Of a stretch of DNA of 64,000 bases, positions 1 to 64,000 are shown piece by piece. The notes under the pieces were generated by a model. The model ran no database searches, had not been told where the DNA came from, and saw only the letters and a list, made by a program, of their open reading frames with translations. The translations under genes and the position numbers were made by a program. Origin of the DNA: Euryarchaeota archaeon UBA62 (GTDB lineage: Archaea; Thermoplasmatota; Poseidoniia; Poseidoniales; Thalassarchaeaceae); assembly GCA_002502095.1 (NCBI GenBank), contig DAPJ01000028.1, positions 37,387-101,386 of the forward strand, written 5' to 3'. Numbering within the stretch: the stretch's first letter is position 1; each line of letters begins with the position of its first letter.

Positions 1-1
1 A

Positions 2-3000
2 GTAAGATCTACCGGGAGGTTATCAGGTACTTGGTCATTGGAAATAGACGGTTCACAACTTCCTTCGGGCTGGACCTGGGATGATGTTACGCCCGGAGGG
101 AGTAGTGGGATTCAGATAGCAACAGGTGATTCTTGGTCACCAGTAATCGAGATAGTCGCCCCCTCCTCGGCCCTAGGCTCGGATTCAGGATTCCTTGGCT
201 TGACGATGTCCCTAGATAGTGACTCCAACGTTAGTGTTTCATCTATACTTCCTATTGAGGCGAATAGGACTAGGGGATTATCAATTAGGGGCCCTGAGGG
301 CGCATCATACAGCTCTGGATATGGATTAATCGGAGATTCTGCTAGAGCATGGATAGTTGTGGAAAATATTGGGAATGCTGTGGAAAATCAAATCTCATTG
401 GATTGGGGGAATACGCTGTGGGGGAGTGATTTACGATTAATTGACAGTGATGGGGATGAGAGGTTTGCATTGGTTCTTGACCCGGGGGAGAGACTAGTTT
501 TGGAAGCCAACCTTGATGTTCCAGTTGTCGATGAAAATCAACAGACGGTATTAATTGGTGATCAAGTAGAGACGTCTTTGACGCTATGTGTGGATGGAGA
601 TGAGGGCTGTCAAACTGTAGATTTGACTTTCATTGCTTCAGGGGTAGTCAGTAGGAGTCATATCAGAAGTGTCCCTTCAACTGGCCTAGAATGGATAATA
701 CAAGCTGACCGTCCTACAGGTGAAGATTTACTATCATGGTCATTGTCATCTGCTGGAATGGCAAAAACTGGTTGGTCATGGACGGCATCGGGTGATTTAC
801 AGATAAATGGAGACAACCTTTCCATGGATGTTTCTAGCGGAACTGGAATGGGTTTTCTGTCTCTAAGTCTTCCGAGTAATGCGGCCCCTGCATATCACTA
901 CTTCGAAGATTCTAGTGAAGAGTCAACATCTCATTCTCTTAGATTATCAATAGAGATACTCCAAATATTCCGATCATCGATGATGATCTCATCGCCTAGT
1001 GAACAGCCGTTCCTTGTAGAGGTTGAAGATGAGTCCCTGGTAGTATTGAGGTTAGAAAATCCCGGAAATGGAGATGATTCATTCAATCTAGGCTATTCGT
1101 TAATACTAGATGAAAATATCACAGAAGATCCCGGAGTTGATGTCTCCTTTTCTAGAGATATGGTTTCTCTTTCAGCGGGTAGCCTCACGACTGTTCCTGT
1201 AAGTGTAACGCTCCCTGAGAATACCCCTGCCAGAGTCCCAATGAAGATTTCATTCTCAATGCAGTCGGAAGGAGATTCTACTATCCTATCCACGGTCGAA
1301 ATAGTATTTGAGGCTAGGCAGGACCATCAGTGGAATGTCTATCCATTCCTTTCTAGTGAGTCGGGGAATATAGATGCTGATGGGGAAACATTCCAAGCCA
1401 ATCCTGGAGAGTCTGTTTCATTGGACGTAATGGTGACAAATGTTGGAAATCTGGTGGATGAATTAACACTACTAACATCCGTGATTACCTCGCTTCAGAG
1501 TGGGGATTCATCAACGGAATGGATTTCTAGCGGGAGTGCTATTTCTAACTTAGGAGTGAATGAAACCGGGATGATGTCAGTCGATACTATCATTCCTCTT
1601 GACGCATGGAGTGGGTCCTCGGCAGAAGTAACTGTTACCGCTATAGCGCAAGGTCAAGAGATCACATCATTCTCTTTCTCGGTAGTCTCAGGACATGTTC
1701 CGTCTTGGAATGCAGTAATTGATCAAGCAAACTTGGAAGTTGCGACCCATGGATCAGAAATCACACTATCCGTATTACAGATGGGTAATTCTCCGAGTCG
1801 TCCTTACATCTCCATGTTTGTTTCGGGAGAGCAGGGATGGGAAATTGGTAATGTTTCGGACATGCCGATAATAAACCCAGGAGAAAGTGCTCCTCTATCG
1901 CTAAATGTAACTCCCCCTGAAAATGCCGTATACGGAAGGGCAGTTGAGTTGACTATAAGAATCAAAGAAGGAGATTCAAGCGGACTTTCAGAGATTGTGT
2001 TCCCACTGAGAGTTGCGGTAACACATGATTTCTCTTTGTCCGGACAAGGAGACTGGATTGTTAGCCGGGATGGGGGGTACCCTCTAGCATTTATCGAAAA
2101 TCAGGGGAATGCACCAAGCACCATTTCAATTCAGATACTCAGCCTGCCACTTGGTTGGGAGATCTCTGGTAATCAAAATGTGATATTGGGGGTTGGGGAG
2201 ATCTCTGGCGTTCCGATTGAGCTACTGCCAGATGAGAGCTGGGATGGAAATGTCAAGACAATTAGAATACTAGCTGAGGACTCTGAAGGCAATCAAAGAG
2301 AAATATCGATGGACACTAGGAAAGAGAGTCATTCATGGTCCTCTAGTCCGGTAATCATCTCAACTTCGGGCGATAGCTATATCTTGGAAATTCATGGGAC
2401 CAGTTCAGATAGTACAGTGATTGATTCCGCTGGTGGACCGCTCCCGTGGAGCGATGCGGGAGGATGGCTATGGGGCTCCTACACGGGAGGAAATGGAAGT
2501 CTGAATGTTAATCCATCTACAATACTCGAGTATAGATCTTGGGTTTCAGAACCGTCTACTAGACAGGGTAGTTGCTCCATAGGTGGAGATGTAGATGCCG
2601 TTGAAGCTAGTTGTACAATAATGAATGGGAGTGAAAAATTTGGTTACACCGTTATCCTATCAGATGACCGAGGCAATATGCTAGATTCAATTTCAGGATT
2701 GCTGGGACAGGGAGAATCCTCGGGGATGATCAATCTAAGTGCGGATGGATGGAGCCCAATGCCTGGAAGGAGTGAGCTGACAATTAGGGCCATTGATTCC
2801 AGAGGAGTCGAATTTTCATCTGATAGTAATACATTTGAAGTTAGAAGGACTGATTGGAATGTCGGATTGGTAGGATTGGAGATTATCGGTACTGGTCAAG
2901 AACAAGAGGTATCCATACTCACAAAGAGAGATAATCATCAGATTTTAGATGGTTCAGTTTGTACAATTACCATCCAAGCCGGAAACGCCTTCTCTGCAGA

Positions 3001-3514
3001 ATACATAGTCGATATGTCAGAATCCAGTGCCTTAGCTCCTAGGCCTGTCATCGATAGACCTGATGTCGCAGATGGAGTAGAGTTAGTAGCTACGATAAGT
3101 TGCGAATTCCCTTGGGACATTGATTCTGACCCTTCAGACGATGAAGCCAGAATTATTCTGTCGGGCTCAGGAGAGTCTGAAGGAGGCTTCAGTGACTCAA
3201 GTACTGCGATTGCATCGGCCAGCTTAGTAATTGGAATTTCTATTGCTTTCGCATGGATGGCTAAAAACTTCCGAGAGAGTAGGGAAATGATGGAGAGAAC
3301 TAGGATTGCAGTAGAGAAAAAGGCACTGGAGAAGAAGGCTAATATGGCTAAGAAGGAGGAGGCTCCGAATCAGAGATTAGTACAAGAAGAGAGTGTGGTC
3401 GACAATCTGCAAAATGTCCCAGAAGTTCCAACTGAAGGAGTATCAAATGATGTAGAAGATAGCCCAATGGATAGCTTTGAAGAGCGTCTTAATCGCCTAA
3501 GGTCTGACAAGTAG
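2..3514 (+). CDS. Large cell-surface protein (5' end cut by window edge) with CARDB/NEW3-like beta-sandwich repeats, C-terminal TM anchor and charged tail
   Basis: The frame is open from nt 2 (no stop upstream of the TTG at 38) and the listed N-terminus has no signal peptide, so the gene continues upstream. It has repeated V-x-N-x-G-N type motifs (VENIGNAVENQ, VTNVGNLVDE, IENQGNAPSTI, ENPGNGDDSF) and many N-x-S/T sequons. A hydrophobic helix AIASASLVIGISIAFAWMA is followed by a K/E-rich tail. Confidence 0.8.
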   Translation, partial: VRSTGRLSGTWSLEIDGSQLPSGWTWDDVTPGGSSGIQIATGDSWSPVIEIVAPSSALGSDSGFLGLTMSLDSDSNVSVSSILPIEANRTRGLSIRGPEGASYSSGYGLIGDSARAWIVVENIGNAVENQISLDWGNTLWGSDLRLIDSDGDERFALVLDPGERLVLEANLDVPVVDENQQTVLIGDQVETSLTLCVDGDEGCQTVDLTFIASGVVSRSHIRSVPSTGLEWIIQADRPTGEDLLSWSLSSAGMAKTGWSWTASGDLQINGDNLSMDVSSGTGMGFLSLSLPSNAAPAYHYFEDSSEESTSHSLRLSIEILQIFRSSMMISSPSEQPFLVEVEDESLVVLRLENPGNGDDSFNLGYSLILDENITEDPGVDVSFSRDMVSLSAGSLTTVPVSVTLPENTPARVPMKISFSMQSEGDSTILSTVEIVFEARQDHQWNVYPFLSSESGNIDADGETFQANPGESVSLDVMVTNVGNLVDELTLLTSVITSLQSGDSSTEWISSGSAISNLGVNETGMMSVDTIIPLDAWSGSSAEVTVTAIAQGQEITSFSFSVVSGHVPSWNAVIDQANLEVATHGSEITLSVLQMGNSPSRPYISMFVSGEQGWEIGNVSDMPIINPGESAPLSLNVTPPENAVYGRAVELTIRIKEGDSSGLSEIVFPLRVAVTHDFSLSGQGDWIVSRDGGYPLAFIENQGNAPSTISIQILSLPLGWEISGNQNVILGVGEISGVPIELLPDESWDGNVKTIRILAEDSEGNQREISMDTRKESHSWSSSPVIISTSGDSYILEIHGTSSDSTVIDSAGGPLPWSDAGGWLWGSYTGGNGSLNVNPSTILEYRSWVSEPSTRQGSCSIGGDVDAVEASCTIMNGSEKFGYTVILSDDRGNMLDSISGLLGQGESSGMINLSADGWSPMPGRSELTIRAIDSRGVEFSSDSNTFEVRRTDWNVGLVGLEIIGTGQEQEVSILTKRDNHQILDGSVCTITIQAGNAFSAEYIVDMSESSALAPRPVIDRPDVADGVELVATISCEFPWDIDSDPSDDEARIILSGSGESEGGFSDSSTAIASASLVIGISIAFAWMAKNFRESREMMERTRIAVEKKALEKKANMAKKEEAPNQRLVQEESVVDNLQNVPEVPTEGVSNDVEDSPMDSFEERLNRLRSDK

Positions 3515-3524
3515 TGGTGAGTGT

Positions 3525-4151
3525 ATGCCCATGAATTCAAATCTACCAAACTTCCACACATTTGACCCCATAGTTAGGGATCCTCTGGACATTATCCCTG
3601 CAGTACTTTCTTCCATGGGGGGAGATCATCAAGAATTGAAGAGAGAGAGTCCATTTTCAATTGACATTCAGAATCTAAAAGAAGGCATTGAGCCAACTTT
3701 TGACCCTGCCACAATGCTATATCTCTCCATAGGAGAATTAGATTCAGAGGGAAGAAGGACTGAGCCTATTGACTCCAGTTCTGGCAAGGAAAGGCTGGGA
3801 CGATTTCCCTACGGAGACGGAAATATCGTAACATATCTCCTGGAAAATACCAAGCAGAAAGGAGATATGACAGTTCTACATGATCTTCTATCGAAACTTT
3901 CTGACGGATTATCTGAAGATAATCTTGGAGAGTTAGGATTCAGACATGGTTTTGGAGGATTAACACTACTTGGATGGTTGAATATAGAGGAGGTATCAGA
4001 ATTGAGTAGCGCTATTCGGTCTGGACGTTGGAAAGTCCTTTCCGAAGAGCCCCTAGATGGTGGCGTTGATTATGCTTTCAGACTTTTACTTGCAATGCTA
4101 AGGACTGCGCAAAGAAGAAGATGTGGAGTTCTAATGAGAAGGCACTCTTAG
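3525..4151 (+). CDS. Hypothetical cytoplasmic protein, no family recognised
   Basis: 208-aa ORF with an ATG 10 nt after the surface-protein stop and GGTGA (3516-3520) 4 nt upstream. It has no TM segment or signal peptide. Its stop abuts the convergent purC stop. Confidence 0.55.
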   Translation: MPMNSNLPNFHTFDPIVRDPLDIIPAVLSSMGGDHQELKRESPFSIDIQNLKEGIEPTFDPATMLYLSIGELDSEGRRTEPIDSSSGKERLGRFPYGDGNIVTYLLENTKQKGDMTVLHDLLSKLSDGLSEDNLGELGFRHGFGGLTLLGWLNIEEVSELSSAIRSGRWKVLSEEPLDGGVDYAFRLLLAMLRTAQRRRCGVLMRRHS

Positions 4152-5108
4152 CTAGAATTTTTCACCAGTTAGACGTTCGAACATTCCTGCATAAAGATCA
4201 GCGGTTTGATCGATGATTTTACTCGGAAGAGCTGGGATGGGAGGTTCTTCTGAACCTGCCTCTCTGGCTTCATAGAGTTGCTCATAGTGGCCGGTTGAGA
4301 GATAATGCTCCCTGACAAACTCCTTAGATAGAGACACTATATTTCCATTTTCATAATCATCAGCCGCCCACCACCTATCTTCGTCTAGAGTCCCGAATGA
4401 GTCAACTAGAACAGGTACTCGACCGGGGCCAAGGGCGAATTCTTTCTTTCCGTCAACATGTATAAGTCCCCTCTTGGATGCTTCAGTATGTATAATTTCG
4501 TCTATCTTAACAACGATATCAAGAATACTATCGAACTCCTCATCGGTTAAGTTAGAAATCTCTAATGCTTCTTTACGATCTAGTAACCTGTCGAATTTCT
4601 CAAATTTAGTGGAGACTTCCAGATATGGAGACGGTAATTTAACACCTTCATGTAATACAGTTCCGGGCTCGAATCCAAATTCCTCTGGCCCTACTTCGCC
4701 CCTGTCATACCTTCTCCAACCTCCACCTGCGAGGTAGTGTCTACAAATGACCTCAAGAGGAACGAAAACATTCTCCATATCGCGGGGAATCGCTCCAGGC
4801 TCTCTGATTACTTCGAACCTTCGCGCCAGAACCCTATCTGGAGCATTCATTTCGATAATGTGAGTTTCACATATTTCGGCTTCTTCAACGAGTTTGAACC
4901 AATGGCATGAAGTCCTGTTTAGGCTCTCTCCCTTTCTAGGGACCAAGCTTGGTATGATCTGATCGAAGACACTGATCTGATCCGTATACCTAAATTCTAT
5001 GATATCTGGATCATCCGTACTCCATACTTCCTTTACTTTGCCCTTGTATAGCATGTCTACCATGGTGCAAGGAGGGGAAAGATGATGATGAACATTACTG
5101 AAAGACAT
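4152..5108 (-). CDS. purC: Phosphoribosylaminoimidazole-succinocarboxamide (SAICAR) synthase, long form
   Basis: The N-terminal block MLYKGKVKEVW...FRYTDQISVFD...KGESLNRTSCHWF is typical of PurC. The ATG at 5108 lies 26-30 nt from a TATA-like CTATAT, which would fit a leaderless mRNA. An alternative internal start is MVDMLYKGK at 5063. Confidence 0.9.
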   Translation of the reverse strand: MSFSNVHHHLSPPCTMVDMLYKGKVKEVWSTDDPDIIEFRYTDQISVFDQIIPSLVPRKGESLNRTSCHWFKLVEEAEICETHIIEMNAPDRVLARRFEVIREPGAIPRDMENVFVPLEVICRHYLAGGGWRRYDRGEVGPEEFGFEPGTVLHEGVKLPSPYLEVSTKFEKFDRLLDRKEALEISNLTDEEFDSILDIVVKIDEIIHTEASKRGLIHVDGKKEFALGPGRVPVLVDSFGTLDEDRWWAADDYENGNIVSLSKEFVREHYLSTGHYEQLYEAREAGSEEPPIPALPSKIIDQTADLYAGMFERLTGEKF

Positions 5109-5131
5109 TCAGATTTTCGAGTACCGCCGGG

Positions 5132-5139
5132 ACTATATC
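5132..5139. promoter_or_regulatory. TATA-like element (ACTATATC) possibly shared by divergent purC and the ABC permease gene
   Basis: This is the only TATA-like string in the 61-nt divergent spacer. It lies about 26-30 nt from the purC ATG (5108, minus strand) and about 32-36 nt from the permease ATG (5170, plus strand). Confidence 0.3.
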
Positions 5140-5169
5140 CGAAGAACCTCGCCAAGCAATGGGGAGCGG

Positions 5170-7308
5170 ATGATTGAAACAATGAAATCTGAGGGTCGGA
5201 GAAGATATCCCTTTGCATTTCCAAGCTTTTTCTCGATCGTATTAATGTCATTACTAGTACTTTCCATCCCAGCTAATGCACAGGAGTACAGAAGTGGCTG
5301 GGACATTATTGACAGTGGCACCACAGAAGACCTCTATGCTGTAGAGTCACAAGGAAGTGAGATTTGGGCATTTGGAGAAAATGGGATAATGATAATGAGT
5401 TTAGATGGGGGACTGACTTGGGAAGTTAGCGAATCTCTAACATCATCTGATTTGACAATATCGAGCTCTGGCTATGGATCGTTCCTAACAGCTAGTAGTG
5501 ACGGTACAATTTTACTTAAGTCGGCCAATGATTCAGTATGGTCAGACATTACAAACGACTTCGGAAATGAGGGGATTCATGGTGCCTGCCTTACTGGTGT
5601 GTCTGAGTTGGTAATCGTTGGCGGAAATGGGACCATATGGACTTATGAGATGCAGGAGTGGACCAATCGTTCGGTTTCAGGATGGGATTTGTTAGACGTA
5701 TCTTTCTTGGATTCAGAAAGAGGAATTGCTGTCGGAGAACAGGGGACAATTCTATTCTCAGACGATGGCGGAGAATCCTGGGATTACAGAGATGCACCTT
5801 CAGAGGCTTCATCTTCAAGGATCACTGATATAGAGTTCTTCAGTGAAATTAGGGCATATGCTATTACAGACGAGGGAGGAGTCATCAAGTCTTCGAGAGA
5901 AATTAACACTGCAGTGGGATTTCTCTGGAATATGCAATATTTTGAGTCTGAGGGCAACTCAGATAATCTTGGAGAAAATCTAACATCGATAGAGATAGCA
6001 ACGACAAATAAATTTCTTCTTTCTGGCAAAGAGGGATACCTCTCTATGAGTAAAGACGGGGGCAATATAGTCACCAGACAGACCATACCCCTACATAATT
6101 CTACATCATTCAATGACATAACAATGATGGATAGTTTCAACGGTGTAGCAGTAGGCAGTAATGGATCCTTACTTCTGACGGAGAGATCTGGAGAGGACGA
6201 GCAGATTGGTTTTGAGGTTATGGACTTCTCAGAATTTGGAAACTTTGTAGACTACTCTAAGGGGATGTTGATTGATGGTTTGTTCGCTACAGTTAACATA
6301 GTAATGTTCGGAATTTTCCTCGGATTCTTCCTAGGTGTATCACTCTCAATGATGAAGACATCACCCACTACTTTGAAGGAAATTTCTCAGAAGAGAAGCC
6401 TAACAGTTGTAAGGGTCGCTGGAATCATCTTTACGGTTATTGGAGTATCCCTTCTGAGGCACCTAGTTCCCATAATTAGAAATCTAGGATTGGATGGTTG
6501 GGAATATATTTACGCCCCGATTGGAATCATTAACCCTGATGGAATAACAGGGGATCTACAATTCGAAAACTTCCTATTTCTGATACTAGGAATTAGTCTC
6601 TTACTTTTGGGAATACTCTTCGCTTCGGCGAATGGCGAGTATAAGAAATCCCATTTCAATATCATAGGCAGGGATATTATTTGGAATCCCTGGGGAGTCA
6701 GGCCTCTAAATTTCGTTGCAACTATTTATACAGATATTTTTAGAAATACTCCATTGATTGTACAGTTTTTATTCATACATTTCGGAGTCCAGATAGGTGC
6801 GTTAATCGGAGACCCTGGTGCAGAGATGTTAGAAGATTCAAGTAACTTTATTCTATCATTCTTGAGAGATGATATTCTTTCTAACAGGGCATGTGTTAGT
6901 GCTATTTTTGCGTTAGGACTGAACTCTGGAGCGTATCAATGTGAGACCATTAGAGGAGCTATCTCGGCTATACCTTCTGGACAGATGGAAGCGGGAAGAA
7001 GTATAGGTCTGAATTATATGCAGACAATGAGACTTGTAATAATGCCTCAAGCCATTAGGATATGCATTCCTCCGATGGGTAACGAGATGGTAAATCTAGT
7101 ACTAAACTCGTCACTTGCCATGGTTATAGGCTATTCCGAGCTTACTCGAAAGGCCAAGCTAATCAACGCTGTGACTTTCCAGGTATTCTGGTCTTATGGA
7201 ATGGTCTTAGTTTCCTACTTTATCGTTACATGGACACTAGCATTATTCCTAAGATACTTGGAGAATAAAACTAGGATTCCTGGACTTGGAATATCCGGAG
7301 GAAGCTGA
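5170..7308 (+). CDS. Fusion protein: signal/anchor + BNR/Ycf48-like beta-propeller + polar amino-acid ABC transporter permease (HisM/GlnP family)
   Basis: The N-terminal third carries BNR-type motifs SLDGGLTWEV, SDDGGESWDY and SKDGGNIV. The C-terminal half has the permease signature FRNTPLIVQFLFIHFG and the EAA loop EAGRSIGLNYMQTMRLVIMPQAIR, with multiple TM helices. Confidence 0.85.
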   Translation: MIETMKSEGRRRYPFAFPSFFSIVLMSLLVLSIPANAQEYRSGWDIIDSGTTEDLYAVESQGSEIWAFGENGIMIMSLDGGLTWEVSESLTSSDLTISSSGYGSFLTASSDGTILLKSANDSVWSDITNDFGNEGIHGACLTGVSELVIVGGNGTIWTYEMQEWTNRSVSGWDLLDVSFLDSERGIAVGEQGTILFSDDGGESWDYRDAPSEASSSRITDIEFFSEIRAYAITDEGGVIKSSREINTAVGFLWNMQYFESEGNSDNLGENLTSIEIATTNKFLLSGKEGYLSMSKDGGNIVTRQTIPLHNSTSFNDITMMDSFNGVAVGSNGSLLLTERSGEDEQIGFEVMDFSEFGNFVDYSKGMLIDGLFATVNIVMFGIFLGFFLGVSLSMMKTSPTTLKEISQKRSLTVVRVAGIIFTVIGVSLLRHLVPIIRNLGLDGWEYIYAPIGIINPDGITGDLQFENFLFLILGISLLLLGILFASANGEYKKSHFNIIGRDIIWNPWGVRPLNFVATIYTDIFRNTPLIVQFLFIHFGVQIGALIGDPGAEMLEDSSNFILSFLRDDILSNRACVSAIFALGLNSGAYQCETIRGAISAIPSGQMEAGRSIGLNYMQTMRLVIMPQAIRICIPPMGNEMVNLVLNSSLAMVIGYSELTRKAKLINAVTFQVFWSYGMVLVSYFIVTWTLALFLRYLENKTRIPGLGISGGS

Positions 7309-8049
7309 ATGAGCAATGTACTAACAATTGTAGATATGCACAAGACATATGCTGGTGGAGTTCATGCAGTACGAGGGGTTTCATTTGATGTTAATCAGGG
7401 CGAATCAGTAGCCATAATTGGTTCGTCGGGAAGTGGCAAGTCTACGGTATTAAGATGTATTAACAGGCTAATTGAGCCGACTGAGGGAGAAGTAAGACTT
7501 CGTGGGAACCTGATTAATACTCCCTCAGCAGATATTAATGATGTAAGATCTAGAATTGGGATGGTCTTCCAGTCATTCGAGCTATTTTCTCACCTTAGAG
7601 TCATTGATAATATCACTCTTGGACTAAGGCATGTTAAGAAAATGAGCAAAAGAGAAGCTGAGGCTGAGGCTCTTGAGGTTCTGGAAAAGGTAGACATGCT
7701 AGACAGAAAGGATGCTTTTCCGGGAAATCTATCTGGAGGGCAGAAGCAACGTGTCGCTATTGCTAGAGCGCTTGCAATGAAGCCTGAAGTAATGTTATTT
7801 GATGAGCCCACGAGTGCTTTGGATCCAGAATTGATTGGCTCGGTTCTGAAAACTATCAGAGGACTGGCCGATGAAGGCATGACAATGATAGTCGTAACAC
7901 ACGAGATAGGCTTCGCTAGAGACGTGGCAGACAGAGTGATCTACATGGACAAGGGGCTAATAGCGGAATCTGGGAAGTCATCAATCATAGATAATCCAAA
8001 AACCGAACGTCTGAAGAGGTTCTTGTCTTCCATCACAGAGGAAGACTAG
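7309..8049 (+). CDS. Polar amino-acid ABC transporter ATP-binding protein (GlnQ/HisP type)
   Basis: Walker [10 protein letters not shown], signature [15 protein letters not shown], Walker [12 protein letters not shown] and H-loop VTHE are present. The ATG directly follows the permease stop. Confidence 0.93.
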
Positions 8050-9410
8050 ATCATTCCCTGTGAGGTCATAGCTTCTGCGACCTTTAGGAATCCAGCAATA
8101 TTCGCTCCAGCAACATAGTTACCAGGCATTCCGAATCTTTCAGCAGTTTCATATGCATTCTTGTGGATATCGACCATTATGGCATCTAGCCTAGAGTCGA
8201 CCTCTTCACGAGTCCATGATAATCTGAGACTGTTCTGACTCATTTCAAGTCCAGAAGTGGCGACTCCCCCCGCGTTAGATGCCTTTCCTGGGGCAAAAAG
8301 AATTCCATTCTTGAGGAATACTTCGACAGCTTCTGGAGTGCAAGGCATATTCGCCCCTTCTGCAACAGCGATTACCTTGTTTGCGACCAGCATTTCCGCT
8401 TCAGAGCCGTTCAGCTCATTTTGAGTGGCACAAGGAAGAGCAACGTCAACATTCACCCCCCATAGGCCATTAGGAGTTGGCTCGGGCTCAGAAGGGTTAA
8501 ACTGGACGCCATCGAAATTATCTGCATACTCAGAAATTCTTCCTCTTCGGTTATTCTTTAGATCCATAATCCAATCTAACTTCTCTCGATCGATTCCTGA
8601 AGGATCATGAATCCATCCGCTGGAGTCAGACATTGTAACCGGCTTACCTCCAAGATCGAGAACCTTCTCACAAGCAAACTGCGCTACATTTCCAGAGCCT
8701 GAAATTGACACTGTTGCTCCTTCGAAAGATCTTCCAGTCGTCGCCAGCATCTCACGTGCGAAGTAAACTAATCCATATCCAGTAGCTTCTGGCCTAATTA
8801 GGGAGCCTCCGTAAGATCTTCCCTTTCCGGTTAAAACGCCCGTGAACTCGTTGGCTAGTTTCTTGTACATTCCAAACATGTAACCTATCTCTCGTCCTCC
8901 GACACCAATATCTCCAGCTGGCACATCTAAATCAGCACCGATATGCCTCCATAATTCCATCATAAAGGATTGACAGAATCTCATTACTTCAGAGTCCGAC
9001 TTACCCTTTGGATTGAAATCAGAGCCTCCCTTTCCTCCTCCCATAGGCAATCCAGTAAGGCTATTTTTGAAGACCTGCTCAAAGGCTAAGAATTTCAATA
9101 TGGACTGATTTACACTTGGGTGAAACCTAAGGCCACCTTTGTAAGGTCCGATTGAGCTACTCATTTGAATTCTGTACCCCCTGTTTACATTGAGGTTTCC
9201 ATTATCATCATACCAAGGGACTCTGAACTGAATAATTCTTTCAGCCTCGACCATCGCCTCTATCACTGGCATATATTCGGGATATTCCTCAATTACTGGA
9301 GAAAGGCTCTCGAGAACCTCTTCTACTGCCTGATGAAACTCAGGTTGGTTCGGGTCTCTTGCAATTACGCTGTCGTATACTGATTTAATTCTGCTATCCA
9401 TAGCACTCAC
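8046..9410 (-). CDS. gdhA: Glutamate dehydrogenase (hexameric ~450 aa type)
   Basis: Contains the [19 protein letters not shown] active-site block, the GDH dinucleotide-binding region GSGNVAQ, and full-length similarity to GdhA. Confidence 0.93.
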
Positions 9411-9507
9411 CGGCGGTTGAAGATTCCTTTTTTAGGTACCAGCCGCCTTTGCGAGCGGTCTTACCCTTTTGAATCATATCCCAGCAGGGCATGCATGAAT
9501 GTATCAA

Positions 9508-10824
9508 TTAAGAGAATAGGATGTTCTCGGATACTTGTGAAACCTTGCCTTCATATCCAGGCAGGGTCATGACATAGAATACGGCCTGACTAACCTGTCT
9601 ATTTCTGAGTGCCTCAGCGATTGGAGTGTGTTCCCTCAACCATCTAGTTCTCCCATCATCTCCAATAATTCTAATATCCACCTGAGACATCCTTGGCTCA
9701 GCGAGTAAGAGCTTGATATTTGGTACGTCTATGGCAACGTAACCAGGTTCCAGTCCAGATCTACTAGCTATCTCGTCTTCAAATTCTCTCCTCTTATTGG
9801 AATTAGAAGCAAGTTCTGCCAGTAAATTGATGTCTTCCTCACTTAGGTCTTGCCTTCTTCTGGATAAACATACTTTCAGCAGTTGTCTATACTTGAGTCT
9901 CCTGATCATATCTCTAGCGAAGTCACCCGCCTCATGCATTACTTGCCAAATCTCTGCATCCACTCTCCTCTGTAAATCAAAAGAGTCGGGAATATTTTCT
10001 TCACTTCGCTCTACTGCCCTCGACAGCATTACCTCTGTAACTCTGGTGACCCGATGGAAATATACTGCACTGTACATCAAACCTCTGGCTACAAGCATTC
10101 CTTCTAGCGCTGGGAGGCCTCCTTCTTCCACTGAGATATCGCCTCCATGTCTTTCTAGGCACATTATTAGCCTTCTATGATCTATTACACCATGCTTTAC
10201 GCCAGTAAAGTGTGAGTCCCTAAGTAGGTAGTCAATTTGATCGCAGTCTACAGGGCCATGAATCAGGTGAGCCATGGTCTTGTCGTTTTGAACAAAATTT
10301 GTTCTCCCTTCGGACCAAGAGAGGAGATTTCTCTCTGATCCCCTGGCATCTGGACCTCTGATTAGGCCAGCGACCTCCTTAGGATCTATGCCATGATTCT
10401 CAAGAATCTCAGGAACGCTAATTCTATTCTGAATTGAAGATTCTTCGCCATCCCTCAATACATCATAATCGCCAACAATTATTCCCTCTGTAATTGACAT
10501 ATGGTCTAAACCTCCCCTCTCATGTAAGATATGCTCCAAAGTATGAGAATATGGTCCATGACCTACATCATGCAGTAGCGCAGCTACGCTAACAGTATCA
10601 GTCTCATAACTATCGAGTCCGATAGACTCTGCCATCATACCAGAAACATGTGATACACCGAGGGAGTGCTCAAAACGGGTATGGTGCGCTCCTGGGAATA
10701 CTAAATGTGCTAGTCCTAGTTGTTTGATGTGGCTTAACTTATTCATCTCAGGGGTTTTGAGAAGCTCCTCTCTGACTCCGTCAATCCTGAACTGTCCATG
10801 GATTGCGTCATTGATTGTTTTCAT
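9508..10824 (-). CDS. HD-domain phosphohydrolase (COG1078 / SAMHD1-like dNTP triphosphohydrolase family)
   Basis: Contains INDAIHGQFRI...HHTRFEHSLGVSHV...LLHDVGHGPYSH. The start is set at ATG 10824 (MKTINDAIHG), as in the family. The ORF track extends to a TTG at 10896. Confidence 0.82.
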   Translation of the reverse strand: MKTINDAIHGQFRIDGVREELLKTPEMNKLSHIKQLGLAHLVFPGAHHTRFEHSLGVSHVSGMMAESIGLDSYETDTVSVAALLHDVGHGPYSHTLEHILHERGGLDHMSITEGIIVGDYDVLRDGEESSIQNRISVPEILENHGIDPKEVAGLIRGPDARGSERNLLSWSEGRTNFVQNDKTMAHLIHGPVDCDQIDYLLRDSHFTGVKHGVIDHRRLIMCLERHGGDISVEEGGLPALEGMLVARGLMYSAVYFHRVTRVTEVMLSRAVERSEENIPDSFDLQRRVDAEIWQVMHEAGDFARDMIRRLKYRQLLKVCLSRRRQDLSEEDINLLAELASNSNKRREFEDEIASRSGLEPGYVAIDVPNIKLLLAEPRMSQVDIRIIGDDGRTRWLREHTPIAEALRNRQVSQAVFYVMTLPGYEGKVSQVSENILFS

Positions 10825-10888
10825 TGCAAGCCCGGTGTATGCGAGAGTGTGCTCCCCATTAATGGAACTGATGTGGTATGTTACAAAT

Positions 10889-10910
10889 AATTGCAATTCA
10901 ATTGCATTTC
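10889..10910. promoter_or_regulatory. Tandem 11-nt direct repeat AATTGCAATTC / AATTGCATTTC (candidate operator) in the divergent HD / RHH promoter region
   Basis: Two adjacent 11-nt units match at 10 of 11 positions, giving one helical turn of spacing. The first contains the palindrome AATTGCAATT, and a degenerate third unit (ATTTGAGATAC) follows. They lie about 57-78 nt upstream of the RHH gene ATG. Confidence 0.3.
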
Positions 10911-10966
10911 ATTTGAGATACAATTAATACCCCCCTCCCCTTTCGACGGTCTAGAAGGTAGCCAGT

Positions 10967-11335
10967 ATGTCCGGTCACAGCCCAATGGTTTCGCTGAGAA
11001 TACCCGAAGATCATCTTCTGGAGCTAGATCAATTAGTAGGGCTGGATGGAATGAGAAATCGTTCCGATGTTATTCGAACGGCGGTTAGAAAATACCTCAC
11101 TGATGAGCATCACATTAGTGGAGACAGGGTAGAAGTTAACCTGGGACCAGATCTAAGTTCTAGGATGGAAGATTTCTGTAAGTTGCATGGTGAAAAACCT
11201 GACTCAGTTTTGAGGCAGGCGGCCAGGGAACATATCAGGAACGTTACTCTTGAAGATACTAAGGTTACAGATTTAATTAACTCTAGAATGAATGAACTTA
11301 GGGAAAGAAGTAATGATGATTCAAACGCTATATGA
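10967..11335 (+). CDS. CopG/NikR-type ribbon-helix-helix DNA-binding protein with two tandem RHH modules
   Basis: Module 1 is MVSLRIPEDHLLELDQLVGLDGMRNRSDVIRTAVRKYL. Module 2 is RVEVNLGPDLSSRMEDFCKLHGEKPDSVLRQAAREHIRNV. Both follow the beta-strand, helix, turn, helix pattern. Confidence 0.75.
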   Translation: MSGHSPMVSLRIPEDHLLELDQLVGLDGMRNRSDVIRTAVRKYLTDEHHISGDRVEVNLGPDLSSRMEDFCKLHGEKPDSVLRQAAREHIRNVTLEDTKVTDLINSRMNELRERSNDDSNAI

Positions 11336-11378
11336 GGTGGCGAGGGAAATGTGTGAGGATGGGATGCACGGAACCACC

Positions 11379-11404
11379 GCGGGGGGGCCTGATGGCCCCC
11401 TCGC
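11379..11404 (+). other. GC-rich stem-loop (11 bp including one G-U pair, 4-nt loop)
   Basis: GCGGGGGGGCC tgat GGCCCCCTCGC pairs fully by hand. It lies 44 nt downstream of the RHH gene stop, inside a 185-nt non-coding gap. Confidence 0.5.
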
Positions 11405-11520
11405 ACCCAAATATAACGGTCTAAGTGGACTCAGAGATAGGGCCATGAAAGCTCTAGGAAACGGTTTCTAGTAATCAATGTCTACCCAATCTTCTTGGCC
11501 GTCCTTTTCACGGTAAAGGT

Positions 11521-13518
11521 ATGAGTGAGCATGCCGTGCGTAATTCTGGAATATTTTTCGCTCATAAAGTAGCCAGAAAATCTCAGTTCGAGATGATTTC
11601 AGATGGAATTGATACTCTTACCGAGGGAGGATTCCTCCTAGCAGCCGCCCCGACTGGAATCGGAAAAACAGCGGCTGCACTAGCTTCAGCTCTCCAAGCC
11701 TCATTTGATAATAATATGGCTACTGAAAAACCTAAGATTATTTTCATGACGGGGAGGCAGTCTCAACATAGAATCGTAGTCGATACTGTTCGTCAGATTA
11801 ACTCTAGAATACCAGATGGGATTCGAAAAATATCACTGGTAGATATTATCGGCAGGGAAGGGATGTGCGAATACGTAGATCGTTCTACTGGAAAATGTAG
11901 TTGCGAAGGGGACGTAGTTGAGGAAACTCGTAAGGCTAGACGCTCAGACCTGAGAAAGAAGTTACTTGAACAGCCTCGACATGTTGACTGGAATGTAAAA
12001 TATGGCAGATCTAGAAAGGTTTGCTCTTGGGCCACTGCCAGAATGGCTGCAGGACACGCTGACATTCTTGTATGCGACTACAATCATGTTTTCGTAGAAG
12101 GGGTGAGAGAGGCATCCCTACCTGCGATGGGCATTGAATTGGAAAACTCGATTCTAATTGTAGATGAGGCTCACAACCTACCGGACAGGATTAGGAGTGG
12201 ATTGGAGAGGAGGGTTACCGATGATGTTTTCAGAAGGGCGCTGGATAATATAGAGGAATATAAGGGAAATTTAGAGAAGATTGATTCTGAACTAGACTTA
12301 CCCGAATCAGGACAGCTTCGAGATGTGAGGCAACTGGAAATGCAGGTTAAGTCGCTCCAAGCCCCTATGATCAATTGGTTGGAAAAAAAGAAGAAGGAGA
12401 ACGAGGCAACCAAAGGAGATGATATGAGAGTATCTACTCAAGATTTCCTAGATGTATTCTCCAAGGCAACTGAAGGAGTACTTGAGGATGATGAGGGTGA
12501 CGATATATCTAGAATTTTGTTGATGGTTAGGCGATTATTCTCAGTGACAATAGACGAGGAAGAAGATTCGGATGACGAGGAGCAGAATGATTGTACCAGA
12601 ATAGCTGAGATGCTAGAAATTTGTATAAGGTTCAGAAACAGTTCCGCTTTGTCTTTGGTATTTGATGAGCTTCTCGATATCCCACGTATTACATGCCACC
12701 TTCTTGACCCGAGTGTAGTGGGAAAATCGGTGTTTGAGAGTTGTCGTGGTTCGATTCTGATGTCTGGGACGCTCTTCCCTCCTATGATGTATTCAGAGAT
12801 ACTAGGTATACCTGCGAAGAGGACTGTATCTAAGATATATTCATCGGACTTTCCAGTTGAAAATAGGCCGGTGCTAATCGCAAGTGATGTTACTAGTAAG
12901 TTCACTGAGCGTGAAAGAAGTATCCCGATAATAGGGCAACATGTCAGAGCAGTTATTGAGAATACAAATGGGAATGTAGCTATCTTCGCACCCAGCTATT
13001 CTATGATGGAAAGAATACATTCAGATTTCGTAAATTTAGGATGGAGTAGTAAAAAAATTCTCAAGGAAGAGCAAAGAATGAGTAAAGGGGGCGTAGAATC
13101 TATGATTTCAAAGCTCTATGAACAGAAAGAAATGGGAGGAGCTGTAATCTTTGGAGTTCTTAATGGTAAGCTTTCAGAGGGTGTTGACTATTCAGATAAC
13201 GTCCTGGATTCATTAGTTTGTATAGGACTTCCACTTCCTCCTCCTAGTTCCAAACAGGATTCATTGATAGATTACTTTACTAAGAAATTTGATAGAAATA
13301 GAGCTTGGAAGTATGCCAGCCTTCAACCTGCCGTTAATAGTGTTCTTCAAGCCCTAGGAAGACCGATAAGGAAGAAGGAAGATAGAGCAATAATTGTATT
13401 ATTAGAGAGTCGAATATTAGAGCGCAGGGTGAGTGATTGTATGCCTCCAATGATGAAGATCCAAACCTCAAGTCCCTCCAGAACTGCAGAGAGAGTTAAG
13501 GCATTCTTTGAGATCTAG
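11521..13518 (+). CDS. xpd: XPD/Rad3-family 5'-3' DNA helicase with Fe-S cluster domain
   Basis: Contains Walker A APTGIGKT, four Cys (GMCEY...KCSCEG...KVCSW...LVCDYNHVF), DEAHNL, and the C-terminal helicase motifs QALGRPIR. Confidence 0.88.
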   Translation: MSEHAVRNSGIFFAHKVARKSQFEMISDGIDTLTEGGFLLAAAPTGIGKTAAALASALQASFDNNMATEKPKIIFMTGRQSQHRIVVDTVRQINSRIPDGIRKISLVDIIGREGMCEYVDRSTGKCSCEGDVVEETRKARRSDLRKKLLEQPRHVDWNVKYGRSRKVCSWATARMAAGHADILVCDYNHVFVEGVREASLPAMGIELENSILIVDEAHNLPDRIRSGLERRVTDDVFRRALDNIEEYKGNLEKIDSELDLPESGQLRDVRQLEMQVKSLQAPMINWLEKKKKENEATKGDDMRVSTQDFLDVFSKATEGVLEDDEGDDISRILLMVRRLFSVTIDEEEDSDDEEQNDCTRIAEMLEICIRFRNSSALSLVFDELLDIPRITCHLLDPSVVGKSVFESCRGSILMSGTLFPPMMYSEILGIPAKRTVSKIYSSDFPVENRPVLIASDVTSKFTERERSIPIIGQHVRAVIENTNGNVAIFAPSYSMMERIHSDFVNLGWSSKKILKEEQRMSKGGVESMISKLYEQKEMGGAVIFGVLNGKLSEGVDYSDNVLDSLVCIGLPLPPPSSKQDSLIDYFTKKFDRNRAWKYASLQPAVNSVLQALGRPIRKKEDRAIIVLLESRILERRVSDCMPPMMKIQTSSPSRTAERVKAFFEI

Positions 13519-14032
13519 TGAGCAATGGGTTCATGCCAGACCGTCTCTTCCGAAGGTCATGGAATGGGTCAAAGTTTCGATAGGGGAAAAGGATAGTGAC
13601 GTTCCTAAGATGCCTACACTTTCAGGATCATACGATGGCTTGGACTCTGATGCCTCGTCCTCGCATCAAAAATTCTTTACAAATATTCCTCACATGACAG
13701 AAGTGATTGAAAATCATGAAAGGTCTACAGGAAAAGTATTGCTTCCCGGGAATGACTCAATGGGCGGTTATGAATCGATTAAATCATTTGAAGAGAGAGT
13801 CACTGTAATCGGTGCTGAGTCTCTGGGGGATGGATTACAGATACCTCTATCTAAATCTGTCAGAGAAGAGGTGCTTCTTCAAGAGGCAACTACTGAATCA
13901 GGGCAGTTAATCAGATTGGTTGCTCCGGAAAAATTTGGAGGCAGGGTAGAGTCATTCAAGCTACCAACTGGAACTACCTTGAATGAGGCTTTCTGGGATG
14001 GAGATAGGTTGAAAATCACCTTCAACTACTAA
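13508..14032 (+). CDS. Hypothetical protein; the C-terminal ~80 aa may be an HSP20/p23-like beta-sandwich
   Basis: The TTG start overlaps the XPD end, and an alternative ATG at 13559 gives MEWVKVS. The C-terminus RVESFKLPTGTTLNEAFWDGDRLKITF resembles the alpha-crystallin domain end (F-x-R-x-x-x-LP...A-x-x-x-nG-x-L-x-I). This is a weak call. Confidence 0.5.
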   Translation: MRSSEQWVHARPSLPKVMEWVKVSIGEKDSDVPKMPTLSGSYDGLDSDASSSHQKFFTNIPHMTEVIENHERSTGKVLLPGNDSMGGYESIKSFEERVTVIGAESLGDGLQIPLSKSVREEVLLQEATTESGQLIRLVAPEKFGGRVESFKLPTGTTLNEAFWDGDRLKITFNY

Positions 14033-17000
14033 TCCTCGATTATTTTTCCTTTGGACCTTAGTGGAACTTCCTCTAATTGATCAATTTCTTGTAATACCGA
14101 GTTAAGAGCCATTTGCGCACTTTCCCTATGTTGGTTTCCTAGAACGTGACTTGAGTACCTCGCTTCTTCGAATATCCTATCAAGGGATAGTAACGCCTGT
14201 TCGCTTATTGGAAGTGCGCTTCTGATTGCCATTTCGAATTCTCTTACGGTTTCGAAATCTCTTCTGAGGAATCCTCTGCTCATTAGTATCTTACAAAGTC
14301 CTTCATAGCAATTGAATATCGCTTCCCTAACTTCGTCTCCAGCCGCTAGAAGTTCTGCAGTGTAGCTAAAGACACCAGCCAATTCATCAATAGCGGCCTT
14401 CTTTCTATTTCTTATGGTGACTACTAGAGCGGAAACTCCGATCATAAATACGACCAGAAGAATTGATATTATTGCCGGCCTCAGTAGGGAGTCGGAAGCT
14501 TCTGCTTGATAGTTTATGTTGACCTCACTAAACTGGGCAAGTTGAGTTGCATTGACTGGGTCAATAATATCCGAGTCAGAGCTAAACTCAATTTTCAACT
14601 CGCCCCAGAAATCCCTATCCCAAAATGAGTGGTCATCATGGAATGATTCGAACTGATAGTTGAAAATTCCATTCATATCAGTCATCCCAACGACGGTAAA
14701 GAGAGTATCCGTATCATTAGTTAGTCTGGCAGTAATTGAGACTCCCTCAACAGGAGGGGCACGATTATCATCAGAAGCAGTTACGTTGATTTTTCCAGAA
14801 ATCTTAGACTGTCCTCTTTCGATGAAGATTTTATCGGGAATGAATTCGAAGTCTACACTAACTAGAATCTGTAGATCAAATTCAATTGATGCCCCATTCA
14901 GGAACCTCTCAGCATCTGGTTCAACATCAATTGTGAAGATAGAATTACCAGGAGGCATGTATGTCTTTGCATTGGAAGTAATCAGGAACTGTCCTGTAGC
15001 TTGATCCCATGAAATAATTGCATTGGGCTCAAGAGATCCCTCCCACAGGAGTGACATTTCCATCTCTTCCATAGTATTTCCGTCTCCCCCAATTTCTAGT
15101 ACTCTGCCTCTGACCCTGATTGGCCTAGATTCATCGCTTCTAACTACCTCATCAGAGATTAGGAGTATTTCCACATTGATATCCGCTCTTGAGAAAACAG
15201 TAGTATTTGTTGAATCGGATAGATATAGTTCCTCTCCGTAGAAATTGACTGAAACTAGGTGAGCTCCGCGAGATATAGAGTATCCTAGTTCGTGCGTGAA
15301 TGAGAAAGTCCCATCCGCTCCAGTAGTCACCACTAGTATCTCAATGCCATCCAATAGGAATGAGACCTCCCTATTCTCTAATCCAGGGGTACCGGGAGTA
15401 TCAGAATCATATAGCCTTCCAGAGAAGTTCCACGTACCGCCCCTAGTTGCTACACTATTCTCGACATTCAGGGTAATCGTAGTATGATACGCAATTGTGA
15501 GATTTGTTTCTACAGAGGTCTGACGATAGTAACCTTGGTCAGGAGATATTACAGTTACAGGGTGGACTCCCACATCGAGGAATTCGGAGACTACCCAAGA
15601 AAGATGCCAACTACCATCTTCTTCGGTCACTGTAGTCCCTATCAATATACCATCAACAAATATCTGTAGTGAGTGATTTGAAAGCCAACCATCGGGAAGA
15701 TTATCCCTGACGTTCCCCCTTAGATTCAGTACGTCTCCAACCGCGACTGGCATTGGATCTTCCACGGTCAGGGTTGTTGGAGAGAACACAGTGAATATTG
15801 TTGTTGAGTTTGAGCCAAGAATAAATTCCTCTCCCTGGAATAATAACGTAACTTCCCTTGGTCCGAGAAGCATATCGGAAGGAACGGGGAAGAATAGGCT
15901 GAATGAGCCGTTTCCATCTACATTGAGTGATGTCAGCATTTGACCATTCATGTAAGCTTCAAGGGCCCTATTTGGAAGAGGTCTTCCGGCTCCATCGGTT
16001 AAAATTCCTTCAATCAGCAAGAGTTCATTTCTATCTATTTCTCCCTGAGGAGTAGTTAGGACCACCTGTGAAGTCTGCGTTACATTGAATGGAGAGGTAA
16101 TGATTGAAGATAGGTAATACTCTGGATTCAGCGAGTCTCCTTGCCCCATTGGATCCACCCATGTAAAGCCACCTAGGAACTCAATACTGAATGTATGCTG
16201 ACCATAGTCCATGTCAAGTGGAAGATCGTATGTGATTTGCCATGTCCCAGATGTGGAGTTTGAAACGTCAATATACAGTGGACCTACATCGATTCCATCT
16301 ATGTAAAGATGGACAACTCCCCCCTTTGGAGAACCGTCCTCTACTAAGGGTAATCCGCGCTCATCTAAGAGAGTGCCACTGAATATCACACGCTCCCCTG
16401 CTACGGCAGAGCCAGAGATATTCGACACTTCTATGACAGTTGGAGCCAGGATGATTATCCTAGTCCATGTTTGGTCTCCGGATAAGCCAGTAGTTCCATT
16501 GATTCCATCAAAAACTGCCGTCACAGTCATCGGACCTGGAACTCTATTTGGGTCCGTTGACAGGTTTGTATTAATTAGGCCATTTGAATCTGTAAATCCT
16601 GACCAAGTCTCGATTCCATCCACTAGGATTTTGACTTCCACATTACCAACATTTTCTCCAGCATTGTCCATTATCGAAATATTGAGATTTAATGGGTCTC
16701 CTCTGATAGTTCTTGCATCGGGATCCAAATCGGTTGGATCAATGATAGAAATCATTGAGAAGCCCCTACTATCGAAGGTTCCATTGCTCGAGCTTGAGCT
16801 GTAGTAGTTTACAGTGGGCGTGTAAGTTGCCGAGATGTTGTGAGTCCCTCTCGGGAATGTCATATCCAAGAAAATCCTGGCTGACCAACTACCGTTAGAA
16901 TCAACAGCTCCACCAGATACTGAGAATCCAGTAGAAACATTATCGATCATGAAGGTAAGACTCGGCGAGAGTGGATTTCCTGACCTATCAACAATTCCGC

Positions 17001-20000
17001 TACCGTTACTCGAAGTTAGATTTCCAGATACATCAAGGAAATCACCTGCAGTCGGGTTGGCGGTGATGGGACTAAATGATATAGAGGTCGGAGATCTAAC
17101 AATGATCGTGTTAATGTACGTGAATGAAGTATGCAGAGTCTCAGTTCCATTCGATCCATTAAACATGAGCATGACTGAAATCGCCCCCAAAGGATGAGAG
17201 TGCGGGACATCGAATGAGAAATTTACGTATCCACCAGAATTGGAAGAAATCTCAGATGTCATCCAGGTATCATGGAATTTGGCGGATACGTTCATTCCGG
17301 CGATTTCTCTATCATTATTAGATGACTCTGCGAGCTTGGCCCCGAAGGAAACCGAGGACCCTCGATCCACTATTGTATTTATCAGTGGGACCCGATCAAT
17401 GAATTGAACAACCCCCCTTACCAAAATTGAATCAGAACCTGTCCCAGTCAAGTAGAAAGGACTACTCCCATTTTCAACGCTAACTACGACCGTCTTGAGT
17501 CCGTTTGAAACCCCGTCTCCTAATGGATCGGTCGGTACAGAAATTGAAAATGTCCCATTAGGAGAAGTTGCGAAACCGGTTACTAGCTTCTCACTAGGAT
17601 CATTGAGGAAGAATATCTCTATTGAGACTGGTCCACTAACTGTCCTATTGATGTCGAAGGAATCCATTACTTTACCTGTTACTAGGAATGACTGCCCTGC
17701 AGTTACTTCGGGAAGAGGGGAGTTATCTATCCGGACGTTGCTAACAACCTGAACTGTCAGGTTCATGTAGCTCTCATTGGCAAGCCATCTGCCTGCATCT
17801 TGAGATTCTAGTGAGTCGGTTAAGTCGTCTGGAGCCAGGATAAGAACGTCATAGTACCCAGGAGGAGCATCGCTGGGTATCGTTGACTGGAATTCAACAA
17901 CACCATCATTTCCAGTGACAGAGGTATTCAATAACTGCTGAAGAGGACCACCCCAATCGAAGTATATTTCCACAGTAGCGTTAGATAGCCTCTCGTTGCT
18001 CTCAATATCCCTGACTGTAGCTGAAGCGGACAGATTTTCTCCTGCGACCACTATTGCGCTAGTATTGGTAGATTGAACATCGAACATTGTCTGTATCCCA
18101 ATATCGAGAGAGTTTTCGGTAGCAGGATCGAAGAAGTAGGGTATTCCGCCCGGTGAGTTCTTTTCGAAGTCTAAGACCAGAATCGCCTGATATACTCCAG
18201 AGCCAATCCCACTAGGCATCGAGAACGATATGTTGTATTCTCCAGTGGTAGTATCTAACCACTCTGATCCCAATGTATACCTATCTGGAGGAAGAGGGTT
18301 GCCATCTGGTCCAGCAGGTAGGCTTGATGGGACATCCAAGAACAGGGAGACAGAGGTATTGTTGCCTAAGACAGTGGAATTCAAATCGGAATCGATTACT
18401 GATCCTGAGATCCATGTAGTGTTGCCCATTGGTACCCACTCGGTACCAAGATTGAAAATCGGCGAAGCCCTACCTTGAATCCTGACATTGTCGGTTGTTT
18501 GGTTAGGACTAATCCAAGTAGAACCATTGTAGCTCAATACCCAAGGATAGTCACCTGCAGGAGTTGTCAACGATGGAGACCAAGAAGGTACTATTTTGGG
18601 AACATCCGGATCCGAGATATTCCAAACTTCGGTTTCATTGACAGACAGGGAGAAGAAGCCTGGGAAGGTGGTGATTTCTGCTCCAGTGTGATCGGATAGG
18701 GAGACTAAGATATCAGATGTGGATCCTTTAGGGGCTGGAATCATAGTGTAATTGAACACGATGTAGCTCTTTATGCCATGTTGGTCAACTACAGTGGTTT
18801 CATCCTTTGCGAAAAGCTGATCGGCCAGATATTGATACCTTATCTCAACAAGTCCCGCGGGAATAGGGACATCAGAATCAAGGAAAGTCCAATTCACGGC
18901 GAATTGTCCAGGATTAGAGAGCCAGTCACTATCATTAAGATACCAGGAGTTGAGGGTCTGGAAAGGAGCATTAGTACCAGATCTCCTCATCTGTAATGTC
19001 AATGTCCCATTCAGAGACTCTGGGATCTCAGATTTGCTGAGGGCGGTACCGTTGAGGTAAATTCTGTTATTAATCTCAAGTACTGTATTGTTCAATCCCT
19101 GACCTTCAAGTGAAACAGTCAGGTTTGGAGCCTGTGTAAGATTCAGATTGATTGTTTCTGAGTATGGCCTGATGTGGAAAACAGGACCAGATGCATTGTT
19201 TAGATCGAACTGATGCCAACCGGTGTAATCAAGTGTGGCTGGAATAAGTCCTTCTTGCTCGCTTTCGTTGATAGAAACTGTGAACTCGAAATATCCCCCT
19301 GGTCCGATACTGGATATCAGGCTGACTGGACCATCTTGAGAAGTAGTATAATTCATCAGTATCTGCATGCTATCAATAAGCGAAATATCATTGTAAGGTA
19401 TATTCTCGAGAGAGACTGAACCAGTAATGGTAGTATTGACACCTATTCCTATTTTTGGCTCTGTGATTGGCCGAGGCTCACTTAAAGAGAGGGTGATATC
19501 ATCGGTAATATTTACGTTCCAACCTGAGAAAATACCTTGTGAGCCCACATAATCAAGTGTCTTAGTCATTATAACCAATGAGGAATTTCCCGGATTAACC
19601 GCTTCAGTGGGCATACCCGTGATATTGAATGAGCCATTGGAGTCAGTTACAGCCGTGCCTACAAGATGCTGAGAAACTGCCGCCAAGCCTGGTATTTGAT
19701 TGGTCATATTTGATTCAACGAGATACATCTCAACGCCTACTCCTGCGACGGATGTCTGATTATCTGTGAACCTTAGAGTGCCGTTCATCCATATCGACTG
19801 GCCAGATAGGTCTCTGTCCAACCATAGTGGGCCCCAAGACTCATCTGTTACCTCAACTAGTGACATTGCAGGACAGGCCTCGAATGGAATCCATCCCAAA
19901 TCTGCATTTCCAAGATTTTGGTTTGTTTGTAAGTGAACCTCTACCCACGAAGAGAAGTCTTTTCCATAAACCTCGAAAGCTTCACCGTTCCAATAACCTC

Positions 20001-23000
20001 CAGAGAACCCCGTTACCTTCCTCACAGGGATATCAGCAGTTCTTAGCATGACGGCAAAGAGCGAAGTAAATTGGTCACAGCTTCCCTCAAATGAATTATT
20101 GAGAATCCAATATGCCATATCAGACTCTTCTCCTAAACCAGTTATTTCCCCTAATGATGGAATATTGGTTCCATTGTTATTTCTCAGGAATGTAATTGTG
20201 TCATTACCTTCTGTGATGAAGTCAGCTATGGCAGATACTTTATCCCATGCCGATAACGCTCCGGATTCATTGATTATCGATTGTGTTATTCCGGAGACGA
20301 ATTCATTCATATTGCCCCTTGAAGTAAAGATTGGAGGAAGATCTGTAGCATAGTCAGATCCAGTAAACACAGTAGAGTTATCTCTGATTGCCTGAGTGAT
20401 GTTTACTTGTGGAGTAGTGATAAACATTGTATCAATCGGAGAACTGTCTACGATTATATCCCTTGTGAAATTAGAAAAATTCAGCCCTGCAGTTGGATCA
20501 GTCCAACCTGTGAAATTTACCGTATTGTGGGGCAGAATAAGCTCCTCCCCGATATCAGCCACTCCCGGTCCTCTGTAACTAATCTCCCAGCCCATTAGGG
20601 TTGAGTTATCCCAGAATTGCTGATCTGAGACCCCTTGTGTAGTAGAGAATCCGGGCACCATTTCAGTATTGCCTACAAGAGAGGTATTTACGCCCCATGA
20701 TATCCCAGTGTATTGATCGTACGTGTGCCATCTCCAGTAAATTGTATTCTCAGGGTTTAGTATAGATGATTGATTTGTGGCATAGAGGTAAATGGAATTA
20801 GGGGAAATATCATCTGACGGATCCCAGGGATTGTTCGGAGAGTCTTCACACTGGCCGTCCCAGTAGTCCGAGGTACACTCCTGTCCGTCTGGGACACCCC
20901 CTCCATCAGTATCGGGATCTCTCCAGTCAGTTCCAGTAGAGTTTTCGATTGTATCTGGGATTCCATCTCCATCCGTGTCTACCGGATTTCTATCATCATT
21001 AGGGTTATCTTGAGGATTTGTACCATCAATATATTCTTGGAAATCTGTCACACCTCCATTATCGGTATCTGACAAATTCCACAGGGTGAAGTAAGTATCG
21101 TTAGTGAAGTTCCCCCCCATGCCAGGAAACAATACTACGCATCCTGTTGTATTTTCAAAGTAATTATTCAATCCATCCCCATCGGAGTCAAGTAGGTTTT
21201 CACACGGGTCCAGAGGGTCAGTACCGTTTAGGATTTCATCTAAATCCTCTACTCCGTCCGAATCGGTATCCACAAGATTTGGATTGGTGGGGAATCCCCA
21301 TGTGGACAGGTACTCTTCCCAGTCGGCGAGTCCGTCACCATCTGAATCGGAGTAATCATCGTCACAAATTGGATCATTAACTGCCCCTACAGTAGCATCC
21401 CAACACCACGAAAAGTTAGTGAAGAGGACTGTGGAAGTATTGGCCGGCAGGTCAACGTTAACGCTTCTTAGTACGTCTGAATCTATACTTTCATATCTGA
21501 ACTCTACTAGAGTCCCATTAGATTGAACATAATACGCCATTGGAGCATCTGTCTGTCTCCAATCCAGAGGTGATTGATCCAATTCAGAAGTCGAGTTGAG
21601 AGTCAGAGAAGATGTGACTGCATCCCAACCAACTATTTGGAGAGTAAGTTCCTCTTCTGATAAGCAGGGATCAGAGTTATGGAAAGGTAGAATCTCATCA
21701 CCGTCGGATACCCCTCCACCATCTGTATCGAAAACGTTCCAAAGTGTGCATGTCATATTCTCCTCCCAATTTTGAATACCATCCCCATCAAAATCTCCTG
21801 CATCCTCTATCCTAGTTGGATCAGTTTCGTTCATATCCACTATGCCATTGCCATTGAGATCCTCCTCCCCATCGTCAAATTGATCCCCGTCTGTATTGTT
21901 ATTCCTAGGGTCGCTAGCTTGTGGCGGATCTCCATACTGACCATTGACCTCAACTCCATCTTCTATGCCATCAGAGTCAGTATCGACAGAGGTAGGGTCT
22001 GTTAAGAGAATTAATGCCTCATACGAGTCATTAAGTCCGTCTCCATCAGTATCGTTTGACTGAGGATCAGTGGACGTAATGCCATCTACCTCCGCAGTTA
22101 GAAATTGACATCCCCCTGGTCCCAGTGACAATACCGGATTACAAGGCGATTCGGTTGCAGTCATGGCTAGTGGACCGGGTCTGAAATACTGAGTAGGAGG
22201 AGTTGTAGAGCCATTTCTAGTCCCCCAAGCCGGATTGACATATTCCTTCAGATTGATTAGTCCATCGCCATCTGGATCCCCAAATGTACCATCCATATTA
22301 CTGTTAGATGTCGGATCTAATCCATTAGCGGCTTCCCATCCATCGGGCATTCCATCTCCATCAGTGTCCCATCCATCTGGGTCCTCGTCGGCGATACCAT
22401 CCCCGTCATCATCATCACTAGAGCAGTTAGCATCACCATCCCCATCTCCATCAAAGTTATCCACCATTCCATCTTTATCGTCGTCAAATGTGTTGAAGCA
22501 AATATTTCCCCTAGGATCTTCATCTGCACCATCAGAATTTAGACCTTGAATGAGTTGCATGGCACTTTCTTCATCCCAATCCCTGACTGGAACGGTTCCA
22601 TTCCACCATACTCCATTATCTAGAACGTTTGGAGTAGATGGCAAATCCCAGCCAGAGGGCATAGAGTATTGATACTCATTGAGATTGGTAAATGCATCTC
22701 CATCCGGATCTCCAGTAGATCCATTATCTCCGTTTTGAGATAGAGGATTTAGTCCATACTGCCACTCCCACCCGTCTGGAAGTCCGTCGTTATCAGAGTC
22801 CCAGTCTTGAGGTTGTGTATTGATGTAGAATTCGAGACCGTAGGATAGTCCGTCTCCATCCTGATCTGAAGACGCTAAAGCCTCCCAAGCACTGAACTCC
22901 AACGCAGAATAGGAAGACAGTAGCATCAAGAGTGAGAATGTAATTGCTGAGCGGTGTTTTCTGGCCGACTTCGCATCTTTTGAAAGATTCACAATAGAGC

Positions 23001-23013
23001 CCACGCTACTCAC
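14029..23013 (-). CDS. Giant (2994 aa) secreted surface protein: TSP3-like Ca-binding repeats, transglutaminase-like core, long array of Ig/CarboxypepD_reg-like modules, single TM, cytoplasmic DUF4129-like domain
   Basis: This is a single uninterrupted ORF. It has an N-terminal hydrophobic signal (ITFSLLMLLSSYSALEF) and D-x-D-x-D-G repeats. The TGase-like core is GSCDQFTSLFAVMLRTADIPVRKVTGF. T-D-x-N-G-x-F modules recur along the ectodomain. The TM helix is AIISILLVVFMIGVSALVVTI and the tail ends ...LDRIFEEARYSSHVL. Confidence 0.9.
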   Translation of the reverse strand: MSSVGSIVNLSKDAKSARKHRSAITFSLLMLLSSYSALEFSAWEALASSDQDGDGLSYGLEFYINTQPQDWDSDNDGLPDGWEWQYGLNPLSQNGDNGSTGDPDGDAFTNLNEYQYSMPSGWDLPSTPNVLDNGVWWNGTVPVRDWDEESAMQLIQGLNSDGADEDPRGNICFNTFDDDKDGMVDNFDGDGDGDANCSSDDDDGDGIADEDPDGWDTDGDGMPDGWEAANGLDPTSNSNMDGTFGDPDGDGLINLKEYVNPAWGTRNGSTTPPTQYFRPGPLAMTATESPCNPVLSLGPGGCQFLTAEVDGITSTDPQSNDTDGDGLNDSYEALILLTDPTSVDTDSDGIEDGVEVNGQYGDPPQASDPRNNNTDGDQFDDGEEDLNGNGIVDMNETDPTRIEDAGDFDGDGIQNWEENMTCTLWNVFDTDGGGVSDGDEILPFHNSDPCLSEEELTLQIVGWDAVTSSLTLNSTSELDQSPLDWRQTDAPMAYYVQSNGTLVEFRYESIDSDVLRSVNVDLPANTSTVLFTNFSWCWDATVGAVNDPICDDDYSDSDGDGLADWEEYLSTWGFPTNPNLVDTDSDGVEDLDEILNGTDPLDPCENLLDSDGDGLNNYFENTTGCVVLFPGMGGNFTNDTYFTLWNLSDTDNGGVTDFQEYIDGTNPQDNPNDDRNPVDTDGDGIPDTIENSTGTDWRDPDTDGGGVPDGQECTSDYWDGQCEDSPNNPWDPSDDISPNSIYLYATNQSSILNPENTIYWRWHTYDQYTGISWGVNTSLVGNTEMVPGFSTTQGVSDQQFWDNSTLMGWEISYRGPGVADIGEELILPHNTVNFTGWTDPTAGLNFSNFTRDIIVDSSPIDTMFITTPQVNITQAIRDNSTVFTGSDYATDLPPIFTSRGNMNEFVSGITQSIINESGALSAWDKVSAIADFITEGNDTITFLRNNNGTNIPSLGEITGLGEESDMAYWILNNSFEGSCDQFTSLFAVMLRTADIPVRKVTGFSGGYWNGEAFEVYGKDFSSWVEVHLQTNQNLGNADLGWIPFEACPAMSLVEVTDESWGPLWLDRDLSGQSIWMNGTLRFTDNQTSVAGVGVEMYLVESNMTNQIPGLAAVSQHLVGTAVTDSNGSFNITGMPTEAVNPGNSSLVIMTKTLDYVGSQGIFSGWNVNITDDITLSLSEPRPITEPKIGIGVNTTITGSVSLENIPYNDISLIDSMQILMNYTTSQDGPVSLISSIGPGGYFEFTVSINESEQEGLIPATLDYTGWHQFDLNNASGPVFHIRPYSETINLNLTQAPNLTVSLEGQGLNNTVLEINNRIYLNGTALSKSEIPESLNGTLTLQMRRSGTNAPFQTLNSWYLNDSDWLSNPGQFAVNWTFLDSDVPIPAGLVEIRYQYLADQLFAKDETTVVDQHGIKSYIVFNYTMIPAPKGSTSDILVSLSDHTGAEITTFPGFFSLSVNETEVWNISDPDVPKIVPSWSPSLTTPAGDYPWVLSYNGSTWISPNQTTDNVRIQGRASPIFNLGTEWVPMGNTTWISGSVIDSDLNSTVLGNNTSVSLFLDVPSSLPAGPDGNPLPPDRYTLGSEWLDTTTGEYNISFSMPSGIGSGVYQAILVLDFEKNSPGGIPYFFDPATENSLDIGIQTMFDVQSTNTSAIVVAGENLSASATVRDIESNERLSNATVEIYFDWGGPLQQLLNTSVTGNDGVVEFQSTIPSDAPPGYYDVLILAPDDLTDSLESQDAGRWLANESYMNLTVQVVSNVRIDNSPLPEVTAGQSFLVTGKVMDSFDINRTVSGPVSIEIFFLNDPSEKLVTGFATSPNGTFSISVPTDPLGDGVSNGLKTVVVSVENGSSPFYLTGTGSDSILVRGVVQFIDRVPLINTIVDRGSSVSFGAKLAESSNNDREIAGMNVSAKFHDTWMTSEISSNSGGYVNFSFDVPHSHPLGAISVMLMFNGSNGTETLHTSFTYINTIIVRSPTSISFSPITANPTAGDFLDVSGNLTSSNGSGIVDRSGNPLSPSLTFMIDNVSTGFSVSGGAVDSNGSWSARIFLDMTFPRGTHNISATYTPTVNYYSSSSSNGTFDSRGFSMISIIDPTDLDPDARTIRGDPLNLNISIMDNAGENVGNVEVKILVDGIETWSGFTDSNGLINTNLSTDPNRVPGPMTVTAVFDGINGTTGLSGDQTWTRIIILAPTVIEVSNISGSAVAGERVIFSGTLLDERGLPLVEDGSPKGGVVHLYIDGIDVGPLYIDVSNSTSGTWQITYDLPLDMDYGQHTFSIEFLGGFTWVDPMGQGDSLNPEYYLSSIITSPFNVTQTSQVVLTTPQGEIDRNELLLIEGILTDGAGRPLPNRALEAYMNGQMLTSLNVDGNGSFSLFFPVPSDMLLGPREVTLLFQGEEFILGSNSTTIFTVFSPTTLTVEDPMPVAVGDVLNLRGNVRDNLPDGWLSNHSLQIFVDGILIGTTVTEEDGSWHLSWVVSEFLDVGVHPVTVISPDQGYYRQTSVETNLTIAYHTTITLNVENSVATRGGTWNFSGRLYDSDTPGTPGLENREVSFLLDGIEILVVTTGADGTFSFTHELGYSISRGAHLVSVNFYGEELYLSDSTNTTVFSRADINVEILLISDEVVRSDESRPIRVRGRVLEIGGDGNTMEEMEMSLLWEGSLEPNAIISWDQATGQFLITSNAKTYMPPGNSIFTIDVEPDAERFLNGASIEFDLQILVSVDFEFIPDKIFIERGQSKISGKINVTASDDNRAPPVEGVSITARLTNDTDTLFTVVGMTDMNGIFNYQFESFHDDHSFWDRDFWGELKIEFSSDSDIIDPVNATQLAQFSEVNINYQAEASDSLLRPAIISILLVVFMIGVSALVVTIRNRKKAAIDELAGVFSYTAELLAAGDEVREAIFNCYEGLCKILMSRGFLRRDFETVREFEMAIRSALPISEQALLSLDRIFEEARYSSHVLGNQHRESAQMALNSVLQEIDQLEEVPLRSKGKIIED
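14032..14400 (-). other. Cytoplasmic DUF4129-like helical domain at the C-terminus of the giant protein (after the TM helix at 14413-14475)
   Basis: EAIFNCYEGLCKILMSRGFLRRDFETVREFEMAIRSALPISEQALLSLDRIFEEARYSSHVL follows the DUF4129 pattern (T-x-x-E-F ... E-x-A-R-Y-S). Confidence 0.6.
19865..20125 (-). other. Transglutaminase-like (papain-fold) core region of the giant protein
   Basis: G-S-C-D-Q-F (Cys codon at 20077-20079), followed by ...DIPVRKVTGFSGG...FSSWVEVH...LGWIPFEACP, matches the order of the TGase-core C / H / D blocks. Confidence 0.65.
20815..22866 (-). repeat. Coding array of about 17 thrombospondin type-3-like calcium-binding repeats (two blocks) within the giant gene
   Basis: Examples are DQDGDGLSYGLE, DSDNDGLPDGWE, DPDGDAFTNLNEY, DTDGDGMPDGWE, NDTDGDGLNDSYE, VDTDSDGIEDGVE, DFDGDGIQNWEE, DSDGDGLADWEEY, VDTDSDGVEDLDE, LDSDGDGLNNYFE, VDTDGDGIPDTIE and DPDTDGGGVPDGQE. 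Confidence 0.8.
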
Positions 23014-23082
23014 CTCTAACCTAGGGCGGAAAGTAGGGCTCTTAAGAGGAATGGAGCGTCGTTCGGACGTTGCCTCAATCTA

Positions 23083-26028
23083 TTAGACGAGTTCAATGTC
23101 GTCATCGTCGTAGACGTCATCCTCATCTTCTTCCTCTTCTTCGAGAGAAAACACCGGCGCGGGTATGTCATCAACTTCTTCTACATCTTCTTCTGAGTCA
23201 TCCGAAATAGCTTCCAAATAAGCCATATGAGACTTCCATCTTCGACGATTCAATGCTGATTGGGTGCCGGCAATAAGAAGCATAATGGCGATAATCCCAA
23301 CTACATATGTCGACAGTCTTGGATGAGTGAACTCATTCACTAAACGTTCTATCAGGGAGTCAATACCAACAGTCATTACAACCGTTGCCTTAGCAGTTGA
23401 GTCATCAGGCCAGCTTTGGTCGGTATCGAAGGGCGTTGCACTAACCATTATGCTAGAAGAGTCCCCATTATTGGATGACTCCGGGACAGAGACCTCTAGG
23501 ACGAATGTCGCCTCCTCGAATGCCTCTAGAACAACTAGAACTGATCCGGATGGCCCGTCAATCTCTACGCTCCATGAAGAGGAGTCAGATTCGGCCTCGA
23601 GAAGAATCGTAAGCGGACTATTTCCGAGATTCTTCACTTTCATCTGAATCTCTACTGTGTCTCCTGGGGATAGTAGCCTATTTGGGGAAACCTGTACGAT
23701 TTCTAGTGTTGGCTCATCAGAGTCTATTTCGAAGACCATCGGGAGATCAAAATATCTTGGGTCTTCATCGGGAGTATCCTCTACAACCCTAAGGTATACG
23801 GTGTGATTCCCAAACTCAACCTGGCTAGTGAGGGTGATGGTCACAAAAACTTCGGTCTCATCGCCAGGTGCTAGAGAGACTCTTGGAACAGCATTCCCAG
23901 AGTCATCTTCGATTCTGAACTGCCATTGCCCATATGCGGCATTCCTATCTTTATTCTCCTCTAGTGAAGCGGGATTCTGAATCCTCCACCATGTGGCCGA
24001 CTCTCCAGATGTCATTGTATTCGTGATTTTAGCCCTTAGGGAGACTTCAGCATTTCCAGAACCGGGAGAACATAGAGATACTGTAATGTGCCCAAGTGGA
24101 GATCCATCGCAGTCATAGGAAACCTCTGCTCTGATTCCGAATGTCCTCTGAATTGTGAATTCAATTGTAGATGACAGGTTACTCTGGCCGGTGCTGACTA
24201 CTTCTAATTCAACAGTGCCGATATCCGGATCCAGCCTATCAGATGAAGGTTTGACCAGGATTCTGAGAGTTTGTGTCTCATGCCTGTCAAGGAGGGCGGT
24301 GTGGAAAGTCCCGTCTCCATCATCCTCTAGAATTCTCTCGCCAGTGTCATTATCATATACCTGAATAATGGCTTTAGCTCTTTGGAGAACATCAATCTTG
24401 AACTCATCTGCATCAAAACCCGTATTGAAAATCTCCATCAAGAAAGGAGTGAACTGATCATAGTCAACATAGCTGTTTGCAGAAGCTTCGAAGTCGTCTG
24501 GTCTTGAAGAATTAGCTACAGCAACCTCATGATCTTCTGACCATATTGAAACTTGGGGAGGCTGGAAAACATCCATCTTCTTTAGGTCCAATTGTAATGT
24601 ATCTTGATGCACTACCTGCAACACCCCATCTACCTCTGCCTCAGCTACAGCCCTGATGTCAATCGAGCTTGGGGCACCAGTGAGATCCTCAGGCGCTGTT
24701 AAGGTAAGGATAGGATTGAGTATGTCCCCTCCCGAGTTTAACGTGTATCCCCCGGGAGAGTCGAACTCTATAAGCCAAGAGCTAGGGAAATTTGTCAATA
24801 CTTCTAGCTCTACATCCATTGATTTAGTCGAATCTCCCCTATGCACCATCTGGAGAGAGATAGGCGTTGTCTGCTCGGGGGCTATGTATTCAGTTGACCT
24901 ATCTTGCCGATGATTTAATGCAACCCCCCACTGTTCCATATTCACAGGTTCATGCTCGACTATCACGCTGTTTCCCTGAATATCAGATACTTCGAGCTCG
25001 ACGGAGTATTCGCCTGAAGGAATCCCACTTGGGTATGACCAGAGATACTCTCCGAAAATGCCTTGGCTTGTATCCTCAATATCCTCATCATCCTCGTCGA
25101 TAACATGATCAATTCTGTAAATACCATTGGGGTCTCTCATCAACAATCTTACCGAATCAACATCATATCTACCGAAGCTACTTTTGACATCGAATGAAAA
25201 TTGCATTACTCTTTCAGAGAGGATATCGTTAGGATACCAATCCAACTCAGCCCCTTCGGCTAGCTCCGCTCCCTCTCTTTGTAGTAGAACCAAGCTGTTA
25301 GCGATTGCATTGGCTTCAATTTCCAGAGTACTGAATCTTTCATCACCATCAATTTCGTTCCATGCCACTTCTGCTTCACAGCTCGATGATCCCCCCCATG
25401 GACTCCCGCCTCCACTGTCACATCCGGACATGTCAGCATCGATTATTAGTTCCAAGCGTTCATCCTTGTCTATTGTGAATGTCTCATCACTTCCAATATC
25501 GATTTCAAATGTCTCATGATCAAAACTACAGCTTTGAGTAAGTCCGGGATTGCAGGCTTCTGAAGACCAAGACGCCGAACCAACCTGAGATCCAGATGCT
25601 TTTAGAGTGAGAGTCCAGTCAACAGTAGCGGTATCTGGGCCTGTGGATCTAAGAAATATTCCGATTGGCAGGTAATAAGAGCCAGAACCCGAACCGTGGT
25701 TAGGTCTACCTGCTATCTCAAGACTTGAGAGCATCGGACTTGTCTTGAATTCGATGCTACTGCTTAATGCGCTCATGGACTCCTGACCCCCGGACTCAGG
25801 AACTTGTGTGGTGATGTATCCATCTCCCCCTGCAGATGAATTCTGAGATGCGATGTACATCGTGTAGAGGTTCATCTGAACATCACTCGAAGCGTTGAAA
25901 TTAGTGGTTTCGTTTAGCTCACTATTGGAAACTGTAGAAGCCCCGTATGGTATGAGAAGGACCAAGCAAAGAGCCAATGCCATAGCCCTGCTCTTACGAA
26001 CGTAGTTCGCTGTACTCCTCCCTTGCAC
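23083..26028 (-). CDS. Secreted type I membrane surface protein (981 aa) with CARDB/NEW3-like repeats and poly-acidic cytoplasmic tail
   Basis: The GTG start gives a signal peptide with a basic n-region (VRKSRAMALALCLVLLIPYGAS). It has motifs KVKNLGNSPLTILLE and EIFNTGFDADEFKI, a TM helix YVVGIIAIMLLIAGTQ, and the tail EEEEEDEDDVYDDDDIELV. It sits 69 nt upstream of, and co-oriented with, the giant gene. Confidence 0.85.
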   Translation of the reverse strand: MQGRSTANYVRKSRAMALALCLVLLIPYGASTVSNSELNETTNFNASSDVQMNLYTMYIASQNSSAGGDGYITTQVPESGGQESMSALSSSIEFKTSPMLSSLEIAGRPNHGSGSGSYYLPIGIFLRSTGPDTATVDWTLTLKASGSQVGSASWSSEACNPGLTQSCSFDHETFEIDIGSDETFTIDKDERLELIIDADMSGCDSGGGSPWGGSSSCEAEVAWNEIDGDERFSTLEIEANAIANSLVLLQREGAELAEGAELDWYPNDILSERVMQFSFDVKSSFGRYDVDSVRLLMRDPNGIYRIDHVIDEDDEDIEDTSQGIFGEYLWSYPSGIPSGEYSVELEVSDIQGNSVIVEHEPVNMEQWGVALNHRQDRSTEYIAPEQTTPISLQMVHRGDSTKSMDVELEVLTNFPSSWLIEFDSPGGYTLNSGGDILNPILTLTAPEDLTGAPSSIDIRAVAEAEVDGVLQVVHQDTLQLDLKKMDVFQPPQVSIWSEDHEVAVANSSRPDDFEASANSYVDYDQFTPFLMEIFNTGFDADEFKIDVLQRAKAIIQVYDNDTGERILEDDGDGTFHTALLDRHETQTLRILVKPSSDRLDPDIGTVELEVVSTGQSNLSSTIEFTIQRTFGIRAEVSYDCDGSPLGHITVSLCSPGSGNAEVSLRAKITNTMTSGESATWWRIQNPASLEENKDRNAAYGQWQFRIEDDSGNAVPRVSLAPGDETEVFVTITLTSQVEFGNHTVYLRVVEDTPDEDPRYFDLPMVFEIDSDEPTLEIVQVSPNRLLSPGDTVEIQMKVKNLGNSPLTILLEAESDSSSWSVEIDGPSGSVLVVLEAFEEATFVLEVSVPESSNNGDSSSIMVSATPFDTDQSWPDDSTAKATVVMTVGIDSLIERLVNEFTHPRLSTYVVGIIAIMLLIAGTQSALNRRRWKSHMAYLEAISDDSEEDVEEVDDIPAPVFSLEEEEEDEDDVYDDDDIELV

Positions 26029-26169
26029 GTTTTACCGCCCATGCAAGTGGCGTTAAAGCGTTCGTGCGCCTTGGGCCACTGATACGTCAATTATGGGGGT
26101 CGGCAATATGACTCATTCTGAGACTTCGAAGCGCTCGATTCAAGGAGTATGACCCCTTCCTAGTAACCT

Positions 26170-26255
26170 GCAGAGGTACCCGAGCTGGTCAAAGGGGCCG
26201 GACTTAAGCTCCGGTGCATAGTGCTTCGCAGGTTCAAATCCTGCCCTCTGCACCA
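26170..26255 (+). tRNA. tRNA-Leu (anticodon UAA), class II with long variable arm, genomically encoded CCA
   Basis: Folded by hand. Acceptor stem GCAGAGG/CCTCTGC. Anticodon stem CCGGA/TCCGG with loop CTTAAGC (TAA). Variable arm TGCATAGTGCTTC (GCA/TGC stem). T arm GCAGG-TTCAAAT-CCTGC. Discriminator A, then CCA. Confidence 0.93.
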
Positions 26256-26660
26256 TTACCTCTTCCTAGACATCTTACAGCCGAATTTTGCATCTCCTTC
26301 GAGAATATCCATCTTGGTGATTTTTATTGATGCCTCGGAAACTTGGAGCGGGATCATTAGCTTGTCCAATATTCTTGAGCCTAAGGACTCAAGCAGTGAG
26401 AGTCTGGTTCCACTAATTGAATCCTCTATTGATTCCAGCAAATACTCATAATTCACTACATCAGTGATCTTATCTGATTTAGGAGGTTCTGAACCGGGTA
26501 TCGATACTTCGATATCAAAACGTAACCTTTGGGGGAGACCTATCTCATGAGCGTGAATTCCGATATCAACTTCCCTGAATAGTTCGCTTAGAAAAATCAC
26601 CGTCCTTCCAGGCCCCTTATCAACTGTAAAATGACTCGGTCCATCTGAATAGTGGTCCAT
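26256..26660 (-). CDS. Dihydroneopterin aldolase / epimerase family protein (FolB/FolX-like)
   Basis: The start is set at ATG 26660 (MDHYSDG), 1 nt after the upstream SDR stop, with GGAGG 6 nt upstream. LSELFREVDIGIHAHEIGLPQRLRFDIEVSI...DVVNYEYLLESIEDSISGTRLSLLESLGSRILDKLM...IKITKM aligns with the FolB/FolX pattern. Confidence 0.72.
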   Translation of the reverse strand: MDHYSDGPSHFTVDKGPGRTVIFLSELFREVDIGIHAHEIGLPQRLRFDIEVSIPGSEPPKSDKITDVVNYEYLLESIEDSISGTRLSLLESLGSRILDKLMIPLQVSEASIKITKMDILEGDAKFGCKMSRKR

Positions 26661-26661
26661 C

Positions 26662-27429
26662 TTATTCCTCCGTCTCAAAGACGACGTCCCTACTCCTAGA
26701 TAAGAATCGTTCACCGGAATCTGCATAAATTATCTGTCCAGTTACTGACTTGGCCGATATGAGGTATACCACGGCCTCTGCAATATCTGTTGCCGAGGGT
26801 CCGGATTGCAAAGGGGACTGGGATTGTGCCTTCTCAAAGCCCTCCATTGTTTGCTCCGGACTTGGTAGTGTATGGCCGGGAGCCACTGCATTTACCCTAA
26901 TCGAAGGAGCCAGTCCCCTAGCAAGTGTTTCAGTCAATCCAGCCATAGCGAAACGCGAGGCGGTATACGACAGATAATCCGGGTTTGGCTGGGAAATCTT
27001 TTGATCGAGGATGTTGACCACAGAACCTACCTTGCCTGGAGGAAGGTTTCGACTTAGCTCTGAAATAAGTAAAGTGGGAGATAGGGCGTTGACGTGCATA
27101 TGACGATTCCATGATTCTAGTGAAACGTTGGAAATATCATCGAAGTTGAATAACGAAGCATTATTGACAACTCCTAATACTGGGCCCATTTCTTGTTTGA
27201 TTTCCTCGAATAATTTAGCCGGCATGGATTGATCAAGTAAGTCTCCAGAAAAACAGGCGGCTCTACCTCCTCTGGAATTGATTATATCTGCTAAATTGGA
27301 CGCCTCATTTTCCGAAGAATTGTAGTGTATTGCAATGGCATATCCACAATCGGAAAGGCGCAAGCAAATCTCTCTTCCAATCCTAACTGCGCCTCCTGTG
27401 ACCAGTATAACAGCCGCGTCCATGGGCAT
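26662..27429 (-). CDS. Short-chain dehydrogenase of the pteridine reductase / FolM family
   Basis: VTGGAVRIG (the TGxxxRIG variant typical of PTR1/FolM) and NNAS are present, and the active-site region reads YTASR instead of YxxxK. The start is probably ATG 27429 or 27423. The ORF track extends to a TTG at 27474. Confidence 0.78.
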   Translation of the reverse strand: MPMDAAVILVTGGAVRIGREICLRLSDCGYAIAIHYNSSENEASNLADIINSRGGRAACFSGDLLDQSMPAKLFEEIKQEMGPVLGVVNNASLFNFDDISNVSLESWNRHMHVNALSPTLLISELSRNLPPGKVGSVVNILDQKISQPNPDYLSYTASRFAMAGLTETLARGLAPSIRVNAVAPGHTLPSPEQTMEGFEKAQSQSPLQSGPSATDIAEAVVYLISAKSVTGQIIYADSGERFLSRSRDVVFETEE

Positions 27430-27519
27430 GGGAAGAGTTTCACTCCTATTACGGGTTGTATTGGACGACCCCAAAGGGGTCGATGAGAACGATTAACTCC
27501 GTACCACTATGCGGAACAT

Positions 27520-28581
27520 ATGATGGCGACGCGACTACCGACCGTTGACTCATCTCAAATTACTACAAATTCCTGTTCTGGAAATCTTGTTGAGAGCAAT
27601 AAAGTTAGGGTATCAAGGGAGAGGAAAAGACTTCCAAAATGGTTCAAGACCAGTCTTCCAATTGGGAAGTCCCAGTCCGTTTACAATAGTACCATGGCTA
27701 GCGTCAAGGATAATCACCTGAACACTGTTTGCGTTGAGGCGAGGTGTCCCAATATCCATGATTGCTGGGGAAGGGGGACTGCAACTTTCATGATTGCTGG
27801 AGATGTTTGTACGAGGGGTTGTAGATTCTGTGCCGTTAATACTGCAAAAACCCCTCCTCCATTGAACCCTGATGAGCCAGAAGATTTAGCGACTGCAATT
27901 GAGAGTATGGGAATAAATCATGCAGTGATTACTGTTGTAAATAGGGACGACCTGCCCGATGGAGGAGCGAGTCACTACAGAAAATGTATAATGGCAGTTC
28001 ACGATAGATGTCCAGATGTAGGGATTGAGTTACTTTGCTCGGACCTCGATGGTAACTTGGAATCTCTGAAAATACTGTTGAATGGATTGCCTATTCGTGT
28101 TTTTGCTCATAATGTTGAGTGTGTGCCAAGGCTAGACAAGATTGTTAGGGACAGAAGGGCCTCGTTCACACAATCTTTGAAGATTCTCTCTGAGGCAAAG
28201 AATTTGCGTCCAGATTTGAAGACTAAGACCAGTATCATGGTGGGCATAGGGGAGACCGACTCTGAGGTTATTGAAGCGATGGAGATGATTAGATCCTCGG
28301 AAGTTGATATGATTACTCTGGGTCAGTATCTCCAACCTGGTGAGCGCCATTTGCCTGTCGATAGATTCCCTGAGCCTTCTCAATTCGCTGATTGGGACAA
28401 GGAAGCTAGAGAGATGGGCTTCTCAGCCGTTGCTAGTGGCCCCCTTGTGAGGTCCAGCTATCGTGCTGGACTTCTGTGGGAAGAAGCCATGGGCTTGGAG
28501 CCAGTAGTTACTAGAGAGTCAACTGGTTCCGCGGTTAGTCACCTTACGTTTTCACCGGCTGAAGGAGGCCAAAAGATATGA
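27520..28581 (+). CDS. lipA: Lipoyl synthase (radical SAM)
   Basis: Both cluster motifs are present: CVEARCPNIHDCW and CTRGCRFCAV. The C-terminal RSSY is also present. Confidence 0.93.
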   Translation: MMATRLPTVDSSQITTNSCSGNLVESNKVRVSRERKRLPKWFKTSLPIGKSQSVYNSTMASVKDNHLNTVCVEARCPNIHDCWGRGTATFMIAGDVCTRGCRFCAVNTAKTPPPLNPDEPEDLATAIESMGINHAVITVVNRDDLPDGGASHYRKCIMAVHDRCPDVGIELLCSDLDGNLESLKILLNGLPIRVFAHNVECVPRLDKIVRDRRASFTQSLKILSEAKNLRPDLKTKTSIMVGIGETDSEVIEAMEMIRSSEVDMITLGQYLQPGERHLPVDRFPEPSQFADWDKEAREMGFSAVASGPLVRSSYRAGLLWEEAMGLEPVVTRESTGSAVSHLTFSPAEGGQKI

Positions 28582-28603
28582 GTGTTGAGAGGGTGTATGT
28601 ACC

Positions 28604-29845
28604 ATGAGCGAGGGGCACGGGGCGGATCCACTTCATGTTCCTGATGCGCCACATAGGCCTGGGGATGAGGCTGGTTTCGTCGAATGGCCATGGTCTCCAG
28701 AGGATTTGGAAAGGCCAAGTGTCGATTGTGATGCTCCTGAAACTTCCTCACTCGCAGAGGGCCTAGTGAGGGTTCTTGGGGATGACAATAAGTCTTCAGG
28801 GAATTGGGACCCAAAGCTCTCCGCAGAAGAGATGATATCCGGCCTTGAGCATATGATGAGGCTTCGGATATTTGATGACAGAATGATGAAAATGCAGAGA
28901 ACTGGTAAGCTCTCATTCTACATGCGATCTTACGGAGAAGAGGCGGTTGCTATAGCTCAGACAATGGCTTTGAAAGATCAAGACTGGCTATTCCCTACTT
29001 ACAGGCAGCCAGGTGCCCAATTCGTCAGAGGTAGGGATATGGTCAGTATGATTTGCCATTGCATTGGTAACGAAATGGATAATGTCAAAGGTAGACAAAT
29101 GCCTGTTCACTACACTTACAGAGACGGACGATTCATTTCTGTTTCAAGTCCTGTTGGGACACAGTTTAGCCAGGCAGTTGGAGTAGCTTTGGCTTCAGAC
29201 TACAAGGGTCTTGATGAAGTCACGATTACATGGATCGGCGATGGCGCTAGTGCGGAAGGGGACTATCATTACGCGTTGAATTTCGCCAGTATATTTCAAG
29301 CTCCGGTGATACTAAACGTTGTCAATAATCAGTGGGCAATTTCCACACACAAAAATTTCGCAAGTAAAAATGGTAATTTTGCCGTCAGGGGACTGCCATA
29401 TGGAATTCCCAGTATACGTGTTGACGGAAATGATTTCTTGGCCCTGTATTCTGTTACTTCCTGGGCTAGGGAAAGAGCATCTGCAGGACTAGGCCCCACA
29501 CACATAGAGGTCTTGACATATCGCGCAGGAGCGCATAGCAGTAGCGATGACCCATCTAGGTATAGGCCGTCCGATATTCATTCATTCTGGCCTGGAGGAG
29601 ATCCCATATATCGCCTTAGAGACCATCTCAAAGAGATAGGGGAATGGTCAGACGAGGAACATCAGAAGCTTTCTGAAAGAATAGACTCAGAGGTGATGGC
29701 GGCATACAAAGAAGCCGTCAAATTCGGAGATTTAGCTAATGGCCCGTATCCATCATCTGACGCGATTTTCACAGAAGTTTACGAGAACCCCCCATGGCAT
29801 CTAGAAGAACAGTGGGATGAAATGAAGAGATGGAGGGATTCATGA
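28604..29845 (+). CDS. 2-oxoacid dehydrogenase E1 component, alpha subunit (branched-chain/pyruvate type, TPP-binding)
   Basis: Contains the TPP motif GDGASAEGDYHYALNFASIFQAPVILNVVNNQWAIS and YRAGAHSSSDDPSRYR. Confidence 0.92.
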   Translation: MSEGHGADPLHVPDAPHRPGDEAGFVEWPWSPEDLERPSVDCDAPETSSLAEGLVRVLGDDNKSSGNWDPKLSAEEMISGLEHMMRLRIFDDRMMKMQRTGKLSFYMRSYGEEAVAIAQTMALKDQDWLFPTYRQPGAQFVRGRDMVSMICHCIGNEMDNVKGRQMPVHYTYRDGRFISVSSPVGTQFSQAVGVALASDYKGLDEVTITWIGDGASAEGDYHYALNFASIFQAPVILNVVNNQWAISTHKNFASKNGNFAVRGLPYGIPSIRVDGNDFLALYSVTSWARERASAGLGPTHIEVLTYRAGAHSSSDDPSRYRPSDIHSFWPGGDPIYRLRDHLKEIGEWSDEEHQKLSERIDSEVMAAYKEAVKFGDLANGPYPSSDAIFTEVYENPPWHLEEQWDEMKRWRDS

Positions 29846-30855
29846 TGCCTAACATGAATATGGTAGAATCAGTAAATAATGCCCTTGATACAATGCTCTC
29901 AAAGGATAAGGATGTCATAATGTTCGGCGAAGATATTGGATACTTTGGCGGTGTTTTCAGAACTTGTGATGGCCTGCAAGAGAAGTACGGAAAACATAGG
30001 GTCTTTGACTCTCCACTTTCCGAGGGAGGAATTGCGGCTACAGCTTTCGGGATGGGAATCAATGGACTTAGGCCTGTGGTTGAGATTCAATTCGCCGACT
30101 ATATTTTCCCAGCTTACGATCAGATAGTTAACGAGATGGCCAAGGTCAGACATCGCTCTGGGGGAGAGTTCTGGTGTCCTGTAACCATAAGGACCCCTGC
30201 AGGAGGGGGAATCAGAGGAGGCCATCATCACTCGCAATCACCCGAGGCCCAGTTTACTCATACGCCAGGACTCAAAGTTGTCTATTGCTCAACCCCTTAC
30301 AACGCCAAGGGGCTATTGATAAGCGCCATAGAGGATAATGATCCGGTTATTTTCTTCGAGCCTAAGAGGTGCTACAGAGGACCTTTCTATGGGGACCCAC
30401 ACAATGTGCCGACTTGGTCTGGCCATCCTGAGGCAGAGGTGCCTGAATCCCATTATTCGATTCCCTTGGGCGAGGCGCGATTGGCCATGGAGGGCGACAG
30501 ATGTACGGTGATCTCTTGGGGTGCGATGGTTCATGTGTGCGAGCAGGCAATCAGGGATAGCGGGATATCTTGTGATCTCATTGATCTCCAAACTCTAGTC
30601 CCTTGGGATAGAGAAGCTGTAGTAACATCGATTCAAAAGACTGGTAGGTGCGTAATCGTTCATGAGGCTCCAAAAACCAGTGGATTCGGAGCTGAAATGG
30701 CAGCTTCTATCCAAGAGCGATGCTTTTGGAGTCTGGAATCCCCAATAGAGAGAGTGACTGGATGGGACACTCCTTTTCCCCATACTACTGAATGGGATTA
30801 CATGCCCGGACCAGACAGAGTGGCCGCGGCTATAGCGAAAACACAGGAGGATTAA
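29842..30855 (+). CDS. 2-oxoacid dehydrogenase E1 component, beta subunit
   Basis: The ATG at 29842 overlaps the E1alpha stop (ATGA), with GGAGGG at 29832-29837. The protein reads MFGEDIGYFGGVFRTCDGLQEKYG...RVFDSPLSE. The ORF track start at 29830 is less likely. Confidence 0.92.
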   Translation: MMPNMNMVESVNNALDTMLSKDKDVIMFGEDIGYFGGVFRTCDGLQEKYGKHRVFDSPLSEGGIAATAFGMGINGLRPVVEIQFADYIFPAYDQIVNEMAKVRHRSGGEFWCPVTIRTPAGGGIRGGHHHSQSPEAQFTHTPGLKVVYCSTPYNAKGLLISAIEDNDPVIFFEPKRCYRGPFYGDPHNVPTWSGHPEAEVPESHYSIPLGEARLAMEGDRCTVISWGAMVHVCEQAIRDSGISCDLIDLQTLVPWDREAVVTSIQKTGRCVIVHEAPKTSGFGAEMAASIQERCFWSLESPIERVTGWDTPFPHTTEWDYMPGPDRVAAAIAKTQED

Positions 30856-30856
30856 C

Positions 30857-32143
30857 ATGGCGAAATATGATTTCAAATTACCCGATATTGGAGAAGGAGT
30901 CGTGGAGGGAGAAGTAGTCACTTGGCACGTATCCGTAGGGGATTCAGTTTCTGAGGATGACCCCATTGTTGATGTGATGACTGATAAGGCCACTGTAACT
31001 ATTCCTTCCCCGACAGATGGTACTGTCCTGTCCCTCAATGGGGAGGTGGGCGATATGATTGCTGTTGGGTCGGTTCTGATAGAATTCGATACCGATGGGA
31101 CTGGTCTTGAAACTCCCAATGAAGATGAAGGGCCTCAAGTGGTTGAAGAAAAGAAGCCAGATGAAGAAAAGAAGGCCTCCGCGGAAATCGAAAAGAAAGT
31201 AGAGGTAAAAGCACCCGAAATTTCGAAACCTATTGAAATTTCGGCTCCCGAAATACCTGTTTCTAGTTCCAAAACAGTACTAGCCAGCCCGGCTGTCAGA
31301 AGAAGGGCCAGAGAATCGGGAATAGATCTTTCATCATTGAATGGCAGTGGTCCTGCTGGAAGAATTAGACATGCGGACATAGATGCCTTCGTAGCTGGAG
31401 GAGGAGCCATAATGGGAGCTCCCCCTGTGGCGTACTCTACGAAGAGAAGCGGCATTAACGAGGTCAAAATTGTTGGCCTCAGGAGGAAGATTTCCGAGCA
31501 GATGGTCAAGAGTGCTTTTTCCATACCTCATTTCTCATATTTTGAGGAGGTTGATGTTACGGAGCTTGAAGGATTGAGGCAGGCACTGAACGCTAGTCGT
31601 GGAGAGGATCAGCCAAAACTTACCTACTTGCCTTTCATCATGCTAGCCCTAGCTAAAATTATGCCAGAACATCCAGAATGTAATGGGTATTTCTATGATG
31701 AAGAAGGATTAGTCCACCGGCATGAGGCTGTAAACTTGGGAATAGCCACACAGACAGATAGGGGACTATACGTACCAGTCGTCAAGAATGTCGAGGCCAT
31801 GGACGTCTGGCAAGCGGCGAGCGACCTGATCCGTGTTTCGGGAGCAGCGAGATCGGGTACGGCTAGTCTTGATGACTTAACAGGTTCCACTTTCACAATT
31901 ACCAGTCTTGGAAGAGAAGGGGGTCTTGGTGCGACACCAATAATTAATCATCCAGAGATGGCTATATTGGGAGTGCATAAAGCTAGGGAAATGCCAGTTG
32001 TCAGAAGTGGAAATATCGAAGTCAGGAGAATCATGAATCTTTCCAGCTCCTTCGATCATAGAGTAATCGATGGAGCAGATGGAGCTAGTCTGGTTCAGCA
32101 TCTGAAAAGAATGCTAGAGCATCCTGCTATGATATTCATGTGA
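30857..32143 (+). CDS. 2-oxoacid dehydrogenase E2 component (dihydrolipoamide acyltransferase)
   Basis: Contains the lipoyl domain with DVMTDKATVTIPSP, the E3-binding domain ASPAVRRRARESGIDL, and the catalytic DHRVIDGA. GGAGG lies at 30846-30850. Confidence 0.93.
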   Translation: MAKYDFKLPDIGEGVVEGEVVTWHVSVGDSVSEDDPIVDVMTDKATVTIPSPTDGTVLSLNGEVGDMIAVGSVLIEFDTDGTGLETPNEDEGPQVVEEKKPDEEKKASAEIEKKVEVKAPEISKPIEISAPEIPVSSSKTVLASPAVRRRARESGIDLSSLNGSGPAGRIRHADIDAFVAGGGAIMGAPPVAYSTKRSGINEVKIVGLRRKISEQMVKSAFSIPHFSYFEEVDVTELEGLRQALNASRGEDQPKLTYLPFIMLALAKIMPEHPECNGYFYDEEGLVHRHEAVNLGIATQTDRGLYVPVVKNVEAMDVWQAASDLIRVSGAARSGTASLDDLTGSTFTITSLGREGGLGATPIINHPEMAILGVHKAREMPVVRSGNIEVRRIMNLSSSFDHRVIDGADGASLVQHLKRMLEHPAMIFM

Positions 32144-32152
32144 GGTGGCATA

Positions 32153-33589
32153 ATGACTGAAATTAGAAAATGTCAAGTCTTGATAGTTGGCGCAGGTCCT
32201 GGTGGATATGTAGCTGGAATTAGATCTGGTCAGCTCGGCCTTGATACCATTGTTGTAGAAGGGGATAAATCAGGAGGAACCTGTCTGATTAGAGGGTGCA
32301 TTCCAAGTAAGGCAATGATACATGCGGCTGAGAGATTTGAGTCACTTTCGAAGCATAGTTCTGAGAATGGACATATGGGTATTTCGATATCATCTGAACC
32401 AGTGCTAGATATGCCATCACTGATTTCTTGGAAGGACTCAATTGTAGACCGTTTGAACAAAGGCGTAGAATCTCTGTTGAAGGGAGCTGGTGTAGACTTA
32501 GTAAAAGGATGGGCAACTTTCACTGGCCCTAAGAGGTGTACTGTAAAAACCTCTGAAGGCAATATAGAAATTGAGGCAGAAAATGTAATCATTGCAACTG
32601 GATCTAGTCACATAGACCTTCCTTTCATGCCTTGTGATGAAGAGTTCGTACTCTCTTCAACGGGAGCTCTTGAGTTAGATTCCTTGCCCTCAAAAGTCGC
32701 CATAGTTGGAGGCGGTTATATTGGATTAGAGCTCGGGTGCGCACTTTCTAAATTGGGGTCAGAGGTAACGGTAATAGAGGGGATGGACAGTATATTAGGA
32801 ATATTTGACAAGGAGCTCCGAAGACCTCTCGAGATATGGCTGAAGAAGCATGGAGTCTCAATCCATACTGGCTCTCTAGCCAAGGGTGCAGAGGTCAAGG
32901 GGAGAGGCGCCTCGAAGAAAGTCGAGCTCTCTTTCGAGAAGGAGGGGGAGCTTCAATCAATTAAGGTCGACAAGGTATTGGTAACTGTTGGAAGGAAGCC
33001 GAATACCAAGGATTGGGGATTAGAGACCATGGGGGTAAGGATGGATCACTCCGGACGATTCATCAGAATTGACAGACAATGCAGGACAAATGTCCCAGGT
33101 GTCTTCGCTATCGGTGATGTTTCAGGAGAGCCAATGCTGGCACACAAGGCTAGTTCACAGGGAGAGATGGTAGCTGAGATTATTTCAGGATTAAACAGAG
33201 AGTTTGACAAGGTTGCTATCCCTGCTATTGTTTTCACCGAACCTGAGATAGTTTCTGTGGGTTTGATGCCTGATGAAGCTAAAGAAAGGGGCGAGGAGAT
33301 AATTGTCGGGAAGTTTCCACTAGCTGCGAATGGCAGAGCTCTAACTCTTGAAGCCGAGAAAACAGGCGGATTTATCAGAGTTGTAGCTCGAGATTCTGAT
33401 CACGTTATCCTAGGAATACAGGCAGTAGGAAGTCATGTAGCTGAACTCCATGGAGAGTTTGTACTAGCTCTTGAGATGGGTGCCCTCTTGGAGGATATTG
33501 CCGATACGGTGCACGCTCATCCGACCATGACAGAGGCCTTCCACGAAAGCGTTCTAAAATCTCTAGGTCACGCTATCCATTCAGCATGA
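32153..33589 (+). CDS. lpdA: Dihydrolipoamide dehydrogenase (E3)
   Basis: Contains FAD motif GAGPGGY, the redox disulfide GGTCLIRGCIPSK, and the C-terminal HAHPTMTE. Confidence 0.94.
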   Translation: MTEIRKCQVLIVGAGPGGYVAGIRSGQLGLDTIVVEGDKSGGTCLIRGCIPSKAMIHAAERFESLSKHSSENGHMGISISSEPVLDMPSLISWKDSIVDRLNKGVESLLKGAGVDLVKGWATFTGPKRCTVKTSEGNIEIEAENVIIATGSSHIDLPFMPCDEEFVLSSTGALELDSLPSKVAIVGGGYIGLELGCALSKLGSEVTVIEGMDSILGIFDKELRRPLEIWLKKHGVSIHTGSLAKGAEVKGRGASKKVELSFEKEGELQSIKVDKVLVTVGRKPNTKDWGLETMGVRMDHSGRFIRIDRQCRTNVPGVFAIGDVSGEPMLAHKASSQGEMVAEIISGLNREFDKVAIPAIVFTEPEIVSVGLMPDEAKERGEEIIVGKFPLAANGRALTLEAEKTGGFIRVVARDSDHVILGIQAVGSHVAELHGEFVLALEMGALLEDIADTVHAHPTMTEAFHESVLKSLGHAIHSA

Positions 33590-33598
33590 GGTGGATTC

Positions 33599-34267
33599 TT
33601 GTCAGAGATAAAAATACTCCATCTCGGAGTAGAGGAGTATTCTACAGTTTTTGAGAAGATGAAAAAATTACAGGAAAGAAGAATCGAGGATGAAATTACT
33701 GATACTCTGATTTTCGTTACTCATCCAGAAGTTGTCACCTTGGGGCCCAAGGCAGTTAGGGATGGAGTGGAGATTGAAGATTATCAGGTATTCGAGACAG
33801 ATAGAGGAGGTGGGGCAACATGGCATGGACCTGGACAACTAGTTGTCTATCCAATAATTAAGTGGGAAGGAGAGTTACAAAGTGTCAGAGCAGTGATATC
33901 TCTGTTGGAGGATTGGACAATATCGGCTTTCGAAGTATGTGGCATTGAGTCATACAAAGACGAAGCGATGCAAGGAGTATGGGTCGATGGGCACAAAATT
34001 TGCTCCATTGGGCTTTCTTTCTTCAAATGGGTCAGTAGGCATGGGATGTCAATAAATGTGAATACACCGGGTTCCAGGGTAGAGAGAGTCTCTGGATGTG
34101 GCATGCAGGAAGGAACCCATACTTGTCTACACAAGCTTGGATATCGTTTCGATAGGGAAGGGAATGAGATTGATATCAAAAGAATTGAAGATGCATTGTT
34201 TGAGACATGTCAGAGAATTCTAGGGAGAGTCCCTAGTAACAATATGGGCGAGGATATGAGGGCTTAG
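33599..34267 (+). CDS. lipB: Octanoyltransferase (lipoate-protein ligase B)
   Basis: Contains TDRGGGATWHGPGQLVVYPI and KICSIGL. The TTG start has GGTGG 5 nt upstream. Confidence 0.9.
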   Translation: MSEIKILHLGVEEYSTVFEKMKKLQERRIEDEITDTLIFVTHPEVVTLGPKAVRDGVEIEDYQVFETDRGGGATWHGPGQLVVYPIIKWEGELQSVRAVISLLEDWTISAFEVCGIESYKDEAMQGVWVDGHKICSIGLSFFKWVSRHGMSINVNTPGSRVERVSGCGMQEGTHTCLHKLGYRFDREGNEIDIKRIEDALFETCQRILGRVPSNNMGEDMRA

Positions 34268-34268
34268 A

Positions 34269-35462
34269 ATGATTCCAGAGAAAGGGCCACTTGCCAGACT
34301 GTGGGGATTAGACCCCAATACAGTCTTCCTAAACCATGGATCATTCGGTGCGTCCCCCCTTGCTGTTCGTGAGGAGCAGGATAGAATCAGAAATGAAATG
34401 GAAGAAGATCCGGTATATTTTGTGGAGAGGAGAATGAAAAATCTATGGGAAGAGTCCATTTTTGAGCTATCCAGATTTCTTAATGCAGATCCAGAAGGTA
34501 TGGTCTTCGTTACAAATGCGACAATGGGAGTAAATACTGTACTCAGATCTCTAAAACTTTCACCGGGAGATGAAATTATTGTTCCAGATCACGCATATCA
34601 GGCTTGTAAGAATGCGATTGATTTCGTTACTGGAAGAACTGGCGCGAGGACAGTAATTATTCAGGTTCCTTTCAGGGTGGACGATGATTCCGAAATCATT
34701 GAGCCGATATTATCTGCAGTGACGAGCAGAACGGTATTAGCAATGATAGATACTGTTTCCAGCCCTACGGGCATAAGGATGCCATTTGAGAAACTAGTAT
34801 ATCAACTACAGAACAGGGGTGTTGATGTCCTAGTTGATGCTGCTCACGGCCCTGGAATTGTTCCTCTGGATATTACTAAATTGAATCCAGCCTATATTAC
34901 TGGAAATTGTCACAAGTGGCTATGTACCCCAAAGGGCTCTGCTTTCCTTCATATTAGGGAAGATAAGAGGACGGAGATTTGCCCATTAAACATAGGTCAT
35001 GGCTATTCAAGTGATTTACCTGTAGCAGAGAAATTCCGATTTGAATTTGACTGGTCGGGTACACGAGACCCCAGTCCATGGTTGTGTATTCCGTTCTCTA
35101 TTGGGTACTTGGGAAGTCAGATTAAAGGAGGTTGGGAAGGGATAATGACGAAGAACAAGGAGATGATACTTCAAGGTAGAGAGCTTCTTTGTGAGGCTCT
35201 GGGGACCACACCTCCAACTCCAGATTCCATGATTTCTTCGATGTCATCAGTTGAGTTCCCCTGGGAGGGCGAAGTCCCCCCCTCTCCGCCGGATGGTGAA
35301 CCCACTCACAATTTACTTTATGATGAGTACAGGATTCAAGTACCGGTGATTTCATGGCCTGTTCACAACACCAAATATATCAGGATTTCAGCTCATATTT
35401 ACAACACTAAAGAGGAGTTTGAATATCTCTCAGAATCGCTAAAATCAATTTTAGGGAGTTAG
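34269..35462 (+). CDS. Class V aminotransferase-fold PLP enzyme (isopenicillin-N epimerase / cysteine desulfurase-like)
   Basis: Contains LNHGSFG, the PLP-lysine region GNCHKWLCTPKGSAFL, and the C-terminal RISAHIYN. Confidence 0.85.
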   Translation: MIPEKGPLARLWGLDPNTVFLNHGSFGASPLAVREEQDRIRNEMEEDPVYFVERRMKNLWEESIFELSRFLNADPEGMVFVTNATMGVNTVLRSLKLSPGDEIIVPDHAYQACKNAIDFVTGRTGARTVIIQVPFRVDDDSEIIEPILSAVTSRTVLAMIDTVSSPTGIRMPFEKLVYQLQNRGVDVLVDAAHGPGIVPLDITKLNPAYITGNCHKWLCTPKGSAFLHIREDKRTEICPLNIGHGYSSDLPVAEKFRFEFDWSGTRDPSPWLCIPFSIGYLGSQIKGGWEGIMTKNKEMILQGRELLCEALGTTPPTPDSMISSMSSVEFPWEGEVPPSPPDGEPTHNLLYDEYRIQVPVISWPVHNTKYIRISAHIYNTKEEFEYLSESLKSILGS

Positions 35463-35498
35463 GCAACCATTCAAGGCATGTAGCATTGCCGGCACATC

Positions 35499-36077
35499 AT
35501 GCCTAGTGCAGTAGTAGCGATAACTGGGGCCTCGGGTGCCCGCTATGGAGTTAGGTTAGTTGAGCAACTAAGTCTAGCTGGATGGGAAATTGATCTCATA
35601 GTGAGTAAAGCCGGTGAAATCAATCTCAAACTAGAGTGTGGCATAGGGGCTGCGGAGCTGGATGAAATTGAGGGCGTCTCCATACACAATAATGCGAATC
35701 TTGCTGCCAGACCGGCTTCTGGATCAGCATTGTATGACGCCTATGTAATCTGTCCAGCTAGTGGAACAACCATAGGAAAAATTGGAGCAGGAATATCTGA
35801 TAATCTATCAACTAGAAGCGCTCTTGTTGCAATCAAGGAGAGAAGGAAGCTGATCATTGTACCAAGGGAAACTCCTTCGCCTACGCCTCACCTTGAGGCT
35901 ATGGCAAAGATGTCTTCGTGGGGAGTTGTCATATTACCAGCTAATCCGGGATTCTATAATTCACCAGAGTCAATTGATGACTTAATTGACTTCGTCGTAG
36001 CCAGAATTTTGGATCAGATGGGGGTGTCACACACTCTTGGTAAGAGATGGACCGGTGATGAAGTAACACTTGAGTAA
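35499..36077 (+). CDS. ubiX: Flavin prenyltransferase UbiX
   Basis: Contains AITGASGARYGVRL...ICPASGTTIGKIGAGISDNL...VPRETP. No UbiD partner lies in the window. Confidence 0.9.
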   Translation: MPSAVVAITGASGARYGVRLVEQLSLAGWEIDLIVSKAGEINLKLECGIGAAELDEIEGVSIHNNANLAARPASGSALYDAYVICPASGTTIGKIGAGISDNLSTRSALVAIKERRKLIIVPRETPSPTPHLEAMAKMSSWGVVILPANPGFYNSPESIDDLIDFVVARILDQMGVSHTLGKRWTGDEVTLE

Positions 36078-36137
36078 ACGAGTTATTTCAGATAATCTCC
36101 AGAATGGGTTCAATAGTCAGCGTGATTTAACTCTGCT

Positions 36138-37862
36138 GTGAGCGAATCCTCTGATTGGTCTGATCTGTCAGTATCTGAACTCAAAGACTCCCTCAGGGAA
36201 AGAGGGATGCCCGTTTCTGGGAGGAAGGAGGAGCTAGTTAGAAGACTGGAAGAAAATTCTATTTTTCAGGCTGAAATTGCTGATATTCCATCTCATAATA
36301 AGGGATTCAGAAGATTATTAGATAGGATTAGAGATTTACCATTTTCCACATTGGTTGTGATTTCGATACTAATTGTTGGCGGGTCTGGAGGAGCTGTTGT
36401 ATATGGTGATGAAATACTAGATTTTATCCAAGGGGATACAGAATATGTACTCCTTGATTTTGATACTGACAAGACCAGAGAATTCGCTCAGACGTTGGTT
36501 GATTTGGGACATCCTGAATGGGAAGGGAGAATGTCTGGAACCGTAGAAGAGGAAAATACGGCTAATGCGATTAAGAGTAATTTTACATCCATGGGGATAC
36601 CATCTACAATGGATGAATTTGATGTTAATATGTTTGAAATTGGAGAAGAGCCGGATTTATCCATATGTGTGCCAGGAGATATCGGGAATATTTTCGGAGG
36701 ACCAACACCCTGCTCAGCCGCTGATGTAAACAGGCAGATAACTCAATTCACCCATAGAGAAGACTATGTGATTCAGGGATACAGCGGATCCGTAGATATT
36801 TTTCATACTGAAAATGCTGATATTGTTGATCTAGGAAATGGTAGCGAAGACTCTGATTGGGCATCAGCTGCTAGTAAAATTGCCATGGTCTGGATAGAGA
36901 CAGGGACTGACGGGAATACTGATTTATTGGAGAGGGCCTTATCCAATGACGTTAATTCGATAATTACCGTAAACTCTCTGACTAATTGTAATGAGCTGGT
37001 GATGGATGATTGTGTCCCTTACTTCAAGGGCATAGATCTGACGAGATTTGATTTCATTCCAGACTCATTTGGATTCATAATGGTCTCCAAGAGCGTAGGT
37101 ACCGCGATATCCGATAGTGTCATCAATGGAGATGGGCGAATCCAGATGAGGATAGATGTGGATAATCAGGCTGTTTCAACCATATACGTCCCATGCGGAA
37201 TTATCGAAGGTAAGACTGATTCAATTATAGTTCTGGGAGCCCATCATGATACAGTATACAATGGACAAGGAGCAGTTGATGATAGTTCAGGAGTGGCGAC
37301 ATTACAGGAAATCGCCAGACAGTTTTCGATTCTTGAATCTAGTCTGGGAGAGCCTGAATATACGATTTACTTCTGTACATGGGGAGGGGAAGAAGAAGGG
37401 CTTTGGGGGTCCAAGGAATGGGTCGATAAGTATCGTAACATGCTCTCAGAAAACTTGCGTTTGACTATCAACCTAGATATGAATCATGTAGACTTGGAAA
37501 GGAATAACGGTCTGACTATCTATGGAAACAGTCCCAAGGATACGAAGATAGTCAGAGGAATCGCGGCGAAGTTTTCTGATGTTCATACTGACTTGTCATC
37601 AAAGTACAGCGTAAATGTGAATGAAATCCCGTCTACGGCTATGCCTTACAACTCGGATCACGCCCCCTTCGTCTATGAGATAGACAATCAACCAGACGAT
37701 GGTATGGAATACGGAAAGGCCCTAGTGTGCTATGGCTCTGGTTCCAGTGAGTACCACACTTATCTGGACACCATGGACCGATTCAATGAGGAAAGCTTGG
37801 CAGTCTCTGGGATAATATTAGGGTCATTCATCAGGTATCTTTCATACGGAGAGAGAGTCTAA
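36138..37862 (+). CDS. Membrane protein: N-terminal SAP/HeH motif + single TM + extracytoplasmic M28-family metallopeptidase
   Basis: The start is GTG. The SAP-like motif is LSVSELKDSLRERGMPVSGRKEELVRRLEE and the TM helix is FSTLVVISILIVGGSGGAVV. The M28 ligand blocks are LGAHHDTV, VDDSSGVATL and WGGEEEGLWGS. Confidence 0.8.
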   Translation: MSESSDWSDLSVSELKDSLRERGMPVSGRKEELVRRLEENSIFQAEIADIPSHNKGFRRLLDRIRDLPFSTLVVISILIVGGSGGAVVYGDEILDFIQGDTEYVLLDFDTDKTREFAQTLVDLGHPEWEGRMSGTVEEENTANAIKSNFTSMGIPSTMDEFDVNMFEIGEEPDLSICVPGDIGNIFGGPTPCSAADVNRQITQFTHREDYVIQGYSGSVDIFHTENADIVDLGNGSEDSDWASAASKIAMVWIETGTDGNTDLLERALSNDVNSIITVNSLTNCNELVMDDCVPYFKGIDLTRFDFIPDSFGFIMVSKSVGTAISDSVINGDGRIQMRIDVDNQAVSTIYVPCGIIEGKTDSIIVLGAHHDTVYNGQGAVDDSSGVATLQEIARQFSILESSLGEPEYTIYFCTWGGEEEGLWGSKEWVDKYRNMLSENLRLTINLDMNHVDLERNNGLTIYGNSPKDTKIVRGIAAKFSDVHTDLSSKYSVNVNEIPSTAMPYNSDHAPFVYEIDNQPDDGMEYGKALVCYGSGSSEYHTYLDTMDRFNEESLAVSGIILGSFIRYLSYGERV

Positions 37863-37991
37863 CAGTATTGAAGGAGATAAAAAATAACAAATGATTACTG
37901 GATATTTTGCCATAATTATTCCGTGTAAGTATCACAATCTCAAATCAAATAAAACGAAACCGATATACGCTATCGATTGTCGGCATAGTTT

Positions 37992-38459
37992 ATGGTCAAA
38001 ATAGGAGAAACCGCCCCTGCCTTCACTTTGAAAACAACTGACAAGAGTGATGTCAGCCTGTCTGATTACAAGGGCGAGAAAGTAATTTTAGCATTCTACC
38101 CTGGTGCCTTTACAGGAGTTTGTGACAAGGAAATGTGTGCCTTTCAGGATAATATCGTGAAGTTGAACGAAGCCGGTACTACGGTTCTTGGAATTAGTGT
38201 CGACTCTCCATGGGCCAACAGTGCGTTTTCACAGAAATATAATCTTGGATTCCCATTACTTTCTGATGTAGATAGAAAGGTCGTAAAAAGCTATGACGCC
38301 TCATTTGTAGGCTTGGGTGGAATTGAGGGATATGTTAGTGCCGACAGGGTCGTCATAGTGATAGATGGAGAGGGAATAGTAAGATATCGCTGGGACGCAG
38401 AGAATCCCGGAGTAGAGCCAGATTATGATTCAGTGGTCAACTTTGCTTCTACTTTGTGA
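37992..38459 (+). CDS. Peroxiredoxin (AhpC/TSA family, Bcp/PrxQ-like)
   Basis: Contains FYPGAFTGVCDKEMC with the peroxidatic Cys context, in a thioredoxin-fold-length protein. Confidence 0.88.
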   Translation: MVKIGETAPAFTLKTTDKSDVSLSDYKGEKVILAFYPGAFTGVCDKEMCAFQDNIVKLNEAGTTVLGISVDSPWANSAFSQKYNLGFPLLSDVDRKVVKSYDASFVGLGGIEGYVSADRVVIVIDGEGIVRYRWDAENPGVEPDYDSVVNFASTL

Positions 38460-38499
38460 GCTGTGTCATTTTACTTCCAGGAAGACGTATAGATAATAG

Positions 38500-40242
38500 T
38501 TACATCATTTCAGGCGATTGAATTCCCAATAGTTCCAATCCGGTTGAAATGACTCTCGCTGTCAAGTCACATAGTGCCAACCTACTTGTCATAATCTCTT
38601 CATTCTCAGCCTTTAGTATTGGACAGGCCTCATAGAATGTCGCAAATGCGGAAGAGGTTGCGTGGATGTGTGTGCAGAGTTTATGAGGTTGCATACTAGA
38701 GATTGATTTATCGAATGATTCTGCAAAATTAACGATGCACCTAGCTAACGTCTCCTCTTCTTCGGTAAATAGCTCTATGGAGGAATCTACCATTGACTTT
38801 CGACTGACGGGGGAAAGAGAAAAAATACGTGATATCCTTGCATGAGAATACTGGAGATATGGAGCCGTATTTCCTTCAAAGGAGAGCATCTTATCCCAGT
38901 CAAAGACGTAATCTTTGGTTCTATCAGTGGAAAGATCAGCATACTTTACGGCACCTATCCCTATCATCTTTGAGATCCTATCCTTATCTTTTCCTGTAAG
39001 TCCGGGATTCTTCTCAGAGATGGCATTATCAGCTCTCTTTATTGATTCCTTCAAGAGATCAACAAGTTTTACCGATTGTCCAGCCCTACTTTTCAGCATC
39101 TGTCCATTAGAATCTAGAACTGATCCGAAGTTTATGTGTTTAGCCGTATGTCTCTCATCCATGAATCCTGCCCTTGAAGCGACTTCGAAAACCATCTCAA
39201 AATGTTGTTTCTGTGGAGTTCCCACAACATAAATTAGTTCGTCACATGAAATCCTTTCAACCCTGTCAATTATACAAGCTAGATCAGAAGTGGAGTAGTT
39301 GAAACCACCATCACCTTTCCTAATGATGACTGGGAAAGGGTCCCCCTCCCTATTCACCCACTTACCTCCCAAATAGACTACGCTAGCACCCTCGCTTTCT
39401 TCTAACATTCCCGATTCATGTAATCTCTCAACGACGGTTGGCAGTAGATGTCTGTAAGCAGATTCTCCCATAATATCCCCATCATCCAGAAGTACCCCTA
39501 GCATATCGTACACTTCATTGAAGTAGCCGGTCGATACATCAACCAAGACTTTCCAGAGTCTAAGTGTATCAGAATCCTCGCCTTGTAATAGAACAACTCT
39601 AGATCTGGCCCTTTCAGCGAACATATCATTCTGATCAAACTTTACTCTGGCCTCTTTGTAAAACTGATCAAAATCTGAGATTCCCTTTCTTGATGTGAAG
39701 CTCTCCTCTCCTAAATCTATAAGATGCTCTATTAGCATGCCAAATGGAGTGCCCCAATCTCCGATATGATTCTCCCTAATCACTTCATGGCCCTTGAAAA
39801 CTAGCATTCGAACTATTGCATCGCCTATTACGGTTGATCTTAGATGTCCGACATGCATCTCTTTAGCCACATTAGGTGCTGAATAATCAACAACAATTTT
39901 TCTAGAAGCATCTTTCTTTATGCCCATCATTTTATCAGCTAATAGTTCCATAGTTTTGTTAGCTAACCATTCAGGATGGGCCTTCAGATTGACAAACCCA
40001 TTCATGGAAGATGTCAGGGCCAGTCCCTGTAAATGAGGAGAGATCGCAGTAGAAATCTGCTCTGAAACCTCAACAGGGGATTTCTTTAGTATTCTGGATA
40101 ATGAATGACAAGGGATTGCAACATCAGCCATAGTCCCAACAGTTGAAGGCCCGATTAGATTAGAGATATCCTCTTCATTGATGCCCAATTCAGTGACAGA
40201 ATCGTAAATCAAAGGAGTGCAGGCTTCTATTAGATCCCTCAT
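38500..40242 (-). CDS. argS: Arginyl-tRNA synthetase
   Basis: Contains the HIGH-type HVGHLRS and the C-terminal anticodon-binding DALR domain. The start is set at ATG 40242 with GAGGTG 4 nt upstream. The ORF track TTG at 40254 is less likely. Confidence 0.93.
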   Translation of the reverse strand: MRDLIEACTPLIYDSVTELGINEEDISNLIGPSTVGTMADVAIPCHSLSRILKKSPVEVSEQISTAISPHLQGLALTSSMNGFVNLKAHPEWLANKTMELLADKMMGIKKDASRKIVVDYSAPNVAKEMHVGHLRSTVIGDAIVRMLVFKGHEVIRENHIGDWGTPFGMLIEHLIDLGEESFTSRKGISDFDQFYKEARVKFDQNDMFAERARSRVVLLQGEDSDTLRLWKVLVDVSTGYFNEVYDMLGVLLDDGDIMGESAYRHLLPTVVERLHESGMLEESEGASVVYLGGKWVNREGDPFPVIIRKGDGGFNYSTSDLACIIDRVERISCDELIYVVGTPQKQHFEMVFEVASRAGFMDERHTAKHINFGSVLDSNGQMLKSRAGQSVKLVDLLKESIKRADNAISEKNPGLTGKDKDRISKMIGIGAVKYADLSTDRTKDYVFDWDKMLSFEGNTAPYLQYSHARISRIFSLSPVSRKSMVDSSIELFTEEEETLARCIVNFAESFDKSISSMQPHKLCTHIHATSSAFATFYEACPILKAENEEIMTSRLALCDLTARVISTGLELLGIQSPEMM

Positions 40243-40250
40243 ATTACACC

Positions 40251-41534
40251 TCAAGAAATTGGGTACCTCAATAGTGCCGCTATACCCCCAAATGCATCGA
40301 ATAAGGTGGCACCCTCTTCCGTATCCATAGAAATCAAGGTCACGGAAGCCGAGGTATGGCCTGCCAACTGAGTCAATTCATCAATCAAATCCATAGATCT
40401 GTCTGAATCCTCAACAACATCTTCTGACGAGCACTTGGAACATACTGGGATTTCTGATCTTCTGCTTTGGGTACCTTCCCATTCAGACTTACACTGCCTA
40501 CAAACCCACATTACTCTCCTTTTCCTAACATTTTCTGACAGTAATAGCCTCTCAACTGCACCTTGGTCGAGAGCACTTCTAATCATCATCTCGCCATATG
40601 TGGCCTTTGGATGGGCTTGCATTACTTCTCTCAAAAATCTATCAACAAGTTTTCTCTCGGTATCTAGTTCTATTTGGTCCATAAGACCACCCGCTCTTTG
40701 AACCAATTCTCTTAGGCCACTTTCATTGGAGTATCCTACATCAAAGAAGGGTTCCCTGATTAATTTCTTAATCTCGTGGTGAAAATAATCATTTTTCACA
40801 ACATAATCTTTGGTTGCTCCCGGACCTCCAATAATTATGCCCTGTAAATTTTCTATCATGGGGAGCCAATATGATGATGCCCTTTCTGCTGATTTCTTGA
40901 AGAATTTGTCTGCCGCCTCTTCGATTAATCTCTCGAATCTCTGTGCAGACTGTCCCCCTCTGCCATGCTTTGAAGGAACTAATGAGGTCACATGCTCTTG
41001 GCAGTGTAATCTCTTTCCACTAGCTAGTCCATACGCTGCCTCTGACCTGTCTATAACGAAAAGGCCATATGCAGTCCTGTCAATTAGCATCTCCTCGAGC
41101 TGACTAATCTCGAATGTAGATCCACATCTGTACCTGTACGAAGTAAAAGCCTCAGGAGGATCATCGATGACTATGGACATTAGTCTAGTTTTATTATTTC
41201 CAACAATAACATGTCCTACGAATAAGGCCATTCCTCTTTCCCCAGGGGTCTTATATCGGTTTAACGTAGCTATTGCTGATTCGATAGCATCGGAAACGTG
41301 CTTCCTAGTCAACTTAGACTTGATATTTGCGGCTTGACCAGCTTCGTTGGAAAGTTGATGTCTAACATCGCTTATCATCCGATCAGGAGGGACAACAACC
41401 GAAACTAGCTCAGTACCCATCCCCTTCATCGTAGACAAGTCCTCTACTGCCTTCTTGAGGCGTAATCTCCTCTGCTGGACTTCAATCTCGTCGGATATGG
41501 CACTACCCCCAGTTAAAGGCCGGAGGGGCAGCAT
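40251..41534 (-). CDS. prf1: Peptide chain release factor aRF1
   Basis: Contains the NIKS motif (QAANIKSK) and the GGQ motif (HGRGGQSAQRF). The C-terminal domain carries CRQC...CSKC. Confidence 0.94.
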   Translation of the reverse strand: MLPLRPLTGGSAISDEIEVQQRRLRLKKAVEDLSTMKGMGTELVSVVVPPDRMISDVRHQLSNEAGQAANIKSKLTRKHVSDAIESAIATLNRYKTPGERGMALFVGHVIVGNNKTRLMSIVIDDPPEAFTSYRYRCGSTFEISQLEEMLIDRTAYGLFVIDRSEAAYGLASGKRLHCQEHVTSLVPSKHGRGGQSAQRFERLIEEAADKFFKKSAERASSYWLPMIENLQGIIIGGPGATKDYVVKNDYFHHEIKKLIREPFFDVGYSNESGLRELVQRAGGLMDQIELDTERKLVDRFLREVMQAHPKATYGEMMIRSALDQGAVERLLLSENVRKRRVMWVCRQCKSEWEGTQSRRSEIPVCSKCSSEDVVEDSDRSMDLIDELTQLAGHTSASVTLISMDTEEGATLFDAFGGIAALLRYPIS

Positions 41535-41595
41535 TTCAACCCTTAGACTCAGCTAGGGCAAAGGAATTGAAAGGGGCGTCCCAGCTCGATAGTCG

Positions 41596-42300
41596 ATGAC
41601 GACCGTGATTGTCGCACTCGGAGGGAGTCTGCTCCGTCCTGAGATTGAAGAAAGACATAGCTGGCTGGAGGGACTAGTATCGGTAATTAGGGACAGGGTC
41701 TCTATGAACGACAGGATTGGTATTGTGGTCGGGGGTGGCGCGCCAGCTAGGGAGGGTATTGAGCTCGCTAGACCGATGATTACAGATGAGTCGCACCTCG
41801 ATAAAATTGGCATAGCGGCAACTAGACTAAATGCCACTATTGTCAGAGAGTCACTATCAGATTCTGGAATTCCAGTTTCTGGTACGATTCCGAAGAGTAT
41901 TGATGAGGCGGTTCTTCTCCTTGAGACTCGTCATGTAGTCGTTATGGGAGGGACCAATCCCGGACATACCACAGATGCAGTCGCGATACGTTTTGCAATA
42001 TCTTCCGGTGCAGATAAGTGCATAATAGCAACCAATGTACCGAAAGTTTTCGATAGTGACCCAAAATCGAATCCAGATGCAATTCCATTTGATTCCTTGA
42101 CCCATGGCCAATTACTGGAGATAATAGGCTCTTCTGAACACACGAAGGCTGGAAATTCGCAGATAGTTGACCCGATTGGAGCTATTGATGCATCTGAGTC
42201 TGGGCTAACCTTGAATATCCTCGATGGAAGAAATGTAGATCTCATCAGACAGGCAATTGTTGGCGGAGATTTTCAAGGAACAGAAGTAAGAGGAGGATAA
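41596..42300 (+). CDS. pyrH: UMP kinase, archaeal type
   Basis: Contains VIVALGGSLLRPE, GIVVGGGAPAR and VVVMGGTNPGHTTDAVA. Confidence 0.88.
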   Translation: MTTVIVALGGSLLRPEIEERHSWLEGLVSVIRDRVSMNDRIGIVVGGGAPAREGIELARPMITDESHLDKIGIAATRLNATIVRESLSDSGIPVSGTIPKSIDEAVLLLETRHVVVMGGTNPGHTTDAVAIRFAISSGADKCIIATNVPKVFDSDPKSNPDAIPFDSLTHGQLLEIIGSSEHTKAGNSQIVDPIGAIDASESGLTLNILDGRNVDLIRQAIVGGDFQGTEVRGG

Positions 42301-42303
42301 AAC

Positions 42304-42621
42304 TTGAGTAGGGCCGATAGAATTGCCAATGCTGGTAGGAGAACAGCAAAGGAAGCGAGAGAAGCGGCTAGTAAAAGAAGGCAATCTGAAAGACGAAAGA
42401 TTACGAATAAGTCCATAGATATCAGACCTCACAGGCACTGTGTTGTGTGTTGGAAGCCTATTTCACTAGAGATAGAGCCTGCGGTTTGTGATAATGAGGA
42501 TTGTATTGATAATAACAAGAAGAGAGAATCTTCCAGAAAGAGGTTGACAATAATGCTATATTTATTTCCAGGGATTGCCATCCTACTGATTTTCTTACAG
42601 TTGATGTCCGGAGGGGCATAG
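42304..42621 (+). CDS. DUF2116-like zinc-ribbon protein with C-terminal TM helix
   Basis: The TTG start has AGGAGG (42291-42296) 7 nt upstream. The protein has HRHCVVCWKPI...VCDNEDC and the hydrophobic tail LYLFPGIAILLIFLQLM. Confidence 0.65.
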   Translation: MSRADRIANAGRRTAKEAREAASKRRQSERRKITNKSIDIRPHRHCVVCWKPISLEIEPAVCDNEDCIDNNKKRESSRKRLTIMLYLFPGIAILLIFLQLMSGGA

Positions 42622-42633
42622 GAGGAGATTCAT

Positions 42634-43218
42634 ATGAACATGGTTAGGATATTGTCGATACTTCCTGGTCTTGTGGGTAGCCTCTGCATACTGATAGTTC
42701 TGGGTAGCCTAGTTGGAATAAATGTGGAGAATTCACGTACAGACGTGCCCATCGTGCCTTGTACGGATGATTCGGTTGGCTGTCCTGTTGGAATGACCGG
42801 TGAAGACTTAGAAGTGCCTCCCGCATTCATGCTACTAGAAATAAGCATGAAGTTGGAATGGGACGAGCCAGACAGAAGCTGGATCGGTGTTGTAGATGCG
42901 AAGTATCAGGAAGATTGTCCTCCAGATTCTAACGGCCTAACATCTTGTACTTCTGATGATTTTGTTTTCATTGCAGGAGGTCCTGATTCACCGGATGGAA
43001 GTCTGGAGTTTGTACTAGAACCTGGCAAATATCGTTTTGTAACCGCTGGAAAGGATGGCTCCACTCTTGATGAACAATTGGTCACTATTGAGCCTGAAAT
43101 ACATCTAGCTGGATTTGTCGAAATACTACTTGCCGCTATTGGATTGGCCCTGCTTCTAGGTGCAAGTGAGATGGCCTTTCCTCTCAGAGAAATGTGGAAG
43201 CGCTTTAGGGAAGCGTGA
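42634..43218 (+). CDS. Hypothetical membrane protein (N- and C-terminal TM helices, Cys-containing ectodomain)
   Basis: The ATG has GGAGG (42621-42625) 8 nt upstream. The TM helices are ILSILPGLVGSLCILIVLGSLV and FVEILLAAIGLALLLGA. Confidence 0.6.
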   Translation: MNMVRILSILPGLVGSLCILIVLGSLVGINVENSRTDVPIVPCTDDSVGCPVGMTGEDLEVPPAFMLLEISMKLEWDEPDRSWIGVVDAKYQEDCPPDSNGLTSCTSDDFVFIAGGPDSPDGSLEFVLEPGKYRFVTAGKDGSTLDEQLVTIEPEIHLAGFVEILLAAIGLALLLGASEMAFPLREMWKRFREA

Positions 43219-43263
43219 ATTTAGCATAGATTGCTTGAATAACCTATTCCTATTCGCAGTGTT

Positions 43264-43380
43264 ATGGCTGACAGGTGTCCGGGGTGTGGTTCGAAAATGG
43301 ATATCGGGGGCCTGCCTATCTCAATTGGTGGCTTCGATATGTATTGCACAACGTGCGGACATATTTGGCACATAAACTAG
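43264..43380 (+). CDS. Unlisted 38-aa zinc-ribbon micro-protein (CxxC-x19-CxxC)
   Basis: Hand translation gives MADRCPGCGSKMDIGGLPISIGGFDMYCTTCGHIWHIN. It fills an otherwise empty 158-nt gap. Its TAG overlaps the convergent Nog1 TAG in a CTAG, the same junction style seen at other convergent pairs here. It is below the 60-aa ORF-track cutoff. Confidence 0.4.
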   Translation: MADRCPGCGSKMDIGGLPISIGGFDMYCTTCGHIWHIN

Positions 43381-44411
43381 GCCATATCGTTTCTAGGCCA
43401 GTCCTCGGGAAGGTTAAGAGGGTCAGATATTTCATCGGCAGCTATCATTTCAACGAGTCTTTCCCTCAGATGTTCCAGTCCTTCTCCAGTAATGGAGCTG
43501 ATGGCAATTTTATCCTCTATTTCTGTAGATTTGTGCAAGTCAGATTTACTATGGACGACTAGAATTGCTCTCTCTGACATCAAGCCGCTTACTTCTTCGA
43601 GGAGATTCATTTGTTCTTCCAAACTAGTTGTTGCTTCTGGCGTTGGGTCTATCAAAAATAATAGTACATCGCCAACATTCTCTAAGGCCGCTATTGCCTG
43701 CATCTCGATATTATTTCTCTCAACCATTGGCCTATCCAGAAGACCGGGTGTGTCGACCATCTGGTATTTTCTTCTACGATGCATAAAATGACCCAGATGC
43801 AATTGCTTAGTTGTGAATGGATAAGCCGCTACCTCGGGCTCTCCACTTGATAGTGAAGTAATCAAGGCTGATTTACCAACATTGGGAGATCCGGCCACCA
43901 CTATGCATGGTTCATTGGAATCTATGGAAGGTAACTTCCTTAGTATATCTCGTGCCTCTCCCAGCCATTCTATTTCAGGAGAAATTTGCTCTATAATAGA
44001 TGAGAATCTACCATATGCAGATCTTCTTGCCTGATGAAATCCGTCAATGTCTCTTAGTCTCAGAATTTTTCTTTGTGTATCGGCGGCTATCGATCTTACT
44101 CTCTCAGCACCCCATTGAATAGCTCCCAGACTCTTTCTGTAATTGTCATTCCCAACCGCGGCATCTACAAGGGCTTGGTCAAATTCTGAAAGTGCATTCA
44201 GACTTGGCCATCTCTCAACATATGCTATGAGTGTGGTATCAATTACTGATGCGGCTGACTGTACCATCTTGTTCATCTGTTTGCGAACTCTATGGTACTT
44301 GTCGGGATCTTCTACGGTATCCGACTGTTTACTGGCCTTTCTGAAAGCCTTATCAAGAATCTCATCTGTTTTTAGAACAGTCGGGATTTTCCTCCATTCG
44401 ATAGATGCCAT
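43377..44411 (-). CDS. Nog1-family GTP-binding protein (archaeal)
   Basis: Contains G1 GSPNVGKS, G2 PFTT and G3 DTPG, with the N-terminal NOG1 helical domain. The start is probably ATG 44411 (MASIEWRKIPTVL). The ORF track extends to a TTG at 44450. Confidence 0.85.
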   Translation of the reverse strand: MASIEWRKIPTVLKTDEILDKAFRKASKQSDTVEDPDKYHRVRKQMNKMVQSAASVIDTTLIAYVERWPSLNALSEFDQALVDAAVGNDNYRKSLGAIQWGAERVRSIAADTQRKILRLRDIDGFHQARRSAYGRFSSIIEQISPEIEWLGEARDILRKLPSIDSNEPCIVVAGSPNVGKSALITSLSSGEPEVAAYPFTTKQLHLGHFMHRRRKYQMVDTPGLLDRPMVERNNIEMQAIAALENVGDVLLFLIDPTPEATTSLEEQMNLLEEVSGLMSERAILVVHSKSDLHKSTEIEDKIAISSITGEGLEHLRERLVEMIAADEISDPLNLPEDWPRNDMA

Positions 44412-44519
44412 GTGTCTTCCTGACTCTACGACCAGCCCATTCCTATTCAAGACAGTAGCCAGAAATTGTATGGATTTTCAAATCATGCACTTTTTCTATA
44501 TGGACCTCGCCGTTAGCTC

Positions 44520-44957
44520 ATGCCTGACATATCCAGTACACTGCCCGATTGGGCGATTAAGATTCATCAAGCCCATGGCTCTCCTAAATTAGATGATATT
44601 CAGGACGTGTTTCATGGACCTCTTTCTAGCCGAAGCGCGGGCCTGAGGAAAGATGATATCATTGAGATAATAATCGATTCAAGGGCAATTTCCTCAGATA
44701 GTGAAAGTATCGCCAGGGGGATGTTAATTGGAACTACCAGGAATGCCGTAGAAATTATGGATGAAAACGGAGTTTTCAGATCTATAGCTCGAGATGTGAT
44801 CGTAGAGGTAAGATTAATCGCGCACATGAGGGTTCCTTATCTGGAAGATAGGGAGATGATGACTTTCGAGAAAGAGGATATGAGGCGTAGATCGAGTATG
44901 CAGGAAAAGGCAGAGCAGATGGCTGATGGCGGAATGGATAGTCACTTGTGGGGATGA
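44520..44957 (+). CDS. Hypothetical protein, no family recognised
   Basis: 145-aa ORF. A TATA-like TCTATAT (44495-44501) lies about 20 nt upstream. It is followed 4 nt later by the PCD gene. Confidence 0.5.
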   Translation: MPDISSTLPDWAIKIHQAHGSPKLDDIQDVFHGPLSSRSAGLRKDDIIEIIIDSRAISSDSESIARGMLIGTTRNAVEIMDENGVFRSIARDVIVEVRLIAHMRVPYLEDREMMTFEKEDMRRRSSMQEKAEQMADGGMDSHLWG

Positions 44958-44961
44958 AAAA

Positions 44962-45291
44962 ATGGGTGGCTTAGAAAATAGAGAATGTGTGCCTTGTAGA
45001 GGAGGAGTCCCTCCTCTGAATGAAGAAGATGCGATGAAGTTGTTGGAGCAAATAGATGAGAATTGGGCGATAATTGATAATCGTCATATCGAGAGGTCTT
45101 GGACCTTCGAAGATTTCATGGGAGCATTAGAATTTGTAAATTCTGCCGGCGCAATATGTGAGAATGAAGATCATCATGCTGACTTTGAGTTTGGCTGGGG
45201 GAGAGTCAAGGTACTAATTTGGACTCACAAGATTAACGGTCTGACCGAGTCAGATTTCATTTTGGCTGCTAAGTTAGACCTTCTGGACTAG
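44962..45291 (+). CDS. Pterin-4a-carbinolamine dehydratase (PCD/DCoH family)
   Basis: Contains CVPCRGG...L..W and the catalytic region EDHHADFEFGWGRVKVLIWTH. The start is set at ATG 44962, after the upstream stop at 44955-44957. Confidence 0.85.
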   Translation: MGGLENRECVPCRGGVPPLNEEDAMKLLEQIDENWAIIDNRHIERSWTFEDFMGALEFVNSAGAICENEDHHADFEFGWGRVKVLIWTHKINGLTESDFILAAKLDLLD

Positions 45292-45299
45292 GAATTTTC

Positions 45300-45872
45300 A
45301 TGACTTCTGTGCAAGATATTCTGAATAGTAGAAGGACTGTTTACAGATTCACCGAGAGAGTTGTAGAAGAGTCAAACCTTGAGATAGCGTTTGAGGCCGC
45401 TAGTAATGCCCCTTGCCATAAGCAAACACACCCCTGGAATTACTACGTATTGGGCCTAGAGACGAGGCGAAAGCTTCTACCAACGGTAATCTCAATGGCC
45501 AAAGAGAAGGCAAGTAAGGCAGGTGGTGACGGAGCTAATCAATCTGTCAACAGAGCAGTTTCGAAGATTATGGATACCCCTGCCCTAATTGCAGTCACAA
45601 CGAAACTAAGTCCTAAAGATTCATTCAGAGAGGAAGAGGACTATGCGGCAACTGTTTGTTCTTTGCATAATCTAGTACTTTCGCTTTGGGGCATGGGCAT
45701 TGGAGCTCAGTGGAGTACTGGAAGCTTAACAAGGCACCCCTCCACTTACAGTGTACTAGGGATTGACGGAGAAAAGGAGAGGGTTGTGGGATTTCTGAAG
45801 GCTGGCTATCCAGAATCTATACCCAAAATAGAAAAGAAGAGCTCTTCAGATATTAGGAAGTACCTTCCCTAG
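45300..45872 (+). CDS. Nitroreductase-family flavoprotein (YdjA-like)
   Basis: Contains RRTVYRF...ASNAPCHKQTHPW and has the length and fold pattern of small NAD(P)H nitroreductases. Confidence 0.82.
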   Translation: MTSVQDILNSRRTVYRFTERVVEESNLEIAFEAASNAPCHKQTHPWNYYVLGLETRRKLLPTVISMAKEKASKAGGDGANQSVNRAVSKIMDTPALIAVTTKLSPKDSFREEEDYAATVCSLHNLVLSLWGMGIGAQWSTGSLTRHPSTYSVLGIDGEKERVVGFLKAGYPESIPKIEKKSSSDIRKYLP

Positions 45873-45886
45873 AAAATGGTGTTAAT

Positions 45887-46909
45887 ATGAAGAAGGTAAT
45901 TTACCCAAAGATTGGAGGCGTTGATTCTATAGAAATAATCGAGGCAGAGGAGCCACTGGCTACCAAAGGGGGGGTGGTAGTCAGAATTCACAGAGCGGGC
46001 ATAAATTTTGCAGATTTGATGATGAGGCAAGGACTATACGGATCAAATCCAGATTTTCCATTTACCCCTGGCTATGAGGCATCTGGAGTAATAACGAGTA
46101 TAGGTGAAGGAGTTGATGAGTTTGAGGTTGGAGAAAGGGTTCTAGCCATGACTGGATTTGGAGGTTATTCTGAGAAGGTCTCAATCCCCAGTACCAGAGT
46201 ATTCAAGTTACCAGATTCTGTAACTTTCGATCAGGCCGCCGCGATTCCCGTTACATATGGTACCGCATACCATATGCTATTCCACCTAGGAAGGATATCT
46301 CCTGGAGATTCAGTTCTAATCCATCATGCCGCTGGAGGCGTCGGAACTGCAGTTGCTCAATTGTGTAAAGTCGCGGGAGCCTCGATAGTAATAGGAACGG
46401 CCTCCAAATCTAAGAAAGATTTTGTAGAGTCTATAGGAGTCAAGTTTGTAGACAGGGAATCAGAAGATTTTGTCAAGATTTGCAAAGAGATGACTGACGG
46501 AAAGGGCGTTCATCACGCCATTGATCCTGTTGGGGGGAGTAATCTAATGAGATCTTACAAGGCTACTAGAAGAGGCGGGAAGGTATACTTCTTTGGTGCT
46601 TCATCTGCAGTTAAGGGAGATAGGAGATCACTTATCGCAGCTGTTAGGATGTGGTTTAATACTCCTAAATTTGATCCAATTAAGATGATGTCATCAAATA
46701 AGGCTGTTTTCGGGGTACATATGGGACTTTTGGATGATGACAAGATTTTCGCGGGCCATCTAAACGCACTTTCTAAGATGCTAGAAAATAACGAAATTAA
46801 TCCCGTCATAGATAGTATTTGGAGATTTGAAAACGTTGCCGAGGCCCAGATGCACATGCATGATCGCAAGAACCGTGGGAAAATACTTCTTGATTTCGCC
46901 CCAGAGTAA
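45887..46909 (+). CDS. Medium-chain dehydrogenase/reductase, quinone oxidoreductase / VAT-1-like
   Basis: Contains GINFADLMMRQGLY...PFTPGYEASGV and the Rossmann motif AAGGVGTAV. Confidence 0.88.
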   Translation: MKKVIYPKIGGVDSIEIIEAEEPLATKGGVVVRIHRAGINFADLMMRQGLYGSNPDFPFTPGYEASGVITSIGEGVDEFEVGERVLAMTGFGGYSEKVSIPSTRVFKLPDSVTFDQAAAIPVTYGTAYHMLFHLGRISPGDSVLIHHAAGGVGTAVAQLCKVAGASIVIGTASKSKKDFVESIGVKFVDRESEDFVKICKEMTDGKGVHHAIDPVGGSNLMRSYKATRRGGKVYFFGASSAVKGDRRSLIAAVRMWFNTPKFDPIKMMSSNKAVFGVHMGLLDDDKIFAGHLNALSKMLENNEINPVIDSIWRFENVAEAQMHMHDRKNRGKILLDFAPE

Positions 46910-47320
46910 TCATAGCCTAACAGGTCTTGTGGCGCCACAAGCTTGGCATTTCAACAGAGTGGTTCTGTCCTCTTTGATGAATCTCGTATCAGGTGCTCTA
47001 CATTGATTACAAAGTATGTACGTCTTGACATAACTCACCAGTTTTTCCTTGATTCTCTTAGGTGGGACTCTTCCCTTGAGCATTATTCTTGATTGCTCCC
47101 TAGTTCCTGAAGTTCCTAGTTCATTGAGAAGATACTGATAGACATGATTTGCGTCCCTATCCATCGCATCTACAACGTCTGAGAAGTTTCTCAGAATAGT
47201 CTGACTACCCTCAATCAATATTTCTGGCTCCGGCATAGTCCATCTAGACCTCTGACTAATTCCTTCTGGAATTCTTTCACGAGCTCTGTCAAGAAGATCT
47301 TCGTAGTCGAAACCACCCAT
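46910..47320 (-). CDS. Translation initiation factor aIF2 beta subunit
   Basis: MGGFDYEDLLDRARERIPE matches the archaeal aIF2-beta N-terminus. The C-terminal zinc ribbon is CNQCRAPDT...CQACG. The ORF track TTG at 47377 is probably too long. Confidence 0.9.
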   Translation of the reverse strand: MGGFDYEDLLDRARERIPEGISQRSRWTMPEPEILIEGSQTILRNFSDVVDAMDRDANHVYQYLLNELGTSGTREQSRIMLKGRVPPKRIKEKLVSYVKTYILCNQCRAPDTRFIKEDRTTLLKCQACGATRPVRL

Positions 47321-47407
47321 AATGTTCCGAACATACCACTCCTTTTCACCCCACCGGGAGATACGGGTATCGGGCAAGGTAAAATCTTGATACCTCTGGG
47401 GGGGGTC

Positions 47408-47857
47408 ATGGATGAGTCGTTAGAGGTCATGGTTGCTCGGATGGATGACGGTGCGAGACTGCCTACTAGAGGTAGTGAATACGCTGCTGGATGGGATCTT
47501 TATGCCTTAGAGGAGTATGTAGTTCCATTTAGGAAGAGTGTCAAACTACGTACCGGACTAAGAGTGGCAATCCCTGTAGGATATGAGGGGCAAGTTAGAG
47601 CTAGATCGTCCTTGGGTTCCAAGGGCCTTATTCTGCCCCATAGCATAGGAACTATTGATGCGGACTACAGAGGGGAGTTGTTTGTCCTCATGACTTGGAT
47701 TGGAGAAGGAGAGTCATATAGAGTAAAGGCAGGAGAGAGAATCGCCCAGCTGTTGATCTCCCCCATACCTGAAGTATCGTTCAAGGAGGTTTCAGTCGAG
47801 CAACTTGGAGATACCAAGAGAGGAGATGGGGGATTCGGCAGTACCGGTCGTTTCTAG
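47408..47857 (+). CDS. dut: dUTP diphosphatase (trimeric dUTPase)
   Basis: Contains AAGWDLY, GTIDADYRGEL, ERIAQL and RGDGGFGSTG. The ATG at 47408 is preferred over the TTG at 47387. Confidence 0.9.
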   Translation: MDESLEVMVARMDDGARLPTRGSEYAAGWDLYALEEYVVPFRKSVKLRTGLRVAIPVGYEGQVRARSSLGSKGLILPHSIGTIDADYRGELFVLMTWIGEGESYRVKAGERIAQLLISPIPEVSFKEVSVEQLGDTKRGDGGFGSTGRF

Positions 47858-47926
47858 ATATCTGTAACTAGTTAATTTCTATACTGTATTCTCAATAGGT
47901 TCATAGGAAGCGGATAGTGTCCCAGT

Positions 47927-48511
47927 ATGATGACAAGTAGCGTGGATGATTTACGGGCCACTGTTGAAGAATTACGTTCTAAGGGACTCAATACCCAGCA
48001 GATAGCTGATGAGATGTCTCTTTCCCAGACCACTATTAAGTGGCTTTCCTCAGGAGGGGTGGGCTCTGAAGATAGACCAGATGATATCAGAGTTGGTTGG
48101 AGGTCGATTGCAGTTAAGGCTGGAAGGATAGAGGCAATTTCGTACGTCTTCTGCGATATTTTAGAAGAGGAAATTGGAGATGATGTGGATACCATAGTCG
48201 GTATCAGCATTAATGGAATCGCGTTTGCTCAAGCCATAGGTGGACAGTTAGATCTTGACTTAGCCGTCAGCAGGAGTATTAGTGAAGATGGAGGAGGACA
48301 TATTTCCGAAGTTTTCGCCGATGTTGAAGGCAAGAGATGTGTCGTAGTTGATGACGTACTCTCTGGAGGTACGACAATGACCAAGACAGTGAATAATCTA
48401 AGAGCTGCTGGTGCTGACGTGAAGTTATGCATGGTTCTTGCCAATAAGTCCCACAGGAATGAAATCGAGGGAGTACCTCTGCGTGGACTTGTCAGAGTAG
48501 TGACTGTCTGA
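47927..48511 (+). CDS. PyrE-like phosphoribosyltransferase-domain protein with N-terminal HTH (GfcR-type regulator, COG0856)
   Basis: The N-terminus LRSKGLNTQQIADEMSLSQTTIKWL is an HTH. The C-terminal PRTase motif is CVVVDDVLSGGTTM. Confidence 0.78.
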   Translation: MMTSSVDDLRATVEELRSKGLNTQQIADEMSLSQTTIKWLSSGGVGSEDRPDDIRVGWRSIAVKAGRIEAISYVFCDILEEEIGDDVDTIVGISINGIAFAQAIGGQLDLDLAVSRSISEDGGGHISEVFADVEGKRCVVVDDVLSGGTTMTKTVNNLRAAGADVKLCMVLANKSHRNEIEGVPLRGLVRVVTV

Positions 48512-48520
48512 GGAAGAGAA

Positions 48521-50089
48521 ATGCACTGGGCAGATTTCAGAGCTCAGAGATTATCTGAGAGGGACGTACCACAGGTAATTGTCTCCGGCATAACTCCCTC
48601 GGGAGAATTCCATATTGGCCATCTTAGAGAAATTCTTACTGCTGAGATGATACATAGGGCATGTCTAGATGCTGGACTTGATTCCAGATATGTCTTCATA
48701 GTTGATTCTATGGATCCATTACGAAGAGTGTATGACTTTCTATCTCCTGAATATGAGAAATATATTGGTGTTCCTCTTGCTTACATCCCATCCCCTAATC
48801 CTGATGGGACGCCGAGTACCGGTTCAGTAAGCTATGCTGAATACTTCTTGAATCCATTTTTAGAATCCCTGAGAGAGATAGGGGTATTTCCAGAGATAGA
48901 GATGAATCATGAGGCTTACGAAGATGGAAGATTCTCAGAAAAGATTGATCAGGCCATCTGTAATAGAAAGGAAATTAGGGAGATAATAATGACAGTATCC
49001 GGGAGAGAGCTTCCTGAAGACTGGTTCCCCTATAGCCCTCGTGGGCCAAACGGAAGTATGGATGGGGTCAAAGTAACTGATTACGAATATCCCTTTGTTT
49101 CCTGGGTGAATGAAGACGGAGTCACAGGGACCGCAGATATCAGGAAGGCCGATGGGAAAATGCCATGGAGGATTGATTGGGCGGCCCGCTGGATAATCCA
49201 TCAAGTAACCTGTGAGCCGGCTGGTAAAGATCATGGCGCGGCTGGAGGTAGTTTTGATACTGGGATACCGATTTGTGAGGTTCTTGGTGGGATTCCTCCT
49301 GAGAAGATAGTTTACGAGTGGATTCAACTCAAGGGAATGGGGCCGATGTCTAGCTCATCAGGAGTCACAATAGGGCCGATGGAAGCCCTCTCTCTAGTAC
49401 CTCCTGAAATCCTTCGATATGTTATAGCCAGGAGTAAGATTGGGAGACATATTGAGTTCGATACAGGATCGGCCTTGTTTGAGATGGCAGATGAGTACGA
49501 GCGCCTCCTTTCTAGGGTTGAAACTGGAGAGATATCAAAGCGTATGCAGACAAGAATCGATACTAGGAAAGGAGCCCTTAGGTTGAGTCAGGTAGTAAGG
49601 AACTCCGACCCGTCTGACTCCATCGCAGGTGTTTCTTTCAGGCATCTATCAATGCTTGCACAGATCAAGTCTTCTGATGAGGAGGTCTGGGAATCTCTGA
49701 GAAATAGTGGGCATCTGTCTGGAAATCCCAGTGATTCATTAGTAGTCAGATTAACTAAGATGAGAAATTGGATAGGTGGAAGTCACTTTCCAGAAGATGC
49801 CCGGATAATAATCCAGTCAGTAATTGGAGATGATTTCAGAGAAAATACCTCAGAGGAACAGAAGATCTTCCTTAGAAGGTTGAGTAAATCTCTGGAGGAT
49901 TGCGAGTGGAACCAGGATTCCATTAGAGAGGTTATTAGGGAGTGTACTAGTATTTGTGAACTGGTTCCTAGAGATGGTTTCTCATCACTATACTGGGCAC
50001 TACTTGGCAGGGGCCACGGACCTAGGGCATCGGCCTTAATTTCAGAAATGGACAAGAGAGTATTGATTGATCTTCTGTCTGGAGTGTGA
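48521..50089 (+). CDS. lysK: Lysyl-tRNA synthetase, class I
   Basis: Contains PSGEFHIGHLRE (HIGH) and GMGPMSSSSG (KMSKS-like), with the class I LysRS architecture typical of archaea. Confidence 0.92.
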   Translation: MHWADFRAQRLSERDVPQVIVSGITPSGEFHIGHLREILTAEMIHRACLDAGLDSRYVFIVDSMDPLRRVYDFLSPEYEKYIGVPLAYIPSPNPDGTPSTGSVSYAEYFLNPFLESLREIGVFPEIEMNHEAYEDGRFSEKIDQAICNRKEIREIIMTVSGRELPEDWFPYSPRGPNGSMDGVKVTDYEYPFVSWVNEDGVTGTADIRKADGKMPWRIDWAARWIIHQVTCEPAGKDHGAAGGSFDTGIPICEVLGGIPPEKIVYEWIQLKGMGPMSSSSGVTIGPMEALSLVPPEILRYVIARSKIGRHIEFDTGSALFEMADEYERLLSRVETGEISKRMQTRIDTRKGALRLSQVVRNSDPSDSIAGVSFRHLSMLAQIKSSDEEVWESLRNSGHLSGNPSDSLVVRLTKMRNWIGGSHFPEDARIIIQSVIGDDFRENTSEEQKIFLRRLSKSLEDCEWNQDSIREVIRECTSICELVPRDGFSSLYWALLGRGHGPRASALISEMDKRVLIDLLSGV

Positions 50090-50823
50090 AGGGCTTAACC
50101 ATGAGATCTGATCATCTACCATTCCCAATGCCTGAACGTCCTCATTCTTTGGTTCAGGAGTGGAAGAATCTCACATTCATGCACTGGGAGGTTGACCCAG
50201 TGAAGCTAGCCAAGTATATTCCAGATGGCTTGGAAATAGATTTATTCGAGGGCAGAGCATTCATCGGAACAATTCCATTCATAATGGCCAATGTCAGACC
50301 TAGAATGACTTTTCCTATACCGGGAGTCTCCACCTTTCCTGAGATTAATATCAGAACCTACGTGAGAAATGGGAGTCGTGCTGGTGTTCTTTTCTTGACA
50401 CTTGAAGCTCAGAGTCTGATTACTTGCTCCTATGCGACAAGAGCCTACGGGCTACCATATAGGTACTCAATAGCAAATGTTCGGTCACAAGATGGGAAAT
50501 ACAGGTGGAACGCCTGTAGAAAGGATGGCAGTCACGAGATTATCGGTGAATGTACGTGGGATGAGCAGGAGGAAGTAGCTGAGAAGGGGACACTGGAAGA
50601 ATTTCTCTTTGAGAGGTATTGCTTGTACACCATACACAGGGGAAATTTGTGTATAGCTTACACACAGCATGAGCCTTGGAAATTTGGTACTGGCGAAGTA
50701 AAGTTGGAGTCTAACACACTTACCGATGAGTTCGACTTGGGCATAGGTAATGTGCTATTACCTGACTTAGTACATGTTTCGGAAGGGGTGTATGTGAAGA
50801 CTTGGTCGACAGAGGTGGTCTAG
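50086..50823 (+). CDS. DUF2071 (YqjF-like) family protein
   Basis: WKNLTFMHWEVDPVKLAKYIPDGLEIDLFEGRAFIGTIPFIM matches the DUF2071 N-terminal block. The start is either GTG 50086 or ATG 50101. Confidence 0.7.
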   Translation: MKGLTMRSDHLPFPMPERPHSLVQEWKNLTFMHWEVDPVKLAKYIPDGLEIDLFEGRAFIGTIPFIMANVRPRMTFPIPGVSTFPEINIRTYVRNGSRAGVLFLTLEAQSLITCSYATRAYGLPYRYSIANVRSQDGKYRWNACRKDGSHEIIGECTWDEQEEVAEKGTLEEFLFERYCLYTIHRGNLCIAYTQHEPWKFGTGEVKLESNTLTDEFDLGIGNVLLPDLVHVSEGVYVKTWSTEVV

Positions 50824-51215
50824 TGGTTCTTGATGAGAGTCGTGATGTATTAATTCTAGACGGGGACTGTGGCCTATGCCATCGCCTGGCAGAATTCGTC
50901 GATAAACGAATTATGGATAGGGAACTGTTGGCATTCAGACCTGGTAATTCTGAAGATGCTGAATTACTGTTTTCTAAGATGCGTGAGTCAATAAGAAGTG
51001 CAGATACGGTATATCTAGTCAGAGAGGGAAGGACATACATCCGTTCCGCCGCTGCGATACGCTGTCTTCTTTACATGAGAGCACACTGGAGATTATTATT
51101 TCCGGTATTATGGATTATACCCCTTCCAATTAGAGACCTAGTATATCGAATAGTTGCTAGATACAGGCATCTTTTCTTCGAGCGCCCTGAGTACTGTAGT
51201 TTTAGAATAGACTAG
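50802..51215 (+). CDS. DCC-family thiol-disulfide oxidoreductase (DUF393)
   Basis: Contains the LILDGDCGLCHR (D-x-x-C-x-x-C) signature. An alternative GTG start at 50823 shares one nt with the upstream TAG. Confidence 0.72.
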   Translation: MVDRGGLVVLDESRDVLILDGDCGLCHRLAEFVDKRIMDRELLAFRPGNSEDAELLFSKMRESIRSADTVYLVREGRTYIRSAAAIRCLLYMRAHWRLLFPVLWIIPLPIRDLVYRIVARYRHLFFERPEYCSFRID

Positions 51216-51224
51216 GTGAAGTAG

Positions 51225-51986
51225 ATGAAAATAAGGCTACATCAGTTTCTATCAAGGACAGGTCATTTCAGTTCTAAAAGTAAAGTCAAGAAGGCCGTAT
51301 GGGACGGATCAATATCGGTTGGCGGGAGAATAGTGAAAAATATTTCATATGAGTTCAATCCGGATAAAAGGGAGGTAATTTACAATGGCATTAGATTGAG
51401 TCTTCCTATTAATTATCGCTACTTCATACTGAATAAGCCCAAGGGAGTAATATGCTCAAGGATAAATAAACATGAGAGGGCCCTAAACAAGAAATCTGTC
51501 TTTTCATTGTTTGAAAATCTTGTTGACCCGAATGTCTTGGACTCTTTGGTCACGGTGGGAAGGCTAGACGAAGGTACCACTGGACTTCTGATATTGACCA
51601 ATGATGGCTCATTAGTAAATGACATCGCTAATCCGTCAAAAAATATTGGAAAGACCTATACTCTGAAAGTCTCTAAGAGGATAACTTCCGAATTTATCGA
51701 TTCTATTAGAAAAGGAGTTACCATAGATATAGTCAGGGATGGCGTTACTGAGGAATATACCACTATGCCCGCCCAAGTAACAAAGATTAGTGACTACAGT
51801 ATCGAAGTAACCATCTTCGAAGGGAAAAAGAGACAGATCCGAAGAATGGTCGACGTACTTGGGAATAGGGTACTGCAATTGCATAGGGCCTCAATCGGAA
51901 GTTTGGATTTAGAATCCTATTCATTAGATCCCGGTCAGTACAAAGAGGAGTCAAGAGAAGAAATTGTACAAAGGATAGCCACTTAG
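51225..51986 (+). CDS. Pseudouridine synthase, RsuA/RluB family, with N-terminal S4 domain
   Basis: The S4 domain is RLHQFLSRTGHFSSKSKVKKAVWDGSISVGG. The catalytic motif is GRLDEGTTGLLILTNDG, and EGKKRQIRRM is present. GGTGA lies 5 nt upstream. Confidence 0.88.
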   Translation: MKIRLHQFLSRTGHFSSKSKVKKAVWDGSISVGGRIVKNISYEFNPDKREVIYNGIRLSLPINYRYFILNKPKGVICSRINKHERALNKKSVFSLFENLVDPNVLDSLVTVGRLDEGTTGLLILTNDGSLVNDIANPSKNIGKTYTLKVSKRITSEFIDSIRKGVTIDIVRDGVTEEYTTMPAQVTKISDYSIEVTIFEGKKRQIRRMVDVLGNRVLQLHRASIGSLDLESYSLDPGQYKEESREEIVQRIAT

Positions 51987-51989
51987 ATT

Positions 51990-54900
51990 TCATTCTAGAG
52001 TTGAGATATCCAATAAACGCGGTTCTGGCGTTCCTAGTTGCATTTCAGCTATTGCTTCCACTTCCATCTTAGCCCCTGCCATTGTGGTTACAAAAGGGAT
52101 ATTGAGCTCTACGGCTAGTCTCCTCATCATATTACCGTCTAATACTGCCCCACCAGTAGCAGTAGGGGTGTTAATTACTAGCTGTATCATACCCCTCCTC
52201 ATTAAATCAAGAGCATCGGGGGATTTTCTTTCTTCGATTCTATAGCATGTCTCTACTTCCAGTGATCCAATCTCTCTGAGGGCGGATGCGGTACCTGGTG
52301 TAGCATGAATCTTGAAGCCCATCTCTTGCAGACGTTTTGCTAGCTCAATTGTACCACTCTTGTCCTCATCCTTGACAGTAATATAGACCCCACCAGATGT
52401 AGGAACGGGTAACTCTGTAGCCATTCTAGCTTTGAGATACGCAGCTGCTGGCCTTACGTGTGAGCCCATTACCTCCCCTGTCGACTTCATCTCGGGACCA
52501 GGTGCGGGATCTAGGCCCCTTAGTTTTATGAATGGGAAAACTGGAGCCTTTACAGATACTGCCTCAGTCTGTGGCTTGGGTATATCAAGAGAGGAAAGTT
52601 TCTCCCCGAGAGCCACTCTTGCAGCTATTCTAGCAAGAGGGACCCCAGTAGCTTTGGCAACAAAGGGGAATGTTCTTGATCCTCTTGGATTCACCTCTAA
52701 AACGTATAGTTCCTCGTCCCTAATGGCGAATTGAATATTGTAACAACCTCTAATTCCTAGTTCTAGGCCAATAGTAGTGGTCCATTCCTCGACCTTTGAG
52801 AGTACACCTTGAGAGATATTCTGAGGTGGAATGAAGCAAGTGGAGTCACCTGAATGGATTCCAGCTTCTTCTAAATGCTCCATGATTGCCCCAATCAGAA
52901 CTTCTTCTCCATCGCAGACAGCATCGACATCAAGCTCTATGGCATTACCTAGATACTCGTCAATTAGTAACGGCCTATCGGGAGAAAGGAAAGCCTCGCC
53001 CATGTATGCCTCCAATTGCCTATCATTCGATAGTATCTCCATCCCTCTTCCCCCTAAGACATAGGATGGTCGAATTAGAACTGGGTATCCAATGGAAGAA
53101 ACCGCCTTCCTGACTCCTTCTGAATCTATGGCAGTCATACCTCTTGGCATATCCAATTGACACCTCTCAGCAAAATCTTCGAATCTCTGCCTATCACTAG
53201 CCTCATCCACAGCTTCAGGGGTAGTACCTTCAATTACCAAATTTAGACCTAATTTTTCGAGATGGGATAGATTATCTGAAAGTGGTAAAGCCAGATTGAT
53301 TGCAGTCTGGCCGCCGAACTGAAGGAGTATTCCATGAGCTTTCTCTCGGAGTAAAATCTCGGAAACTGATTCCAGATTTAGTGGATCGAAATATAGCCTG
53401 TCACTAGTATCGAAATCAGTTGAAACGGTTTCAGGATTATTATTGATAATAATTGCCTCATGCCCCATTTCCCTTATCGCTCCTACGGCATGGACACAAC
53501 CATAATCAAACTCTATGCCTTGACCAATTCTGATGGGCCCAGAACCAATAACGACTATTCTTTGCCTGGACTTAGTCTCCAAACCTGGAACTAAATCAAC
53601 ACCATTTTCCCCAGTTCCCCCCTCATATGTTGAGTAATAGTAAGGAGTGACAGCGGCGAACTCTGCCGCACAAGAGTCAACCATTCTAAATCGTGGATGG
53701 ATGCCCAATTGATGTCTTCTGATTGTAACCGATGCCTCCCCCCTTCCCGATGGTAGATTCTTGAATCCAGAGGGAGGGAACCCACATAGTGCATCTGCAA
53801 TATGTAAATCTGTAAATCCTACTCCTTTCCAAGATCTCATCTCGGACTCGGGGATTTCAGAAGGACGAAGTCCCATCTCACCAGCGGCCCTAATCTCAGT
53901 CTCAACAGCGGCCATTTTCTCGAATCTGTGTAAGAACCACCTGGTTACTCCTCCAGTTAAGTCCCTAACATCCTCTAGCGAATACCCTCTTCTGAATGCC
54001 TCCATAATTGCAGACATTCTCCTATCTGTGGGCACCCTAAGCCAATCTTCTAAAATTGCAGTAGGGAGTTCCTCGGAAGACCTCTCATCCATAGACTCGC
54101 CTCCTGAAGAATCGGCCATCGTGAGGGGTCTTGGATGTGGTTTGCCATACTCTAGACTTGCCCATGCCTTGAGGAAAGCCTCTTCGAAACACCTTCCAAT
54201 TGCCATTACTTCTCCTGTCGACTTCATGGAGGTTCCAATTGTTCTATCAGCTGTCCTAAATTTATCGAATGGCCATCTTGGTATTTTCACTACACAGTAG
54301 TCCAATGTAGGTTCGAAAGCTGCAGTTGTCCCCTCACCGGTGATTGGATTAGGTAGCTCATCTAGAGTATATCCTACAGCAATCAGGGCAGCCATTCTAG
54401 CAATTGGGTAGCCTGTTGCCTTAGATGCCAAAGCCGACGAGCGTGATACTCTCGGATTGACCTCGATAACTCGATACTGCCCTGTGGACTGCTCTACTGC
54501 AAACTGAACATTGCAACCACCTTTGATATTGAGTCTTCTAATAAGTTTCAAGGCCGCGTCTCTCAACATCTGATGATCTCTATCTGAAAGAGTCTGTTGG
54601 GGTGCAACGACAACAGATTCACCCGTATGTACGCCCATTGGGTCTAGATTCTCCATAGTGCAGACGATAATCGCGTTATCCGCGGCGTCCCTCATCACCT
54701 CGTACTCATGTTCTTGCCATCCCAAGATGCTGACCTCAATGAGTACTTGACCTATGGCCGATTGCAGAAGTCCCTGGCTGGCAATCTCAACTAGCTCCCC
54801 TTTGTTGAATGCAGTTCCCCCTCCTAGTCCACCTAGTGTGAAAGCTGGACGAATAAGAAGAGGGTATTTTCCAATCTTATCTGCGGCATCTAGCACCTCA

Positions 54901-55358
54901 TTGATTGACGAGCAGGCTACTGCTTCGCATACTGGAAGATCGATACCCTCGCAGACTCTTTTGAAGAGATCTCTATCTTCGGCCTCGTCTATAGAGGCTA
55001 AATCACAGCCTATCAATTCTACTCCTAACTCGTCCAATGAGCCATCCTTGGCCAGAGCGGAGGCGATATTTAGTGCCGTTTGACCGCCCATGCCTGCTAG
55101 AATAGCATCTGGTTTCTCTAGCTCGAGTATTCTCTTGACAACCTCAGGGAGAAGGGGCTCAATGTATATCCTATCTGCCATTTCTGGGTCATTCTGAATT
55201 GTCGCTGGATTAGAATTGATCAATATTACTTCGTATCCATCATCTCTCAAAGCCCTACATGCCTGAGAGCCAGAAAAATCAAACTCAGCCGCCTGACCGA
55301 TTCTAATGGGTCCGCTCCCAAGTATTACTATTCTTGAGAGATCGTTCCTTCGGGGCAC
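51990..55358 (-). CDS. carB: Carbamoyl-phosphate synthase large subunit
   Basis: Contains duplicated ATP-grasp halves (ILGSGPIRIGQAAEFDFSG and VIGSGPIRIGQGIEFDYG) and the MGS-like C-terminus. The GTG start shares one nt with the carA stop. Confidence 0.95.
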   Translation of the reverse strand: MPRRNDLSRIVILGSGPIRIGQAAEFDFSGSQACRALRDDGYEVILINSNPATIQNDPEMADRIYIEPLLPEVVKRILELEKPDAILAGMGGQTALNIASALAKDGSLDELGVELIGCDLASIDEAEDRDLFKRVCEGIDLPVCEAVACSSINEVLDAADKIGKYPLLIRPAFTLGGLGGGTAFNKGELVEIASQGLLQSAIGQVLIEVSILGWQEHEYEVMRDAADNAIIVCTMENLDPMGVHTGESVVVAPQQTLSDRDHQMLRDAALKLIRRLNIKGGCNVQFAVEQSTGQYRVIEVNPRVSRSSALASKATGYPIARMAALIAVGYTLDELPNPITGEGTTAAFEPTLDYCVVKIPRWPFDKFRTADRTIGTSMKSTGEVMAIGRCFEEAFLKAWASLEYGKPHPRPLTMADSSGGESMDERSSEELPTAILEDWLRVPTDRRMSAIMEAFRRGYSLEDVRDLTGGVTRWFLHRFEKMAAVETEIRAAGEMGLRPSEIPESEMRSWKGVGFTDLHIADALCGFPPSGFKNLPSGRGEASVTIRRHQLGIHPRFRMVDSCAAEFAAVTPYYYSTYEGGTGENGVDLVPGLETKSRQRIVVIGSGPIRIGQGIEFDYGCVHAVGAIREMGHEAIIINNNPETVSTDFDTSDRLYFDPLNLESVSEILLREKAHGILLQFGGQTAINLALPLSDNLSHLEKLGLNLVIEGTTPEAVDEASDRQRFEDFAERCQLDMPRGMTAIDSEGVRKAVSSIGYPVLIRPSYVLGGRGMEILSNDRQLEAYMGEAFLSPDRPLLIDEYLGNAIELDVDAVCDGEEVLIGAIMEHLEEAGIHSGDSTCFIPPQNISQGVLSKVEEWTTTIGLELGIRGCYNIQFAIRDEELYVLEVNPRGSRTFPFVAKATGVPLARIAARVALGEKLSSLDIPKPQTEAVSVKAPVFPFIKLRGLDPAPGPEMKSTGEVMGSHVRPAAAYLKARMATELPVPTSGGVYITVKDEDKSGTIELAKRLQEMGFKIHATPGTASALREIGSLEVETCYRIEERKSPDALDLMRRGMIQLVINTPTATGGAVLDGNMMRRLAVELNIPFVTTMAGAKMEVEAIAEMQLGTPEPRLLDISTLE

Positions 55359-56692
55359 TAATTCCCACCTCCTCCAATGATGGCTGGTTGTGGGTCTCCT
55401 GAAAGGTGGTCAGCAACTATATCAGCAAATCTATCGAACAGTGGGGAAGCGTCATGTGGCCCAGGACAGGCCTCGGGATGGAACTGGATGGTGAATGCTG
55501 GCTTCCCAACTAAATCTAGGCCCTCGACAGTCCTGTCATTGGCATTTACATGTCTGACTGTAAATTCGGCCTCTAAGATATTACTTCCGGCAACGGAGCA
55601 TGTTCCTGAGGGATGGGGGGCGAGCATTCCTTTACTGGGGTCTTCTACTGCAAACCCATGATTCTGACTTGTAATGTCAACCTTGCCGGTGACCAGATCA
55701 AGAACGGGCTGATTTGATCCCCTATGGCCGTACCTGAGCTTGTATGTCCTGAGTCCCGCTGCTAGGCCCATGAGTTGGTGCCCCAGGCAAATCCCCATCA
55801 CCGGCATATCTGATCTGACGGCAGCGGCGAGAGTGTCACGGGCCGTTGTAGCTGTCCCGGGGTGAGCTGGATCTCCGGGACCATTAGATGCGAAAAGAGC
55901 GTCCGGCTTCCAATCCTCCATTATTTCTTGGAATGGCATTGAAGCAGGGCACCAGACTACCTCAAATCTACTACAAAGCTCTCTGATGATATTATACTTT
56001 ATTCCACAGTCTAATACTGCCAATCTGGGAAGCTTCTGGCCATTTTCACCTATAGCTCCCGGATTAGCAATAACAGGCTTGTCAACAGTCACTGATTTTA
56101 CCAGATCTTCGTGATCTGGAGGAGTCATTTTTGACAATATTCTTTCCATTTCTCTCGCCTTGTCGACAGGTCCGAAAACACACAAGAGAGTCCCATATTC
56201 CCTTACTCTTCTGGTTAGGTCCCTTGTATCAACTCCTTGGATTCCTGGAACGCCGTGCAATAAAAGTAAATCATGAACGCTACCGACGGAATCCCTGTGG
56301 TCAGGAATAGGCATCATTTGTTTACATACTACTCCCCTAGGGTGGACCCTTGAGGACTCTGATATTTGAGGAATTATGCCATAATTTCCCAACAGAGGCC
56401 AGGTGAATGTCAGTACTTGGCCAGCGAACGAAGGGTCTGTCAGGCTCTCTTGATATCCAGCCATCCCGGTTGTGAAAACTAGTTCTCCTTGAGCAATAGT
56501 TTCAGCTCCAAATAGAACTCCATTGTATCTGGTACCGTCTGCCAGAATCAACAATCCAGGCGCCTCACCAGGTGGATTTCTACTCTGTGAACCAACAAGT
56601 CCATCTGCGGCATCTGGGAAAGTTGGTGCGTCTGAAACTCCGGGAATATCTGCGCCGGGAATGAATCCGCGTTGCAGTCCCGACCCCGACAT
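55358..56692 (-). CDS. carA: Carbamoyl-phosphate synthase small (glutaminase) subunit
   Basis: Contains LILADGTRYNGVLFGA, the catalytic GICLGHQL and the HPE triad. The listed ATG gives a ~45-aa Gly/Pro-rich N-terminal extension. An alternative TTG at 56554 is preceded by GGTGAGG. Confidence 0.92.
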   Translation of the reverse strand: MSGSGLQRGFIPGADIPGVSDAPTFPDAADGLVGSQSRNPPGEAPGLLILADGTRYNGVLFGAETIAQGELVFTTGMAGYQESLTDPSFAGQVLTFTWPLLGNYGIIPQISESSRVHPRGVVCKQMMPIPDHRDSVGSVHDLLLLHGVPGIQGVDTRDLTRRVREYGTLLCVFGPVDKAREMERILSKMTPPDHEDLVKSVTVDKPVIANPGAIGENGQKLPRLAVLDCGIKYNIIRELCSRFEVVWCPASMPFQEIMEDWKPDALFASNGPGDPAHPGTATTARDTLAAAVRSDMPVMGICLGHQLMGLAAGLRTYKLRYGHRGSNQPVLDLVTGKVDITSQNHGFAVEDPSKGMLAPHPSGTCSVAGSNILEAEFTVRHVNANDRTVEGLDLVGKPAFTIQFHPEACPGPHDASPLFDRFADIVADHLSGDPQPAIIGGGGN

Positions 56693-56749
56693 CAGCGAAG
56701 CTGCACAAATACGTCACTTAATCATTGATGAAGAATTATGCCTTTTCAC

Positions 56750-57304
56750 TCACTGGTCCTCGTTAGTAACAAGTATCTTTCCATCATCACTGGGGACTAC
56801 AGAAACTGATCCTCCTGGAAAGTCACCAGGTTCCCGTGGCCCTAGGTATGAATTTAGGAATACAGCAAGTGCGGCCACCTCTGAATGAGGTTGGTTCCCT
56901 ACTGCGACATTGTAGTTGGCTAACCCGAATAGTTCCCCTGGGACCTTTGTCCCCCCTACAACGACTGCTACCTCCCCTTCTAATGGGATTTTATCTGTAA
57001 TTTCATTCCAAGACTTCCCGTACATTGTGAGATGGACTATAGTCCCTCCTGATTTTGAAAATGACCTGAGCCATTTCATTGGCTTCCCCTCGTATCTGCA
57101 ACTTAACTGACCACCGAATCTGGACGTAACAGATTTCCAAGTCTCAATAGGAGTAGGGTCGTCATCTCCTGAAAGTATTACCTCGTCAGCACCGAATGCT
57201 CTGGCAGTTAGTCCAAGGTGAGAGGTCATTCTCTTATCTCGGTCTACTCTATGCCCTAGCCTCAAAACCGAGACTTTCAGAGTAGAGTCATCCGTCATAG
57301 TCAT
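56750..57304 (-). CDS. tRNA (cytidine56-2'-O)-methyltransferase aTrm56 (SPOUT)
   Basis: VLRLGHRVDRDKRMTSHLGLTARAFGADEVILSGD matches the aTrm56 N-terminal signature. The ATG overlaps the upstream gene stop (ATGA). Confidence 0.85.
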   Translation of the reverse strand: MTMTDDSTLKVSVLRLGHRVDRDKRMTSHLGLTARAFGADEVILSGDDDPTPIETWKSVTSRFGGQLSCRYEGKPMKWLRSFSKSGGTIVHLTMYGKSWNEITDKIPLEGEVAVVVGGTKVPGELFGLANYNVAVGNQPHSEVAALAVFLNSYLGPREPGDFPGGSVSVVPSDDGKILVTNEDQ

Positions 57305-57972
57305 CCCAGAGGAGGAGTTCCTTCTTCATTTACAATTGGGTTATCTTGCATAGTAGTCTGAGGAAATAAATCCACTCCCATGTTCATCATCGTACTTCTG
57401 ACCCATTGAAGAAGTATGGCATCCCAAAAGAACGTGGTTGCCATGCCGACCATTATCGCCATCGCAACAAGTCGACCTGAGGCGAATATTGCCACTTGCA
57501 TCTCTATTTCTGGACCTATTATTGCATTGCCCAAAGGCTCTAGGATGTAGAACATAATTATCACAATTAGGATACCTCCAATATTATTCAGAATAGCGTT
57601 TCCAGTCTCCCTTCCTACTGACATTATGAAAGTAGCCATTAGAGCTAAAACAGGGATAATGATACTTATTTCTCTGAAGGTAAATTCCCCGATTAGAGAT
57701 ATTGGTATATCGGCATCTCCAAGTGAAGAGCCTCCTTTATCCACAGATATCCACCAGAAAACCGCAGTCATCGAGGCAAGAGCTCCGGATACTAACCCCC
57801 TGAAGCTTATCATTTCCCTGATATCATGACGATCGGAGGGCTGGAGTCTCTGGATTATGGACTCCATTAATTCAAGAGATTCGCTAGTTGGACCGTCGGG
57901 TCCGCTAGATTGATTCATATTGCCCATATGGGCGTTTAGAGGCTCTTCAGAACCCTGGTCTCCCATCACCAT
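57301..57972 (-). CDS. Hypothetical polytopic membrane protein
   Basis: Has a soluble N-terminus and about 4 predicted TM helices (ALASMTAVFWWISV, ISIIIPVLALMATFIM, GGILIVIIMFYIL, LVAMAIMVGMATTFFW). It is translationally coupled to aTrm56. Confidence 0.6.
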   Translation of the reverse strand: MVMGDQGSEEPLNAHMGNMNQSSGPDGPTSESLELMESIIQRLQPSDRHDIREMISFRGLVSGALASMTAVFWWISVDKGGSSLGDADIPISLIGEFTFREISIIIPVLALMATFIMSVGRETGNAILNNIGGILIVIIMFYILEPLGNAIIGPEIEMQVAIFASGRLVAMAIMVGMATTFFWDAILLQWVRSTMMNMGVDLFPQTTMQDNPIVNEEGTPPLG

Positions 57973-58027
57973 CGCTATAATGCGACTCGGTCACATCATA
58001 AAGCATGCGTCGAATGGCGTGCCGAAC

Positions 58028-58861
58028 ATGCCCGACTGGCGACCTAAACTCAGAAGCCGCGCCGATGGAAATCCGAGGATAATGGGTATTCTCAATATTA
58101 CTCCAGATTCATTTCACGGTCAATCCAGATACGAAACAGTAGAGTCTGCAACTAAGGAGGCAATTGCTATGGCCGAGAATGGTGCAGATTGGATAGATGT
58201 AGGCGGGGAGTCGACAAGGCCGGGTTCGCGGGCTGTACCTCCTCGGGAGGAAGAGTCCAGAGTAGTACCTGTGATTCAATCCATTAGAGACGAGTTGCCG
58301 GACATAGGGATCTCAATAGATACCAGGAGGTCCGCTGTGGCATCGGCATCATTACAGGCTGGTGCGGATATGATTAACGATGTTTCATCTCTCGGGGATT
58401 CCGGTATGGCGGGCGTCATAGTTGAATATGGATGTCCTGTTTGTCTCATGCACATGAAAGGAACTCCCGAAAATATGCAAAAAAATCCACAATACTCTGA
58501 TGTAGTATCTGAAGTCAGGAAGAGTTTGGCAGATTCTACTTCTAAGTTAAATCTCCTAGGAGTGGATAATTCCAGGATTATTGTCGATCCAGGGATTGGT
58601 TTCGGGAAGCTCCTACAGCATAATCTGTCCTTGTTGTCATCAGGTAGAGATGTTTTACCCGAGGAAGACATGGGCTTGATGTGGGGAGTAAGCAGAAAAA
58701 GTATGTTTGCTGATCTTCTCGGTAGAAATTCTACTGAGGACAGGCTAGCAGGAAGTCTGGGAGTTGCTTCAAAAGCTCGTAGCTATGGTGTTGATATTAT
58801 CAGGGTCCATGATGTCGCAGAGCACGAGGACCTGTTTTCCACAATCAACTCCCTGAGGTGA
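58028..58861 (+). CDS. folP: Dihydropteroate synthase
   Basis: Contains MGILNITPDSF, DVGGESTRPG and DPGIGFGK. The start at ATG 58028 was chosen so that it does not overlap the divergent gene. The ORF track TTG at 57920 is unlikely. Confidence 0.85.
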   Translation: MPDWRPKLRSRADGNPRIMGILNITPDSFHGQSRYETVESATKEAIAMAENGADWIDVGGESTRPGSRAVPPREEESRVVPVIQSIRDELPDIGISIDTRRSAVASASLQAGADMINDVSSLGDSGMAGVIVEYGCPVCLMHMKGTPENMQKNPQYSDVVSEVRKSLADSTSKLNLLGVDNSRIIVDPGIGFGKLLQHNLSLLSSGRDVLPEEDMGLMWGVSRKSMFADLLGRNSTEDRLAGSLGVASKARSYGVDIIRVHDVAEHEDLFSTINSLR

Positions 58862-58864
58862 ATA

Positions 58865-60034
58865 TTGACTATGGATACAGATAACATTGTTGACTTCTCT
58901 CCTAGTCTTAGACTGGTAGGGACTGCACATGTCAGTAGTAAATCTGTAGAGATGGTCAGAAAGGAGATTTCTGAATATGAACCAGATATCGTCGCAGTTG
59001 AACTATGCAAATCTAGGCTTTCATCTCTTAAAGAGCCTGAATCTCTGGACTCTGAAGATCTATTGAAGATAATCAAAGAAGGAAAATCTCCAATGATTCT
59101 TCTACAATCTGCCTTGGCCGCTCAACAGAGAAAAATGGGACTGACTACTGGGGAGAAGCCCGGAGCTGAGCTTCTAGAAGCGGTACAAAGTGCAGAGGAG
59201 TCTAATATCCCTGTTGAAATGATAGACAGAGATGTAGTGGTTACCCTTAGAAGAGCTTGGCGCGGGATGGGAATTATTGAGAAGTGGAGAGTTCTCAGCA
59301 CCCTCCTCCTAGATGAGGAGGAGGAGGAGGAGCTTTCCATAGATGAGATATTGGGGGACTCCGATATGTTGAGTAAGATGATGGAGGATGCTAGAGATGT
59401 TGCACCAGGTGCGGGAGAAGTCCTTATCGATGAGAGAGATGCTTTCCTGGCTGGAAGAATCCAACAAATAAGTGGCAATGGAAAGGTACTGGCAGTGGTT
59501 GGTGCTGGACATCTGGAAGGGATTGTAGACAATCTCAATAATCCACCGATGGATATTAATTCTAGACTAGCTGAACTCAGTACAGAACCATCGAAGAAGA
59601 TATGGCCCAAGGTAATAATGGCGGCAGTACCACTTTTCCTGTTTGGATCGGTAGGCTATATGGCATACAATGGAGATATGGAAGAAATATGGCAGACTGC
59701 GGAGACATGGTTGGTACTCAATGCGGTACTTGCGGGACTAGGGGTATTGATAGTTAGAGGCCATCCTTTGTCCATTTTAGCAGGGGCTTTGGCTTCGCCG
59801 ATTACCTCTCTCAACCCAGCTCTCGCTGCAGGATGGTTCGCTGGATATGCCCAGATTAAGGTAGACGGACCAACGGGGGGCGATGCTCAAGAATTTCTCG
59901 TTCTGGATGATTTCTCACTATTATGGAGAAATCGAGTTGGGAAGGTTCTGATGGTCACCATGATGGGGAACATGGGCTCATCTATAGGAGCGTGGTTGGC
60001 TGGCGGAGCTATTTTTATGCAACTATTCGGCTAA
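58865..60034 (+). CDS. TraB/PrgY/GumN-family protein with C-terminal membrane domain
   Basis: Contains the LVGTAHVSSKSVEMV (GTAH motif) and VVGAGHLEG blocks, a poly-Glu linker, and a C-terminal 4-TM region. Confidence 0.8.
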   Translation: MTMDTDNIVDFSPSLRLVGTAHVSSKSVEMVRKEISEYEPDIVAVELCKSRLSSLKEPESLDSEDLLKIIKEGKSPMILLQSALAAQQRKMGLTTGEKPGAELLEAVQSAEESNIPVEMIDRDVVVTLRRAWRGMGIIEKWRVLSTLLLDEEEEEELSIDEILGDSDMLSKMMEDARDVAPGAGEVLIDERDAFLAGRIQQISGNGKVLAVVGAGHLEGIVDNLNNPPMDINSRLAELSTEPSKKIWPKVIMAAVPLFLFGSVGYMAYNGDMEEIWQTAETWLVLNAVLAGLGVLIVRGHPLSILAGALASPITSLNPALAAGWFAGYAQIKVDGPTGGDAQEFLVLDDFSLLWRNRVGKVLMVTMMGNMGSSIGAWLAGGAIFMQLFG

Positions 60035-60237
60035 TCCTCTTGACCCCATTCAAGGGAGCTCCATCCTCTTTCATGCACATAGTAAAGTATCAACTTGGTC
60101 ACTACCTCTAACCCTGCAATTGACGCTGCAATTACTTCATCAGAGGTGAATAACCAAGCTAGAATGAAGGTGTCGGTAGTGGCTATAACTCTCCATGTAA
60201 TGGTCTTGGCCAAACTACGCTTTTTACTAGCGGCCAT
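60031..60237 (-). CDS. DUF2061 small membrane protein
   Basis: KTITWRVIATTDTFILAW...KLILYYVHERGW matches the DUF2061 pattern. Confidence 0.65.
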   Translation of the reverse strand: MAASKKRSLAKTITWRVIATTDTFILAWLFTSDEVIAASIAGLEVVTKLILYYVHERGWSSLEWGQED

Positions 60238-60264
60238 TATTCACCTCTATCATCTGTAAATAAT

Positions 60265-61500
60265 TCAGATTGCCTCAATAACAACAGCAATACCTTGGCC
60301 TCCACCTATGCATGCAGTTGCTACACCGTACCTACCGCCCCTCCTCCTGAGCTCTAATGAGAGAGTCAATAGCAGCCTAGTTCCAGTGGCTGCAAGAGGA
60401 TGTCCGAGTCCTACTGCTCCTCCGTTAACATTTACTTTCGATGGGTCGATACCTAGGTCCTTGATACAGGCTACACACTGTCCGGCAAAGGCCTCATTGA
60501 TCTCCCAAAGATCGATATCTTCGACTTTCAGACCGGCTTTCTGGAGAGCCAGATTACTACTGGGAACAGGTCCATGGGCCATTATTTTAGGGTCCAACCC
60601 TACAATTCCCCAAGATACTATTCGTGAAAGTGGCGAATCCCCGTCTGATTTAGCTCTCGCACCCGACTTAACAACGATTGCCGCCGCACCATCGACTACA
60701 CCAGATGCATTTCCAGCTGTCACAAGAGAGTCAGGGCCAAAGTGCGTCCTAAGTCCTGAGAGTGACTCCATGGTAGTCCCTAAAACAACGTGATCATCAT
60801 GGGACGAGTCCAAGACTCCTTCGGGGGTAATAACCTCCACAATTTCATCTTCCCAAATGCCATTTCTGATGCTATTCTCAGTCCTCTGATGGCTCAATGC
60901 AGCGAAACTATCTGCGTCTTCTCTAGAAACATCAAGCATCTTACATAGCTCGTCACTGGTCTGAGCCATGAAATATCCACACACATCATCCCTCAGATTT
61001 GTGAAGAAGTAATCCTCCATATCACGGGGAATCTCCTCACCTTTTCTTGGAGATCTACCGAGCTTGTATGTAGTTCTCTCATCTCTGAGGACATGAGGAG
61101 ATTGGCTTAGGTTCTCCATTCCTCCAGCCACCACTGTCTCCGCCTCTCCAAGCATTATCATCTGTGCCGCTGAAACCACTGATTGGGCACCGCTTCCACA
61201 GAGTCTGTTTATGGTCAACATGGGAACCTGATGAGGAATTCCAGACAATATTCCAGCTCTTCTGGCTCCGAAAATTGCCTGTGATGAGGTTTGAAGGGCG
61301 TGCCCCATAATCACATGATCTACTTCGGAAGGTTCAGTACCGGTCTTCTCGAGAGCTCCTTTAATTGCTATTGATCCCAATTCCTCAGCACTTATCGAAG
61401 CCAGTCTTCCCCCTTGTCCTCCGTCTCCTCTTTTTCCACCTAGCCACTCACAGAAAGGCGTCCTAGCCCCTCCTACAATGACTATATCGTTATCCTCCAT
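60265..61500 (-). CDS. Acetyl-CoA C-acetyltransferase (thiolase II type)
   Basis: Contains the active-site Cys block NRLCGSGAQS, NEAFAGQ, and the C-terminal CIGGGQGIAVVIE. Confidence 0.92.
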   Translation of the reverse strand: MEDNDIVIVGGARTPFCEWLGGKRGDGGQGGRLASISAEELGSIAIKGALEKTGTEPSEVDHVIMGHALQTSSQAIFGARRAGILSGIPHQVPMLTINRLCGSGAQSVVSAAQMIMLGEAETVVAGGMENLSQSPHVLRDERTTYKLGRSPRKGEEIPRDMEDYFFTNLRDDVCGYFMAQTSDELCKMLDVSREDADSFAALSHQRTENSIRNGIWEDEIVEVITPEGVLDSSHDDHVVLGTTMESLSGLRTHFGPDSLVTAGNASGVVDGAAAIVVKSGARAKSDGDSPLSRIVSWGIVGLDPKIMAHGPVPSSNLALQKAGLKVEDIDLWEINEAFAGQCVACIKDLGIDPSKVNVNGGAVGLGHPLAATGTRLLLTLSLELRRRGGRYGVATACIGGGQGIAVVIEAI

Positions 61501-61546
61501 GCATAACGCATGGGGATACTGCTCAAGAGCCTGACGATTGGCAGGT

Positions 61547-62992
61547 CTATGACTGATCGTCCTCAGTCATGGAGCCAAGATAGTCTGGCAACTCCACTCC
61601 TGACATCTTTGCAACGTCGTGTATTGGAGGTAGGCTCTGTACTAGGCTACTCACAAAGTTACTGGTAGCTGACGATCCTTCTGAGTTATTGCCACTGTCC
61701 CAAACAGTAATCTTGTCAATCTTCAAGTTCCTGATAGCCTCGGTTTGAGCGGCTACCATGTTCTCGATTTTCTCGACCATCAGTAGTGTGGCAGCCGCCT
61801 TTGGATCTCCTGAAGCGCTGGACACCAGATTGCTGTAACCTTGTGCCTTCGCATCGAGAACCTTCTGTATTCCTTCAGCTTCTGCTTCGTACTTCGCCAG
61901 TATTGCATCCGCCTCTCCCTTGGCGACTCTCCTCTGCCTCTCGGCTTCTGCATCTGCCTGTATCTCTATTTGCTGTTTCTGGATAGTGACCTGTACGATC
62001 TCACTTGCCTTCAATCTCTCCTCTTCCTCGGAGTAGAAAGCCTTCTGAATCTCTGCTTCAGCTTTAGCCTTGGCTACATCGGCCCTTTGCTTGGCGGACG
62101 CTTCTGCTTCCGCCAAATCTGCGTTTGCCCTGGCTATTTCGGCTTGGGCTGAGTTCTCTCCAGAAATTGCCATAGCCTCCTGCTGTTCTACGAATACACG
62201 CTGATCGGCCTCTGCGGCTTTTCTTCCCTTCTCTGCTGCGGCCATATTCTCAGCTACGGTGATTTCCCTCTCCTTGCTTGCGATAGCGGCGCCTATAGCT
62301 CCGTCCCTCTCTGCGTTGGCCACGTCCACTCTAGCATTCTCAACAGCAGTTGCCGCCGCCTTCTTACCAATACTCTCGATATAGTCAGACTCGTCTGTAA
62401 TGTCGACAATGTTGACGTTTAGCTGGGTTAATCCGAACTTCCTAAGCTCCTGATCGACGTTCTGAGTGATTAGGGATAGGAAAGCATCTCGATCTTGATT
62501 AATCTGCTCAATTGTTAGGGAGGCTACAGTAAGACGCAACTGACCCAGAATTATCTCCTCGGCTAGTTTCTCTATCTCTGGAATTTTGAATCCTAGAAGT
62601 CTCTCAGCTGCATTGGCCATGATGGAGGGTTCCTTGCTAACACCAACTGTAAATGTACTTGGAACGTTTATTCTGATATTCTGAAGGGATAGGGCACCTT
62701 TCAAATCGATATTAATTGGCATTGGCTTTAGAGATATATACGCATAATCCTGAATTAATGGCCAAACTAGTGCCGCTCCTCCGTGGACTACACGAGAAGG
62801 TTTAGCCTTTCCATCCGCTGCCTTAGCGGTTCTTCCATAGATTACCATCACCTGATCTGGCGGACATCTCTTGTATCTCTGAGCAAAGAATATTACGGCA
62901 GCCACCAAAACCAATATGATTGCGAAAATCATTATTGTTCCTATAGTTCCACCATCTGCTCCGTCTGCTTGCCTGAGCGTTGTCATTAACAT
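61547..62992 (-). CDS. Flotillin-like SPFH/band-7 protein
   Basis: Has the N-terminal TM IMIFAIILVLVAAVIFF, an SPFH domain, and a long Ala/Glu-rich coiled coil (AEADQRVFVEQQEAMA...AKAKAEAEIQKA). The ATG at 62992 has AGGAGTG 6 nt upstream. The ORF track start at 63031 is less likely. Confidence 0.88.
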   Translation of the reverse strand: MLMTTLRQADGADGGTIGTIMIFAIILVLVAAVIFFAQRYKRCPPDQVMVIYGRTAKAADGKAKPSRVVHGGAALVWPLIQDYAYISLKPMPINIDLKGALSLQNIRINVPSTFTVGVSKEPSIMANAAERLLGFKIPEIEKLAEEIILGQLRLTVASLTIEQINQDRDAFLSLITQNVDQELRKFGLTQLNVNIVDITDESDYIESIGKKAAATAVENARVDVANAERDGAIGAAIASKEREITVAENMAAAEKGRKAAEADQRVFVEQQEAMAISGENSAQAEIARANADLAEAEASAKQRADVAKAKAEAEIQKAFYSEEEERLKASEIVQVTIQKQQIEIQADAEAERQRRVAKGEADAILAKYEAEAEGIQKVLDAKAQGYSNLVSSASGDPKAAATLLMVEKIENMVAAQTEAIRNLKIDKITVWDSGNNSEGSSATSNFVSSLVQSLPPIHDVAKMSGVELPDYLGSMTEDDQS

Positions 62993-63076
62993 CCTGTTCA
63001 CTCCTGACTCTATGAGGCAGGCACAGGTCATGAACTCTTTCCCGAAAATTGAGAAAAATTAGGCTGGGGTGCGAAA

Positions 63077-63676
63077 TCATATTCTCTTTACTAGGAGAAC
63101 TTCGCCCATTGTACCGACCACTTCAATTAGCCTTCCTGTTCCAATTTCTTGCTTGTCTTCGGACCTTGCATTGTAGGTACTGAGAGAACCATTGGTCTCG
63201 ATCTGAACTTGACCAACACCCTCATGAGGTATCACCAGGTATACCTGACCTTTACAACCGATGGTATCTACAATATCCACATTTCCGGAAGATTGCATTG
63301 CCATAAAAACCTCGAATAGTTTTGCAGTTCCATACATTGATGCAGTTCCAGCTATTCCTCCCGCTGCCACAGCGACTGGATCTGTCCCGTCTGATTTCAA
63401 TACCCAGAGTCCGGCCAGGCCGAAGAACATGAGGAAAGCCATCACCCCTTGGAAAGTCAGAGCCTTGAATGATGCATCTGAGCTCATAACATCTATTTCC
63501 ATTCCGAATAGACCCTCGAAAACTCCCTCAGCGACACCACCTACAAGCATAAGTACGAACCATAGAAGAAATAGAATTCCCCCTAGAAGGGCAGAAATCC
63601 CAAAAATCCACTCTAATCCAGTTGCATCTCCTAGCCCTACGAGGTCAAAGAGGTTGAAATCATTGATATCCACCAT
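63077..63676 (-). CDS. NfeD-like membrane protein (partner of flotillin)
   Basis: Has three N-terminal TM helices and a C-terminal OB-fold-like block GCKGQVYLVIPHEGVGQVQIETNGS...GRLIEVVGTMGEVLLVKRI. The start is set at ATG 63676 (MVDIND), with GGAGG at 63681-63685. The Arg-rich extension to 63778 looks non-coding. Confidence 0.8.
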   Translation of the reverse strand: MVDINDFNLFDLVGLGDATGLEWIFGISALLGGILFLLWFVLMLVGGVAEGVFEGLFGMEIDVMSSDASFKALTFQGVMAFLMFFGLAGLWVLKSDGTDPVAVAAGGIAGTASMYGTAKLFEVFMAMQSSGNVDIVDTIGCKGQVYLVIPHEGVGQVQIETNGSLSTYNARSEDKQEIGTGRLIEVVGTMGEVLLVKRI

Positions 63677-63729
63677 AACCCCTCCTAGGGGATAGGGCAT
63701 TTGACACATTCGGCGTTTTTGGTTCCGAA

Positions 63730-63867
63730 CTAGTAGTTGGGAACTCCTTCGCAGCACGCCTCGACCACTCTGTAGCATCTAGGGCATTCCATGTGTTGCC
63801 TCCTAGGAACTGCATCTCCCCTGAAACCACAGATGCAACTCATGGATTTACAGTGGTCGGAGTCCAT
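63730..63867 (-). CDS. Possible unlisted 45-aa Cys-rich micro-protein upstream of nfeD-flotillin
   Basis: Hand translation gives MDSDHCKSMSCICGFRGDAVPRRQHMECPRCYRVVEACCEGVPNY (8 Cys). An AATAAAT box lies 24-30 nt upstream of the ATG, which would fit a leaderless transcript. There is no other support. Confidence 0.22.
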   Translation of the reverse strand: MDSDHCKSMSCICGFRGDAVPRRQHMECPRCYRVVEACCEGVPNY

Positions 63868-64000
63868 GATTAGTGAAAGACGAAACTAGGATTTATTCTT
63901 CTCGGTGTTTTTTCCTACTTTTTGTTGTTCCTGATGGCCAGATATCTCTCTGCGGCTAGAATAGGCCCAAGAGACGAGCCAGTCACAATTGACGTTATTA

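What the first reader, a model, noticed from the sequence alone, without database searches (positions are those of the whole stretch)
5170..8049. Amino-acid ABC importer whose permease carries an extracytoplasmic BNR/Ycf48-like beta-propeller where a substrate-binding domain would be, and no binding-protein gene
The 712-aa ORF starts with a signal/anchor (FPSFFSIVLMSLLVLSIPANAQ). About 330 aa follow with S-x-D-G-G-x-T/S-W motifs (SLDGGLTWEV, SDDGGESWDY, SKDGGNIV) typical of BNR/Ycf48-type propellers. Only then comes the HisM/GlnP-type permease core (FRNTPLIVQFLF, with EAA loop EAGRSIGLNYMQTMRLVIMPQAIR). The GlnQ-type ATPase gene starts immediately after the permease stop. No periplasmic-binding-protein gene flanks the pair, since divergent purC lies on one side and convergent gdhA on the other. 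In GlnPQ-type importers of Gram-positive bacteria the solute-binding domains are fused to exactly this N-terminal, outside-facing end of the permease. The propeller therefore occupies the receptor position. In addition, a ~110-aa insertion with two extra hydrophobic helices (LTVVRVAGIIFTVIGVSLL, FLFLILGISLLLLGILFA) splits the permease between TM1 and the conserved FRNTPL block. This may be a non-canonical receptor for an ABC importer, or a coupling of transport to some surface process.
Basis: partly seen in the sequence, partly recalled or inferred. Interest (0 to 1): 0.65.

Follow-up and report, generated by a model that had tools for sequence, protein, structure and literature searches.

The report
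Amino-acid importer permease carrying a beta-propeller
Abundant ocean archaea (Marine Group II) carry a real, conserved amino-acid-type ABC importer whose membrane subunit bears an outward-facing seven-bladed propeller, but a sister lineage adds a normal binding-protein gene next to it, so the propeller is probably an accessory part and not a replacement receptor.

Summary
ORF 5170-7308 encodes a signal peptide, a Ycf48-like seven-bladed propeller (AF2 pLDDT about 90; best PDB fold match Ycf48), a length-invariant linker and a polar-amino-acid (PAAT) permease core. A 110-aa, two-helix insertion splits that core between TM1 and TM2. A GlnQ-like ATPase gene follows at once.

The fusion is not a frameshift. 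It recurs in at least 178 GTDB species; the best 80 are Poseidoniales or unclassified archaeal MAGs, all in purC<->permease->ATPase synteny. No SBP_bac_3 gene lies in the 64-kb window or in the window clade's loci.

The reading "the propeller replaces the receptor" is only partly supported. In the sister clade (16 of 85 loci), a membrane-anchored, circularly permuted SBP_bac_3 gene sits between purC and the fusion gene, and every copy examined is linked to it. The propeller keeps its conserved residues there. A published genus-O1 MAG also carries a separate aapJ-permease-permease-ATPase operon.

My best reading (about 0.4) is a PAAT importer with a fixed accessory propeller that uses a conventional binding protein, in cis or in trans. 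The propeller as a new kind of receptor remains open (about 0.27).

This is a new variant of a known kind, and I found no paper that discusses it.

The parts
5170..5283 (+). N-terminal signal peptide or anchor (aa 1-38: basic n-region RRR, hydrophobic core, ANA|Q motif resembling a signal-peptidase site)
   Evidence: Hydropathy and charge count. The sequence varies across the family but a signal-like segment is always present. Cleavage is inferred, not shown.
5287..6189 (+). Extracytoplasmic seven-bladed Ycf48-like BNR beta-propeller (aa 40-340)
   Evidence: Pfam PF14870 at 56.3 bits. AF2 pLDDT blocks mostly 85-93 with seven four-strand blades. Foldseek best matches are Ycf48 structures 5oj3, 2xbg and 5ojr, E = 4e-16. 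The family profile hits Ycf48 chains at E = 1e-22.
6190..6234 (+). Acidic propeller-to-TM1 linker of invariant length (aa 341-355, GEDExxGFxVxDF)
   Evidence: No gaps across 80 orthologues. G341, G347 and F348 are at least 95% conserved.
6235..6363 (+). Canonical permease N-terminus and TM1 (aa 356-398)
   Evidence: Aligns with positions 6-38 of the E. coli PAAT permease profile once the insertion is removed, and with ArtQ 5-46. 42% of positions are at least 95% conserved.
6364..6693 (+). Lineage-specific insertion in the TM1-TM2 cytoplasmic loop (aa 399-508): two extra TM helices (409-430, 465-486) flanking an outside loop with the conserved motif L-x-L-D/N-G-W-E-x-I-Y-x-P-x-G
   Evidence: In-silico deletion test, hydropathy and charges, conserved L439, L441, G443, E445, P450, G452. 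Its length varies between lineages from about 105 to over 300 aa.
6694..7305 (+). Permease core TM2-TM5 with the FRNTPL block, the EAA loop (aa about 601-630, nt 6970-7059) and an invariant C-terminal tail RIPGLGISGG
   Evidence: Pfam PF00528, TIGR01726 above cut-off, ArtQ 4YMS at E = 1.6e-29. 65% of positions are at least 95% conserved.
7309..8049 (+). GlnQ/HisP-type ABC ATPase, start codon directly after the permease stop
   Evidence: PF00005 at 134.6 bits. GlnQ model at 284.5 bits, below the equivalog cut-off of 379. Walker A (nt 7420-7443), Q-loop, LSGGQ (7729-7743), Walker B (7789-7806), D-loop and H-loop are all present. The gene follows the fusion gene wherever the locus extends past its 3' end.
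5109..5169 (.). 61-bp purC/permease divergent spacer: the exact place where the sister clade carries the SBP_bac_3 gene, and too short here to hold a remnant
4152..5108 (-). purC (SAICAR synthetase), conserved divergent neighbour; context only
   Evidence: PF01259; synteny wherever the locus extends upstream of the fusion gene.
8046..9410 (-). gdhA (glutamate dehydrogenase), convergent neighbour in about half the loci; context only, a weak hint at glutamate or glutamine metabolism
   Evidence: PF00208 and PF02812; synteny.

Best explanation
The locus encodes a type I ABC importer of the polar-amino-acid (PAAT, HisQMP/GlnPQ/ArtQN) family from a Marine Group II archaeon (Poseidoniales). The purC tree and the record titles of related loci place it in the Thalassarchaeaceae (MGIIb).

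**Shown**
- One permease gene and one ATPase gene are present, which implies a homodimeric TMD2-NBD2 translocator as in Art(QN)2.
- The permease begins with a signal peptide and an outward-facing Ycf48-like seven-bladed propeller.
- The propeller joins TM1 through a conserved linker of invariant length.
- A two-helix hairpin is inserted between TM1 and TM2. It puts a second conserved loop on the outside.

**Inferred**
- The propeller and the hairpin loop form a fixed extracytoplasmic "crown" on the translocator. It acts as an accessory domain, for example a docking platform or gate for a membrane-anchored binding protein. This is comparable in role to the MalF P2 loop, which holds MalE, or to Ycf48, which sits on lumenal loops of D1.
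- Substrate recognition and ATPase triggering are still done by a conventional SBP_bac_3 receptor. In the sister clade that receptor is encoded next door. In the window's lineage it would be supplied in trans, most plausibly by the AapJ-type binding protein reported for most MGIIb subclades.
- The substrate is a polar amino acid or a related small solute. It cannot be named.
For: **Canonical, strongly constrained translocator**
- The core and ATPase are canonical.
- About 65% of core positions are at least 95% conserved across 80 species.

**Dedicated binding protein in the sister clade**
- 16 of 85 loci carry a signal-peptide + SBP_bac_3 + C-terminal TM-anchor gene between purC and the fusion gene.
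- The family is small, 81 clusters.
- All three additional members examined also lie beside the fusion gene.
- These loci form one clade in the purC tree, sister to the window clade.
- So this translocator can work with an SBP_bac_3 receptor, and the propeller is kept alongside it with the same conserved residues.

**Signs of a fixed module**
- The linker never varies in length and is conserved.
- The outside loop of the inserted hairpin is conserved.
- Both fit a rigidly packed module better than a freely swinging tethered receptor.

**Closest relatives dock on or team up with membrane proteins**
- Ycf48, the closest solved relative, is a membrane-tethered propeller that binds the extracytoplasmic loops and tail of a membrane protein.
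- Ycf48-like COG4447 proteins are co-fit with an RND transporter in bacteria.

**Binding proteins available in trans**
- A published MGIIb genus-O1 MAG has the fusion orthologue and, about 70 kb away, aapJ with two permeases and an ATPase.
- L-amino-acid binding proteins are reported for most MGIIb subclades.
Against: - About 80% of sampled species, including the window and its whole clade, have no binding-protein gene in cis. None lies within -5 kb/+57 kb here or within +/-10 kb in loci L006-L015.
- The most parsimonious history is a single late gain of the neighbour gene. The ancestral system therefore worked without a dedicated one.
- AapJ has its own complete translocator, so sharing it is an assumption.
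- No contact between the propeller and the TMD or a binding protein could be modelled. The TMD pLDDT was below 50 over much of its length, and the binding-protein model failed.
- Whether the window's own genome has any SBP_bac_3 gene was not testable here.
Confidence: 0.4

Rival explanations
1. The propeller is itself the substrate receptor. It captures an amino acid, or the free carboxy-terminus of a peptide, and delivers it to the translocation pore. It would replace the Venus-flytrap binding protein. Where the neighbouring SBP_bac_3 is present, it would only add a second specificity, as the two binding domains of GlnPQ do.
For: - The propeller is fused at the N-terminal, outside-facing end where GlnPQ-type importers carry their binding domains.
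- No binding-protein gene is present in cis in most lineages, and the ancestral locus probably had none.
- The system stays under strong purifying selection without one.
- Invariant Y206, R207, R228 and E259 could bind a carboxylate or amine.
- Ycf48 contacts the last residues of a C-terminal tail.
Against: - No type I importer is known to use a receptor without the binding-protein fold. These importers sense the open-to-closed motion of a bilobed protein, which a rigid propeller lacks (established knowledge of MalFGK2, HisQMP2 and GlnPQ).
- Propeller and a dedicated binding protein coexist in the sister clade with no relaxation of propeller conservation.
- The invariant-length, conserved linker suggests a fixed rather than mobile domain.
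- No ligand pocket could be demonstrated.
Confidence: 0.27
2. The propeller is a built-in Ycf48-like chaperone, lid or regulator. It docks on the outer loops of its own TMD dimer (the inserted hairpin loop and the acidic TM2-TM3 loop). There it assists assembly or stability of the unusually elaborated membrane domain, or it gates access to the pore. It has no role in ligand or receptor binding.
For: - Ycf48 does this for D1/D2, binding lumenal loops and acidic residues.
- The propeller, the linker and the hairpin loop are co-conserved novelties of the same family.
- The outside loops are acidic, and the propeller has two invariant arginines.
Against: - The six-arginine patch of Ycf48 is not recognisably kept. 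Only two arginines are at least 95% conserved, and the alignments to Ycf48 are blade-shifted.
- The propeller diverges much faster (about 40-50% identity between clades) than the loops it would have to grip.
- A covalently attached, permanent assembly factor has no precedent.
Confidence: 0.15
3. The propeller ties the importer to a surface process. It would bind extracellular polymers, particles, the S-layer or secreted peptidases, so that uptake sits next to the extracellular protein degradation for which Marine Group II is known.
For: - The closest non-fusion relatives of the propeller are repeats in giant multi-propeller and T9SS-sorted surface proteins.
- The locus lies beside large surface-protein genes.
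- The fusion gene shows allele replacement between close relatives, as surface-exposed genes often do.
- MGII are reported to be degraders of high-molecular-weight protein.
Against: - The evidence is purely contextual.
- The adjacent surface proteins contain no Ycf48-like domains.
- This reading does not explain the conserved linker and hairpin loop.
Confidence: 0.1
4. The fusion is an artefact: a frameshift or assembly error joined a propeller gene to a permease gene.
For: None found.
Against: - The same uninterrupted ORF occurs in 272 protein clusters and 178 GTDB species from many independent assemblies.
- The junction is gap-free and conserved.
Confidence: 0.01

Closest known systems
GlnPQ of Lactococcus lactis and other PAAT importers with binding domains fused to the permease N-terminus
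   Same: - The ABC family is the same.
- A signal peptide is followed by an extracytoplasmic domain fused in front of TM1 of a homodimeric permease.
- A GlnQ-type ATPase gene lies directly downstream.
   Different: - The fused domain is a seven-bladed BNR propeller, not a bilobed SBP_bac_3 domain.
- The permease also has a two-helix insertion between TM1 and TM2.
- The linker is conserved and its length is fixed.
Art(QN)2 amino-acid importer (PDB 4YMS) and E. coli GlnP/HisQM/ArtQM
   Same: - The five-TM core, the FRNTPL-type TM2 block and the EAA loop align end to end once the insertion is removed.
- The single permease gene suggests a homodimer, as in ArtQ.
   Different: - Those permeases are about 220-240 aa long, have no extracytoplasmic domain and no insertion, and have a separate binding protein encoded in the operon.
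Ycf48/HCF136, photosystem II assembly factor (PDB 2XBG, 5OJ3, 8AM5)
   Same: - It is the best sequence and fold match.
- It is a seven-bladed BNR propeller, held at the outer or lumenal face of a membrane, that acts on a polytopic membrane protein.
   Different: - Sequence identity is about 15-19%.
- The NCBIfam equivalog score is 56.6 against a cut-off of 326.
- The six-arginine patch is not recognisably conserved.
- The host is a non-photosynthetic archaeon.
- The domain is covalently fused to a transporter, whereas Ycf48 is a lipoprotein.
MalF P2 periplasmic domain of the maltose importer MalFGK2
   Same: This is a functional analogy only: a large extra extracytoplasmic domain of a type I importer TMD that holds the binding protein (established knowledge).
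   Different: - The fold is different (Ig-like).
- The position is different (a loop between TM3 and TM4).
- The ABC subfamily is different.
- No homology is claimed.
Bacterial COG4447 Ycf48-like BNR proteins encoded with RND (COG1033) transporters, DUF1302 and DUF1329
   Same: A Ycf48-like propeller is genetically and phenotypically coupled to a membrane transporter in non-photosynthetic prokaryotes.
   Different: - There it is a separate protein, not a fusion.
- The partner is an exporter of a different superfamily.
- The proposed role is envelope-component export.

Membership tests
PAAT-family type I ABC importer (TC 3.A.1.3; HisQMP2/GlnPQ/ArtQN) | Permease with the BPD_transp_1 fold, HEQRo 3-TM signature and cytoplasmic EAA loop | tested here: met
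   PF00528 at 56.1 bits against a cut-off of 26.4. TIGR01726 at 48.3 against 42.2. ArtQ 4YMS at E = 1.6e-29. End-to-end profile alignment after removing the insertion.
PAAT-family type I ABC importer (TC 3.A.1.3; HisQMP2/GlnPQ/ArtQN) | Cognate GlnQ/HisP-type ATPase with all ABC motifs | tested here: met
   The adjacent gene at 7309-8049 has Walker A and B, Q-loop, LSGGQ, D-loop and H-loop.
PAAT-family type I ABC importer (TC 3.A.1.3; HisQMP2/GlnPQ/ArtQN) | SBP_bac_3 receptor, separate or fused | tested here: inconclusive
   None is present in the 64-kb window or in the window-clade loci. One is present beside the orthologue in the sister clade. The rest of the window's genome could not be searched.
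PAAT-family type I ABC importer (TC 3.A.1.3; HisQMP2/GlnPQ/ArtQN) | Assignment to a substrate-specific equivalog (GlnP, TcyL, EhuC, HisM and others) | tested here: not met
   The best score is 130.5 bits against a cut-off of 300. The substrate is not assignable.
Binding-domain-fused importers (GlnPQ type) | Signal peptide followed by an extracytoplasmic domain fused N-terminal to TM1 | tested here: met
   Hydropathy and positive-inside analysis.
Binding-domain-fused importers (GlnPQ type) | The fused domain has the bilobed periplasmic-binding-protein fold | tested here: not met
   The domain is a seven-bladed propeller. There is no PF00497 hit in the protein.
Ycf48/HCF136 photosystem II assembly factors | Seven-bladed BNR propeller fold | tested here: met
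   AF2 gives seven blades with pLDDT about 90. Foldseek matches Ycf48 at E = 4e-16, TM 0.71-0.75.
Ycf48/HCF136 photosystem II assembly factors | Conserved six-arginine patch that binds D1 | tested here: inconclusive
   Only R207 and R228 are at least 95% conserved in the family. Profile alignments to Ycf48 are blade-shifted, so positions cannot be equated. The patch is defined.
Ycf48/HCF136 photosystem II assembly factors | Equivalog-level sequence score and occurrence in an oxygenic phototroph with D1 | tested here: not met
   NF010237 scores 56.6 against a cut-off of 326. The host is a Marine Group II archaeon. Absence of photosystem II there is established knowledge, not tested here.

The most novel reading that the evidence does not exclude
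The Ycf48-like propeller is a genuine ABC-importer receptor without the binding-protein fold. It would capture amino acids or peptide C-termini and feed a type I translocator, and this would be the ancestral mode of the system. That would be a new class of extracytoplasmic receptor for ABC import, found in one of the most abundant archaeal groups of the surface ocean. The circularly permuted SBP_bac_3 neighbour in one genus would then be a later add-on.
Probability: 0.25. Interest if true: 0.85.

Novelty: new variant of a known kind. Interest (0 to 1): 0.55.

Why it matters
Type I ABC importers are thought to depend without exception on bilobed binding proteins. Here a conserved family in a globally abundant, uncultured archaeal order puts a beta-propeller at the receptor position, and most lineages have no binding-protein gene in cis. 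This gives a concrete, cloneable test case for two questions: can another fold serve as receptor, and how do accessory outer domains organise membrane-anchored binding proteins in cells without a periplasm?

It also matters for ocean carbon and nitrogen budgets. Annotation pipelines label this gene either "Ycf48-like protein" or "polar amino acid permease". Its substrate and its contribution to amino-acid uptake by Marine Group II are unknown.

Two by-products are of interest to protein-evolution and population-genomics work:
- A natural circular permutation of the SBP_bac_3 fold.
- Replacement of the permease allele between close relatives.

Tried and rejected
1. **Exact look-up of the window's protein.** It is not on record, so the window could not be annotated through precomputed Pfam tables.
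2. **AF2 of the full protein.** Only the propeller is confident. Much of the TMD is below pLDDT 50, so nothing can be said about propeller-TMD packing. My strand/loop bookkeeping gave no clear single patch and I do not rely on it.
3. **AF2 of the neighbouring binding protein.** With 19 sequences the mean pLDDT was 41, so no fold search was run. The circular permutation rests on sequence alignments only.
4. **MAFFT alignment of the TMD with E. coli permeases.** It placed helix 465-486 on TM1, which would imply an N-terminal extension. I rejected this after the profile test with the insertion deleted.
5. **Mapping the Ycf48 arginine patch.** The alignments are blade-shifted and ambiguous.
6. **NJ tree of the fusion protein.** It suggested a patchy, ancestral distribution of the binding-protein neighbour. 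I rejected this in favour of the purC tree, because the fusion gene is exchanged between lineages.
7. **Literature searches.** No paper discussing a propeller/permease fusion was found. Only automatic annotations in a supplementary table turned up.
8. **Large neighbouring surface proteins.** They were checked for Ycf48-like domains and have none.
9. **Glycosidase or sialidase reading of the propeller.** Not pursued. The fold is seven-bladed and Ycf48-like, and the only hint is a weak GH33 hit in another group's table.
Full report
**1. What is in the sequence**

*Gene layout*
- ORF 5170-7308 (+) encodes 712 aa. The next ORF starts at 7309 and encodes 246 aa.
- purC lies at 4152-5108 (-), divergent, behind a 61-bp spacer.
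- gdhA lies at 8046-9410 (-), convergent. Its end overlaps the ATPase end by 4 nt.

*Domains of the 712-aa protein*
- Pfam finds PSII_BNR/Ycf48 (56.3 bits, cut-off 27) and BPD_transp_1 (56.1 bits, cut-off 26.4) in the same protein.
- The downstream protein is a complete GlnQ/HisP-type ABC ATPase. Walker A and B, Q-loop, LSGGQ, D-loop and H-loop are all present.
- The N-terminus is a Sec-type signal: RRR, a hydrophobic core, then ANA|Q.
- Two canonical Asp-boxes and one degenerate Asp-box are present.

*Propeller fold*
- AlphaFold2 with a 34-member family alignment predicts residues 40-340 as seven four-stranded blades, with pLDDT blocks mostly 85-93.
- Foldseek against the PDB ranks Ycf48 structures first (5OJ3, 2XBG, 5OJR, 8AM5; E = 4e-16 to 5e-14, TM 0.71-0.75). 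Generic WD40 propellers follow.
- Sequence searches agree. A single sequence reaches E = 5e-10 against Ycf48 chains, and the family profile reaches E = 1e-22.

*Permease core*
- The core matches ArtQ of the Art(QN)2 importer (4YMS, E = 1.6e-29).
- It also matches TcyL, GlnP, EhuC and HisM models, always far below their equivalog cut-offs.
- The PAAT family is therefore secure. The substrate is not.

**2. The insertion is real**
- A global MAFFT alignment suggested that helix 465-486 might be the canonical TM1. That would make the extra helices an N-terminal extension.
- A profile test contradicts this:
  - With residues 399-508 deleted in silico, the TMD aligns from position 6 to 219 of a 227-position E. 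coli GlnP/HisQM/ArtQM profile at 164 bits.
  - A construct starting at residue 450 aligns only from profile position 39, at 148 bits. Helix 465-486 is left unaligned.
- The 110-aa segment is therefore an insertion in the short cytoplasmic TM1-TM2 loop.
- Its two helices go in-out-in and preserve the canonical topology. The charge distribution fits.
- The outside loop between the two helices carries a family-wide motif: L439, L441, G443, E445, P450 and G452 are at least 95% conserved.
- The rest of the insertion varies in length between lineages. Whole proteins range from 682 to 939 aa.

**3. Not an artefact, and who has it**
- The same two-domain architecture appears in all full-length hits among 272 protein clusters. 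The names given by sources are "YCF48-related protein", "ABC transporter permease subunit" or a double JGI name.
- A scan of one genome per GTDB species found 178 species with a relative.
- The best 80 loci are all labelled Poseidoniales, Marine Group II, Thalassarchaeaceae, or are unclassified euryarchaeal MAGs.
- Wherever the held sequence reaches that far, the order purC<- ->fusion->ATPase is kept.
- The junction region (residues 341-398) has no gap in 80 sequences.
- The window's clade is sister to a clade that includes genomes named Thalassarchaeum. The organism is therefore an MGIIb archaeon.

**4. The key new evidence: a binding-protein gene beside the orthologue in the sister clade**

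I built a profile from E. coli GlnH, HisJ, ArtI and ArtJ. With it I searched every six-frame ORF of the window and of 85 related loci, 1.54 Mb in total.

*Result*
- Nothing in the window matched.
- 14 loci gave a hit, always an ORF of about 325 aa lying between purC and the fusion gene and divergent from the fusion gene.
- A profile made from those hits raised the number to 16 loci and still found nothing in the window.

*Nature of the neighbour protein*
- It has a signal peptide and a C-terminal TM anchor.
- It passes the Pfam SBP_bac_3 gathering score (40.6 against 26.4).
- It hits solved amino-acid-binding proteins (AncQR 4ZV1, Thermus 3VV5).
- The two halves of the fold are in swapped order, a circular permutation. 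Residues about 42-152 match profile positions 137-246, and residues about 193-296 match positions 30-124.

*Linkage and history*
- The family is small, 81 clusters, all at least 54% identical to the query.
- Three divergent members that I looked up are again next to the fusion gene.
- On a tree of the host marker purC, the 16 loci form one clade with three nested losses (L020, L030, L050). That clade is the sister of the window's clade.
- The simplest history is one gain in that genus-level clade. The ancestral locus, like the window, would have had none.
- A tree of the fusion protein itself looked patchier. It is unreliable because the fusion gene has been exchanged between lineages:
  - L019 and L028 share 95% (purC) and 96% (gdhA) identity but only 51% in the fusion protein.
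  - The L019 core is closer to the window's core (81%) than to L028's (70%).

**5. Other binding proteins in these genomes**
- The supplementary gene table of Damashek et al. 2021 (PMC9723583) lists the following for the genus-O1 MAG SIMO Bin 19-2:
  - The orthologue of this gene. Prokka calls it "Ycf48-like protein" and KEGG assigns K02029. It sits next to a K02028 ATPase, gdhA and purC.
  - About 70 kb away on the same contig, aapJ (SBP_bac_3) followed by two large permeases and aapP.
- In the first samples listed there, aapJ reaches about 40-50 CPM and the fusion gene about 0.03 CPM.
- Tully 2019 reports L-amino-acid binding proteins in all MGIIb subclades except the two basal ones.
- Rinke et al. 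infer that the ancestor of genera N1 and O gained an amino-acid transporter.
- No paper I could find discusses the propeller fusion itself.

**6. What it most likely is**

*Shown*
- A canonical, strongly constrained PAAT translocator and ATPase. About 65% of core positions are at least 95% conserved.
- An outward-facing Ycf48-like propeller. It evolves faster, at 38-47% identity between the clades compared with the window, yet keeps a set of invariant residues: W44, the blade glycines, Y206, R207, R228 and E259.
- A conserved linker of invariant length.
- A conserved outside loop in the inserted hairpin.

*Inferred*
- Propeller and hairpin loop form a fixed outer module of the translocator.
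- A dedicated SBP_bac_3 protein was recruited next to this translocator in one clade without any loss or relaxation of the propeller. The propeller and a binding protein are therefore not redundant, and the translocator can evidently use a conventional receptor.
- The nearest characterised relative of the propeller docks on the outer loops and tail of a membrane protein. It does not bind a small ligand.
- My preferred reading, at about 0.4, is an accessory docking or gating domain on an importer that still uses a binding protein. That protein is encoded in cis in the sister clade. In the window's lineage it would be supplied in trans, plausibly an AapJ-type protein.

- In its favour: the fusion position, the absence of a cis binding-protein gene in about 80% of species, and the probably binding-protein-less ancestral locus.
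- Against it: the coexistence argument, the rigidity of propellers, and the lack of any precedent.

*Lesser rivals*
- A built-in Ycf48-like lid or assembly aid (0.15).
- A tether to surface polymers or peptidases (0.1).
- An artefact is excluded.

**7. Comparison with known systems and novelty**
- The system works like, and is a member of, the PAAT type I importers. The core and ATPase criteria are met. The receptor criterion is unresolved for this genome. Substrate-level equivalogs are not met.
- It resembles GlnPQ-type fused importers in topology but fails their defining feature, a bilobed fused domain.
- The propeller belongs to the Ycf48-like BNR superfamily by fold. It is not a Ycf48 orthologue:
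  - The equivalog score is 56.6 against 326.
  - The arginine patch is not recognisable.
  - The host is non-photosynthetic.
- I rate it a new variant of a known kind. The architecture is catalogued by automatic annotation but, as far as my searches reach, undescribed and unexplained.

**8. Limits**
- I could not search the rest of the window's genome for binding proteins.
- I could not model the TMD dimer or any complex.
- I could not map conservation onto the propeller in 3D.
- The binding-protein model failed.
- The probabilities above are judgements, not computed values.

Noticed in passing
L019:8866-9843 (-), and the same position in L017, L018, L025, L026, L028, L033, L035, L036, L038-L040, L043, L049, L054, L061; proteins P0268-P0348: A small archaeal family of membrane-anchored SBP_bac_3 proteins (81 clusters) has the two halves of the fold in swapped order, an apparent natural circular permutation. 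Every copy examined lies beside the propeller-permease gene. The arginine that usually binds the alpha-carboxylate did not look conserved on reading the alignment by eye; this was not tested.
   Followed up: partly
L019 versus L028 (fusion gene at about 10001-12300 in each): The two genomes have 95% identical purC and 96% identical gdhA, but their fusion proteins are only 51% identical (propeller 44%, core 70%). The L019 core is closer to the window's core (81%). The permease allele appears to have been replaced by recombination or transfer inside a conserved locus. The ATPase (83%) and the binding protein (81%) are intermediate.
   Followed up: partly
Alignment A1 columns about 480-900; proteins P0058-P0064, P0070, P0092 (838-939 aa): The TM1-TM2 insertion expands in some lineages from about 105 to over 300 aa with several additional predicted TM helices. 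Some of these proteins carry a precomputed PF25852 hit. The role of this variable membrane module is unknown.
   Followed up: no
window 7270-7305 (aa 701-712): The cytoplasmic C-terminal tail R-I-P-G-L-G-(I/M)-(S/T/G)-G-G is almost invariant across the family and is absent from E. coli PAAT permeases. It may be a contact with the ATPase.
   Followed up: no
proteins P0121-P0127 and others: The closest non-fusion relatives of the propeller are giant proteins (up to 6596 aa) made of many tandem Ycf48-like propellers; P0121 has 20 PSII_BNR stretches. Others are T9SS-sorted bacterial surface proteins. Their organisms of origin were not determined.
   Followed up: partly
window 14029-23013 (-) and 23083-26028 (-); also 38-3514 (+): These are very large, acidic, probably surface-exposed proteins of 2994, 981 and 1158 aa. 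They carry transglutaminase-core, Big_3_5, MG2-like and NPCBM_assoc/Ig-like hits. The 1158-aa protein and the following 208-aa protein are conserved synteny partners upstream of purC.
   Followed up: partly
window 8046-8049: The convergent ATPase and gdhA genes overlap by 4 nt at their 3' ends. gdhA follows the ATPase in about half of all related loci, so there is no room for separate terminators.
   Followed up: no
PMC9723583, supplementary file 4, SIMO Bin 19-2 genes 91-94: The separate aapJ operon of an MGIIb genome has unusually large permeases (about 800 and 577 aa, against about 390 in bacteria). One of them is mislabelled by Prokka as photosystem II protein PsbT. Their extra regions were not examined.
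   Followed up: no

Follow-up and report, generated by a model that had tools for sequence, protein, structure and literature searches.

A conserved 2994-residue surface protein of Poseidoniales as a candidate core envelope glycoprotein related to the TgpA transglutaminase family

A single reading frame of 9 kb in an archaeal genome raises the question of whether so large a gene is genuine and, if it is, what its product does at the cell surface. The original prediction described an uninterrupted ORF encoding a signal sequence, calcium-binding repeats, a transglutaminase-like core, a long run of beta-sandwich modules, one transmembrane (TM) helix and a cytoplasmic tail. Both the frame and this order were upheld in the window, by which we mean the whole 64-kb stretch of DNA that was analyzed. 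The ORF was intact over its full length, with uniform G+C throughout its region, and profile scans, repeat counts and TM prediction agreed on a signal peptide, two TSP3 blocks, a TgpA-like transglutaminase-fold module, beta-sandwich domains spanning ~1750 aa and, at the C-terminal end, one TM helix followed by a DUF4129 domain (Table 1). The ectodomain was strongly acidic (D+E 410 vs K+R 98). The proposed potential for heavy N-glycosylation was reflected in an excess of sequons, 94 being present compared with 37.6 ± 5.5 in shuffled sequences; all of them lay before the TM helix and none beyond it, and the type I topology held. The protein is probably N-glycosylated.

When species-representative genomes were scanned for the tail motif, at least 457 loci were confirmed, of which the 80 best were essentially all from Poseidoniales. 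The giant gene was present in genomes of both Poseidoniales (Marine Group II) families, and the order of genes common to both was the 2-oxoacid dehydrogenase operon, LipA, SDR, the partner gene described below, the giant gene, XPD and GDH. Complete orthologous loci numbered about 50, among them those of single-cell genomes and of the long-read MAGs LRMED-021/022/030; they encoded ORFs of 2979-3105 aa, and MGIIa orthologues were collinear end to end at 39-41% identity. An assembly artefact, in which repeat collapse or gene joining had created a chimeric ORF, was vanishingly improbable, even though giant repeat-rich genes are often misassembled and frame breaks occurred in a few orthologous loci (L007/L028, L044, L093, L122 and L134). 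More than 50 independent assemblies, long-read and single-cell genomes among them, carried the same collinear ORF of about 2980-3000 aa, and the Ig-like domains were too divergent to collapse, as an HMM of a single domain recovered the others weakly. The breaks in L122 extended to the partner, XPD and GDH, which indicated indel errors; those in L134 were confined to the giant gene. The comparison of length and synteny and the long-read check that had been proposed returned full-length collinear orthologues of 2960-3100 aa in the same housekeeping region of both families, and the complete orthologues in long-read and single-cell genomes, together with the conserved gene order, ruled out a chimera.

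Purifying selection on the giant gene was strong and similar to that on the neighboring metabolic enzymes, with a whole-gene dN/dS of 0.03-0.04 compared with 0.065-0.084 for LipA, 0.04-0.08 for XPD and 0.012-0.014 for GDH. Conservation reached its maxima in TSP3 block 1 (71% identity between families) and in the tail (60%). The occurrence in both families, the obligate upstream partner gene and the strong purifying selection had not been part of the original prediction.

Table 1. Features of the giant gene and its upstream partner; nucleotide positions are those of the window.
Feature	Residues	Position	Strand	Basis or remark
Giant surface protein gene	2994 aa	14029..23013	minus	One unbroken ORF, GTG start
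Signal peptide region	1-48	22870..23013	minus	Read from sequence; kept in orthologues
TSP3 calcium-binding block 1	49-421	21751..22869	minus	D-x-D-x-D-G matches; TSP3_bac
Inter-block domain	422-552	21358..21750	minus	Cys pairs 422/450 and 537/550, both invariant
TSP3 calcium-binding block 2	553-722	20848..21357	minus	TSP3_bac
TgpA-like extracytoplasmic module	723-1060	19834..20847	minus	Beta-sandwich and transglutaminase-fold core
Key residues of the module	Cys979, Ser1021 (His position), Glu1045 (Asp position), Cys1047			
Divergent beta-sandwich region A	1061-1650	18064..19833	minus	Weak profile matches; putative fold
About 10 homologous Ig-like (Big_3_5-type) domains	1651-2640	15094..18063	minus	Big_3_5, hhalign
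Membrane-proximal ectodomain	2641-2845	14479..15093	minus	Weak Big_1 match only
Single TM helix	2846-2868	14410..14478	minus	Hydropathy peak 2.98; followed by RNRKK, cytoplasmic side
Cytoplasmic DUF4129 helical bundle	2869-2994 and stop	14029..14409	minus	DUF4129 profile, AF2
Conserved partner gene	981 aa	23083..26028	minus	69 nt upstream of the giant gene

The N-terminus carried a K/R-rich n-region, a hydrophobic h-region (AITFSLLMLLSSYSAL) and an ALA|SS site, and both the h-region and a WEA-x-A/G-S/T-S/T-D junction were kept among orthologues, which is consistent with probable cleavage after EALA. About 17 D-x-D-x-D-G repeats in two blocks had been predicted, and 16 strict matches, or 18 by a looser pattern, were found in blocks spanning aa 50-420 and 556-705. 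Scanned alone, the blocks matched Pfam TSP3_bac at 38.8 bits (block 1) and 35.0 bits (block 2) against a GA threshold of 25, and the TSP3 region also gave partial matches to NCBIfam CglD/MtsD. A Pfam scan of the domain between the blocks gave no family match. Block 1, with its 71% identity between MGIIb and MGIIa, had 37% of its columns invariant and a dN/dS of 0.00-0.01; identity between families was 59% in block 2 and 33% in the inter-block domain. Block 1 would form the membrane-distal tip.

In region A, CarboxypepD_reg, MG2 and Big_6 matched weakly, all below threshold, and the profile self-matches were also weak. In the Ig-like array, Big_3_5 matches of 46.9, 42.3 and 36.6 bits exceeded the threshold, and weaker MG2, CarboxypepD_reg and Big_1 matches occurred in the beta-sandwich region. 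Self-comparison of the profile of aa 1650-2640 by hhalign resolved about ten homologous domains of 100-110 aa, with 90-98% probability at those offsets. A TD-x-NG-x-F-type motif, which had been proposed to mark each beta-sandwich module, was enriched (10 vs 2.5 expected). The membrane-proximal part was the least conserved of the ectodomain, and the TM helix was the least conserved segment of the whole protein (17-32% identity). In the AF2 model, this helix ran on into the DUF4129 bundle as one long helix; the tail was modeled as five helices with a pLDDT of 84.9, and a search of PDB folds with the bundle gave no match (best E 0.23). The predicted assignment of the tail to DUF4129 was borne out when it was scanned in isolation (29.1 bits), the match in the whole protein being below GA (22.6 bits, GA 24.8), and 33/33 homologous tails matched DUF4129. 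In the tail, which also carries a CxxxxC pair, the motifs FLRRDFETVREFE and FEEARYS were invariant; identity within MGIIb was 85% and dN/dS was 0.00-0.03.

The module between the TSP3 blocks and the stalk matched Pfam Transglut_core over aa 963-1046 (40.8 bits, GA 23). An AF2 model of aa 722-1085 (pLDDT 79.6, pTM 0.83) returned the periplasmic domain of TgpA (6g49) as its top Foldseek match (E 2.5e-12, TMt 0.60), with erythrocyte protein 4.2 also present, weakly, and in sequence comparison a protein with TgpA_N, transglutaminase and DUF4129 domains aligned across 83% of the 358-aa module. The structural match establishes the relation to transglutaminase-DUF4129 membrane proteins raised by the original prediction, and the giant derives from the bacterial TgpA transglutaminase family.

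The original prediction gave SSWVEVH as part of the core, but the His of this motif is not the catalytic one; in a phmmer alignment to 6g49, the catalytic His of TgpA fell opposite Ser1021, which is the canonical position. This position was T/S/A/G/K/D/N/E and never His in 57/57 unique orthologous cores, whereas other transglutaminase-like domains had His there in 173/208. At the position two residues beyond the Asp, Cys was found in 57/57 giant cores compared with Thr in ~100 other transglutaminase-like domains. The acid position (1045) was Glu or Asp in 52/57 cores, and position 1027 was basic (H/R/K) across the family. The nucleophile Cys979 was invariant, marked the N-terminal end of the predicted core helix and occurred with the family-specific Cys1047 in every core. 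All 14 ectodomain Cys were invariant and in sequence-local pairs, and extra Cys of MGIIa orthologues were likewise paired; Cys979 and Cys1047 were the sole two in ~2100 aa of ectodomain, all others being paired, and this pattern suggests that they probably form a disulfide. The core had 39% identity between families and the highest dN/dS of any region of the giant. As the catalytic His position is never His in the family, the core is degenerate and probably not an enzyme.

The partner gene adjoined the giant gene in every locus with an upstream flank, in MGIIb and MGIIa alike. Its product has a signal peptide and a beta-rich ectodomain; the TM helix is C-terminal, and the acidic tail on the cytoplasmic side ends in DDDIELV, a motif that was kept; its dN/dS was 0.012-0.026, and it gave weak profile matches to NPCBM_assoc and choice-of-anchor-T only. 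A flotillin gene was present within the same window. Among ORFs of at least 145 aa in the 64-kb window, there was no match to MoxR (AAA_3) or DUF58, in agreement with the original prediction; such proteins may be encoded elsewhere in the genome and act on the giant.

We propose, with confidence evenly divided for and against, that the giant is a core envelope or adhesion glycoprotein of Poseidoniales, a non-enzymatic and greatly enlarged TgpA derivative; loss of a catalytic residue from the TgpA-derived module makes a structural or adhesive part of the envelope probable rather than an enzyme. The signal peptide would export the protein and the single C-terminal TM helix would retain it. About 17 beta-sandwich domains would form a heavily N-glycosylated stalk holding the TgpA-like module, and then the calcium-loaded TSP3 region, away from the membrane. 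The module has lost its His, and with Cys979 presumably locked to Cys1047, its transglutaminase fold may serve as a scaffold for binding or assembly. The essential functions would fall to the two regions under greatest constraint. A conserved contact that depends on calcium could join the TSP3 tip to itself, to the 981-aa partner or to some other fixed ligand, and through the DUF4129 bundle the fiber could dock, for its anchoring or its assembly, on a cytoplasmic partner that is also conserved. Together, the giant and its partner would belong to a constitutive surface coat or adhesive canopy, not to a niche-specific variable adhesin. Counting against this explanation, the protein at 320 kDa is well above the usual size of envelope subunits that form a lattice, and bacterial giants with TSP3 and Ig-like domains are typically adhesins.

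The first alternative, which we judge unlikely, is a giant calcium-dependent adhesin that mainly serves attachment or aggregation, its TSP3 tip and Ig-like stalk binding to particles, to the surfaces of phytoplankton or to other cells. An extended stalk of Ig-like domains anchored in the membrane at its C-terminus is the typical anatomy of an adhesin; the TSP3 repeats of the giant resemble those of Myxococcus MtsD and CglD, and the flotillin gene in the window would fit. "Thrombospondin genes" of Poseidoniales were read as adhesion genes by Rinke et al. 2019 (PMC6461757), a reading shared in the literature (PMC8821943, PMC4511931). However, adhesins usually differ in their sequence, in how many repeats they have and in whether they are present at all, and they often lie in variable islands, while the length of the giant was invariant, every domain was orthologous under the low dN/dS given above, and the distal tip was the most conserved part instead of the most variable. 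The gene also occurred across both families, including many lineages described in papers as mainly free-living. The two readings overlap, since stickiness is compatible with a constitutive coat.

Improbable to a further degree is transmembrane coupling, the outside-in device of the original prediction, in which a bound ligand or mechanical load on the ectodomain would act through the TM helix on the DUF4129 bundle and alter the state of a cytoplasmic partner. Only the TSP3 tip is more conserved than the tail, the TM helix is continuous with the bundle, and the arrangement of external transglutaminase module, TM helix and DUF4129 has been kept from TgpA to the giant, which suggests that both sides work together; for bifidobacterial transglutaminase proteins with MoxR and DUF58, signal transduction was speculated by the authors (PMC6803598). 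Yet no output domain (kinase, cyclase or DNA-binding) was recognized in the giant and no signaling gene in the conserved neighborhood, the bundle had no fold match to known signaling modules, and poor conservation of the TM helix would be unusual for conformational signal transmission. Conservation of the tail fits anchoring, sorting or assembly equally well. Least probable among the functional readings is an active TgpA-type enzyme on a stalk, a transglutaminase, protease or amidase that would cross-link or trim proteins of the envelope or substrates it has captured, using Cys979 with a non-canonical base such as His/Arg/Lys1027 or Glu1045. The periplasmic domain of TgpA is active as a transglutaminase in vitro (PMC3507681), Cys979 is placed as in active enzymes, and its strict retention with that of Glu/Asp1045 in most cores means that a non-canonical catalytic or redox function may persist. 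Against activity, no core has the canonical His and the residue in its place varies freely, position 1027 is not a conserved His, Cys979 has a family-specific mate in an ectodomain whose other Cys are all paired, and the core is under the weakest purifying selection in the giant.

The giant has parallels in several known systems. The Myxococcus proteins CglD (gliding adhesion) and MtsD (cell-cell cohesion) share tandem D-x-D-x-D-G-x-x-D calcium repeats with the giant. The repeat region alone matches, and both lack the transglutaminase module, Ig-like stalk and DUF4129; the partial NCBIfam matches (E 8e-24 and 1e-18) scored 83 vs 400 and 67 vs 800 bits, far under the equivalog cut-offs, and membership of the giant was rejected. 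The Haloferax S-layer glycoprotein, Staphylothermus tetrabrachion and the Thermoplasma coat resemble the giant in their signal peptide, C-terminal anchor, acidic ectodomain, potential for heavy N-glycosylation and status as constitutive core genes. Archaeal anchored and S-layer glycoproteins are much smaller, the giant adds a structured cytoplasmic domain, and neither in sequence nor by profile does it resemble any S-layer family. Erythrocyte protein 4.2 and Rad4/XPC, from unrelated eukaryotic lineages and cytoplasmic or nuclear, similarly keep the transglutaminase fold for scaffolding or binding, having lost a residue of the catalytic triad; protein 4.2 lost the Cys, while the giant lost the His and keeps a Cys that is probably oxidized.

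The closest comparison is with TgpA itself (Pseudomonas aeruginosa PA2873; 6g49/6g4h), which shares a beta-sandwich and transglutaminase-fold core outside the membrane, a TM helix followed by cytoplasmic DUF4129 at the C-terminus, and the nucleophile Cys and acidic third residue. The giant differs in having a signal peptide and ~680 aa of TSP3 repeats in place of the polytopic TgpA_N (DUF3488), ~1750 aa of beta-sandwich domains inserted between module and TM helix, loss of the catalytic His, a new Cys at Asp+2, an archaeal host and no MoxR/DUF58 operon; PA2875 and PA2874 are transcribed together with TgpA (PMC3507681). Other proteins of 1400-2800 aa also carry transglutaminase cores together with Ig-like domains and have DUF4129 at the C-terminus. 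The metagenome proteins P0153 (2801 aa) and P0160 (1446 aa) run from transglutaminase core(s) through CarboxypepD_reg/Big_1/Big_3_5/Fn3_arc to DUF4129, although they have 2-4 cores, most with a canonical Cys-His-Asp/Glu triad, and carry HEAT repeats (P0153) or TgpA_N (P0160) with no TSP3 cap. Their shared domain order indicates that the giant is not alone in its "TgpA on a stalk" plan. The original view that this architecture was uncharacterized stands experimentally, but the proteins had been noticed before, as NCBI and JGI name the orthologues "DUF4129 domain-containing transglutaminase family protein"; the giant is a variant of the TgpA/DUF4129 family not characterized before.

The translation of the giant open reading frame (2994 codons, GTG start, no interruption) agreed with the domain order described in the original prediction. 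At the N-terminus, a basic n-region preceded the hydrophobic stretch AITFSLLMLLSSYSAL, and an ALA/SS junction came after it; orthologues kept all three. The thrombospondin type 3 (TSP3) motif D-x-D-x-D-G gave 16 strict and 18 looser matches, which formed one block at aa 50-420 and another at aa 556-705; when each block was scanned alone, Pfam TSP3_bac (PF18884; GA 25) matched three stretches per block and scored 38.8 bits for the first block and 35.0 bits for the second, and the blocks are predicted to be calcium-binding repeats. Transglut_core (PF01841) matched aa 963-1046 at 40.8 bits against a GA of 23, and Big_3_5 was above threshold at three places, with weaker matches to MG2, CarboxypepD_reg and Big_1. 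Profile-profile self-comparison, which was required because an HMM of one Ig-like domain detected its siblings only weakly, yielded about ten homologous Ig-like domains of 100-110 aa each at aa 1650-2640, flanked by more divergent beta-rich regions. The single TM helix (aa 2846-2868), followed by RNRKK, was the sole hydrophobic segment besides the signal peptide. N-x-S/T sequons numbered 94 vs 37.6 +/- 5.5 in shuffles, with zero after the TM helix. Three features of an envelope glycoprotein (signal peptide, sequons and C-terminal anchor) were present at the level of sequence, and a type I topology is predicted. Searches of the whole giant and of its N-terminal region against PDB sequences gave no usable match.

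The module containing the transglutaminase core was modelled with AF2 over aa 722-1085 (pLDDT 79.6, pTM 0.83). Foldseek matched it to 6g49, the periplasmic domain of Pseudomonas TgpA (E 2.5e-12, TMt 0.60, 323 aligned columns), and also to a Cytophaga cysteine protease, TG2, TG3 and FXIII. The module also aligned with P0131, a protein comprising TgpA_N, transglutaminase and DUF4129 domains, which shared 21% identity with it across 83% of the query. Together, the fold match and this alignment indicated that the module, including the beta-sandwich before the core, is a TgpA homologue. The catalytic His, located two residues before the conserved Trp, was lost. In the alignment to 6g49, TgpA DAHAWVEY stood opposite DFSSWVEV of the giant, pairing the His with Ser1021. 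An exhaustive search, with catalytic columns read off the alignment RF line, found His at this position in 173 of 208 transglutaminase-like domains; members of the giant family among them carried S, T, N, D, A or L. His occurred in 0/57 unique Poseidoniales cores (T19, S17, A15, G2, K, D, N, E). The His of SSWVEVH (H1027), which the original prediction had picked out, varied between H, R and K among family members, ruling it out as a relocated catalytic residue.

Cys979, placed at a helix N-terminus in the AF2 model (model residue 258), was kept in all giant-family rows of the transglutaminase-domain table and in all 17 aligned orthologues. The acid position (Glu1045 in the giant) was E or D in 52 of the 57 cores (E27, D25, Q3, N1, H1), and Glu was also found here in canonical TgpA-like domains. 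With its His lost, the catalytic triad is degenerate. Two residues past the acid, Cys1047 was Cys in 57/57 cores and Thr in about 100 other domains. All 14 ectodomain Cys residues were invariant from MGIIb to MGIIa, the two Poseidoniales families (Thalassarchaeaceae, to which UBA62 belongs, and Poseidoniaceae), and lay in sequence-local pairs, as did the additional MGIIa Cys residues; Cys979 and Cys1047 were the sole Cys in about 2100 aa of ectodomain. This pattern suggests that the two probably form a disulfide across the former active site, in which case the module would be a pseudo-enzyme. In human TG2, the equivalent residue, Thr360, lines the active-site tunnel near Cys277, making the disulfide geometry plausible.

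At the opposite end of the protein, the tail alone matched DUF4129 (PF13559) at 29.1 bits against a GA of 24.8 (22.6 bits when the whole protein was scanned), and 33 of 33 homologous tails matched, with a best E of 9.5e-11. Invariant tail motifs included FLRRDFETVREFE and FEEARYS. In the AF2 model of the tail (pLDDT 84.9), the TM helix extended as a single long helix into a compact bundle that contained four more. A fold search against solved structures returned generic four-helix bundles alone (best E 0.23), and our search of the DUF4129 literature found no experimental function.

A genome scan with the whole giant gave 22 loci, located in genomes of Poseidoniales (Marine Group II); the full-length matches had 43%-98% identity. 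Scanning species-representative genomes with the conserved tail motifs gave at least 457 confirmed loci, the best 80 of which were essentially all Poseidoniales. The homology search gave mostly short fragments of the giant; full-length relatives were recovered by the representative search and by scanning genomes. In about 50 loci with a complete gene, among them loci of single-cell genomes and of three long-read MAGs (LRMED-021, -022 and -030, one of which has the gene on a 1.6-Mb contig), the ORF measured 2979-3105 aa from stop to stop. The divergent relative P0137 proved to be the MGIIa orthologue, present at 41 loci with ORFs of 2963-3001 aa that were collinear with the giant over its full length at 39-41% identity. 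Genome scans with two other divergent relatives, P0142 and P0139, gave no match. The original prediction had called for long-read assemblies and orthologue lengths to be checked; same-length collinear ORFs in independent loci, including long-read and single-cell genomes, refuted a chimera or repeat collapse, leaving next to no chance that the ORF is an assembly artefact. Frame breaks in the giant were present on two long-read contigs, L122 (JAYQHX010000002.1) and L134 (JBJLBB010000002.1); those on L122 also hit the partner, XPD and glutamate dehydrogenase (GDH) genes, which fits residual indel errors better than pseudogenes. Giant-bearing contigs L066 (PBAZ01000027.1) and L135 (CALDQY010000255.1) came from MAGs labelled Chloroflexota and Rhodobiaceae, respectively, labels that are probably binning errors.

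Features of the locus and other genes of the window
Feature	Coordinates	Strand	Remarks
Second large surface protein gene	38-3514	+	1158 aa; choice-of-anchor-T, NPCBM_assoc, FixG_C and Ig_VWA7-like beta-sandwich matches
208-aa ORF			after the 1158-aa surface protein gene; no family match
Beta-propeller/permease gene	5170-7308	+	unusual fusion of BNR/Asp-box (PSII_BNR-like) beta-propeller ectodomain and ABC permease domain (BPD_transp_1)
ABC ATPase gene	7309-8049	+	directly after the beta-propeller/permease fusion
174-aa ORF	13508-14032	+	convergent with giant, 4-nt overlap at giant 3' end
Giant gene	14029-23013	-	2994-aa surface protein
Partner gene	23083-26028	-	69 nt upstream of giant; ~980-aa product (981 aa)
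tRNA-Leu(TAA)	26170-26255	+	between FolB and partner gene, opposite strand
SAP-domain + M28 peptidase gene	36138-37862	+	fusion
Flotillin/Band 7 gene	61547-63031	-	marker tied to adhesion or aggregation in Poseidoniales papers

Across eight orthologous loci, the genes conserved around the giant had metabolic and housekeeping roles. The order kept in both families was 2-oxoacid dehydrogenase operon, lipoyl synthase, SDR, (FolB), a ~980-1040-aa gene and the giant, continuing downstream with (small ORF), XPD helicase, RHH, (HD) and glutamate dehydrogenase. This shared synteny and the uniform G+C over the region ruled out a horizontally acquired island. As had been predicted, MoxR and DUF58 genes were absent nearby, with no match to MoxR (AAA_3) or DUF58 in any ORF of at least 145 aa in the 64-kb window. 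The partner gene adjoined the giant in every locus retaining that flank. The tRNA-Leu gene on the other strand sets the pair apart from FolB and the upstream genes. Transcription of the pair probably starts from a promoter of its own. The partner protein had a signal peptide, a beta-rich ectodomain, a C-terminal TM helix and an acidic cytoplasmic tail ending (D/E)DD(I/L)EL(V/L), which was kept in 8/8 aligned orthologues from both families. It showed no sequon excess, no Pfam or NCBIfam family match and no usable PDB-sequence match. Conservation of the 174-aa downstream ORF, which also lacked a Pfam or NCBIfam match, was weak within MGIIb: identity between genera was 24-27% and dN/dS was 0.2-0.3.

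Selection (dN/dS between closely related genomes) and MGIIb vs MGIIa identity
Gene or region	dN/dS	Identity
Giant, whole gene	0.03-0.04	
TSP3 block 1	0.00-0.01	71%
TSP3 block 2		59%
Transglutaminase core (top dN/dS within protein)	0.04-0.11	39%
Ig-like regions	0.03-0.06	29-37%
TM helix		17%
DUF4129 tail	0.00-0.03	60%
Partner	0.012-0.026	
LipA	0.065-0.084	
XPD	0.04-0.08	
E1-alpha	0.026-0.064	
GDH	0.012-0.014	

Constraint extended over the entire giant and was strongest at both ends, contrary to what is typical of a variable adhesin, and the dN/dS values ruled out a fast-evolving adhesin or antigen. Purifying selection on the obligate partner was stronger even than on the giant.

We give about an even chance to the giant being a structural, non-enzymatic part of a constitutive surface coat. 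It would be exported as an N-glycosylated, calcium-loaded fibre held by its C-terminal helix, with the Ig-like stalk raising a non-catalytic TgpA-like hub and the TSP3 tip off the membrane. The tip may make a conserved calcium-dependent contact, the DUF4129 bundle may dock onto a conserved cytoplasmic partner, and the giant and the partner protein would together form part of the coat. That the giant is primarily a particle or cell adhesin is unlikely. The long tandem Ig-like stalk is indeed present, as in giant repeat adhesins, and Poseidoniales papers list generic "thrombospondin genes" as adhesion markers, with nothing more specific (PMC6461757; PMC8821943). However, the variability in repeat number, diversifying evolution and patchy distribution of such adhesins were not found, as the giant had a length of 2979-3105 aa, a dN/dS of 0.03-0.04 and conserved synteny in both families.

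An active enzyme would be consistent with the retained Cys979 and acid position, but the loss of His throughout the Poseidoniales cores and the putative disulfide argue against it, and we consider this explanation improbable. A transmembrane coupling or sensing device, the outside-in role envisaged by the original prediction, would draw on the helix predicted to run on from the membrane into the DUF4129 bundle; we regard this role as rather improbable. The observations behind that prediction were confirmed, and its interpretation was borne out only in part. The structural coat can also be extended, speculatively, to a fuller model in which the giant joins with the 981-aa protein of its obligate partner gene to make up the Poseidoniales cell envelope: a calcium-stiffened, glycan-coated fibre with a disulfide-locked pseudo-transglutaminase assembly hub, its DUF4129 domain coupling the coat physically or allosterically to a conserved cytoplasmic partner, possibly the conserved acidic DDDIELV tail of the 981-aa protein. 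If this unlikely model were true, it would provide the first functional handle on the widespread, unexplained TgpA/DUF4129 family.

Poseidoniales are among the most abundant surface-ocean archaea and are uncultured, and we know of no description of their cell surface so far. The interest of the giant lies in its being a core, strongly constrained 9-kb gene of this globally abundant order, occupying about 0.5% of a ~1.6-Mb genome (size taken from the largest contig carrying the gene). It stays at a fixed length under selection that matches the strength seen for central metabolic enzymes, and this would make it a key component of the envelope. As such, it is a candidate virus receptor or mediator of particle or algal contact, a candidate contributor of glycoprotein to dissolved organic matter, and a candidate target for antibody- or lectin-based enrichment of Poseidoniales cells.

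Literature searches combining Marine Group II with transglutaminase, or with S-layer and metaproteome, found nothing, and a Red Sea metatranscriptome paper did not mention the gene. Public pipelines name the orthologues "transglutaminase domain-containing protein" or "DUF4129 domain-containing transglutaminase family protein", and the giant is a new, uncharacterised version of the known TgpA/DUF4129 family. In P. aeruginosa, TgpA is essential; it resides in the inner membrane, its periplasmic transglutaminase domain is active in vitro, and its gene is co-transcribed with PA2875 and PA2874 (PMC3507681). DUF58 and transglutaminase genes often come after MoxR genes (PMC6803598). The giant keeps the TgpA order of module, TM helix and DUF4129, and its beta-sandwich and transglutaminase module is homologous to TgpA 180-544. 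In contrast to TgpA, it lacks the polytopic TgpA_N (DUF3488; no PF11992 match), carries about 1750 aa of inserted beta-sandwich domains and an added TSP3 cap, has lost the catalytic His, and has no MoxR/DUF58 neighbour within the 64-kb window.

A similar plan, transglutaminase on a stalk with a DUF4129 tail, was found in two related proteins, P0153 (2801 aa; four transglutaminase cores, HEAT, CarboxypepD_reg, Big_1, DUF4129) and P0160 (1446 aa; TgpA_N, two transglutaminase cores, Fn3_arc, DUF4129), whose cores, unlike that of the giant, mostly have the canonical triad. P0160 and P0171 also share the order of TM helix and C-terminal DUF4129. P0153, P0156, P0164, P0175 and others formed a separate family of 2000-3100 aa with three or four transglutaminase cores, most with a canonical triad; P0153, its only scanned member, had HEAT repeats, Ig-like domains and a C-terminal DUF4129. 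The giant retains the TM helix-DUF4129 link while catalysis has probably been discarded, and it represents a natural experiment on a family that is essential in Pseudomonas. The highly constrained link, kept although the His is gone, suggests that the conserved job of the TgpA/DUF4129 family may be that link rather than catalysis.
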